DNA of 18,881 bases. Source: a virus. The notes under the pieces were generated by a model, which did not search any database, was not told the DNA's origin, and saw only the letters and a program-made list of their open reading frames with translations. The DNA lies in IMG/VR virus record IMGVR_UViG_3300045988_178209, positions 1 to 18,881 of that record; one strand, written 5' to 3'. Positions within the stretch are counted from its first letter, which is position 1. Each line of letters opens with the position of its first letter. Below are positions 1 to 18,881 of the stretch, piece after piece. Made by a program: the position numbers and the translations under genes.

Positions 1-164
1 TGGGTTGGTTGGTGTTGTGTGTGGTGGGGTGTTGTGGTTGTTGTCTTGGTTGTTTTTTTTTTGTTTTTTCTGTGTTTGTGTTTTTCGGGTTGTGTTGTTG
101 TTGTTTGTGTGGTATGCTGTAGTTACAAACTTCAAGGGAAGGAATGTAAATTGTTTGTTGCAAC
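1..164. repeat. Left inverted terminal repeat (ITR)
   Basis: nt 1-137 are the exact reverse complement of nt 18745-18881. Identity continues with 2 mismatches (pos 138 and 148) to ~164, then decays into diverged homology through the terminal ORFs. The first 113 nt have no A and only 3 C (pos 45, 70, 86). Confidence 0.95.
90..118 (+). promoter_or_regulatory. Putative early promoter embedded in the ITR
   Basis: TTGTGT (90-95), 17-nt spacer, TATGCT (113-118), with TG at 110-111 giving an extended -10 (TGgTATGCT). It is followed by SD AAGGGAAGGAA (134-144) and a TTG at 151. An identical copy faces inward at the right end. Confidence 0.35.
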
Positions 165-492
165 TTATTTTGCGGATGATGATCGTACTGTCACTGTGAG
201 GCCTGTTGCGGTTAAGGGTGATGTGGATTGGTCGTCTCTTTATGTTGCTGATGATGGTACTGGGTATGGTATGTGGCAACAGGATGGTGATGATAGGTGG
301 TTTATTGATGTTGTTCCTGTGAATGGCTATGATCTGTGGCATGATTCGAATGCGTTGAAAATTACTGGTGTTTATGGTCTTGATGGGGATGATTGGGAGG
401 CTTGTGCGAATGATTTTCTTGCGGATTATGGTTTTAGGCTTGGTCGGTTCGATGAGGTTAAGGGTGATCGGTTTGAGCTGGTTGCGTTGTGA
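151..492 (+). CDS. Terminal acidic protein (~113 aa), paralogue of the right-end ORF; function unknown
   Basis: The track ORF 19-492 starts inside the G/T-only ITR. A more credible start is TTG 151, 7 nt after the SD AAGGGAAGGAA. I counted 23 D/E against 9 K/R. The C-terminal block DDWEACANDFLADYGFRLGRFDEVKGDRFELV is nearly identical in the right-end ORF. Confidence 0.6.
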   Translation: MFVATYFADDDRTVTVRPVAVKGDVDWSSLYVADDGTGYGMWQQDGDDRWFIDVVPVNGYDLWHDSNALKITGVYGLDGDDWEACANDFLADYGFRLGRFDEVKGDRFELVAL

Positions 493-728
493 TGGGAATG
501 TTTGTAGGTAAGGAGTGTATTGTGGAATGTTTTAGTGTCAGTATCGTTCAGCATTCGGATGGTGCTGCTACGGTTTCGTGTGAGGGCTTGTTCGGGTGTT
601 CGTATCATGCTGTGGTGCGCGCGGATGATGCGGTGTTGTTTTCGGCTTGGCTTATTGGTTGGGCTCGTGACTGTGTGGCTTTTGAGCCTGTGTGTGTGAA
701 GGGGGGTGAGTGTCGTGTTGTGTGTTGA
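489..728 (+). CDS. Hypothetical early protein (Cys-rich, ~68-79 aa)
   Basis: This is the only long frame in this interval. GTG 489 overlaps the upstream TGA stop (GTGA). An alternative start is GTG 522, 6 nt after AAGGAG (510-515). ORFs in an A-poor region are weak evidence on their own. Confidence 0.4.
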   Translation: MMGMFVGKECIVECFSVSIVQHSDGAATVSCEGLFGCSYHAVVRADDAVLFSAWLIGWARDCVAFEPVCVKGGECRVVC

Positions 729-1017
729 TGATATTATGCAACATCATTTCTTTACTTTGGTTGATTCGAAGTCTTTGCGGAGGGTTGTGTTCGTGTGGAC
801 GTGGAAGCATCCGAAGTATCGTTCGCCGTATCATGAGGTTTTCGTGCTGGCTGATGGCCGTCTGTGGTTGGTGCTTACGGAGCATGATTTGCTGGACGCG
901 TATTTGGCGTGCAAGCGTGCTTGTGATGTTGGCTTGTCTTTGGAGGGGTTGGCGTGTTCCGAGTGGTATGATGAGTATGCTTCGTGGGAGCGTCGTATTC
1001 TTGAAGATTTTGATTGA
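715..1017 (+). CDS. Hypothetical early protein (~100 aa)
   Basis: The frame-1 translation has a balanced, protein-like composition (...KHPKYRSPYHEVFVLADGRLWLVLTEHDLLDAYLACKRA...WERRILEDFD). A G-rich SD (698-708) precedes GTG 715. Alternative starts are GTG 706 and ATG 736. The overlapping frame-2 ORF (710-1027) looks like junk. Confidence 0.5.
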   Translation: MLCVDDIMQHHFFTLVDSKSLRRVVFVWTWKHPKYRSPYHEVFVLADGRLWLVLTEHDLLDAYLACKRACDVGLSLEGLACSEWYDEYASWERRILEDFD

Positions 1018-1027
1018 AAGGATTGTT

Positions 1028-1255
1028 ATGAAATCGTCTGAGCGTGATGTGAAGATCGCTGTTTTTTATAGTCCTCATCTGGCTGGTGACGTGAAGGTTA
1101 AGTATTGTCGCCATCGGCAGATGCTGGTGTTGGAATATCATACGAAGGATGGGGTGATGGCGCATGATTATGATGTGACGAAACCGAGTGAGGTGAGGGA
1201 TATGGTGTTGGATGCCATTGGTATTGCTGGCGAATCTGTCGGGGGGAGGGTGTGA
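1028..1255 (+). CDS. Hypothetical early protein (75 aa)
   Basis: ATG 1028 follows GAAAGGA (1016-1022). This is the protein-like C-terminal part of track ORF 710-1255 (MKSSERDVKIAVFYSPHLAGDVKVKY...). Confidence 0.55.
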   Translation: MKSSERDVKIAVFYSPHLAGDVKVKYCRHRQMLVLEYHTKDGVMAHDYDVTKPSEVRDMVLDAIGIAGESVGGRV

Positions 1256-1467
1256 TGTATTTTCGTGGGTTTGTCCATTCGCTTACGTGTGGTGATTGTC
1301 CGGATGCGGAGGCGTATTGGCGGCTTCGTGCTTTCTGGTGTGGCTATCGTAATTGTCGGTTTGTCGCGCCGGCTCGCTGTCCTGATTGTCTGATTGCCGT
1401 CTGGCATGACATGTGGGTGTGTGGGCATGATTATAGTGTTGAGCAGTTTGAGACGTTGGGAGTATGA
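1255..1467 (+). CDS. Hypothetical Cys-rich (zinc-ribbon-like) early protein (70 aa)
   Basis: ATG 1255 overlaps the upstream TGA (TGATG) and follows GGGGGGAGGG (1241-1250). It contains paired CxxC motifs (CGDC ... CPDC) plus further Cys/His residues. Confidence 0.5.
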   Translation: MYFRGFVHSLTCGDCPDAEAYWRLRAFWCGYRNCRFVAPARCPDCLIAVWHDMWVCGHDYSVEQFETLGV

Positions 1468-1470
1468 GTC

Positions 1471-1644
1471 ATGTATGAGACTTTCGTTGTTTTGGCTTAT
1501 TTGCGTCATGATGTTAAGCCTGTTGAGATCGGCTATGCGTCGTCGTATGACGAGGCTTATAGGGTGGTCCGTGAGTGGGCTGGCAGGCCGGAGCGTGTGA
1601 AGGATGTTTCTTATTTCAGGATTGAGGGTCGGTATTATGTCTAG
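1471..1644 (+). CDS. Hypothetical small early protein (57 aa), not in the supplied ORF track
   Basis: Hand translation gives MYETFVVLAYLRHDVKPVEIGYASSYDEAYRVVREWAGRPERVKDVSYFRIEGRYYV*. GGGAG (1457-1461) lies 9 nt upstream of the ATG. The stop overlaps the next gene's start (ATGTCTAG). It looks more protein-like than the competing track ORF 1394-1600. Confidence 0.45.
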   Translation: MYETFVVLAYLRHDVKPVEIGYASSYDEAYRVVREWAGRPERVKDVSYFRIEGRYYV

Positions 1645-2164
1645 GGGCTTTGTTCGGGGTGATGGTCGGGTTCCGATCTATCGTATGCGCGATTTTGATG
1701 ATGCGATCATGGAGTCGCCGCGTGTTCGTAGGGCGTTGCATGGTCGTATGCGTAAGGCTGGTTTGATCCGTTATGATGAGGGGTATGGTGATTTTGAGAC
1801 TTGCTGTCGGGCTGTCGCCATGCTGTGCGAATTGTGGCGTGAGGGGGTGAATCCGTGGTTTGATCGGGCTGTTCTTATGGCTGTGTGTATTGCCGGCTCT
1901 TTGAGCCGGGGGGATGGTTTGCAGTCGGCGTTGTCTCGTACTTTTGATGTGGAGTATTTGGATGGTACGGTGGATCCTGCGAATCTGATCGCTTGGTGTG
2001 CGGTGTGTGCGGTCAAGGGGGGTACGAGCTTTGATTGCTGTGCTCTTTTTGACGATGTGCAGGCGCGTAATCTTATCATTGCGGTTTTCAAGAATTTTGA
2101 CAGACTTGATGTGACTCGTTATAATGATAAGGAATTGTCAAGGATTTTTGATCAGGGAAGGTAG
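1637..2164 (+). CDS. Hypothetical early protein (175 aa)
   Basis: ATG 1637 lies 8 nt after GAGGG (1624-1628), within track ORF 1604-2164. I recognise no family. Confidence 0.6.
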   Translation: MSRGFVRGDGRVPIYRMRDFDDAIMESPRVRRALHGRMRKAGLIRYDEGYGDFETCCRAVAMLCELWREGVNPWFDRAVLMAVCIAGSLSRGDGLQSALSRTFDVEYLDGTVDPANLIAWCAVCAVKGGTSFDCCALFDDVQARNLIIAVFKNFDRLDVTRYNDKELSRIFDQGR

Positions 2165-2170
2165 GGTATT

Positions 2171-2488
2171 ATGGCTCGAGTGAAGTCGGGAGTGTTCCGG
2201 ACTCGCGTGTATGCCGTGTTGAAGGGCATGGAATTGGTGGATGGCGATTTTATGCCGATCGAGCATGTCATTGATGGGCGTCTGAAGGATGTTCGGGCGT
2301 ATGCGGTCCGTGCCAAGAGGCTTTTTCCGAATTTCATTCCGCGTACTGTCGAGATCTTTTCGCAGAAGGTCACGATGGATGACGAGACTTTTTATAAGTA
2401 TGCGACTTTTGAGGAGCCGCAGAAGTGGAATCCGGAAGAACACGAAAGAAAACGACACGCCGAAATTGAAAACAACGACGGCATGTGA
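2171..2488 (+). CDS. Hypothetical early protein (105 aa, acidic C-terminus); positional analogue of phi29 p6
   Basis: ATG 2171 follows GGAAGGTAGGG. It lies directly upstream of the SSB-like gene, as gene 6 does in phi29, and is similar in size with an acidic tail. No sequence similarity was recognised, so the functional call is positional only. Confidence 0.6.
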   Translation: MARVKSGVFRTRVYAVLKGMELVDGDFMPIEHVIDGRLKDVRAYAVRAKRLFPNFIPRTVEIFSQKVTMDDETFYKYATFEEPQKWNPEEHERKRHAEIENNDGM

Positions 2489-2494
2489 TATAAA
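2465..2494 (+). promoter_or_regulatory. Putative promoter of the replication operon
   Basis: TTGAAA (2465-2470), 18-nt spacer, extended -10 TGaTATAAA (2486-2494). A small hairpin TAGGC-acaaaa-GCCTA (~2501-2516) and an A-rich leader follow. Confidence 0.45.
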
Positions 2495-2553
2495 AGATTT
2501 AGGCACAAAAGCCTAGCAAAAAACAACAAACAACTATACAAAAGGATATGACC

Positions 2554-2991
2554 ATGGAAAACAACAACAGCACCGCACTCGTCGCATTCAACACCGAAAA
2601 CACTGAACTCGGCACCGTCCAGCACTTCATCGACACCAGCACTCGCGAAGGTAAGATCAAGCTCTACTCCGCACTCCAGAACGCGGAAAAGCTGGATGAA
2701 CATCTGAACGAAACCCTGCTCATGTCGAACGCGGTCGCACAGGCCGTGCAGGTGACCGACGATCAGACCGGGGAAGTCTCCACTACAGTGCGCGTCATTA
2801 TCGTGACCGCCGACGGCAAGGCGTACGCGGCCACCTCCCCCACTCTAGCGGCCGGGCTGAACACCATGTTCGGCATCTTCGGTACTCCGAACACGTGGGA
2901 TGCCCCTCTCGCCATCAAGGTGGTGGAACGTCGGTCCCGCCGTGGCTTCAAATTCTTCAGCATTGAGCCGGTGGATGAAGAAACGAAGTGA
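2554..2991 (+). CDS. Single-stranded DNA-binding protein, phi29 p5-like
   Basis: From memory of phi29 p5: MENNNSTALVAFNTEN..EGKIKLY vs MENTNIVKATFDTETLEGQIKIF; VIIVTADGKAYAATS vs TTIFAADGSLYSAIS; IKVVERRSRRGFKFFSIE vs VKVVQGTSSKGNVFFSLQ. ATG 2554 has better SD spacing than ATG 2548. The gene sits upstream of the TP/DNAP pair, as in phi29. Confidence 0.7.
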   Translation: MENNNSTALVAFNTENTELGTVQHFIDTSTREGKIKLYSALQNAEKLDEHLNETLLMSNAVAQAVQVTDDQTGEVSTTVRVIIVTADGKAYAATSPTLAAGLNTMFGIFGTPNTWDAPLAIKVVERRSRRGFKFFSIEPVDEETK

Positions 2992-3025
2992 TCCTATCGT
3001 GATCACCAAGTAGAATCCAAGTATA

Positions 3026-3052
3026 GAGAGCACTCCTACGCGGGGTGCTCTC
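3026..3052 (+). other. Intergenic stem-loop (possible attenuator or RNA stabiliser)
   Basis: GAGAGCACTCC (3026-3036), loop tacgc, GGGGTGCTCTC (3042-3052), with one G-U pair. Only a weak T tract (cttatct) follows. Confidence 0.3.
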
Positions 3053-3074
3053 CTTATCTGAAAGGACGTGTCCC

Positions 3075-4040
3075 ATGTCACGCAAGCAGAAGCACGTCAA
3101 AGCACGGCAGGCCGCGCAAGCCCGTGCCGCCCGCAACATCAAACAACTCGGCACCTACTCGCACGCGAATCTCGCTAAAACCGCCGACCAACAGCTTGTC
3201 AACATTGCCAAAACGTTAGGTCAGGAGTGGGAGAGGCAGAAAGCGCAAACCATTGCCAAAGCGAAAGCCACCCCCTATCATGCGACCGCCGCCGAAAAGC
3301 CGACGAAAAAAGACTATATGATAGCCAGCCGTACTCCTATTCCGGACGCGCAGATCGCCGACGAGCCCATAGTGAAACGGCGTAAGCTCCTACGCCAACA
3401 GCAACGGAAGATCAACGCGGCTAGAAGGAAAATCAATGAATGGAATCGTGCGCAAGCCATGCCAAAAGTCAGCGTATACGACCAGCGTGTAGCCGAAATG
3501 ACCGGCACGACAGGCGACACGGGATTCAGTGGAAACATCATCGTCCCATCCAAGCTGACAGACTTCCTTCAAATGACCAATGTATTGGACGATGAGGCTT
3601 TCGTCCGTGCCCAGCTGAAAGGCGGTCATCGTAAGGAGATTCTCGACCAAATGCATGACGCCGCCAGAATCCTTGGATTAAGGACGGAACGCGACCGCAA
3701 GCACACTGTCGCAAAGAAGCGGAAGAGCGGGAGGTCGGAAGTTCTCTACGGTAAAGGCGAATGGCCGGTCTACATGACTAAAAGCCGGTATGACGCTTTC
3801 GGTAAGGTGATTGGCTCTTCGCTCGGCGCGAAACGACTTAAGCGATTCCGTAGTCTGACCGCGGCTCAGAAAAGGGCTTTCATTGAACAGACCGATGCTC
3901 CCCATATCGTGTTTGGCTGGGTCGACTATGATGAGACCCATCATACATTCAGGCCGATATTCAAGCAGGATACCGAAGGGTATGAGCGTGCACGTCGAAA
4001 TTTCGATCGGTGGATGACCGAAGCCCAAACACTCGCATAA
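3075..4040 (+). CDS. Candidate terminal protein (321 aa, very basic N-terminal half)
   Basis: It lies immediately upstream of the protein-primed DNAP, as phi29 gene 3 does. The N-terminus is K/R/Q-rich (MSRKQKHVKARQAAQARAARNIKQ..., KRRKLLRQQQRKINAARRKINEW). ATG 3075 follows GAAAGGA. I see no direct similarity to phi29 TP. Confidence 0.5.
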   Translation: MSRKQKHVKARQAAQARAARNIKQLGTYSHANLAKTADQQLVNIAKTLGQEWERQKAQTIAKAKATPYHATAAEKPTKKDYMIASRTPIPDAQIADEPIVKRRKLLRQQQRKINAARRKINEWNRAQAMPKVSVYDQRVAEMTGTTGDTGFSGNIIVPSKLTDFLQMTNVLDDEAFVRAQLKGGHRKEILDQMHDAARILGLRTERDRKHTVAKKRKSGRSEVLYGKGEWPVYMTKSRYDAFGKVIGSSLGAKRLKRFRSLTAAQKRAFIEQTDAPHIVFGWVDYDETHHTFRPIFKQDTEGYERARRNFDRWMTEAQTLA

Positions 4041-4067
4041 CGACAGGATCAAAGGAAGTTATCTATC

Positions 4068-5516
4068 ATGATCGCTGACAGACGTGTAGGCTTATGGTGT
4101 GCCGACAATATCATACGATTCACGGATGGCACTCAATTGCGTGACATCGTCGCACCCCACAGCCTCTTGGCTTCCATCATGACCAATGGAAGGCTCATTG
4201 TCTACATGACCGACCCGCACATGCTTGACCCCTTCATAGCGCATGTCGTGCATAGCCTGCCACGTGACACGCATCATGCCAATATGAGCTGGGACAGCAT
4301 CGTGTCGAATAAGGGTAAATTCTTCAGCTTCACCGTAACCCTTTCCAAGAGGAATTCGGTAAGGTTTTTTGACATTTCCAATCTTTTGAGGGAGAATTGC
4401 CGCGCGATCATGTCCGATAGCCAATTGCTCGACATTCTGTGCGAGTATGACAGGCGGGGATTGTGTAGGATCACGGCCGGAGCGGCCAGTATGGAAGCTT
4501 TCGTGTCAGGCGACTGGACATGGTATGCGGACAAATTCCCCCAATTTGGGTTGGAGGATAAGAAGTCACTCCACGACGCCTATATCGGCGGATTCATGCT
4601 GGCGTGTGAAGGTGCTTATGGCAGGGCTATCGACGTGGACTGTAATTCCATGTATCCGAGCATCCTACGAGATGAGTGGCTTCCTTACGGTGAGCCGGAA
4701 GCGTATGAGGGTGCCTACAAGCAGGATGACGATATGCCGTTGCATTGTGACGAAATGACGTTTCGCGCGGAGCTGAAGCCGGGTGGGTATCCTTTTCTGC
4801 TTGACGGCCGGAGTGTCTATGGGCTGAACAGGCTTTCCTCTACCCGTGGGTTTGTCTCTCGCGTGCTTACCGACATCGACCAGCGGTTGCTTTTCGAAAA
4901 TTATGATGTGACGGTCTACCGGTATGTGCGCGGGTGGAAATTCCGGCGCTCCAAAGGTTTGTTCCGATCCTTCGTTGACGAGTGGGGGTCGGTGAAGCAG
5001 AAGGCGACGGGTGCTAGACGGCGGATGGCTAAGCTGGTCATGAATGCTTTGGTCGGCAAGATGGCGAGTCTATCGAAGGATTCCGTCATGGTGCCTTATT
5101 CGGATGATGGCGTTACCGTGCGATGGGATGTGATGAGGCGTGACGGGTCGGGTCTGAAATCCGATTATCTGCCCGTACCCGTGTGGGTCAATGCGTACGC
5201 GCGCCGCAAGCTTATGGATGTCTGTCATGCCAATGCGGATAGATTGCTGTATGCGAATACGGATGGTTGCATTTTGTCTGGTTGGGATCCGCCAAAGTCG
5301 TGTGCTGTCCATGCGACCGAGCTTGGTCGGTGGAAGATCGCCGCACGATATGAGAGGCTTGCCGTTCTTGGTATGAATCGATATCAGGGGTGGCGTGATG
5401 ATGGTGAAGTCGATGTCTGCATGTCGGGCAGTCTTTTTGTCGAGCCTATACCTTACGAAAAATTCCGGCATGGCGAGCATGTGCATGATGCGTGCGGTAC
5501 GGTGGTCGTGCTATGA
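4068..5516 (+). CDS. Protein-primed family-B DNA polymerase (482 aa)
   Basis: Colinear with phi29 DNAP by eye: GLCRITAGAASMEAF vs GLDRMTAGSDSLKGF; VDCNSMYPS (motif A) vs DVNSLYPA; LPYGEPEAYEGAY vs LPYGEPIVFEGKY; GLFRSFVDEW vs GLFKDFIDKW; KLVMNALVGK (motif B); LLYANTDGCIL (motif C). Confidence 0.9.
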   Translation: MIADRRVGLWCADNIIRFTDGTQLRDIVAPHSLLASIMTNGRLIVYMTDPHMLDPFIAHVVHSLPRDTHHANMSWDSIVSNKGKFFSFTVTLSKRNSVRFFDISNLLRENCRAIMSDSQLLDILCEYDRRGLCRITAGAASMEAFVSGDWTWYADKFPQFGLEDKKSLHDAYIGGFMLACEGAYGRAIDVDCNSMYPSILRDEWLPYGEPEAYEGAYKQDDDMPLHCDEMTFRAELKPGGYPFLLDGRSVYGLNRLSSTRGFVSRVLTDIDQRLLFENYDVTVYRYVRGWKFRRSKGLFRSFVDEWGSVKQKATGARRRMAKLVMNALVGKMASLSKDSVMVPYSDDGVTVRWDVMRRDGSGLKSDYLPVPVWVNAYARRKLMDVCHANADRLLYANTDGCILSGWDPPKSCAVHATELGRWKIAARYERLAVLGMNRYQGWRDDGEVDVCMSGSLFVEPIPYEKFRHGEHVHDACGTVVVL

Positions 5517-5523
5517 TTGGAAT

Positions 5524-5695
5524 GTCCTTCGGAGCGTCGATTTTCGACTGGGAATGACGGTGATCGGATTACCACGGCTGAGAATGCCGCCGATTGCGGG
5601 TGGTCATCATCGTGGTGGTGGTGCCCTACGATTTCAAGGTGCGCTCTCATGGGATGTCGGACCCCGCGCGTGATTGCGCGGGGTCATTGCTTTTT
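5524..5695 (+). ncRNA. Candidate ~170-nt small RNA (pRNA-like?) or structured 3' UTR
   Basis: Extended -10-like TGcTATGAT (5509-5517) overlaps the DNAP stop. About 140 nt with no convincing ORF follow, ending in a strong intrinsic terminator (5660-5695). Short local helices are visible, e.g. GTCGA/TCGAC at 5536-5548. No fold was computed. Confidence 0.2.
5660..5695 (+). terminator. Rho-independent terminator ending the early/replication transcription unit
   Basis: GACCCCGCGC (5660-5669), loop gtgatt, GCGCGGGGTC (5676-5685), then attgcTTTTT. Confidence 0.8.
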
Positions 5696-5703
5696 CGGCG
5701 TTA

Positions 5704-5712
5704 TGATATAAT
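5704..5712 (+). promoter_or_regulatory. Putative late promoter (extended -10 TGATATAAT)
   Basis: A perfect TGnTATAAT sits 9 nt after the terminator T-run and 37 nt upstream of the scaffold gene ATG. The same 9-mer recurs at 15927. Confidence 0.5.
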
Positions 5713-5748
5713 TTTCAGTGAAAGTATCGTCCAGAGTAAGGAGATCGT

Positions 5749-6027
5749 ATGGATGATCCGAAGACTGACGGCGAGGAGTCCGTTACCTCGCCGCCGACCG
5801 AAGAAGCACAGTGCACCGAGACCGTAAATGATGAGGTCAAACCGGAGGAGGGTGAGCCGGATCCGAAGCGGGAGCCGGATGTGAGCGCCCGACTTGACAT
5901 GCTCGAAAAGGAGTTGGCCGCACTCAAAGCCATGATGGATACGCTTGGCTATGATGAGTCGACCGTGACCGATGATGACGGTGTCGGCGTCGGTGATGAC
6001 GATTCCATCGAAAATTTGTTCGACTAA
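5749..6027 (+). CDS. Scaffolding protein (phi29 gp7-like by position and composition)
   Basis: 92 aa, strongly acidic, with a central helical segment (ARLDMLEKELAALKAMMDTL). It lies directly upstream of the capsid gene. SD TAAGGAG is 5 nt before the ATG. Confidence 0.65.
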   Translation: MDDPKTDGEESVTSPPTEEAQCTETVNDEVKPEEGEPDPKREPDVSARLDMLEKELAALKAMMDTLGYDESTVTDDDGVGVGDDDSIENLFD

Positions 6028-6047
6028 CGTAGGAAGGATGAACACAT

Positions 6048-7763
6048 ATGTCCACTGTTCGACCATTGGCAGGCAAGGGTGATGTTGAGATCTTCAATGC
6101 GGTGAGATCCGCTACGTCACCGCAATTCCAGACTCGTATTCCGTCGGCGACGCAGGGCAATATTCGCAATGCCGTCGACACCATGCGCAATTTCCCGTAC
6201 CTGCGCGACGAATTCACCGGAGTCCTGATCCAGCGTCTCATCGGCCTCTACGTCCAGCACGCCGACTGGGATGACCCGCTGAAGCTGGTCGGTTCTCCTC
6301 GTACGCTCAAGCGCTACGGTTCCACGTACGAGCAGGCCGCAGTCGGCTTGGTCAAGGCACGCACCCGTAATTTCAATCAGGAGTATCTTGGCGATGACGT
6401 GTACGGTCGCTATAGTCTGCCGACCGCAAGCGCCTTCCATCCATTGACTTTCGATCACTATTATCCGGTCACCATTCCGGAGGATGCGCTTCTTACCGCT
6501 TTCGACGGCGAATCCGGCATGTCGGATTACATCAGTGAGATCATGAACGCTCCGATCCTGTCGGACCGTAATGATATGTATTTGATGAAGACGCAGACGT
6601 TTGCCGAGTACGCTCGTAAGGGTGGCTTCTACCGCGTGCATACGCCTGACGTCGGCAAGGCCGATTCGACCGAGGCGGATGCGAAGGGTCTGCTCCGTCT
6701 CATCCAACAGATGGCGAACGAACTCAAGGCATCGCCAATGAGCGCCATGCCGAAATATAACGCCATGAGCTGGGTGACTCCGTGGCGCGATTCGGAAGCG
6801 ATCCTTTTCGCCACCCCGCAGGTCATCGCCGCTTTGAATGTCGAGGCTCTCGCCGCCGCCTTCAATATCGACCGCGCCAATGTCCCGTACCGTATCATCC
6901 CCATTCCCGAGGATCTTTTCGGCATCGGCGGCAATGGTGGCAAGGTGCAGGCCGTCCTCACCACCGAAGATTTCTTCTTCTGCTGGGATGAGCTGTTGGA
7001 GACCACGAATTCTCCGGTCAATCCTATCGACGGCACTCGTAACATCTTCTACAAGCACCGCGGCTCCATCACGCCGAATCCTTTCGCCAATGCCATCCTC
7101 TTCTGGACGGGTGAAGGGTCGACCGAATCGGTGACCTTGCCGGATACGCTCACGACCTCCAAGCCGGAATTCGTCCTGCGTGTCAAGAAGTACGGTCAGC
7201 CTGCGGTCACTCCTCAGAACGTGTCGCGCGGCGCTCTCGTCCAAGTGGAGGCGACCATTGCAAGCGCCAACAAGACTGCCGCATCCTTCCAGCCGGTCGG
7301 CGTCAAGTATGCGATCGAGGGGGCGACCTCACAGTATACCGGCATCGACAATGACGGTATTCTGCGCTGTGGCTTGGATGAGACCGCCGAAAGCCTCAAG
7401 GTCACGGCACAGGCGACCTACATTGACCCGGCCACTCCGGAAATCGACCAGACGCTTTCCGCGGCACTCGACGTGCCTGTCGTCGGCACGTGGGTCGGTG
7501 GCATCAAGATCGGCGCACTGTCCGGTCTGAAGGTCGACGGCCCGAATACCGTCAAGGCTTCCGAATCCGTCAAGCTGACCGCCACCGCGGTCAAGACGGA
7601 TGGTTCGAAGCAGGACGTCAGCAATCTCGCTGATTGGAGCGTGGATGCGCATGCCAAGGTCGACAAGACGGGTAAGGTTACCGGTGAGGATGCAGGCAGT
7701 GCGAAGGTGACCGTCAAATTCGCGGGAGTCACTGCGGATAAGACCATCACCGTTTCCGCCTGA
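6048..7763 (+). CDS. Major capsid protein, phi29 gp8-like, with C-terminal Big_2 Ig-like domain
   Basis: N-terminus EIFNAVRSATSPQFQTRIPSATQGNI...LIQRLIGLYV...DDPLK vs phi29 gp8 [26 protein letters not shown]...LVDRIGLVV...NNPLK. The C-terminus VKASESVKLTATAVKTDGSKQDVSNLADWSV...GKVTGEDAGSAKVTVKFAGVTADKTITV is a typical Big_2 repeat. Confidence 0.9.
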   Translation: MSTVRPLAGKGDVEIFNAVRSATSPQFQTRIPSATQGNIRNAVDTMRNFPYLRDEFTGVLIQRLIGLYVQHADWDDPLKLVGSPRTLKRYGSTYEQAAVGLVKARTRNFNQEYLGDDVYGRYSLPTASAFHPLTFDHYYPVTIPEDALLTAFDGESGMSDYISEIMNAPILSDRNDMYLMKTQTFAEYARKGGFYRVHTPDVGKADSTEADAKGLLRLIQQMANELKASPMSAMPKYNAMSWVTPWRDSEAILFATPQVIAALNVEALAAAFNIDRANVPYRIIPIPEDLFGIGGNGGKVQAVLTTEDFFFCWDELLETTNSPVNPIDGTRNIFYKHRGSITPNPFANAILFWTGEGSTESVTLPDTLTTSKPEFVLRVKKYGQPAVTPQNVSRGALVQVEATIASANKTAASFQPVGVKYAIEGATSQYTGIDNDGILRCGLDETAESLKVTAQATYIDPATPEIDQTLSAALDVPVVGTWVGGIKIGALSGLKVDGPNTVKASESVKLTATAVKTDGSKQDVSNLADWSVDAHAKVDKTGKVTGEDAGSAKVTVKFAGVTADKTITVSA

Positions 7764-7786
7764 TCCCATGATAATCGGGTAGAATG

Positions 7787-7818
7787 GGTGCAGTAGCGAT
7801 ACTGCACCTATTTTTTTT
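7787..7818 (+). terminator. Rho-independent terminator/attenuator after the capsid gene
   Basis: GGTGCAGTA (7787-7795), loop gcga, TACTGCACC (7800-7808), then TA + T8 (7811-7818). Confidence 0.8.
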
Positions 7819-7828
7819 GGAGGATATG

Positions 7829-10060
7829 ATGAGTGCGAATGATCTGCCGATTAATTTCAGCTACATGAAGTGGACGCCGAATACAAGATTCAAGCTATGT
7901 AATGTTCCGTGGGACATGGGCTATCGTGACATCGTCACATGGGATAGGCAGAGGCAGGAAGCATATTTCAATCAGCTGGAGGGTATCGAATTCACCGACT
8001 GCACCATGGCCAAATATGGTCTGCCCGTACGACTGCCGATACCTTTCGCGCAGGCATCGCAGTATAATTATTTGGTCGCCGTGAATGATTACGATTTCGA
8101 CACGCCGCGCTCATGGTATTATTTCATCCAATCCTGCGATTATGTGAATGCTCATACTACACAGCTCAATATTCAATTGGACGTGTGGCAGTCATTCCAG
8201 CATGATGTCACCTTCGGTACCGCCTATGTGGAAAGAGGTCATGTCGGCGTAGCCAATGAGCGGCAGATGGACGATTACGGCCGTGGGACGCTCGACCTGC
8301 CGGAAGGATTGGATACCGGTAAGACTTTGGTCAATGCGACCACGGCATACATGCCGCTTGCCACGGTGGAAGGCGGGCGTGTGGCTTGTGGTGTGATCAT
8401 CGCCTCCACTACCGATCTTACCGTGGATCCGGGAGATCTGACCAATCCGAAGACGACGACGGCCGGCGGTAGCATCTTCGAAAATCAGTATAATGGCACT
8501 CAGCTTATCTATCTGACCAATGCGGAGGATCTTCAGGTGGTATTTTCGCTGGGGGCGCGATATCCGTGGGTGTCACAGGGTATTTGCGGCATTTACGCGG
8601 TGCCGCGCCTGCCGGAAGGACTGTTACGCAATCAGGGTGACATGACGAAACTGTACGGAAAGACCCTGTCGGGATTGAAAGGCAAGATCATCCACCTGTA
8701 TCAGAATACGGTCCACGGTCAGGACAGGTATTCGGATATTATGACGATGAAGGATTTCCGCGACAATTTCCACATTCCCGAACGCTATAAGCATTTGAAG
8801 AAGCTGCTGACCGCCCCTTATGCGATCATCCAATGCTCCTGTCTGAATGGCACCAGCATCGAATATTCGCCGGAGCAGATACCATCCAAGGATCTGACGA
8901 TCCGCGAAGCATGGCAGTATGCGCCTCCACAGCCGCGGCTCAATTTCTGGATCCCGAATTATGCCGCCCAATATGCGGACCAATGGTCGCCCCTGCCGGA
9001 TGGTATGGGATTGCCTTTCGATAAGGGTGATATGCTGGACGCGGCTTTTGGCGTCACGAATTTTCCGACTTTCATGGCCGTCAATAATGGATCCGCTCTC
9101 TCATTGGCCAATTCCGCCTATATGAGGCAGTATGCCCAAAAGTCGGCTGACTGGTCGTATCAGAAGACGCGGATGGGCATCAATAACGCCTACTCCCAAG
9201 CCCAATTGGGAGCCCAGTATGCGAGCGAAGCCAATCGGCTCGGCACGTCCAATCGTAATTCCATGAATGCGATCAATAATCAGGCCGCGCAAATGGCCAC
9301 GGATCTGACGTTGAAGAATCTCGGATTCGATAATCAGATGGCCCAACTCAACACGATCGGGTCGGGAGCTCTCGGGGCCGTCGGCTCCCTTGCGACGGGT
9401 AATGTCGGTGGGGCGGCCGGAGCTGTGGCGGGAGCCGCGATCGGCGCATGGACGAACCAACAGACATATGACAATAACGTTTCGAGCGCGAACCAACAGC
9501 TCGCGAACACCCAAGCCACCAATAACGCTTCAACATCCCAAGCCAATGCCTACAGTCTTGCGCAGACGAATCTGAGCAACGGGCAGTCCCTGCAGTTCGC
9601 GGACATGAACCGTCAGCTGGCGCAGGCTACCGCGCAAGGCGACTATGCGAATGTGATCGCGGGCATTGACGCGCAGGTACAGCAGACACAGACCACGCCG
9701 CCGACCACGTCCGGCGCATTGGGGGGCGATGCCTTCAATCTGGCCAATGGGATCATCGGAGTATGCGTGAAATTCCGTCGCCTATCCGACGCGGCACTGC
9801 ATACGATCGGCGAATACTGGCTACGATACGGCTACTACGTCCAGCGGTTCATGACCATGCCGGCAGGTCTTATGGCCATGAGCAATTTCACGTATTGGAA
9901 GGTCCACGAATTGTATTTGAGAAGCTCGACATGTCCGGAAGAATACCGTCTGACCATCAAAGGCATTTTCGAAAGCGGTGTGACGGTGTGGAAGGATCCC
10001 GACAGGATCGGTGTCACCGACTATGCGGACAATGAGCCTCTGGCGGGTATTTCATACTGA
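7829..10060 (+). CDS. Tail knob / distal tube protein, phi29 gp9-like (743 aa)
   Basis: N-terminal region LCNVPWDMGYRD...VRLPIPFAQASQYNYLVAVNDYDFDTPRSWYYFIQSCDYVNAHTTQLNIQLDVWQSF vs phi29 gp9 ILADVPFSNDYKN...[55 protein letters not shown]. GGAGG (7819-7823) favours ATG 7829 over 7826. Confidence 0.8.
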   Translation: MSANDLPINFSYMKWTPNTRFKLCNVPWDMGYRDIVTWDRQRQEAYFNQLEGIEFTDCTMAKYGLPVRLPIPFAQASQYNYLVAVNDYDFDTPRSWYYFIQSCDYVNAHTTQLNIQLDVWQSFQHDVTFGTAYVERGHVGVANERQMDDYGRGTLDLPEGLDTGKTLVNATTAYMPLATVEGGRVACGVIIASTTDLTVDPGDLTNPKTTTAGGSIFENQYNGTQLIYLTNAEDLQVVFSLGARYPWVSQGICGIYAVPRLPEGLLRNQGDMTKLYGKTLSGLKGKIIHLYQNTVHGQDRYSDIMTMKDFRDNFHIPERYKHLKKLLTAPYAIIQCSCLNGTSIEYSPEQIPSKDLTIREAWQYAPPQPRLNFWIPNYAAQYADQWSPLPDGMGLPFDKGDMLDAAFGVTNFPTFMAVNNGSALSLANSAYMRQYAQKSADWSYQKTRMGINNAYSQAQLGAQYASEANRLGTSNRNSMNAINNQAAQMATDLTLKNLGFDNQMAQLNTIGSGALGAVGSLATGNVGGAAGAVAGAAIGAWTNQQTYDNNVSSANQQLANTQATNNASTSQANAYSLAQTNLSNGQSLQFADMNRQLAQATAQGDYANVIAGIDAQVQQTQTTPPTTSGALGGDAFNLANGIIGVCVKFRRLSDAALHTIGEYWLRYGYYVQRFMTMPAGLMAMSNFTYWKVHELYLRSSTCPEEYRLTIKGIFESGVTVWKDPDRIGVTDYADNEPLAGISY

Positions 10061-10063
10061 CGT

Positions 10064-10098
10064 ATAATGGAGTGAGCGATACAATCTCACTCCATTAT
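10064..10098 (+). promoter_or_regulatory. 13-bp perfect inverted repeat overlapping a TATAAT box
   Basis: ATAATGGAGTGAG (10064-10076), loop cgatacaat, CTCACTCCATTAT (10086-10098), with no T-run after it. TATAAT is at 10063-10068. This could be a promoter, an operator or an RNA processing site. Confidence 0.35.
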
Positions 10099-10117
10099 CT
10101 ATAGTAGGACGGTGATC

Positions 10118-11056
10118 ATGAGCAGACGCAACAATGCGCGCAAGGCTACGTATTGGGATAATCAGAGCGTACTCGGGAGCATGTGGGGCAATCTCAATCT
10201 TCCCGAGATGCGCCAATCCCTGCGTATCAATCAATACATGAAATTGATCGAAATGCTGGCCGTATCCCGCTTCAAATGGGTCAATCTCCCTCCATCCATC
10301 GACGAGAGGTATCTTGAATTGACCCTCTTCGAGAACGGGTTGGCCCTGTTTTTCCCCGATAAGCGTAAGGGTATCCATCGTTTCATGGTCACTTCCGGCA
10401 ATATCGGCGGCGTGAACAATTATAACAATCCGACGTCGTTTCAGCCGGTCGCCACCGGGTATTCGCACCCGCAGATCGGATCGAAGGAGTGCGTGCCTAT
10501 CTGGGATAATCAATTGAGATGCACGATGGTCGACGTGATGTGGAATTATGCGATACGATTGGCCATCGCCGACCGGGCTTTGGACGTGAATCTGGACAAT
10601 ATCAGCGTGCCTTTGATCATCGCCACGTCCGAGACCAACAAGCTCACCGCGCAGAATCTCATGAAGGCGCGTGAGGATGGAGACCCGTGCATCTACACAT
10701 ACGATAGCGCGGACATTTCCGGAATGTTCCAGACCTTCCCGAACGTCACTCCCTTTCTGGCGGATAAGATCATCACCACGAAGACGCAGGTGTGGAATGA
10801 GCTTGTCAATTATCTGGGAATCGACAATTCGACCACCGAGAAGAAGGAGCGCCTGCTCGAATCGGAGGTCACGGCCGGCAATTCGCGTACGAATGTCTTT
10901 CGCCTGAGCTATCTCAAGTCGAGACAGCAAGCGTGCGATACGATCAATCGACTGTGGCCTCAAATGGCCGATTCGGGCAGGCCGATCGGCGTCGAATGGA
11001 ATGATACGACGTCCGGCGGACTATTGGACGTTGATGGCACCAAGGAGGAGGAGTGA
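10118..11056 (+). CDS. Portal / head-tail connector, phi29 gp10-like
   Basis: FKWVNLPPSIDERYLE vs phi29 FEWENLPPTINPSFLE; WNELVNYLGIDNSTTEKKERLLESEV vs [26 protein letters not shown]; similar length (~312 aa). Confidence 0.9.
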   Translation: MSRRNNARKATYWDNQSVLGSMWGNLNLPEMRQSLRINQYMKLIEMLAVSRFKWVNLPPSIDERYLELTLFENGLALFFPDKRKGIHRFMVTSGNIGGVNNYNNPTSFQPVATGYSHPQIGSKECVPIWDNQLRCTMVDVMWNYAIRLAIADRALDVNLDNISVPLIIATSETNKLTAQNLMKAREDGDPCIYTYDSADISGMFQTFPNVTPFLADKIITTKTQVWNELVNYLGIDNSTTEKKERLLESEVTAGNSRTNVFRLSYLKSRQQACDTINRLWPQMADSGRPIGVEWNDTTSGGLLDVDGTKEEE

Positions 11057-11057
11057 C

Positions 11058-11870
11058 ATGGTACAGGATTTGAGCATGTATGCCGTCAGGGACGATATGG
11101 CGGATTATACGCTGACTTTAGGCAATCTGATCGCACGGGGATTTGACACGGATGAAAAACTGCACTTGAGCGCCGTGTATTATCCGATCTTCGATGAATC
11201 ATACCGTGCGAAGCTCAATGAGAAGATCGTAGCGCATTACGCTCTACGTGAGATCGGTTCGGAAACGCCGCAAATGTTCGTATTCTACTTGGGTCGTACC
11301 ATGCGCGAGCAGATGGACTATTTCAACCAATTATATCTGTCGGCCCAACGCAAGTTCGACCCTTTCATCACGTCCGATGTCCGGCAGGAAATGGACTCTA
11401 CCAGCGTCAACGAGTCGAGCGGCAGGTCTTCCGGCACGCAGTCGAATGAATCCACCGCCCACAGCACGTCCGATACCAAGGCGGACAATTCGTCGATGAC
11501 TTTTAATTCGGAGTTTCCTCAAACCCGTATCGACGATTTCAGGAAATTCGCGACCAGTGCCTCGCAGACCGATTCGACCGGCGATACGCATACGAGTACG
11601 TCGCAGGACAGTACGGCCACTGCGACCAGTCAAAGCAACACCGATTACGCGCATTCGTCGGACAAGGGCAACAGCGTGTCGCATACGCTCGGTACCAGTG
11701 GTTCGCAGTCGCAGCTGTTGCAGGATTGGCGGAATACCATGCTCAACATTGACATGATGGTCATCGATTCGCTCGAGGACCTCTTCATGGGCGTGTGGGG
11801 CAGTGGCGACAATATGACCAACGTACCACAGCTTTACAGCACGTCACTCGCCTACAATCTAGGCCATTAG
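11058..11870 (+). CDS. Lower collar protein, phi29 gp11-like
   Basis: It directly follows the connector gene. YYPIFDESYRAKLNEKIVAHYALREIGSETPQMFVFYL...YFNQLY matches the F/YREIGxET...YNQ(L/M)Y pattern I recall from Picovirinae lower-collar proteins. It has an S/T/Q-rich central region. SD AAGGAGGAGGAG precedes ATG 11058. Confidence 0.65.
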   Translation: MVQDLSMYAVRDDMADYTLTLGNLIARGFDTDEKLHLSAVYYPIFDESYRAKLNEKIVAHYALREIGSETPQMFVFYLGRTMREQMDYFNQLYLSAQRKFDPFITSDVRQEMDSTSVNESSGRSSGTQSNESTAHSTSDTKADNSSMTFNSEFPQTRIDDFRKFATSASQTDSTGDTHTSTSQDSTATATSQSNTDYAHSSDKGNSVSHTLGTSGSQSQLLQDWRNTMLNIDMMVIDSLEDLFMGVWGSGDNMTNVPQLYSTSLAYNLGH

Positions 11871-11876
11871 AGTATA

Positions 11877-12500
11877 ATGGGTAAAACGTTAGGAGGAAAA
11901 TTGGACGGAATTAACCCATGCGCCGCACCATTGGACATCGACCCACGTCAACGCTATTTCACGACGGTTCAGCCTTTTTCGTACCGCGACACATTGACCG
12001 TGCTCGGATACGTGCAGGAAGTGGCGGAACATCTCGATCGATTGCGCGAACAGGTCGACAATCTCGCCAAGGATGAAAACGCGGACATCGAAGCCATCAG
12101 ACAGTTGGTCGCCGGTTTTGATGAGCAATTCAGCCGTATCAATGAAACGCTGGATGACTTGGAAAAGCAGGTCGATCAGTATGAAGACTCTGACCTGACC
12201 TATAATCCGACTCGCGGCAGGTACGAGGATTCCAAGAACACGAATCGGGACATGTACCGTGAACTTGCGGTGTTCGGCGCGCGCGTCAATCAGATGGCGC
12301 AACTGTCCGTGCCAATGGCTGCCGCGCACACGTGCCTTGAGTTCGCAGTGCTCGGCAATAAAACCGTTTTCCATAATGACGAGCCGCGTATCACGCCACG
12401 CGACGTGCATGTGGATGATGGCGAACCCGTCAACCCTCTCTCGGTTGAAAATCTCGCCAACGGCGTAGTGGTCAATAATTTCATGAAAACCGCAAAATAA
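11877..12500 (+). CDS. Tail/appendage-associated protein with coiled-coil segment (199-207 aa)
   Basis: It sits in the slot of phi29 gene 12. ATG 11877 has no SD and overlaps a TATAAT box (11873-11878). The in-frame TTG 11901 lies 5 nt after AGGAGG (11890-11895) and may be the real start. Confidence 0.65.
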   Translation: MGKTLGGKLDGINPCAAPLDIDPRQRYFTTVQPFSYRDTLTVLGYVQEVAEHLDRLREQVDNLAKDENADIEAIRQLVAGFDEQFSRINETLDDLEKQVDQYEDSDLTYNPTRGRYEDSKNTNRDMYRELAVFGARVNQMAQLSVPMAAAHTCLEFAVLGNKTVFHNDEPRITPRDVHVDDGEPVNPLSVENLANGVVVNNFMKTAK

Positions 12501-12518
12501 CAGGAAGGATTACGGCAA

Positions 12519-12872
12519 ATGGCCAGTAAAACCCCAAACTATAATCTTGAAAAGTATGACGCGACGGACGCGCCTAACCTTGAGGGGCAATACAATCGCT
12601 CAATGGACATCCTTGACACGACGCTGAAAACGCAATCGGATAGGATTGACTCCATTCCTACCCCGGAATCTTTGCCGGAAGGTTTGGGGGCATTCGCCAC
12701 CGCTCTTGGACTGAGCGCCGCGAACGCCCACGCGCTCGGCACCGCCCTTAATCATTTCATCAACCGTGTTCCCGCAACCGGTGGCGGACAGTATACCGTC
12801 AAAGACCTTAATGATACGAAGGTCACGGCGGAAGGTCTGCCGTTCGTGTCCATTACGGCTTCGGAGAGCTGA
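12519..12872 (+). CDS. Tail fibre/appendage protein sharing the N-terminal fibre module (117 aa)
   Basis: SD AGGAAGGA lies 9 nt upstream. The N-terminus PNYNLEKYDATDAPNLEGQYNRSMDILDTTLKT is paralogous to the N-termini of the next two ORFs. Confidence 0.7.
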   Translation: MASKTPNYNLEKYDATDAPNLEGQYNRSMDILDTTLKTQSDRIDSIPTPESLPEGLGAFATALGLSAANAHALGTALNHFINRVPATGGGQYTVKDLNDTKVTAEGLPFVSITASES

Positions 12873-13060
12873 TGATCATGATGGACAGTCAGCAGACCAC
12901 GCCCGTGGACTCCACCGCATACGATGCGACGAGACATTGGGGGTTGCCGCTTTATAATGATGCGACGCCAATGGACATGCGCGACGGCTACAATCGCGCC
13001 ATGCGCATGATAGACCAGATTCTCACCCAACTACAAACCCAGATTCGAGAAAAGGATTAA
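12872..13060 (+). CDS. Small protein consisting almost only of the shared fibre N-terminal module (62 aa)
   Basis: The ATG overlaps the upstream TGA (TGATG). It contains WGLPLYNDATPMDMRDGYNRAMRMIDQILTQLQT, matching the same motif. Confidence 0.55.
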   Translation: MIMMDSQQTTPVDSTAYDATRHWGLPLYNDATPMDMRDGYNRAMRMIDQILTQLQTQIREKD

Positions 13061-13066
13061 CATAAA

Positions 13067-14533
13067 ATGGCTACCGTATACACGAAAACCGATAATTACA
13101 GTCTTAACCTGTATGGCGACAATGACCCCGCCGACTTGAGGGACGGCTATAACGGCTCCATGCGCACTATCGATACGACTTTGGAAACGCATCTTAATCG
13201 CATCGAAGCCGTGGAGTCGCGTGAAACACATGACGAGGAAGTAGCCAAAGTACTGCTTGGTGACAATACCGTAGACGCCGCCACCGCAGCGAAAACCAAG
13301 TGGGACAAGGCAGGCACGGACGCAAGCAAGGCGATATCCGACGCGTCCCACGCAACTTCCAAAGCCGACGCCAACCTTGACCTGCTTGCGAAGTTGGGCG
13401 CGGACACGACCATCAAGGCCGCCGCAGCGAAAACCAAGTGGGACAAGGCCGGCACGGACGCAAGCAAGGCGATATCCGACGCGTCCCACGCAACTTCCAA
13501 AGCCGACGCCAACCTTGACCTGCTTGCGAAGTTGGGCGCGGACACGACCATCAACGCCACCGCAGCGAAAGCCAAGTGGGATAAGGCCTCGACGGATGTA
13601 AACGCGTTAACGAAGCGTGTGAACTATCTTTCCGGACTGGTCGATGAGAACATCATCGTCATCGGTGACAGTATTTCATACGGTATCGGCGCGTCGAGCC
13701 TGTCGAACTCGTGGGCGAACCGATTGGGCGCATATCGTGGGGCGACCGTCACCAACCTCGCCAAAAACGATGCCGGATATCTTAATGGCCCAACGCCTTT
13801 CCTCGACCAGCTTAAAAGCTATACTGGGGATAAGGACACGGTGACACGTATCCTCATTGCCGGTGGAATCAACGACAAAACCCACGTAGCGGACGGTACC
13901 GTCACCGACTCACGGCTCACCTCCGCCGTGCTCGCCCTATTGGACTATGCCCGGGCCAATTTCCCCCACGCTAAAATCCAAGTCATTCCGACCATCTGCG
14001 GTTTCACTCCGCCATCCATCTACAATGGGGGCGTACTGACGGCTCGTGACCGCATTATCACGGCATGCGGCATGCGACATGTTGAAGCGTTGCCTTATGC
14101 TTGGGAATGGCTTAACGGCAACAGGGATTGGAGCAGTGGCGATGACGTGCATCCGAACGACTCCGGAAACGAAATGCTGCTAAGACTGATCTGCGAGGCG
14201 ATGGACGGTGCGACGGTACGAAATTCATGGGATGGCTTTGTGGCCGGTCAGGACGCGCACGGCACGATAACCAACTCGTTCTTCCGCGTGGATGGTAACA
14301 CCGTGACATGTCATATTCAGGGCAAAGCCGTTAACAATACCGCAGCGTACACGAATTTCTTCCAGGTACCGGCCGCCGCACGTCATGTGACGAACTATTT
14401 CATTCCGAACAGTTTGAATAAGCTGTTTTATCTTAGCTATCAGCCTGACATTCGCGCCTGCGCCATTGGCACCACAACCGCCATCGCGGACAATACCGAA
14501 ATCTATCTGAGCTTCACGACGAGCCTCGGTTAG
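13067..14533 (+). CDS. Tail fibre with tandem-repeat stalk, SGNH/GDSL esterase domain and C-terminal beta-rich domain (488 aa)
   Basis: N-terminal module DNYSLNLYGDNDPADLRDGYNGSMRTIDTTLET. Two 46-aa repeats plus a partial third. SGNH blocks are IIVIGDSISYG (block I), ILIAGGINDK (block III) and DDVHPNDSG (block V). Confidence 0.85.
   Translation: MATVYTKTDNYSLNLYGDNDPADLRDGYNGSMRTIDTTLETHLNRIEAVESRETHDEEVAKVLLGDNTVDAATAAKTKWDKAGTDASKAISDASHATSKADANLDLLAKLGADTTIKAAAAKTKWDKAGTDASKAISDASHATSKADANLDLLAKLGADTTINATAAKAKWDKASTDVNALTKRVNYLSGLVDENIIVIGDSISYGIGASSLSNSWANRLGAYRGATVTNLAKNDAGYLNGPTPFLDQLKSYTGDKDTVTRILIAGGINDKTHVADGTVTDSRLTSAVLALLDYARANFPHAKIQVIPTICGFTPPSIYNGGVLTARDRIITACGMRHVEALPYAWEWLNGNRDWSSGDDVHPNDSGNEMLLRLICEAMDGATVRNSWDGFVAGQDAHGTITNSFFRVDGNTVTCHIQGKAVNNTAAYTNFFQVPAAARHVTNYFIPNSLNKLFYLSYQPDIRACAIGTTTAIADNTEIYLSFTTSLG
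13280..13600 (+). repeat. 138-bp in-frame tandem direct repeat (2 near-identical copies plus a diverged partial third)
   Basis: Copy 1 is 13280-13417 and copy 2 is 13418-13555, with only a few mismatches (e.g. 13283/13421, 13417/13555). A third copy starts at 13556 and diverges after ~13590. The unit encodes AAKTKWDKAGTDASKAISDASHATSKADANLDLLAKLGADTTIK. Confidence 0.95.
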
Positions 14534-14602
14534 TCACGGGAGTCGGACCATGATTCGTATCGAAAGGGGTGAGAGCGCCGTGAAGTAAGGTAGGCTCGAA
14601 GG

Positions 14603-14642
14603 ATGGCCATGCCACTATAATGGTGGTATGGCCATTACTTTT
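14603..14642 (+). terminator. Rho-independent terminator with TATAAT in its loop
   Basis: ATGGCCATGCCAC (14603-14615), loop TATAATg, GTGGTATGGCCAT (14623-14635, one G-U pair), then TACTTTT. Confidence 0.65.
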
Positions 14643-14659
14643 GACGAAAGAGCATTACG

Positions 14660-15916
14660 ATGAGCGATCAAAGCATGTATGCGATGTACGTGATCGGCAA
14701 GGTCGAATCGGGCAATTCGTGGACTGCGGTGAATTACAATGATCCGATCACCTTGGGCATGATGCAATGGTATGGGACGCGCGCCTACGGCCTCCTCGAC
14801 AAGGGGCGGACGGAGGATCCGACCGGATGGGCCCAATTCAAGCAGGACGCGCCCACTCTGGCCGGTCAGGTCGAATCCAACGACATCGCATGGACAGATA
14901 GATACTTGACCCGTGCGGAAGGCAATGCTTTCATCACCTGGGCGAATCGGATCGAATTCCATAAGGTCGAGCAGGACTTGTGGGAATCTGATTATGCGTC
15001 ATATTCCGCCACTTGCGACAATTACGGCTTCCCCGCCGGCAATGTCAGGGAGCGTATCTTCTTCATGAGCATGTACCATCAGTCGCCACAGCGAGCGCTG
15101 GTGGTGTTGGGCAATGTCAGCGCGACAGGATCTTTGGAGCTGTTCCATACCACCGCGCTCAATGATGCCGTGCTCGGCCGCTATCCGAGCCGATACGATA
15201 CCGCCTACCGACTGCTATCTTCTTGGGACGGTTCGAGCGCACCCCCGGATTTCGGGCAGTCCGGCAGTATCGACGTCACGCCGGGTGGCAATAATGCGGC
15301 CATCGAATCCAAGCCGAATGCCACGCGGTGGATACACTTGCAGGGAGATAACCTATATTTGCATGACGGAGGCAAGGTGAGTGTCTTCCGTCCCACCACC
15401 GCCCAGAATTGGGTCGAAAGCGTGAAGAAAGGCAATGATATTTCGGGCGGGCAGACCGAAGGGGGCAGTAGCAGTGGCGACGCCACTTCGGACCAGCGGA
15501 AAGTGTACGATCTTTACCTGTCGTGGCAGGGGCGTTTCGCTTATTCGCAGGCCGGAGGCCGATTGGATCCGCTCCACACCGGATACGGCGACTGTTCGAG
15601 CACGATCTGGCGAGCCTACCAGGATGCGCTCGGCATCGACGTGGGCACGTGGACCGGAGCCATGAAAGGCAAGGGTCGACGCGTCTATGCCAGTGGTGGT
15701 GCGAGCGTGGATGAAGCCTTGAAAAACGCGCAGACCGGTGACCTTCTGCTATTATGCTGGGGGTATGATTACGTCAATTACGATCACGTCGAAATGGTCA
15801 CCGGCGATGGTACGCATTGTCTCGGCCATGGCGGACCCGGCAATGGCCCGACCTTGAAAAGCATGGGAGCCGCCATGCGGGCCGCCGCGACATGGGAGAT
15901 CAGGCGTTACATTTAG
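14660..15916 (+). CDS. Tail-associated cell-wall hydrolase (gp13 analogue): N-terminal lysozyme/transglycosylase-like domain plus C-terminal NlpC/P60 endopeptidase
   Basis: The N-terminus VIGKVESGNSWTAVNYNDPITLGMMQW has a catalytic-Glu-type motif. The C-terminus has GYGDCSSTIWRAY (Cys) and YDHVEMV (His), typical of NlpC/P60. A Gly/Ser linker (GGQTEGGSSSGD) joins them. It occupies the slot of phi29 gene 13. Confidence 0.75.
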   Translation: MSDQSMYAMYVIGKVESGNSWTAVNYNDPITLGMMQWYGTRAYGLLDKGRTEDPTGWAQFKQDAPTLAGQVESNDIAWTDRYLTRAEGNAFITWANRIEFHKVEQDLWESDYASYSATCDNYGFPAGNVRERIFFMSMYHQSPQRALVVLGNVSATGSLELFHTTALNDAVLGRYPSRYDTAYRLLSSWDGSSAPPDFGQSGSIDVTPGGNNAAIESKPNATRWIHLQGDNLYLHDGGKVSVFRPTTAQNWVESVKKGNDISGGQTEGGSSSGDATSDQRKVYDLYLSWQGRFAYSQAGGRLDPLHTGYGDCSSTIWRAYQDALGIDVGTWTGAMKGKGRRVYASGGASVDEALKNAQTGDLLLLCWGYDYVNYDHVEMVTGDGTHCLGHGGPGNGPTLKSMGAAMRAAATWEIRRYI

Positions 15917-15926
15917 TCGAAACGTG

Positions 15927-15935
15927 TGATATAAT
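15927..15935 (+). promoter_or_regulatory. Putative promoter (extended -10 TGATATAAT) for the ATPase-holin-lysin unit
   Basis: The 9-mer is identical to the one at 5704-5712 and lies 11 nt after the stop of the tail lysin gene. Confidence 0.45.
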
Positions 15936-15983
15936 AGAGACGTCGGCATTGCAGGCACATAGATAACTTCCCTTGGCCGACAT

Positions 15984-16017
15984 GGGGGTGTGACGGTGGT
16001 CATGACGTCACACCCCC
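15984..16017 (+). other. GC-rich stem-loop in the leader of the ATPase gene (terminator/attenuator or RNA element)
   Basis: GGGGGTGTGACG (15984-15995), 10-nt loop, CGTCACACCCCC (16006-16017), then ttctcat (a weak U tract). A second helix GTCGGC/GCCGAC (~15943-15980) lies upstream. Confidence 0.5.
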
Positions 16018-16041
16018 TTCTCATATGGAGGAGGAGCTATC

Positions 16042-17109
16042 GTGGCATTGCAGACATTAGGCGAAAACGACTACTATAATCTTCACGACATCCTCACTCG
16101 CAATGCCCCATGGAATTTCATCATCGGAGCGCGCGGCCTCGGCAAAACATTCGCAGCCAAACAATACGGCATCAAGGAATACCTTAAACGTGGACACGAA
16201 TTCATCTACCTACGACGTACCGACGTGGAACAGAAACGCAAGGAGACATTCTTCAAAGACATCCAAAGCTTCTTCCCGGAATACGCTTTTCGCGTCAACG
16301 GCGAAAAGGGCCAATTGCATAAAAATTCGTGGGATGAAAAGGATTGGCGTACATGCTGTCACTTCATCGCCCTCTCCCAAGCCGGCGGACTGAAATCAGT
16401 CGCCTATCCGAAAGTCCATCTCATCATCTTCGATGAAATCTTCCCCGACAATCTACGCTTCCTCAGCAATGAAGTCAATTCCTTCTCCGAATTCTATAAT
16501 ACGGTGGACCGCTGGCAGGACAGGACCAAAGTCCTCTTCCTATCCAATGCCGTACAGAAAGCCAATCCGTATTTCGCCAAATACAGGCTAGACATCGGAG
16601 CACAGCAGAACACCCAACAACAGTACAAACTCTACTGTAACGGCTTCATCTGCCTCGAAATGGCCGACTACGGCGGATTTTCCGCAAAAATATCCAAATC
16701 CAAATTCGGCAGATTCCTCGAACAATACGACGCCGACTATGCGGATTACGCCATCCGCAACAAGTTCAAAGACGAATCAGACAAGCTCCTCGCCCCCATA
16801 CCCTCCGACAGTGAGCTCTCCTACACACTAGACACCACCGACTATGGACGCTTCGGTATCTGGATCACCATATCCGAGCGGGACGGCCACGCCTCCCAAT
16901 ACATTTCACGACGCATCCCCAAAGGCAACAACCGCCCCGTATACACGCTCGACCCCAATCACGTCGACGAAAAAACATGGTACATCAAAAAATCCGACGA
17001 TGTGATCAGACGACTCACCACCGGATACCGACTTGGCAAGATAAGATTCGAAGACTCCCAAGTCAAAGCGGATTTCGCCCTCATCATCGGAGACCTATTA
17101 GGAAAATAG
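16042..17109 (+). CDS. DNA packaging (encapsidation) ATPase, phi29 gp16-like
   Basis: Walker A is GARGLGKT and Walker B is HLIIFDE. At 355 aa it is typical of the gp16 family. GTG start lies 5 nt after GGAGGAGGAG. Confidence 0.9.
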   Translation: MALQTLGENDYYNLHDILTRNAPWNFIIGARGLGKTFAAKQYGIKEYLKRGHEFIYLRRTDVEQKRKETFFKDIQSFFPEYAFRVNGEKGQLHKNSWDEKDWRTCCHFIALSQAGGLKSVAYPKVHLIIFDEIFPDNLRFLSNEVNSFSEFYNTVDRWQDRTKVLFLSNAVQKANPYFAKYRLDIGAQQNTQQQYKLYCNGFICLEMADYGGFSAKISKSKFGRFLEQYDADYADYAIRNKFKDESDKLLAPIPSDSELSYTLDTTDYGRFGIWITISERDGHASQYISRRIPKGNNRPVYTLDPNHVDEKTWYIKKSDDVIRRLTTGYRLGKIRFEDSQVKADFALIIGDLLGK

Positions 17110-17125
17110 AAAGGAATCACAATAA

Positions 17126-17488
17126 ATGACACAGTCAGACATATGGTACACCATCGCCGTCATATTCTTCATCATCACGGATTACGTGACCGGAGTGGTC
17201 AAAGCCATCATGCAAAGCACTCTATCCTCTTCGAAAATGCGAGAAGGCCTAGGCCACAAATTCGCCTACCTCATACTCACACTGGTAGCATATTTCATCG
17301 ACACGATCAATTCGCATATCGACATCGGACTACCGGTCAGCGTATTCGTCTGCACAGTCAGCGGCATATGCCTCATCGAGCTTACCTCAATCCTCGAAAA
17401 CATCACCGCCATCAACCCCAGCCTGAAAAACGCATCATTCATGAACATCTTCGAACAAAACAGCACACCAAAACATAAGGAGGAATAA
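17126..17488 (+). CDS. Holin (Phage_holin_4_1 / TcdE-like)
   Basis: 120 aa with three hydrophobic segments. The family-typical N-terminus is ...ITDYVTGVVKAIMQSTLSSSKMREGLGHKFAYLIL.., and the C-terminal tail is polar and charged. The endolysin gene follows immediately. Confidence 0.85.
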   Translation: MTQSDIWYTIAVIFFIITDYVTGVVKAIMQSTLSSSKMREGLGHKFAYLILTLVAYFIDTINSHIDIGLPVSVFVCTVSGICLIELTSILENITAINPSLKNASFMNIFEQNSTPKHKEE

Positions 17489-17491
17489 GCC

Positions 17492-18355
17492 ATAAACAAC
17501 ATCACATGGATAGGCTCACCAAACCATTACACAGGACGAGCCGGACACAACATCACCCACATCACCCTACACATCATGGTCGGACACCTCGCCGGCACCG
17601 ACAGCGTATTCCAACACCCCGGAGGAGCCTCAGCACACTACGGCATCGGCGCAGACGGCACCATCCATCAATACGTAAGCGAAGCAGACGGATCATGGTC
17701 AGACGCCAACCGCGAATCAAACCTTTCAACAATCAGCATCGAACACGAAGGAGGCAAAGCCGGAATACCATGCACACAAGCCTGCATGGACGCTTCCGCC
17801 CAACTCTGCGCCGACATCGCCCGCAGATACGGGTGGACACGCCTATGGTACGACGGACTCAACGGCAACATCTGGCTCCATCGAGAAATCCCAGGCACCG
17901 ACCACTACGGTTGCCCAGATAAAACCATCAACGGCCTGAACATAAACTACGTAATCAACAAAGCCAACGAGATACTAAAAGGAGACAATATGACAAGCGC
18001 ACAAGACATTTGGGATTACCCCATCGGAACCGAAGGCACCGCAGGCAAAAACAATCAACCCGCCTGGACTCGACTCAGCTGGATCCACCAAGACACCACA
18101 AGACTCTACGCCACACTAGGACGCACCGACGACGGCGGCACCAAAGACGGAAGCAAAGGCGACATCTACACGCGCATCTGCTACATCGACAAACGCATAC
18201 GCGAAATGAGCGCCACCATAACCGCACAAGCCACCGCCATCGAAACATTAAGCAAAGCCATCGGAACCAACCCCACCAACATCGCACAAATAGTACAAGA
18301 TGCAGTAAAAACCAAGCTAGACAGCCTACAAATCACAGTAACCAACAAACAATAA
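17492..18355 (+). CDS. Endolysin: N-acetylmuramoyl-L-alanine amidase (Amidase_2/PGRP) plus unknown C-terminal domain; non-canonical start proposed
   Basis: The amidase signature INNITWIGSPNHYTGRAGHNITHITLHIMVGH...SAHYGIG...ISIEHEGG...WLHREIPGTDHYGCPD begins upstream of the first ATG (17576). No ATG/GTG/TTG/CTG lies in frame between the holin stop (17486-17488) and 17576. ATA 17492 lies 8 nt after AAGGAGG (17477-17483). The coding body is certain; the exact start is not. Confidence 0.8.
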   Translation: MNNITWIGSPNHYTGRAGHNITHITLHIMVGHLAGTDSVFQHPGGASAHYGIGADGTIHQYVSEADGSWSDANRESNLSTISIEHEGGKAGIPCTQACMDASAQLCADIARRYGWTRLWYDGLNGNIWLHREIPGTDHYGCPDKTINGLNINYVINKANEILKGDNMTSAQDIWDYPIGTEGTAGKNNQPAWTRLSWIHQDTTRLYATLGRTDDGGTKDGSKGDIYTRICYIDKRIREMSATITAQATAIETLSKAIGTNPTNIAQIVQDAVKTKLDSLQITVTNKQ

Positions 18356-18366
18356 GACAACACAAG

Positions 18367-18399
18367 AAAAGCCCCTAGGAAATCAACCTAGGGGCTTTT
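18367..18399. terminator. Bidirectional rho-independent terminator between convergent genes
   Basis: AAAAGCCCCTAGG (18367-18379), loop aaatcaa, CCTAGGGGCTTTT (18387-18399). The A-run and T-run flanks allow termination in both directions. Confidence 0.85.
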
Positions 18400-18410
18400 A
18401 CTATCACCAT

Positions 18411-18731
18411 TCAAACCTCCACCAACTCATACCGGTCACCCAACACCTCATCAAAAGCACCAAGCCTAAAACCATAATCAGCAAGAAAATCATTCGCACA
18501 AGCCTCCCACTCATCCTCATCCTCACCAAACACACCCTCAACACGCTCAGCACAACAATGAACACACTCAGACTCAGAATCAATATACCACCGTCCATCA
18601 AAATCATACCACATACCCTTACCAGTAACCGCATCAAGAATAAGCAAAACATCATACGAATAACCCGCACACACAGCAACCGGCTTAACAGTAACCCTCT
18701 CACCAGTAGCGACATCAGTTGCAACAAACAA
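18411..18731 (-). CDS. Terminal acidic protein (~106 aa), paralogue of the left-end ORF; function unknown
   Basis: This is the mirror of 151-492. TTG (complement of 18729-18731) is preceded by AAGGAAAGGAA. I counted 24 D/E against 7 K/R. The shared C-terminus is DEWEACANDFLADYGFRLGAFDEVLGDRYELV. The track ORF extends into the ITR (to 18863), which I regard as an artefact. Confidence 0.6.
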   Translation of the reverse strand: MFVATDVATGERVTVKPVAVCAGYSYDVLLILDAVTGKGMWYDFDGRWYIDSESECVHCCAERVEGVFGEDEDEWEACANDFLADYGFRLGAFDEVLGDRYELVEV

Positions 18732-18881
18732 TTCACATTCCTTTCCTTGAAGTTTGTAACTACAGCATACCACACAAACAACAACAACACAACCCGAAAA
18801 ACACAAACACAGAAAAAACAAAAAAAAAACAACCAAGACAACAACCACAACACCCCACCACACACAACACCAACCAACCCA
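18718..18881. repeat. Right inverted terminal repeat (ITR)
   Basis: Reverse complement of 1-164: exact over 18745-18881, with 2 mismatches further in. Confidence 0.95.
18764..18792 (-). promoter_or_regulatory. Right-end copy of the ITR-embedded putative promoter
   Basis: Exact reverse complement of 90-118 (inside the perfect 137-bp ITR), facing inward toward the terminal ORF. Confidence 0.35.

What the first reader, a model, noticed from the sequence alone, without database searches (positions are those of the whole stretch)
1..164. ITR built almost only of G and T on the 5'-ended strand, with short terminal reiterations
The first 113 nt of the 5'-ended strand contain no A and only 3 C, so the 3' template strand is almost pure A/C (...CCAACCAACCCA-3'). 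The extreme terminus reads TGGGTTGGTTGGTG, i.e. GGTT/TTGG units reiterated. Protein-primed systems need terminal reiteration for sliding-back or jumping-back after internal initiation (phi29 TTT, adenovirus GTAGTA). A 4-nt reiteration would suggest a jump-back type mechanism. GG tracts spaced by TT/TGT resemble two-tetrad G-quadruplex formers and could fold in the displaced strand. At 137 bp, the exact ITR is far longer than phi29's 6-bp ITR.
Basis: partly seen in the sequence, partly recalled or inferred. Interest (0 to 1): 0.65.

Follow-up and report, generated by a model that had tools for sequence, protein, structure and literature searches.

The report
G/T-only phage end from strand bias
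The almost pure G/T inverted repeat at the ends of this small Bifidobacterium phage genome is real. It is the non-coding tip of a 2-3 kb zone at each end in which the strand that ends 5' there has lost nearly all A and C at free sites, which looks like a mutational footprint of protein-primed, strand-displacement replication rather than a designed origin sequence.

Summary
Positions 1-113 have 0 A and 3 C, the exact ITR is 137 bp, and the terminus reads TGGGTTGGTTGGTG.

The window is a complete-looking 18.9-kb phi29-like podophage genome. It has a protein-primed family-B polymerase and phi29-type SSB, capsid, connector and gp16 ATPase. Its closest relatives are Bifidobacterium dentium phages BD811P1-3.

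The G/T-only character is not special to the ITR.
- Four-fold degenerate sites of the neighbouring genes are 89-94% G/T on the strand that ends 5' at that end.
- The bias extends about 2.4 kb at the left and about 2.9 kb at the right.
- At the right end it runs through + strand late genes, whose coding strand is therefore A/C-rich. It follows DNA-end polarity, not transcription.
- The purine fraction stays constant, which indicates net C->T and A->G change, as on the vertebrate mtDNA heavy strand.
- Relatives show the same polarity more weakly. So do Arthrobacter and Microbacterium phi29-like phages whose terminal genes point outward.

The few A and C left in the ITR sit in conserved boxes: an extended -10 promoter, TTCTGTG and TTTTCGGG.

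The 4-nt reiteration is marginal (about 4% of G/T shuffles) and not conserved. There is no G-quadruplex motif.

Best reading: replication origin plus early promoter, eroded to G/T by deamination of the displaced 5'-ended strand. The sharp inner edges of the biased zones are unexplained.

The parts
1..137 (+). Left copy of the exact inverted terminal repeat. Near-identity continues to 165, with mismatches at 138 and 148.
   Evidence: Ungapped comparison of the window with its reverse complement. Identity profile is 100% for 1-100, 96% for 101-150, then 52-68%.
18745..18881 (-). Right copy of the exact ITR
1..30 (+). G-rich terminal block (18 G in 30 nt) holding the period-4 GGTT reiteration at 3-13. 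Candidate minimal origin for TP-primed initiation (inferred).
   Evidence: Relatives also begin with G-rich blocks such as GTGGGAGGGGTGTGGG; in the BP1 record an Illumina adapter directly abuts that sequence, which marks a physical end.
53..85 (+). T-tract block (T10, T6, T5) containing the conserved TTCTGTG box with C70. Possible easily melted or bent segment (inferred).
   Evidence: tandem runs. Alignment A1 shows T9-10 followed by GTTCTGTG in the BP1-clade ends.
82..89 (+). Conserved TTTTCGGG box, which retains C86. It lies just upstream of the -35-like hexamer.
   Evidence: Alignment A1. The same box is present in all BP1-clade ends.
90..118 (+). Early promoter inside the ITR: -35-like TTGTGT (90-95), 17-nt spacer, extended -10 TGGTATGCT (110-118). 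The first A of the genome (114) is the A of the -10 hexamer.
   Evidence: TGnTATnnT is invariant in 9 aligned ends (T110 G111 T113 A114 T115 T118). The consensus scan did not list it because the -35 matches only 3/6. Function is inferred.
118..150 (+). Conserved leader box TGTAGTTACAAACTTCAAGG followed by the ribosome-binding site AAGGGAAGGAA (134-144)
   Evidence: The pattern occurs near the ends of 27 stretches from IMG/VR contigs of about 11-19 kb, and at both ends of eight of those contigs.
151..492 (+). First early gene (113 aa, TTG start where relatives have ATG). No family match.
   Evidence: Third-position keto skew +0.88.
18411..18731 (-). Paralogue of the first gene at the right end (106 aa, 54% identical). 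The ends are therefore an old inverted duplication of about 490 bp, of which only about 137-165 bp is kept identical.
   Evidence: BLASTP E = 2e-33. Identity profile.
1..2450 (+). Left biased zone. The + strand, which ends 5' here, is G/T-rich. Third-codon keto skew is +0.7 to +0.9 and four-fold sites are A .02, C .09, G .41, T .48.
   Evidence: The inner edge is sharp: +0.64 at 2251-2400, then -0.07, then -0.51 at 2551-2700.
16000..18881 (-). Right biased zone. The - strand, which ends 5' here, is G/T-rich, although the ATPase, holin and endolysin genes (16042-18355) are coded on the + strand. Their four-fold sites on the + strand are A .32, C .54, G .085, T .05.
   Evidence: The bias is graded from -0.4 at 16.1 kb to -0.95 at 18.5 kb. 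The inner edge is sharp at about 16.0 kb.
18367..18399 (.). 13-bp GC-rich hairpin with T runs on both sides. Likely a bidirectional terminator between the right early gene and the late lysis genes.
4068..5516 (+). Protein-primed-type family-B DNA polymerase (482 aa)
   Evidence: PF03175, E = 9e-23. 28% identity to Av-1 polymerase, E = 9e-45. TPR1/TPR2 regions align with phi29.
3075..4040 (+). Candidate terminal protein (321 aa, basic N-terminus), assigned by position between the SSB and polymerase genes only
   Evidence: Same gene order as Av-1 (ssb-TP-pol), Cp-1 and phi29. No sequence match in Pfam, PHROGs, PDB or to the Av-1 TP.
2554..2991 (+). phi29-type single-stranded-DNA-binding protein. 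The first gene inside the unbiased core.
   Evidence: PF17427, E = 1.9e-19

Best explanation
The window is the linear genome of a phi29-like Bifidobacterium podophage that replicates by protein priming from both ends.

The 137-bp ITR has two jobs.
- The outer G-rich part is the replication origin (inferred).
- The inner part is an early promoter (extended -10 TGGTATGCT), leader and ribosome-binding site that drive paralogous first genes inward from each end. This rests on conservation; it is not tested.

I do not think its G/T-only make-up was selected for priming. It looks like the saturated, unconstrained read-out of a strand-specific mutation pressure, net C->T and A->G, on whichever strand ends 5' at that end.
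- That is the strand displaced as single-stranded DNA when a terminal-protein-primed polymerase enters from the end.
- It is also the last part to be copied back.
- Cytosine and adenine deaminate much faster in single-stranded DNA. This is the accepted explanation of the G+T-rich heavy strand of vertebrate mtDNA (established knowledge; searches list papers on it that I did not open).

Where sequence is constrained, A and C survive: the promoter -10, conserved boxes, the ribosome-binding site, and codon positions 1 and 2. Where it is free, they are almost gone: ITR spacer DNA and four-fold sites.

The exact identity of the two ITR copies implies ongoing homogenisation of the terminal 137-165 bp. 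The known routes are panhandle pairing or template switching in protein-primed replicons (inferred).

Shown: the anatomy, the regional bias, its polarity and its independence from transcription. Inferred: single-stranded exposure and deamination as the cause, and the origin function.
For: 1. phi29-type replicon: PF03175 polymerase and phi29 SSB, capsid, gp9, connector and gp16. The TPR1/TPR2 regions align with phi29, Av-1 and Cp-1. Nearest records are the BD811P1-3 and BP1 Bifidobacterium phages.

2. The bias is regional, not ITR-specific.
- Third-codon keto skew is +0.71 to +0.88 for genes in 151-2164.
- It is about 0 for 2554-15916.
- It is -0.53 to -0.91 for 16042-18731.
- ITR G/T content (110/113) is not distinguishable from four-fold sites of the terminal genes (96/102; P = 0.095).

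3. Polarity follows the DNA end, not transcription.
- The + strand late genes at the right end (gp16 ATPase by Pfam; holin and endolysin by PHROGs) have A/C-rich coding strands.
- In Arthrobacter phage Mendel and Microbacterium phage PineapplePizza the terminal genes point outward. Even so, four-fold sites are 72-79% G/T on the 5'-ended strand at both ends.

4. The signature is transition-like. The purine fraction at four-fold sites is constant (.43 left.44 core.41 right) while C falls from .39 to .09 and A from .11 to .02 on the 5'-ended strand. Synonymous differences against BP1 are directional in the ATPase gene (T->C 49 versus C->T 17; G->A 22 versus A->G 13, on the + strand). They are mostly symmetric in the capsid-gene control: C->T 44 versus T->C 45, though A->G 21 versus G->A 12.

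5. The same pattern with the same edges occurs in BD811P2 and P3. It is weaker in BP1 and in about 25 metagenomic relatives. Terminal non-coding G+T tracks the G+T of the next 1 kb (r = 0.64).

6. The residual C70, C86 and A114 fall in boxes conserved across clades. The window has T where the BP1 clade has C in GGGCGTGTCGT, and TTG where relatives have the ATG start.
Against: - The inner edges of the biased zones are steps at intergenic sites (about 2.45 kb and 16.0 kb). Simple two-origin strand-displacement kinetics predict a linear decline towards the middle. At the left end the edge tracks the start of the SSB gene in all relatives whatever the distance. Codon-usage selection in core genes, or a special terminal process, must therefore contribute.
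- phi29, Cp-1 and Curtobacterium phage Mimi16 replicate (or are presumed to replicate) the same way but show no such bias.
- Directional transversions (A->C, G->C on the + strand at the right end) also occur, so the pressure is not pure deamination.
- No direct evidence on replication intermediates, true termini or mutation spectra was obtainable.
- The promoter was not picked up by the consensus scan.
Confidence: 0.6

Rival explanations
1. Designed origin. The G/T-only 5' strand, and so the A/C-only 3' template, together with the GGTT/TTGG reiteration are selected because the TP-polymerase complex initiates internally and slides or jumps back. An A/C-only template also cannot fold.
For: Backward translocation on terminal repeats is the rule in studied protein-primed systems: phi29 TTT, PRD1 CCCC, adenovirus GTAGTA, Bam35 ATAATA (PMC5175343). 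TGG recurs at 1-3, 6-8 and 10-12, and GGTT repeats over 3-13. Both ITR strands fold to 0 kcal/mol.
Against: The same composition holds at four-fold sites for kilobases of coding DNA, so no origin-specific selection is needed. The reiteration is matched in about 4% of G/T shuffles and is not conserved in relatives. A close relative (L042, 84% polymerase identity) has a -13 kcal/mol GC hairpin within its terminal 113 nt, so freedom from structure is not conserved. Zero folding energy follows trivially from the composition.
Confidence: 0.15
2. The G-rich displaced 5' end folds into two-tetrad G-quadruplexes that act in replication or packaging.
For: The first 30 nt are 60% G. G4Hunter reaches 1.2-1.28 for windows starting at positions 6-16.
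Against: No run of four G2+ tracts with loops of 7 nt or less lies in 1-150, and there is no G3+ motif anywhere in the genome. Higher G4Hunter scores occur at internal coding sites (1.52 at 1644). Across the genome, 101 + strand windows reach 1.2 or more.
Confidence: 0.04
3. Transcription-linked or mRNA-level cause. Either the non-template strand of the strongly transcribed early operons is deaminated, or G/U-rich early mRNAs are selected, for example to escape sequence-specific endoribonucleases.
For: In this genome the early genes at both ends are transcribed inward, so their coding strand is the G/T-rich strand. The inner edges lie near strong promoter-like sites: TTGACA-17-TATAAT at 2097-2125 and a TG-extended TATAAT at 15906-15935.
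Against: The + strand ATPase, holin and endolysin genes at 16042-18355 have A/C-rich coding strands (four-fold keto .14). Mendel and PineapplePizza have outward-pointing terminal genes with A/C-rich coding strands, yet show the same end polarity.
Confidence: 0.06
4. Enzymatic editing. A host (or phage) single-strand DNA deaminase attacks the exposed terminal strands, for example as a defence, producing zone-limited hypermutation rather than slow spontaneous decay.
For: The bias is extreme (A 2% at four-fold sites), the zone edges are sharp, and the bias is absent from phi29 and Cp-1 in other hosts.
Against: Surviving C shows no dinucleotide context signature: TC observed/expected is 1.0-1.09 and all three ITR Cs are in a TC context. 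Both C and A are affected. Open reading frames and protein homology are intact, which fits long-term equilibrium. No deaminase was found among the phage proteins scanned.
Confidence: 0.1
5. Artefact. The outer G/T block is low-complexity sequence added by sequencing or assembly at contig ends.
For: The outer 82 nt at each end are absent from the independent ENA scaffold of the same genome. Reads could not be inspected.
Against: The block is identical at both ends in inverted orientation and stops at the same base. Positions 83-137 are confirmed by the ENA scaffold. The T-run/TTCTGTG and TTTTCGGG boxes align with independently assembled relatives. Relative L038 carries a similar G/T-rich extension. 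The same bias continues into intact genes.
Confidence: 0.05

Closest known systems
ITRs of phi29-like podophages with long repeats: Streptococcus phage Cp-1 (236 bp) and Actinomyces phage Av-1
   Same: Linear genome of about 17-19 kb and a protein-primed family-B polymerase. The ITR runs to tens or hundreds of bp and carries or abuts early promoters that read inward (annotations). The gene order ssb-TP-pol...gp16-lysis is shared with Av-1.
   Different: The Cp-1 and phi29 ends are A/C-rich on the 5'-ended strand (AAAGCATGTACTCCCCC, AAAGTAAGCCCCC) and their genomes show no terminal keto skew. Here the 5'-ended strand is 97% G/T and the terminus starts TGGG rather than AAA.
Bifidobacterium phages BD811P1-3 and BP1, and about 170 metagenomic relatives
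   Same: Same family: 79% nucleotide identity over the core and 72-89% polymerase identity. They share the promoter/leader box at the ends and the polarity of the terminal bias.
   Different: The deposited isolate genomes lack complete ends. Their terminal non-coding DNA is 66-84% G+T and contains A, C, palindromes and hairpins. The window is the extreme case among those sampled.
Heavy-strand (G+T-rich) compositional asymmetry of vertebrate mitochondrial DNA
   Same: Strand-displacement replication. The displaced strand becomes G+T-rich through C->T and A->G change. The effect is strongest at four-fold sites, independent of gene orientation, and of comparable magnitude (background from established knowledge).
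   Different: In mtDNA the bias is graded with time spent single-stranded around the whole molecule. Here it is confined to terminal zones of 2-3 kb with step-like inner edges, on opposite strands at the two ends.
Adenovirus, PRD1 and Bam35 origins (jumping-back and sliding-back on terminal reiterations)
   Same: A short reiteration at the extreme end of an ITR in a protein-primed genome (PMC5175343).
   Different: Those reiterations are conserved among relatives and were shown by experiment to direct internal initiation. Here the repeat is of marginal significance, is not conserved and is untested.

Membership tests
phi29-like protein-primed podophage replicon | Family-B DNA polymerase of the protein-primed subgroup (PF03175, with TPR1 and TPR2 insertions) | tested here: met
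   PF03175 at 81 bits against a cut-off of 25.8. The TPR1 and TPR2 regions align with phi29, Av-1 and Cp-1.
phi29-like protein-primed podophage replicon | Terminal protein gene next to the polymerase gene | tested here: inconclusive
   A 321-aa basic ORF (3075-4040) sits between the SSB and polymerase genes, as in Av-1. It has no match in Pfam, PHROGs, PDB or to the Av-1 TP.
phi29-like protein-primed podophage replicon | Inverted terminal repeats at the physical ends of a linear genome | tested here: met
   137-bp exact ITR ending at the same base on both sides. The physical ends themselves were not verified.
phi29-like protein-primed podophage replicon | Protein covalently bound to the 5' ends | not testable with these tools
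   Needs virion DNA biochemistry.
phi29-like protein-primed podophage replicon | phi29-type SSB, capsid, tail knob, connector and gp16 packaging ATPase | tested here: met
   PF17427, PF25622, PF20934, PF05352 and PF05894, all above their cut-offs.
phi29-like protein-primed podophage replicon | Packaging RNA (pRNA) | tested here: inconclusive
   No Rfam match. A conserved structured non-coding element after the polymerase gene is a candidate.
Origins using sliding-back or jumping-back | Reiterated bases at the extreme 3' end of the template that allow backward translocation | tested here: inconclusive
   TGG at 1-3, 6-8 and 10-12, and GGTT repeated 2.75 times at 3-13. About 4% of G/T shuffles do as well, and relatives' ends differ. 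The terminal base itself is uncertain.
Origins using sliding-back or jumping-back | Initiation directed by an internal template base | not testable with these tools
   Needs in vitro TP-deoxynucleotidylation.
G-quadruplex-forming sequence | Four G tracts (2-3 or more G each) separated by short loops, with a high G4Hunter score | tested here: not met
   No G2+ motif with loops of 7 nt or less in 1-150, and no G3+ motif genome-wide. G4Hunter maximum 1.28.
Replication-associated strand asymmetry of the displaced-strand (mtDNA heavy-strand) type | Bias present at four-fold degenerate and non-coding sites | tested here: met
   89-94% G/T at four-fold sites and 97% in the ITR spacer.
Replication-associated strand asymmetry of the displaced-strand (mtDNA heavy-strand) type | Polarity set by replication direction, independent of transcription direction | tested here: met
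   The + strand late genes at the right end have A/C-rich coding strands. Outward-pointing terminal genes in Mendel and PineapplePizza show the same end polarity.
Replication-associated strand asymmetry of the displaced-strand (mtDNA heavy-strand) type | Driven by C->T and A->G on the exposed strand | tested here: met
   Constant purine fraction with loss of C and A. Synonymous differences are directional, although some directional transversions are also seen.
Replication-associated strand asymmetry of the displaced-strand (mtDNA heavy-strand) type | Bias graded with expected time spent single-stranded | tested here: inconclusive
   Graded within the right zone (-0.4 to -0.95), but with step-like inner edges at about 2.45 and 16.0 kb and a nearly flat core. 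Mendel shows a genome-wide gradient.

The most novel reading that the evidence does not exclude
The terminal 2-3 kb of these Bifidobacterium phage genomes, and of some other actinobacterial phi29-like phages, may form a distinct mutational compartment. In it the protein-capped 5' strands would persist single-stranded far longer than the rest of the genome.

Two routes could produce this. One is stalled or abortive terminal displacement loops, analogous to the mitochondrial D-loop. The other is targeting by a single-strand deaminase.

Either would drive free sites to about 95% G/T, speed up the evolution of early and lysis genes, and erode ITR spacers to two letters. I found no description of such a replication intermediate or host-phage interaction for protein-primed phages.
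Probability: 0.25. Interest if true: 0.75.

Novelty: new variant of a known kind. Interest (0 to 1): 0.58.

Why it matters
If this reading is right, base composition alone records which strand is exposed, and roughly how far from each end, during protein-primed replication in living gut bacteria. That process has so far been studied mainly in vitro with phi29.

It would also:
- explain why the ends of this abundant family of human-gut Bifidobacterium phages diverge so fast and assemble so poorly;
- warn against reading low-complexity ITRs as designed origin signals;
- point to a concrete puzzle, the sharp inner edges of the biased zones, which may mark an unknown replication intermediate, a barrier or a defence.

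Practically, the two-letter ends and their conserved promoter box can help recognise complete genomes of this family in metagenomes.

Tried and rejected
- Metagenome scan with a clade-specific promoter pattern: no hits. I did not use the second scan.
- Closest relatives by polymerase (P0001, P0002, P0005): their contigs are cut before the end, so there is no ITR to compare. Only L042 and L038 gave new ends.
- Deposited BD811P1-3 and BP1 records: the ends are truncated or rearranged.
- Rfam: no RNA family anywhere in the window.
- Terminal protein homology through Pfam, PHROGs, PDB sequences and pairwise BLASTP to the Av-1 TP: nothing. I did not predict a structure because it would not bear on the finding.
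- Folding of the ITR strands: 0 kcal/mol for both, but uninformative because shuffles give the same.
- Deaminase context signature (TC depletion): absent.
- Chi-like protection against end-entering nucleases: rejected by reasoning. Known Chi sites act on the 3'-ended strand at the entry end, which here is the A/C strand.
- Palindrome or restriction-site avoidance: palindromic 4-mers are fewer in the terminal zones (43-46 per kb against 67 per kb), but this follows automatically from the skew, so it is not independent evidence.
- Literature searches for terminal strand asymmetry in protein-primed phages and for descriptions of these Bifidobacterium phages' ends found no prior description in the library held.
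Full report
**What the window is.** The 18,881-bp window has identical inverted ends and a single long array of + strand genes, flanked by one - strand gene at the right end.
- Megablast finds only Bifidobacterium phages: BD811P1-3 of B. dentium (79% identity over 1459-17986) and BP1 of B. pseudocatenulatum.
- Pfam places the genes in the phi29 group: phi29-type SSB (2548-2991), PF03175 polymerase (4068-5516), phi29 capsid protein, gp9 tail knob, connector and gp16 packaging ATPase (16042-17109). PHROGs adds a holin and an endolysin at 17126-18355.
- The polymerase aligns with those of phi29, Av-1 and Cp-1 through the TPR1 and TPR2 regions.
- A 321-aa basic ORF between the SSB and polymerase genes is the positional candidate for the terminal protein. 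It has no detectable homology.

**The observation.** It holds exactly.
- Positions 1-113 contain T 67, G 43, C 3 and no A. The ends are exact reverse complements for 137 bp, with mismatches at 138 and 148 and divergence from 166.
- The repeat is really the conserved tip of an older inverted duplication of about 490 bp. The first gene at each end (151-492 on +, 18411-18731 on -) encodes paralogues 54% identical (E = 2e-33). DNA identity rises again to 90% at 401-450.
- Against genome-wide composition the A/C-poor run is overwhelming (P = 5.5e-30), and it is the longest A-free run in the genome.

**The G/T-only character is not a property of the ITR.**
- Keto skew (G+T minus A+C) at third codon positions is +0.71 to +0.88 for all genes in 151-2164 and +0.38 for 2171-2488. 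It is between -0.22 and +0.23 for the whole core (2554-15916). It is -0.53, -0.57, -0.78 and -0.91 for the four genes from 16042 to the right end.
- At four-fold degenerate sites the core has A .11, C .39, G .33, T .17. The left zone has A .02, C .09, G .41, T .48. The + strand genes of the right zone have A .32, C .54, G .085, T .05.
- The ITR (110/113 G/T) does not differ statistically from four-fold sites of the two terminal genes (96/102; P = 0.095). No origin-specific selection is needed to explain its composition.

**What sets the polarity.**
- At the left end the G/T-rich strand is the coding strand. Across 16042-18355 at the right end it is the template strand of the ATPase, holin and endolysin genes.
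- What the two ends share is that the G/T-rich strand is the one whose 5' end lies at that terminus.
- The same holds in BD811P2 and P3 with the same edges. It is weaker in BP1 and in about 25 metagenomic relatives.
- It also holds in two other lineages. In Arthrobacter phage Mendel and Microbacterium phage PineapplePizza the terminal genes point outward, so their coding strands are A/C-rich, yet four-fold sites are 72-79% G/T on the 5'-ended strand at both ends.
- This excludes transcription, mRNA-level and protein-level explanations as the common cause.
- phi29, Cp-1 and Curtobacterium phage Mimi16 lack the bias, and B. asteroides phage BadAargau2 and Av-1 show it weakly. It is recurrent, not universal.

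**What kind of change produced it.**
- The purine fraction at four-fold sites is constant (.43.44.41) while C and A are lost from the 5'-ended strand. That is net C->T and A->G.
- Synonymous differences between the window and BP1 in the ATPase gene are directional: T->C 49 versus C->T 17, and G->A 22 versus A->G 13, on the + strand. In the capsid-gene control C->T/T->C is symmetric (44 versus 45) and A->G/G->A is 21 versus 12.
- Some directional transversions occur too.
- No dinucleotide context signature of a TC-specific deaminase is seen.
- This is the signature of the vertebrate mtDNA heavy strand, which is attributed to deamination while the strand is displaced and single-stranded (established knowledge).
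- In protein-primed replication the strand displaced from an end is the 5'-ended one, and its terminal part is exposed first and copied back last. That gives a ready mechanism. This step is inference.

**Anatomy of the ITR in that light.** Aligning the window's end with ends of relatives shows that the few surviving A and C sit in conserved elements.
- C70 is in TTCTGTG, after a T9-10 run shared with the BP1 clade. C86 is in TTTTCGGG.
- A114 is the A of an invariant extended -10, TGnTATnnT (110-118).
- After that come the conserved leader TGTAGTTAYMARCTTCAAGG and a ribosome-binding site. That pattern gave 27 matching stretches at the ends of IMG/VR contigs of about 11-19 kb, and it lies near both ends of eight contigs.
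- Where the BP1 clade has C (GGGCGTGTCGT) the window has T. Even the start codon is TTG where relatives have ATG.
- The ITR therefore reads as: G-rich outer block (candidate origin), T-tract block, early promoter, leader and the first five codons. Everything unconstrained has been reduced to G and T.

**Terminal reiteration and jump-back.**
- GGTT repeats over 3-13, and TGG recurs at 1-3, 6-8 and 10-12. A backward translocation of the kind described for phi29, PRD1, adenovirus and Bam35 (PMC5175343) is sterically possible.
- In a two-letter sequence about 4% of shuffles give an equal or longer terminal repeat.
- Related termini differ: GTGGGAGGGGTGTGGG in the BP1 clade, TATGGTGTTGGG in L042, GTTGATCGTC in L038, GTTTTGGGGAGGG in BadAargau2 and TGTGTCTGTG in Av-1. 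In the BP1 record an Illumina adapter directly abuts the GTGGGAGG end, which marks a physical end.
- From its first base the window matches the BP1-clade terminus from that terminus's second base (TGGG...; 16 of 23 by my own count of the sequences). One 5' base may therefore be missing here.
- The proposal remains untested and is not supported by conservation.

**G-quadruplex and structure.**
- No motif of four G2+ tracts with loops of 7 nt or less lies in 1-150. G4Hunter peaks at 1.28, below several coding sites.
- Both ITR strands fold to 0 kcal/mol, but that follows trivially from the composition. It is not conserved either: L042 has a -13 kcal/mol hairpin in its terminal 113 nt.

**What remains unexplained.**
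- The inner edges of the biased zones are steps. Skew goes from +0.64 to -0.51 across 2250-2700, and from about 0 to -0.48 across 15900-16050.
- At the left end the step follows the start of the SSB gene in all relatives, whatever the distance from the end. Simple two-origin kinetics predict a linear decline.
- Either codon-usage selection in the core masks a smooth gradient, or the terminal 2-3 kb has a special single-stranded history. A weak trend from +0.23 to -0.09 across the core and a genome-wide gradient in Mendel fit the first option. Stalled displacement loops or enzymatic attack would be examples of the second.
- Promoter-like sites lie near both zone edges: TTGACA-17-TATAAT at 2097-2125, about 0.3 kb inside the left edge, and a TG-extended TATAAT at 15906-15935, at the right edge. 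I could not tell whether that is meaningful.

**Reliability of the ends.**
- The ENA scaffold of the same genome is 164 nt shorter; it starts at window position 83, and I infer an equal 82-nt loss at the right end, which I did not read. It confirms positions 83 onward.
- The outer 82 nt rest on this assembly alone. In their favour, they end identically at both ends, their boxes align with relatives, and L038 has a similar G/T-rich extension.
- Reads could not be examined.

**Novelty.**
- As an ITR with origin plus early promoter it is an ordinary member of a known kind. Cp-1 and Av-1 are the closest models.
- The two-letter composition and the terminal zones of about 90-95% G/T at free sites are new as far as four full-text searches show. 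They follow DNA-end polarity in several actinobacterial phi29-like lineages.
- I class this as a new variant of a known kind, namely displaced-strand compositional asymmetry.

Noticed in passing
window 5517-5748: The conserved non-coding gap of about 230 nt after the polymerase gene holds a multi-helix structure (about 5528-5650) that is conserved in 9 relatives; 14 of 52 predicted pairs show compensatory changes. A GC hairpin terminator (about 5667-5693) and an invariant TATGATATAAT follow it. There is no Rfam match. It is a candidate packaging RNA (pRNA) for this phage group.
   Followed up: partly
window 4068-5516: The 482-aa polymerase of the whole Bifidobacterium phage group lacks the segment that carries exonuclease motif ExoIII (Yx3D), through a deletion of about 35 aa relative to phi29, Av-1 and Cp-1. 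It also lacks the glutamate of ExoI (DxE). ExoII N/D is kept. Proofreading may be lost, which could raise the mutation rate overall.
   Followed up: partly
L004 (PQ571273.1, BP1) about 235-290: The deposited BP1 genome contains an Illumina adapter sequence (...ACACTCTTTCCCTACACGACGCTCTTCCGATCT) inside the record, directly abutting GTGGGAGG.... The record's left end is therefore rearranged, and the true terminus lies about 290 nt in.
   Followed up: partly
PQ571295.1 (Klebsiella phage KA1-2) 1-61: The first 61 nt of this unrelated Klebsiella phage record match the promoter/leader box of this Bifidobacterium phage family (81% identity to window 82-143). Its accession lies in the same block as BP1's. 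Cross-sample carry-over in assembly is likely.
   Followed up: no
window 2097-2125 and 15906-15935: A perfect sigma-70 consensus (TTGACA-17-TATAAT) lies inside gene 1637-2164, about 0.3 kb inside the left edge of the biased zone. A TG-extended TATAAT lies in the intergenic gap at the right edge.
   Followed up: no
window 151-153 and 18729-18731: Both terminal genes start with TTG where all aligned relatives have ATG. A two-codon ATG-TAA mini-ORF sits just upstream at the left end (145-150); the right copy reads ATG-TGA because of the mismatch at 148.
   Followed up: no
L011 1-100; L020/L029 about 260-300: Some IMG/VR relatives carry long perfect palindromes near their ends, centred on CTAAGTTACGGTTACGTAACCGTAACTTAG. 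These are either real terminal hairpin-forming elements or snap-back assembly artefacts.
   Followed up: no
window 2554-2991: The SSB gene, the first gene of the unbiased core, has the opposite skew (third-position keto -0.22, reaching -0.51 at 2551-2700; C .49 at four-fold sites). The same dip appears just inside the left zone edge in nearly all relatives.
   Followed up: partly
L045 (Arthrobacter phage Mendel), whole genome: Third-position keto skew declines steadily from about -0.1 near 2 kb to -0.5 or -0.66 near the right end, and flips to +0.3 to +0.7 only in the leftmost 1.1 kb. This would fit unequal use of the two origins.
   Followed up: no

What the first reader, a model, noticed from the sequence alone, without database searches (positions are those of the whole stretch)
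1..2490. Opposite strand-composition skews in the two arms, independent of transcription direction
The left arm is strongly G+T-rich on the + strand: 45/60 in my sample at 601-660. The right arm (about 16040-18881) is strongly A+C-rich on the + strand: 44/60 in my sample at 17521-17580. A core sample at 6241-6300 is 30/60. Genes in both arms are read from the + strand, so the skew follows distance from the genome ends and not the coding strand. Each strand is G+T-rich toward its own 5' end. In symmetric protein-primed strand-displacement replication, that is the segment which stays single-stranded longest. C-to-U and A-to-hypoxanthine deamination of ssDNA would drive such a skew, as in the vertebrate mtDNA heavy strand. 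The magnitude and the step-like boundaries are unusual and force odd amino-acid usage (G/V/C/W/F-rich early proteins).
Basis: partly seen in the sequence, partly recalled or inferred. Interest (0 to 1): 0.7.

Follow-up and report, generated by a model that had tools for sequence, protein, structure and literature searches.

The report
Mirror-image strand skew at phage ends
In this small linear Bifidobacterium phage, the last 2.4-2.8 kb at each end are built so that the strand starting at that end is about 86% G or T at silent codon positions; the pattern ignores gene direction, recurs in almost every relative, and points to a strand-specific mutation process tied to the genome ends that the textbook replication model does not fully explain.

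Summary
The window is a complete 18.9-kb phi29-like podophage of Bifidobacterium, with inverted terminal repeats, a protein-primed-type PolB and a phi29-type SSB. At fourfold-degenerate sites, G+T is 86% in the left arm (1-2437), 50% in the core and 14% in the right arm (16042-18355), although all these genes are on the + strand. The change points lie at 2437 and at about 16050-16119.

The same mirrored sign occurs in 63 of 64 relatives. It also occurs in the Actinomyces Av-1 family and in Microbacterium phage PineapplePizza, whose left-arm genes are on the opposite strand. So the rule is that the strand whose 5' end lies at a terminus is keto-rich (G+T-rich) there, not that the coding strand is.

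The polarity fits damage to the displaced strand. But single-stranded time that falls linearly to the genome centre is strongly rejected, because the effect is confined to about 2-2.6 kb. The pattern is also absent or reversed in phi29 and its Bacillus relatives, Cp-1, PRD1 and two actinobacterial tectiviruses.

Best reading: an end-anchored, lineage-specific strand-asymmetric mutation pressure, probably origin-proximal single-stranded DNA exposure. Its physical cause is unresolved.

The parts
1..182 (.). Left inverted terminal repeat; terminal non-coding stretch (1-150) is 85% G+T on the + strand
151..2437 (+). Left arm: eight tightly packed orphan ORFs g1-g8 (151-492, 492-728, 736-1017, 1028-1255, 1255-1467, 1471-1644, 1637-2164, 2171-2488), all on the + strand. 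Fourfold sites are 86% G+T. The skew ends at 2437, inside g8.
2437..2690 (+). A+C-rich 'overshoot' segment covering the g8 3' end, the spacer and the SSB 5' part (third-position skew -0.6 to -0.8); unexplained
   Evidence: SSB is negative family-wide
2548..15916 (+). Core without end-related skew: phi29-type SSB, g10 (in the syntenic position of the terminal protein), PolB, capsid, tail, connector and others. Fourfold G+T is 50%.
15906..16041 (+). Right boundary spacer: promoter-like GTTACA-18-TATAAT preceded by TG (15906-15935), a perfect 12-bp hairpin (about 15985-16018), and the ribosome-binding site of the ATPase
16042..18355 (+). Right arm: packaging ATPase (16042-17109), holin (17126-17488) and amidase endolysin (17576-18355), all on the + strand. 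Fourfold sites are 86% A+C.
18367..18399 (.). Bidirectional intrinsic terminator between the lysin (+) and g1' (-); it stops leftward transcription coming from the right ITR
18411..18731 (-). g1', the diverged ITR copy of g1 on the minus strand. Its sense-strand fourfold skew is +0.88, which gives the same + strand sign as the neighbouring lysin.
18700..18881 (.). Right inverted terminal repeat (95% complementary to 1-182)

Best explanation
The arms record a strand-asymmetric mutation pressure anchored to the two genome ends. Within about 2-2.6 kb of each terminus, the strand whose 5' end lies at that terminus gains T and G at the expense of C and A. By inference this is the strand linked to the terminal protein and displaced when replication starts there. 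Synonymous sites are driven close to saturation in this lineage.

The most likely source is damage to that strand while it is single-stranded near the origin: cytosine deamination, plus other lesions that the polymerase copies by inserting A. The exposure must be concentrated near the origins rather than spread as in the textbook model. Forks that start slowly or pause, or frequent abortive displacement events, would do this. A slow start gives single-stranded time of about tau*(1-x/p)+C, which is the truncated-linear shape that fits best.

What is shown: the pattern, its polarity, its independence from coding strand, its confinement to the arms, and its restriction to one lineage. What is inferred: that this phage replicates from both ends by protein priming, that single-stranded DNA damage is the cause, and the slow-start or abortive-fork explanation for the short range.
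For: - Synonymous-site maximum. Fourfold G+T is 86/50/14% and twofold sites agree. First and second codon positions shift only in the poorly conserved left-arm proteins. This is the usual signature of mutation pressure.
- Independence from gene direction. In the window, same-strand genes carry opposite skews, and convergent g1' and lysin share one + strand sign. In PineapplePizza the left-arm genes are on the minus strand, yet the + strand is still keto-rich (+0.61, +0.46), and the right-end genes range from -0.08 to -0.76. After adding a gene-orientation term, the end term is positive in 61/62 Bifidobacterium-family, 39/39 Av-1-family and 22/25 diverse actinophage genomes.
- A common cause at both ends. 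Left and right strengths co-vary across 64 genomes (r = -0.44, p = 2e-4).
- Non-coding DNA shares the pattern. The termini are 85% G+T.
- Polarity. It matches origins at the ends and is the opposite of what an internal origin or end-patching would give (reasoning from the established phi29 model, PMC4974454).
- Replication genes. The window encodes PolB of the PF03175 family and a phi29-type SSB.
- Stationary composition. On the shortest branches, synonymous amino-to-keto and keto-to-amino changes are nearly balanced (94 vs 96 left; 225 vs 302 right). If mutation were core-like and selection alone kept the skew, roughly a 2.4-fold excess of keto-to-amino changes would be expected.
- Substitution direction. 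On the 5'-ended strand the per-site C>T/T>C ratio is 1.24-1.32 in the arms against 0.51-0.61 in the core. The BD811P1/P3/P2 triplet points the same way but is too small to be significant.
- Published context. The phi29 literature recognises uracil arising in the single-stranded replicative intermediates as a hazard for terminal regions (PMC4974454).
Against: - The single-stranded profile of symmetric strand displacement (linear to the centre) is rejected in every complete genome. An extra, untested assumption is therefore needed.
- phi29, the phage in which these intermediates were demonstrated, lacks the skew, and 14/14 Bacillus relatives have a negative end term. Cp-1 (236-bp ITR), PRD1, and the actinobacterial tectiviruses Forthebois and MuffinTheCat also lack it.
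- The substitution spectrum is not a clean deamination signature. Changes ending in T are favoured from C, A and G, changes ending in C are disfavoured, and A>G is not clearly elevated family-wide. A fixation bias would look similar.
- For a given gene, skew does not track its exact distance from the end across 18-19 complete genomes.
- Parsimony counts are affected by saturation, and with a stationary composition the rate ratios largely restate that composition.
- Protein-primed replication from both ends has not been shown for this phage. g10 has no detectable similarity to a known terminal protein.
Confidence: 0.45

Rival explanations
1. Symmetric protein-primed strand displacement leaves each 5' segment single-stranded for a time proportional to its distance from the genome centre, and deamination (C to U, A to hypoxanthine) writes that gradient into the sequence, as on the vertebrate mtDNA heavy strand.
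For: Correct polarity, synonymous-site maximum and independence from coding strand. C/T and A/G twofold sites are both strongly biased in the window.
Against: The linear-to-centre exposure model fits much worse than end-restricted profiles (window -lnL 1844.0 against 1766.3; summed over 19 genomes 33571.7 against 33079.4). g10 and pol, at 16-29% of genome length, have fourfold skews of -0.11 and +0.18, where this model, scaled to the terminal genes, predicts about +0.8. The pattern is absent in phi29, Cp-1 and PRD1. The family-level A>G/G>A ratio is not raised.
Confidence: 0.05
2. Selection at the DNA level for keto-rich 5'-ended strands near the origins. Possible benefits: removing cytosines from the exposed strand so that uracil excision cannot break it, keeping the displaced strand free of self-pairing, or easing origin-proximal unwinding or protein binding.
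For: The substitution bias depends on the destination base (T favoured, C disfavoured, whatever the source base), as a fixation bias would. There is a slight excess of skew-eroding changes on short branches in the right arm (302 vs 225). The terminal non-coding DNA is also keto-rich. PMC4974454 describes loss of terminal regions through uracil excision in single-stranded intermediates. Restriction to one lineage is easier to accept for an adaptation.
Against: It needs effective selection on hundreds of individual synonymous sites. In the left arm, young changes are balanced (94 vs 96). It predicts the same spatial profile as mutation and therefore also fails to explain the 2-2.6 kb range. No function was tested.
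Confidence: 0.22
3. Temporal-class codon usage. Early genes prefer G/T-ending codons and the late packaging and lysis genes prefer A/C-ending codons, for translational reasons.
For: The arms coincide with transcription units: an early operon, and an ATPase-holin-lysin unit with its own promoter-like site and terminator. g1', an early-type gene at the right end, is G/T-ending in its own sense strand. For a given gene, skew does not depend on its exact distance from the end.
Against: In PineapplePizza and Mendel the left-end genes lie on the minus strand and are A/C-ending in sense, the opposite of the window's early genes; only the DNA-strand rule holds in all cases. The non-coding termini share the skew. 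The most highly expressed genes (capsid) show none. A-ending codons at 41% of fourfold sites in the lysin do not look like adaptation to a high-GC host (the host codon expectation is my own knowledge).
Confidence: 0.06
4. Transcription-associated asymmetry. The non-template strand is deaminated, or R-loops form, driven by inward transcription from promoters in both ITRs.
For: In the left arm the sense (non-template) strand is the keto-rich one. The ITRs carry the same g1 start region at both ends.
Against: In the right arm the sense strand is the amino-rich one. A strong bidirectional terminator at 18367-18399 stops leftward transcripts right after g1'. PineapplePizza's outward-transcribed left-arm genes have the opposite sense-strand sign. 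The end term survives a gene-orientation covariate.
Confidence: 0.03
5. Historical origin. Left-arm genes are young, born from or recently recombined with G+T-rich terminal DNA, and the skew decays with gene age.
For: Left-arm genes are orphans. Family-median skew falls as conservation rises: g4, 37% aa identity, +0.41, down to g8, 80% identity, +0.10. G+T-rich DNA has few stop codons.
Against: It cannot explain the right arm, where ancient conserved genes (ATPase PF05894, 87% aa identity across the family) carry the mirror skew at synonymous sites. The composition is stationary on short branches.
Confidence: 0.08

Closest known systems
Heavy-strand mutational gradient of vertebrate mitochondrial DNA (strand-displacement model; reviews PMC3269012 and PMC4182315; somatic gradient PMC8565317)
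   Same: The skew is strongest at fourfold sites, is independent of transcription, has a comparable magnitude, is attributed to time spent single-stranded, and makes the exposed strand T- and G-rich.
   Different: Here the genome is linear and has two mirror-image zones, each confined to about 13-15% of the genome, rather than a gradient across it. A>G is not clearly elevated family-wide. Changes from A and G to T are also favoured.
Leading/lagging-strand GC and keto skew of bacterial chromosomes and plasmids (PMC3269012, PMC3269016)
   Same: The strand that runs 5' to 3' away from the origin is G+T-rich, and polarity flips between the two replication directions.
   Different: The bacterial skew is roughly constant along each replichore and much weaker. 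Here it decays to zero within 2-2.6 kb of the origins and approaches saturation.
phi29 protein-primed replication with type I and type II single-stranded intermediates and the UDG inhibitor p56 (PMC4974454)
   Same: The same gene set (PolB PF03175, phi29-type SSB, connector, gp16 ATPase, capsid). The literature recognises uracil in the displaced strands as a threat to terminal regions.
   Different: phi29 and its Bacillus relatives do not show the skew, and their end term is negative. The window has 182-490-bp ITRs instead of 6 bp, and all replication and late genes lie on one strand.
Transcription-associated strand asymmetry
   Same: It yields a keto-rich sense strand, as seen in the left arm.
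   Different: The sign is wrong for the right arm and for the left arms of PineapplePizza and Mendel.
Skew reported for adenoviruses, which also replicate by protein-primed strand displacement (recalled from Grigoriev 1999; not found in the searchable library)
   Same: A linear genome with origins at both ends and an expected mirror polarity.
   Different: As I recall it, that skew changes sign near mid-genome and is confounded with transcription direction. It was not described as a saturated, end-restricted effect. I could not verify this here.

Membership tests
phi29-like protein-primed podovirus | Family B DNA polymerase of the protein-primed (organellar/viral) type | tested here: met
   PF03175, E = 9e-23, at 4068-5516
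phi29-like protein-primed podovirus | phi29-type structural and packaging genes (capsid, connector, tail knob, gp16 ATPase) and SSB | tested here: met
   PF25622, PF05352, PF20934, PF05894 and PF17427; 77-80% nucleotide identity over the matched parts (27-74% of the window) to Bifidobacterium phages BD811P1-3 and BP1
phi29-like protein-primed podovirus | Linear genome with inverted terminal repeats | tested here: met
   1-182 and 18700-18881 are 95% complementary; 24 relatives are also bounded by ITRs
phi29-like protein-primed podovirus | [quoted passage not shown] | tested here: inconclusive
   g10 (3075-4040) lies between SSB and pol, as the terminal protein gene does in Av-1 and PineapplePizza, but it has no Pfam or PHROG hit and no BLASTP similarity to the Av-1 terminal protein. 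The covalent link cannot be tested from sequence.
phi29-like protein-primed podovirus | Packaging RNA (pRNA) | tested here: not met
   No Rfam match at E <= 1 anywhere in the window. pRNAs are very divergent, so this is weak negative evidence.
Replication-driven single-stranded-DNA mutational skew (mtDNA type) | Skew maximal at synonymous sites | tested here: met
Replication-driven single-stranded-DNA mutational skew (mtDNA type) | Skew independent of transcription direction | tested here: met
Replication-driven single-stranded-DNA mutational skew (mtDNA type) | Magnitude proportional to the single-stranded time predicted by the replication model | tested here: not met
   The linear-to-centre model is rejected in 19 of 19 complete genomes. 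The best fits are truncated-linear (p = 1.0-2.6 kb) or exponential (lambda = 0.44-1.15 kb).
Replication-driven single-stranded-DNA mutational skew (mtDNA type) | Spectrum dominated by C>T and A>G on the exposed strand | tested here: inconclusive
   The C>T/T>C ratio is raised about 2.3-fold over the core. A>G/G>A is not clearly raised, while A>T and G>T are. The method is parsimony-based and limited by saturation.
Replication-driven single-stranded-DNA mutational skew (mtDNA type) | Present in other genomes that share the replication mode | tested here: not met
   Absent or reversed in phi29-like Bacillus phages, Cp-1, PRD1, Forthebois and MuffinTheCat. Present in the actinobacterial phi29-like lineages.
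Transcription-associated strand asymmetry | The sign of the skew follows the coding (non-template) strand | tested here: not met
   Same-strand genes carry opposite signs in the two arms. The sign is reversed relative to sense in PineapplePizza's left arm.
Bacterial-type replichore skew | Roughly uniform skew along each replication arm, switching at the origin and terminus | tested here: not met
   The skew is about zero over the central 13.6 kb.

The most novel reading that the evidence does not exclude
A lineage of protein-primed podophages of Actinomycetota carries a previously undescribed, near-saturating mutational footprint confined to the first 2-2.6 kb from each origin. If so, their replication differs from the phi29 paradigm: forks start slowly, pause or abort, or the ends are processed by a nuclease, so that single-stranded exposure concentrates at the termini. 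Alternatively, a lineage-specific factor may edit or protect the 5'-ended strand. Either way the skew would be a sequence-only readout of replication dynamics and of true genome ends in uncultured linear phages.
Probability: 0.3. Interest if true: 0.75.

Novelty: new variant of a known kind. Interest (0 to 1): 0.6.

Why it matters
Strand skews are the main sequence-only evidence for how genomes replicate. Here 86% of silent sites are biased in one direction at one end of an 18.9-kb genome and in the opposite direction at the other end, within a single same-direction gene array. That is as strong as the skew of animal mitochondrial DNA.

The effect is family-wide and visible in over a hundred genomes from human-gut and oral metagenomes and from soil isolates. 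I found no report of it in the searchable literature.

It shows that the ends of these phages experience something the centre does not, and that the textbook phi29 model is not enough to explain it. This makes a concrete question testable in the culturable phages BD811P1-3, BP1, Av-1 and PineapplePizza: where and for how long is the DNA single-stranded, and which lesions are fixed?

There are practical consequences. The skew marks true genome ends and orientation in metagenomic contigs. It distorts codon-usage and host-prediction tools. It also shifts amino-acid usage in the early proteins (V, C, W, F and R up; T, N, Q, K and I down).

Tried and rejected
- Left-arm genes on the minus strand, which would have made the skew follow coding strand. 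Rejected: the + frame is open in 96-100% of relatives, diversity runs pos3 > pos1 > pos2, and ribosome-binding sites precede the + strand starts.
- Antisense transcription of the right arm from the right ITR. Rejected because of the bidirectional terminator at 18367-18399.
- A true step at fixed boundaries. In the window, step and truncated-linear fits are equivalent (-lnL 1766.1 against 1766.3). Family-wide the truncated-linear model is best, so the plateau is saturation.
- Skew against exact distance from the end within each orthologous gene. No correlation; the sample is small (n of about 18) and assemblies are ragged at the ends.
- Polarised substitutions on the window and L076 branches. 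Uninformative, because conditioning on agreeing outgroups at saturated, highly skewed sites removes ancestral amino sites.
- Recent-mutation spectrum. The family has almost no pairs closer than 97% apart from duplicate records. The BD811P1/P3/P2 triplet gives only 29 and 26 arm changes; the direction is as expected but not significant.
- Closer relatives of the window. None above 87% identity in IMG/VR or the metagenome contigs.
- Host mismatch-repair status (NucS) as the modifier. My recollection that Bifidobacterium lacks NucS could not be confirmed in PMC5290159, so I dropped it.
- The host phylum as the cause. Rejected: actinobacterial tectiviruses lack the pattern.
- Long ITRs as the cause. 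Rejected: Cp-1 (236 bp) and PRD1 lack the pattern.
- Functional annotation of the arms. Rfam, Pfam and PHROGs gave nothing for any left-arm gene. g1 has no relative among PDB sequences.

Full report
**What the window is.** The 18,881-bp window is a complete linear genome bounded by inverted terminal repeats. Positions 1-182 and 18700-18881 are 95% complementary, and a more diverged copy continues to about 492 and 18411. Over the parts that match (27-74% of the window), it is 77-80% identical to the lytic Bifidobacterium phages BD811P1-3 and BP1. It encodes a PolB of the organellar/viral type (PF03175), a phi29-type SSB (PF17427), a phi29-type capsid, connector and tail knob, a gp16 packaging ATPase, a holin and an amidase. 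Every gene from 151 to 18355 is on the + strand. The only minus-strand gene is g1' (18411-18731), the ITR copy of the first gene, g1.

**Checking the observation.**
- G+T on the + strand is 70.0% in 1-2437, 48.9% in 2438-16041 and 33.7% in 16042-18881. Both the GC and the AT components contribute.
- The effect is much larger at silent positions. Fourfold-degenerate sites are 86.4% G+T in g1-g8, 49.9% in the thirteen core genes and 13.6% in ATPase-holin-lysin (Fisher p = 2e-40 and 3e-37).
- Twofold pyrimidine and purine sites move the same way: T fraction .88/.48/.20 and G fraction .85/.61/.21.
- Change-point analysis of third positions puts the boundaries at 2437, which is 17 codons before the g8 stop, and at 16050-16119, the first codons of the ATPase.
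- Two small corrections. Glycine is not enriched in the left-arm proteins; V, C, W, F and R are, and T, N, Q, K and I are depleted. One gene at the right end is on the minus strand.

**Which strand codes in the left arm.** A keto-rich strand and its complement both have few stop codons, so both strands show long ORFs. If the left arm were read from the minus strand, the skew would simply follow the coding strand. Three results exclude this.
- For g4-g8, the + frame is open over the matched region in 96-100% of 58-71 relatives, while the best antisense frame is open in only 4-72%. This is partly by construction, because the regions are tblastn matches in the + frame.
- Nucleotide diversity runs pos3 > pos1 > pos2 in the + frame.
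- The + strand ORFs have ribosome-binding sites and overlapping stop-start junctions.

**Relatives.** I collected 80 IMG/VR loci and 64 metagenome loci of the same family, 24 of them bounded by ITRs.
- Median fourfold skew per orthologous gene is: g4 +0.41, g5 +0.45, g6 +0.27, g7 +0.24, g8 +0.10, SSB -0.22, core genes -0.05 to -0.15, ATPase -0.23, holin -0.42, lysin -0.56.
- 63 of 64 genomes have a positive left arm and a negative right arm. The two strengths co-vary (r = -0.44, p = 2e-4, not corrected for phylogeny).
- The window, L076, L052 and the BD811P phages form the strongest group.
- Averaged over 19 complete genomes, the third-position skew of the 5'-ended strand in 300-nt bins from the end is .51.53.44.37.32.20.07, -.13 on the left and .32.48.50.44.31.21.17.15.14.00 on the right.
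- So the family shows a decline over 2-3 kb. The window's plateau-and-step is the saturated version of that decline.

**Coding strand or DNA strand.** Several independent comparisons favour the DNA strand.
- Within the window, genes on the same strand carry opposite skews.
- Convergent lysin and g1' share one + strand sign, -0.88 each. By itself, g1' is also compatible with an 'early-gene codon usage' idea.
- The decisive cases are phages whose left-arm genes point the other way. In Microbacterium phage PineapplePizza, the two left-end genes are on the minus strand, yet the + strand is keto-rich at their fourfold sites (+0.61, +0.46). The core is near zero and the right-end + strand genes range from -0.08 to -0.76. 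Arthrobacter phage Mendel behaves likewise.
- A per-site logistic model with a gene-orientation term gives a positive end term in 61/62 Bifidobacterium-family genomes, 39/39 Av-1-family genomes and 22/25 diverse actinophage relatives (13 with delta-lnL > 3). It is 3.21 (delta-lnL 165.6) for the window.
- The only rule that fits every case is that the strand whose 5' end lies at a terminus is keto-rich near that terminus.
- The non-coding termini obey it too, at 85% G+T.

In the established phi29 scheme (PMC4974454), polymerases start at both ends and displace the 5'-ended strands. A displaced position x is then single-stranded for a time proportional to L-2x, falling linearly to the genome centre. 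Asynchronous initiation makes this profile flatter, never steeper.
- I fitted saturating two-state models to fourfold sites. For the window, -lnL is 1951.2 (no end effect), 1844.0 (linear to centre), 1773.5 (exponential, length scale 800 nt), 1766.3 (linear but truncated at p = 2618 nt) and 1766.1 (step at 2500).
- Over 19 genomes the sums are 34072.8, 33571.7, 33136.7, 33079.4 and 33129.1, with p = 1.0-2.6 kb.
- The textbook profile is therefore rejected in every genome.
- It is not rescued by codon selection in highly expressed core genes. The low-expression g10 and pol genes, at 16-29% of genome length, have skews of -0.11 and +0.18, where that model predicts about +0.8.

**Generality.** The pattern is not a general consequence of protein priming.
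- phi29 shows nothing, and 14 of 14 Bacillus phi29-like genomes have a negative end term.
- Cp-1 has a 236-bp ITR and the same one-strand gene layout, yet shows nothing. Neither does PRD1.
- The host phylum is not sufficient either. The actinobacterial tectiviruses Forthebois and MuffinTheCat lack it.
- The effect belongs to the actinobacterial phi29-like podovirus lineages. It is strongest in the Bifidobacterium family, clear in the right arm of the Av-1 family, and weaker in soil relatives.

**Mutation or selection.**
- Parsimony on per-gene trees at fourfold sites shows reciprocal counts (for example C>T 111 against T>C 105 in the left arm on short branches). The composition is therefore stationary in the family.
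- On the 5'-ended strand, the per-site C>T/T>C ratio is 1.24 (left) and 1.32 (right), against 0.51-0.61 in the core.
- Starting from C, A or G, the share of changes that end in T rises about 1.5-1.8-fold, and the share that end in C falls to about 0.6-fold.
- The A>G/G>A ratio is not clearly different from the core.
- This looks more like 'insert A opposite any lesion on a damaged template', or like a fixation bias, than like pure cytosine plus adenine deamination.
- On the shortest branches (<0.006), synonymous amino-to-keto and keto-to-amino changes are nearly balanced: 94 vs 96 on the left and 225 vs 302 on the right. If mutation were core-like and only selection maintained the skew, about a 2.4-fold excess of keto-to-amino changes would be expected. 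This favours mutation bias modestly.
- Cleaner tests failed for lack of close genomes.

**Other explanations.**
- Transcription fails on sign in the right arm. It also fails on the strong bidirectional terminator just downstream of g1'.
- Birth of young genes from G+T-rich terminal DNA could contribute to the left arm. It cannot explain silent sites of the ancient ATPase.
- An internal origin or end-patching would give the opposite polarity. This is reasoning, not a test.

**Most likely mechanism.** The best-supported reading is an end-anchored, strand-asymmetric mutation pressure on the 5'-ended strand. Its polarity fits displaced-strand damage, but the exposure must be concentrated within about 2-2.6 kb of each origin. 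A fork that starts slowly, or that often pauses or aborts near the origin, gives single-stranded time of about tau*(1-x/p)+C. That is exactly the truncated-linear form that fits best. The saturating response then turns it into the window's plateau and apparent step. This last part is inference, and nothing in the sequence proves it. I put 0.45 on the mutational end-exposure reading and about 0.22 on DNA-level selection with the same polarity. The other readings get little.

**Novelty.** Replication-linked skews are well known (PMC3269012, PMC3269016, PMC4182315, PMC8565317). I found no report of a saturated, mirror-image, end-restricted skew in protein-primed phages. The phi29-like review that includes BD811P1 does not mention skew. 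I classify the finding as a new variant of a known kind.

Noticed in passing
window 151-492 (+) and 18411-18731 (-): The ITR continues as a diverged copy, so each end carries a paralogous acidic ORF (g1, 113 aa; g1', 106 aa). Each sits behind a GGAAGGA-type ribosome-binding site and a TTG start, so whichever end is read first would express the same kind of protein. Neither has a Pfam, PHROG or PDB-sequence match.
   Followed up: partly
window 18367-18399: A 13-bp GC-rich hairpin flanked by an A-run and a T-run: a bidirectional intrinsic terminator between the convergent lysin and g1'.
   Followed up: partly
window 2097-2125: A perfect sigma-70 consensus (TTGACA, 17 nt, TATAAT) inside the 3' end of g7, upstream of g8. 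It may start the g8-SSB-replication operon. The skew boundary lies about 310 nt downstream of it, not at it.
   Followed up: no
window 2437-2690: A sharply A+C-rich segment (third-position skew -0.6 to -0.8) covers the last 17 codons of g8, the spacer and the first 45 or so codons of SSB. The SSB gene has a negative fourfold skew in the whole family (median -0.22).
   Followed up: partly
window 15906-16041: A promoter-like site with a TG-extended -10 element, followed by a perfect 12-bp hairpin (GGGGGTGTGACG...CGTCACACCCCC), just upstream of the ATPase ribosome-binding site. Its function is unknown; it could be a regulatory RNA structure or a terminator of the tail operon.
   Followed up: no
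window 5517-5748: A 232-nt non-coding gap after pol holds a strong terminator (5660-5685) and then a TGATATAAT late-promoter-like site. The upstream 140 nt fold only modestly better than shuffles (z = -1.68). No Rfam pRNA match exists anywhere in the window, so the packaging RNA of this family, if it has one, is unlocated.
   Followed up: partly
window 17489-17576: The lysin reading frame is open from 17489, but the first ATG, GTG or TTG is at 17576. The PHROG profile alignment begins at profile position 32, and relatives annotate about 293 aa. The start codon is therefore uncertain; it may be non-canonical.
   Followed up: no
window 1255-1467: g5 is a 70-aa cysteine-rich protein with paired CxxC-like motifs, suggesting a zinc ribbon. 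It is conserved in 60 relatives at about 49% identity.
   Followed up: no
window 3075-4040: g10 occupies the position of the terminal protein gene (between SSB and pol). It has no detectable similarity to the Av-1 terminal protein and no family hit.
   Followed up: partly
window 4500-5700 and core genes: Only in the window does the pol region show a moderate positive third-position skew (+0.22 to +0.48). On the window's own branch, core genes show 60 C>T against 18 G>A synonymous changes, a + strand C>T excess beyond what composition explains.
   Followed up: no
L252-L288 (Bacillus phi29-like genomes): The end term is consistently negative (-0.15 to -0.94 in 14 of 14 genomes): near the ends the 5'-ended strand is slightly A+C-rich. 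This may be gene-specific codon usage shared by descent. I did not analyse it further.
   Followed up: no
L358 (MuffinTheCat): In this tectivirus the sense strand is G+T-rich at fourfold sites in most genes of both divergent gene blocks (+0.1 to +0.7). This is a transcription-linked pattern and differs from the end-linked pattern studied here.
   Followed up: no

What the first reader, a model, noticed from the sequence alone, without database searches (positions are those of the whole stretch)
151..492. Diverged acidic paralogues at both genome ends, each behind an ITR-embedded promoter-like element
ORFs 151-492 (+) and 18411-18731 (-) share the ITR-encoded leader, SD and TTG start, the first residues (LFVAT...) and a nearly identical C-terminal block (D[DE]WEACANDFLADYGFRLG.FDEV.GDR[FY]ELV). 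Their central ~60 residues have diverged. Both are strongly acidic (net about -14 and -17 by my count) and aromatic-rich. That composition is typical of DNA-mimic anti-defence proteins such as Ocr/ArdA or the phi29 UDG inhibitor p56. Whichever end enters the cell first would express one copy immediately. A UDG inhibitor would also fit a genome whose skew suggests heavy cytosine deamination. The function is pure hypothesis.
Basis: partly seen in the sequence, partly recalled or inferred. Interest (0 to 1): 0.65.

Follow-up and report, generated by a model that had tools for sequence, protein, structure and literature searches.

The report
Acidic first gene at both phage ends
A small Bifidobacterium phage carries two diverged copies of an unannotated, very acidic early protein, one just inside each genome end behind a conserved promoter in the terminal repeat; this is a good but untested candidate for a new host-defence blocker.

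Summary
The window is a complete 18.9-kb phi29-like (protein-primed) Bifidobacterium podophage with 165-nt inverted terminal repeats (ITRs; 163/165 identical). ORF A (151-492, +) and ORF B (18411-18731, -) are paralogues: 55% identical over their full length, net charge -14 and -17.

They belong to an unannotated family of about 106 aa (mean net charge -15). AlphaFold models are confident (pLDDT 93 and 85). Neither model matches Ocr, ArdA, p56, Ugi or anything else in PDB or BFVD.

Relatives conserve a TGnTAnnnT extended -10 element, leader and Shine-Dalgarno site upstream of the gene, which supports an ITR promoter. Transcription is untested.

The ITR boundary moves through this gene in related genomes: codon 2, codon 5 (here), about codon 99, or past the stop. 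A 51-nt tract that is 50/51 identical explains the shared C-terminal block and looks like gene conversion.

The family also occurs in siphophage-like, temperate and large phage contigs, near ArdC, a C5-methylase, ERF or integrase genes. So it is a mobile early accessory gene, not part of the protein-primed replication machinery.

An anti-defence or DNA-mimic role is plausible but unproven. A specific UDG-inhibitor role has no direct support.

The parts
1..165 (+). Left inverted terminal repeat. The outer 113 nt contain only G and T plus 3 C on the 5'-ending strand. The inner part carries the promoter-like element, leader, SD and the first 5 codons of ORF A.
   Evidence: 163/165 identical to the reverse complement of the right end, then divergence. 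Composition.
18717..18881 (-). Right inverted terminal repeat, the mirror of 1-165. It carries the same promoter-like element, leader, SD and the first 5 codons of ORF B.
110..118 (+). Extended -10 promoter-like element TGgTATGCT (TG at 110-111, hexamer at 113-118). The mirror copy lies at 18764-18772 on the - strand.
   Evidence: TGnTAnnnT is kept in 13 of 16 full-length upstream regions at relatives' ends (11 podophage contigs plus the BD811P2 and BP1 records; BD811P2's two ends are one ITR sequence). The inner hexamer positions and the flanks vary. Pattern match. It did not reach the generic -35/-10 threshold. Transcription not tested.
134..143 (+). Shine-Dalgarno region AAGGGAAGGA, 7 nt upstream of the TTG start. 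An ATG-TAA start-stop pair at 144-149 lies in the spacer.
   Evidence: Read from the sequence. The homologous position in relatives is AAGGGAAGGAAAATAAA-ATG.
151..492 (+). ORF A: 113 aa, TTG start, net charge -14, 'A-type' member of the acidic family. It is the first gene of the left early operon, and its stop overlaps the start of the next ORF (489-728).
   Evidence: AlphaFold pLDDT 85. Orthologues are 81-86% identical at the left ends of other podophage contigs.
18411..18731 (-). ORF B: 106 aa, TTG start, net charge -17, 'B-type' member. It forms a single-gene cassette between the ITR promoter and a terminator.
   Evidence: AlphaFold pLDDT 93.5, pTM 0.84. Orthologues lie at the right ends of BD811P1-3 and of contig L013.
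394..444 (+). Recombination or gene-conversion tract in ORF A (codons for WEACANDFLADYGFRLG), 50/51 nt identical to the tract in ORF B.
18459..18509 (-). Matching tract in ORF B. It carries A-type sequence not found in other B-type genes.
   Evidence: The motif ACANDFL otherwise occurs only in the A-type protein P0028 (P0036 has the close variant SCVNDFL).
18367..18399 (-). Terminator-like hairpin (AAAAGCCCCTAGG-loop-CCTAGGGGCTTTT) between ORF B and the convergent amidase gene. It looks bidirectional.
   Evidence: Scan hit. The stem is conserved with variable loops in BD811P1-3, BP1 (twice), L013, L014 and L060.

Best explanation
ORF A and ORF B are two subtypes of one unannotated family of small (about 106 aa), strongly acidic, compact, mostly beta proteins. 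The family circulates as an early accessory gene among Bifidobacterium-associated phages.

In this group of phi29-like podophages, the ITR carries an extended -10 promoter, a short unstructured leader, an SD and the start codon. Whatever gene lies just inside the ITR is therefore the first gene to be transcribed by host RNA polymerase from that end.

The ITR boundary moves by end-to-end homogenisation and short conversion tracts. As a result the gene can sit at the left end, the right end or both ends, as two subtypes (here) or as identical copies.

Inferred function: the protein is a stoichiometric decoy that binds and blocks a host protein acting on incoming phage DNA. The most likely target is a restriction or other DNA-targeting defence nuclease. 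Its conserved negative surface charge would mediate this (DNA-mimic-like action with a new fold).

Shown: paralogy, ITR anatomy, family conservation and acidity, orphan fold, accessory distribution, moving ITR boundary.
Inferred: promoter activity, early timing, target and mechanism.
For: Paralogy and charge.

Genome type: about 79% nt identity to Bifidobacterium phages BD811P1-3 over the core. SSB, holin and amidase are recognised in the window. Type-B polymerase, phi29-type capsid and connector are recognised in 88-90% identical relatives.

Family: 39 close homologues. Only 78 representatives with E <= 0.001 among 1.84 billion proteins. Mean net charge is -14.8 over 67 full-length members. 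Within the window only the scaffold-position protein is more acidic.

Real folded protein: AlphaFold pLDDT 93.5 and 85.4, same topology for both.

Promoter, leader and SD are conserved upstream of the gene across diverged genomes. The same ITR element also drives unrelated first genes in BD811P2 (left end) and BP1.

Moving ITR boundary: more than 55 nt, to codon 2, in BD811P2. 165 nt, to codon 5, here. To about codon 99 in contig 036216. 621 nt including the whole gene in contig 145004. Conversion tract.

Accessory, host-directed character:
- Absent from the related phage BP1.
- Present in siphophage-like contigs next to a C5 DNA methylase and ERF.
- Present in a temperate phage with a serine recombinase.
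- Next to ArdC-N/M78 anti-restriction-type genes in 4 loci, and near tyrosine integrases in 8 loci.
- Present in contigs over 200 kb that encode topoisomerase, DnaB-like, primase and ligase genes.
- BP1's own ITR-proximal first gene has 74-82% identical homologues immediately downstream of this family's gene in at least 14 larger-phage loci. The terminal slot is therefore filled from a shared pool of early accessory genes.

Faster protein evolution than core genes: dN/dS is 0.28-0.81, against 0.06-0.16 for SSB, terminal protein, polymerase, capsid and ATPase.

Background: acidic DNA mimics are a recognised broad-spectrum anti-defence class (bioRxiv 10.1101/2025.06.06.658234).
Against: No sequence or fold similarity to any known anti-defence protein or DNA mimic.

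I had no model coordinates, so I could not examine surface charge pattern or oligomeric state.

Acidity alone is weak evidence. Many phage early proteins, scaffolds and antitoxins are acidic.

Gene neighbourhoods are heterogeneous. Most neighbours have no annotation, and ArdC or methylase adjacency is seen in a minority of loci.

The raised dN/dS may be partly an artefact of the extreme G/T codon bias at the ends, which depresses dS.

The promoter has only a weak -35 (TTGTGT) and failed the generic scan. No transcript data were available.
Confidence: 0.4

Rival explanations
1. It takes over the host rather than blocking a defence system. The acidic protein would inhibit or redirect another host nucleic-acid-binding protein. 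Candidates are a recombination nuclease (RecBCD/AdnAB type, like lambda Gam or P22 Abc), a nucleoid protein, or RNA polymerase (like T7 Gp2).
For: In several siphophage-like loci the gene lies two genes upstream of ERF in the same operon. This resembles the P22 abc-erf arrangement (own knowledge). Conserved acidity. Early position.
Against: Terminal-protein-capped podophage genomes should not need an end-nuclease inhibitor (own knowledge of phi29 biology). No fold match to Gam, gp5.9 or Gp2 in PDB. ERF adjacency is not general.
Confidence: 0.2
2. It is a uracil-DNA glycosylase inhibitor doing the job of phi29 p56. It would protect uracil-containing single-stranded replication intermediates.
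For: At four-fold degenerate sites the 5'-ending strand is strongly G+T-rich over about 2.5 kb at each end, whatever the gene orientation. This fits deamination of displaced single strands. The protein is small and acidic.
Against: No fold or sequence similarity to p56, Ugi or SAUGI, all of which are in PDB. The family is also common in phages with other replication modes, and some of those carry a dUTPase. The skew supplies a possible need, not a function.
Confidence: 0.08
3. It helps DNA entry or replication specifically in protein-primed genomes. ORF B would be the positional analogue of phi29 gene 17 or 16.7, or the protein would organise the replication origin as p6 does.
For: ORF B occupies the same map position as the phi29 right-end early operon: read inward from the right end, after the packaging ATPase and lysis genes. 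In phi29 an early protein, p17, is needed to pull in the rest of the genome (PMC2771126).
Against: The family occurs in siphophage-like, temperate and very large phage contigs that lack a protein-primed polymerase, and there it is not at genome ends. It is absent from the related podophage BP1. It sits at the left, right or both ends interchangeably. A strongly acidic protein is unlikely to bind DNA.
Confidence: 0.07
4. One copy is a redundant passenger of ITR expansion and is decaying. The pair has no adaptive meaning.
For: ITR boundaries clearly drift through the gene. Both copies have a TTG start where every relative shown has ATG.
Against: Both ORFs are intact. Both keep all nine invariant family residues and most of the near-invariant ones (ORF A departs at three of the 18 near-invariant columns). 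Both give confident models. Each subtype has its own orthologues elsewhere.
Confidence: 0.05

Closest known systems
T7 Ocr (gp0.3) and other DNA-mimic anti-restriction proteins (ArdA, Arn)
   Same: Small, very acidic (about -15 net charge in about 110 aa). Encoded as the first gene to enter and be expressed from the leading genome end. An accessory gene rather than a core gene.
   Different: No Pfam hit and no Foldseek match. The predicted fold is a beta-rich domain plus one helix and a hairpin, not a helical dimer. The activity is untested.
phi29 p56 (UDG inhibitor) and PBS2 Ugi
   Same: Small acidic early proteins of a phage; p56 belongs to a protein-primed phage. The host genome shows a deamination-like terminal skew.
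   Different: Twice the size of p56. No structural or sequence similarity. The family is not restricted to protein-primed phages.
phi29 right-end early operon (genes 17, 16.7)
   Same: ORF B has the same map position and orientation: the first gene read inward from the right end. The phi29 two-step entry needs early p17 (PMC2771126).
   Different: No sequence similarity. The family is found outside protein-primed phages. In this clade the gene is equally often at the left end.
Terminal-repeat-encoded early genes of phage T5 (first-step-transfer region) and diploid ITR genes of poxviruses
   Same: Host-interaction genes lie inside or against terminal repeats, so they can be present at both ends. 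The repeat boundary shifts between relatives, which changes which genes are present twice (own knowledge; T5 first-step transfer is mentioned in PMC2771126).
   Different: Here the repeats are short inverted repeats (165-621 nt) of a terminal-protein genome. The boundary falls inside a single gene, so the two copies can be chimeric subtypes.

Membership tests
Ocr (T7 gp0.3) family | Sequence match to the Ocr Pfam model, and an all-helical dimer fold that mimics bent B-DNA | tested here: not met
   No Pfam hit at E <= 10. No PDB Foldseek match with E <= 0.001, best TMq 0.33. The model has about 9-10 strands and one long helix.
ArdA anti-restriction family | Sequence match to the ArdA Pfam model, and an elongated three-domain fold of about 165 aa | tested here: not met
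   No Pfam or NCBIfam hit. No PDB Foldseek match. The length is 106-113 aa.
UDG inhibitors (p56, Ugi, SAUGI) | Fold or sequence similarity to a solved UDG inhibitor | tested here: not met
   PDB sequence search with the family profile gave no relevant hit. Foldseek against PDB found none.
UDG inhibitors (p56, Ugi, SAUGI) | Binds and inhibits uracil-DNA glycosylase | not testable with these tools
   Needs a biochemical assay or complex prediction.
DNA-mimic proteins (functional class) | High net negative charge, conserved across homologues | tested here: met
   -14 and -17 here. Mean -14.8 over 67 full-length family members.
DNA-mimic proteins (functional class) | Surface array of carboxylates spaced like a DNA phosphate backbone, and competitive binding to a DNA-binding protein | not testable with these tools
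Extended -10 sigma-70-type promoter | TGn immediately upstream of a TAnnnT hexamer at a fixed distance from the gene, conserved among relatives | tested here: met
   TGgTATGCT at 110-118. TGnTAnnnT is kept in 13 of 16 full-length upstream regions at relatives' ends, while the surrounding sequence varies.
Extended -10 sigma-70-type promoter | Transcript 5' ends mapped just downstream | not testable with these tools
phi29-like protein-primed podophage with ITRs | Inverted terminal repeats, a type-B protein-primed polymerase, phi29-type SSB, capsid, connector and packaging ATPase | tested here: met
   ITR. Phi29_Phage_SSB in the window. DNA_pol_B_2, Phi29_MCP, Phage_connector and Podovirus_Gp16 in 88-90% identical relatives. 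The terminal protein is only inferred (331-aa basic protein at 3045-4040).
phi29 p17 / p16.7 / p6 | Sequence similarity, and restriction to protein-primed phages | tested here: not met
   No Pfam or PHROG hit. The family is present in phages with ERF, DnaC-like, terminase or integrase genes.

The most novel reading that the evidence does not exclude
The family is a new-fold, DNA-mimic-like anti-defence protein shared widely among Bifidobacterium phages (podophages, siphophages and very large phages). In the protein-primed podophages, ITR boundary migration and gene conversion are the means by which the phage places this first-expressed counter-defence gene at either or both ends. Protection then does not depend on which end enters first, and two subtypes could cover two targets.
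Probability: 0.3. Interest if true: 0.7.

Novelty: new variant of a known kind. Interest (0 to 1): 0.52.

Why it matters
Bifidobacteria are hard to transform and to infect, largely because of restriction and other defence systems. Very few of their lytic phages are known. A conserved, first-expressed, acidic protein shared by unrelated Bifidobacterium phages is a concrete candidate for a new counter-defence protein. If that proves true, it could help genetic work in these bacteria.

Separately, the series of genomes in which the ITR boundary sits at codon 2, codon 5, about codon 99 or beyond the stop of one gene shows clearly how terminal repeats of protein-primed genomes grow, shrink and homogenise. 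It also shows how a promoter inside the repeat turns the adjacent slot into a swappable early-expression site.

Tried and rejected
- Pfam, PHROGs, NCBIfam and PADLOC scans of A, B and relatives gave nothing.
- A PDB sequence search with the family profile gave only chance-level hits.
- Foldseek with both models against PDB, and with the ORF B model against BFVD, found no match with E <= 0.001. The weak FGF/beta-trefoil hits have TMq below 0.3 and rmsd around 10 A, so I rejected them.
- In the deep profile search, hits to very long repeat proteins (DUF11, FG-GAP, Big_2) match only a roughly 35-residue beta segment. I treated these as spurious.
- A scan of GTDB species-representative genomes found no relatives. 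Host assignment therefore rests on the BD811P and BP1 phages and on shared genes.
- The GenBank phage collection holds the family only in BD811P1-3.
- Rfam found no RNA family in the window, including no pRNA at the left end where phi29 has one. The leader (120-200) and the 5517-5748 gap show no significant folding.
- A motif search for the upstream CGGGYGTGTYG box failed in the window because of a one-base indel.
- A supposed second family copy in L007 (697-1017) and in L008 (8204-8527) turned out not to be family members.
- Literature searches found no description of this gene in the BD811P or BP1 papers or in the phi29-like phage review.
- RNA or DNA read evidence was unavailable.

Full report
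**What the window is**

The 18,881-bp window is a complete linear genome of a phi29-like podophage. Its core (1459-17986) is about 79% identical at the nucleotide level to Bifidobacterium dentium phages BD811P1-3, and partly similar to B. pseudocatenulatum phage BP1.

The window encodes a phi29-type SSB, a holin and an amidase. Relatives that are 88-90% identical carry Pfam-recognised type-B polymerase, phi29-type capsid, connector and packaging ATPase at the same positions.

All genes read rightward except the last one, ORF B.

**Checking the observation**

- The two ends are inverted repeats: 137 nt perfect and 163/165 nt identical, with an abrupt loss of identity from position 166.
- ORF A (151-492, +, 113 aa) and ORF B (18411-18731, -, 106 aa) both begin with TTG at position 151 from their end.
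- They are 55% identical over their whole length (E = 6e-36).
- Net charges are -14 and -17, pI is about 4.05, and there are 18 and 15 aromatic residues.

**The genes are real**

- The family has 39 close homologues.
- It has 78 cluster representatives with E <= 0.001 among 1.84 billion proteins. None is named beyond 'hypothetical'.
- Nine residues are invariant (P17, W48, G69, W75, L83, Y86, G87, L90, L103 in ORF B numbering).
- AlphaFold models are confident: ORF B has pLDDT 93.5 and pTM 0.84; ORF A has pLDDT 85.4.
- Both models share one topology: a seven-strand N-terminal part, one helix, and a C-terminal beta hairpin.

**What it is not**

- Pfam, PHROGs, NCBIfam, PADLOC and a PDB sequence search with the family profile give nothing.
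- Foldseek finds no match with E <= 0.001 in PDB or in BFVD. The best query-normalised TM-score (TMq) is 0.33-0.40.
- Ocr, ArdA, p56, Ugi and SAUGI structures are in PDB. Membership in those families was therefore tested and not met.
- By these searches the fold is an orphan.

**The ITR promoter**

A generic -35/-10 scan did not report it. Comparison of ends is informative, however.

- Upstream of the terminal gene the consensus is TGnTAnnnT, then GTAGTTAYCAACTTCAAGGGAAGGAAAATAAA, then ATG.
- The extended -10 itself (TGnTAnnnT) is kept in 13 of 16 full-length upstream regions: 11 podophage contigs plus the BD811P2 and BP1 records. BD811P2's two ends are one ITR sequence.
- These genomes have polymerases only 35-90% identical to the window's.
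- The invariant positions are exactly those expected of an extended -10 element (TG, T1, A2, T6). The inner hexamer positions and the G/T-rich flank vary.
- In BD811P2 the 55 nt of ITR present in the record contain this element, the SD, the ATG and two further bases. There it drives two unrelated first genes at the two ends. BP1 uses it for yet another gene.
- The leader shows no significant structure.
- ORF B is followed by a hairpin terminator whose stem is conserved and whose loop varies among relatives. The right end is thus a promoter-gene-terminator cassette.
- ORF A's stop overlaps the next ORF's start, so it heads the left early operon.
- Promoter activity itself remains inferred.

**How the pair arose**

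Each copy has closer orthologues elsewhere than its partner in the window.
- A-type genes, 81-86% identical, lie at the left ends of other contigs.
- A B-type gene, 78% identical, lies at a right end.

In this clade the family gene is the first gene at one of three places:
- the left end (15 loci);
- the right end (6 loci, including BD811P1-3);
- both ends.

The ITR boundary lies at different points of the gene in different genomes:
- codon 2 in BD811P2;
- codon 5 here;
- about codon 99 in contig 036216;
- beyond the stop in contig 145004, whose 621-nt ITR contains two identical copies.

The shared C-terminal block is a 51-nt tract (394-444 and 18459-18509) that is 50/51 identical. Inside it, ORF B differs from its closest orthologue at 13/51 positions, against 28/270 outside (Fisher p = 0.006). 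Its peptide motif ACANDFL is otherwise seen only in A-type proteins. The simplest reading is end-to-end homogenisation plus a short A-to-B conversion tract.

Both copies also share a TTG start where every relative shown has ATG. This again points to homogenisation.

**Distribution and what it says about function**

The family is not tied to protein-primed replication. It occurs in the following settings.
- About 28-42-kb siphophage-like contigs with terminase, portal, ERF, SSB and a DnaC-like loader. In one it lies directly after a C5 DNA methylase, with a distant second paralogue 4 kb away.
- A temperate phage with a serine recombinase.
- Loci near tyrosine integrases (8 loci) and next to ArdC-N/M78 anti-restriction-type genes (4 loci).
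- Contigs over 200 kb that encode topoisomerase, DnaB-like, primase and ligase genes.

It is absent from the related podophage BP1. BP1's ITR-proximal first gene (gp26) has 74-82% identical homologues immediately downstream of the family gene in at least 14 larger-phage loci. The slot behind the ITR promoter is therefore filled from a pool of early accessory genes exchanged among unrelated phages of the same hosts.

Strong acidity is conserved (mean -14.8).

dN/dS is 0.28-0.81, against 0.06-0.16 for core genes. The caveat is that the extreme codon skew at the ends lowers dS.

**Mechanism**

The best-supported reading is an early, dispensable, host-directed protein that acts stoichiometrically through its acidic surface on a host nucleic-acid-binding protein. 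A restriction or other DNA-targeting defence system is the most likely target. The reasons are its first-in position, its neighbours in other phages, and the known breadth of acidic DNA mimics (bioRxiv 10.1101/2025.06.06.658234). I put this at about 0.4.

Rivals:
- Another host target, such as a recombination nuclease, nucleoid protein or RNA polymerase: 0.2.
- A UDG inhibitor: 0.08.
- A phi29 p17-like entry or replication helper: 0.07. The distribution outside protein-primed phages argues against it. For the role of p17 see PMC2771126.
- A decaying passenger copy: 0.05.

About 0.2 is left unassigned for functions not listed here.

**The skew argument**

At four-fold degenerate sites the + strand is G/T-rich up to about 2.5 kb (GC skew +0.3 to +0.8, AT skew -0.5 to -0.9). 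It is A/C-rich from about 16 kb onward (GC skew -0.4 to -0.9, AT skew +0.6 to +0.9). This includes the rightward ATPase, holin and amidase genes.

The bias therefore follows position, not transcription direction. This fits damage to the displaced 5'-ending strand during strand-displacement replication. It makes a UDG problem conceivable, but it is not evidence that this protein solves it.

**Verdict**

- The anti-defence idea is plausible and now better framed, but untested.
- Membership in Ocr, ArdA or p56 is excluded.
- The most solid new result is the anatomy: an ITR that carries a promoter and start codon, a swappable first-gene slot, and an ITR boundary that moves through the gene.

Noticed in passing
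window 1-2500 and 16000-18881: At four-fold degenerate codon positions the 5'-ending strand at each end is strongly G+T-rich (skews up to 0.8-0.9). This holds whatever the gene orientation; the middle of the genome is nearly unskewed. It looks like a replication-linked (displaced-strand) mutation bias, but it stops rather abruptly instead of fading linearly.
   Followed up: partly
window 1-113 (and the mirror 18769-18881): The outer ITR contains 67 T, 43 G, 3 C and no A on the 5'-ending strand, with short TGG/TTGG-type repeats at the very tip. Relatives have equally G/T-only but different sequences there.
   Followed up: partly
window 151-153 and 18729-18731; 144-149: Both copies start with TTG where every relative shown has ATG. 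An ATG-TAA (left) or ATG-TGA (right) start-stop pair sits in the SD-to-start spacer.
   Followed up: partly
L003 (OP172660) and L004 (OP172658) ends; L002 (PQ571273) 1-530: The GenBank records of BD811P1 and BD811P3 lack the ITRs and begin inside the terminal genes. Their annotated terminal CDS (264 nt) is therefore 5'-truncated. The BP1 record shows an ITR-like promoter end on one side only.
   Followed up: partly
L002 19041-19316 (BP1 gp26); L008 1545-1817, L021 10381-10725 and others: BP1's ITR-proximal first gene is 74-82% identical in protein to a gene that lies directly downstream of the acidic family gene in at least 14 larger-phage loci. This indicates recent exchange of early accessory genes between unrelated phages.
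   Followed up: partly
L001 51-236 (BD811P2 left-end first gene): The unrelated 61-aa first gene at the left end of BD811P1-3 is also very acidic (MNINIDTAQDY...). Different acidic proteins thus occupy the same ITR-driven slot.
   Followed up: no
window 18367-18399; L001, L002 (two sites), L003, L004, L013, L014, L060: A hairpin with a conserved stem (AAAGCCCCTAGG / CCTAGGGGCTTT) and a variable loop follows the terminal gene in many relatives. In BP1 it closes the first gene at both ends.
   Followed up: partly
window 5749-6027: A 92-aa protein with net charge -23 lies just upstream of the major capsid gene, the position of a scaffold protein. It is the only window protein more acidic than A and B.
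   Followed up: no
window 3045-4040: A 331-aa, very basic protein (net +29, pI 10.3) lies directly upstream of the polymerase and has no Pfam or PHROG hit. By position it is the likely terminal protein.
   Followed up: no
window 5660-5717: A strong terminator hairpin (5660-5685) is followed by a -10-like TATGATATAAT (5699-5717 pattern match). This may be the early/late boundary and late promoter. The 232-nt gap has no Rfam match and only weak folding (z = -1.8).
   Followed up: partly
L071 8001-8327 and 12235-12570; L042, L046: Some siphophage-like contigs also carry two family members, about 33% identical and 4 kb apart in the same early region. Paralogue pairs are therefore not peculiar to ITR genomes.
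   Followed up: no
L070 70-190: Downstream of the left-end copy in contig 036216 there is a terminator and then a second copy of the TTTTCGGGCGTGTCG ... TGTATATT promoter-like motif. The same early promoter type seems to be reused inside the genome.
   Followed up: no
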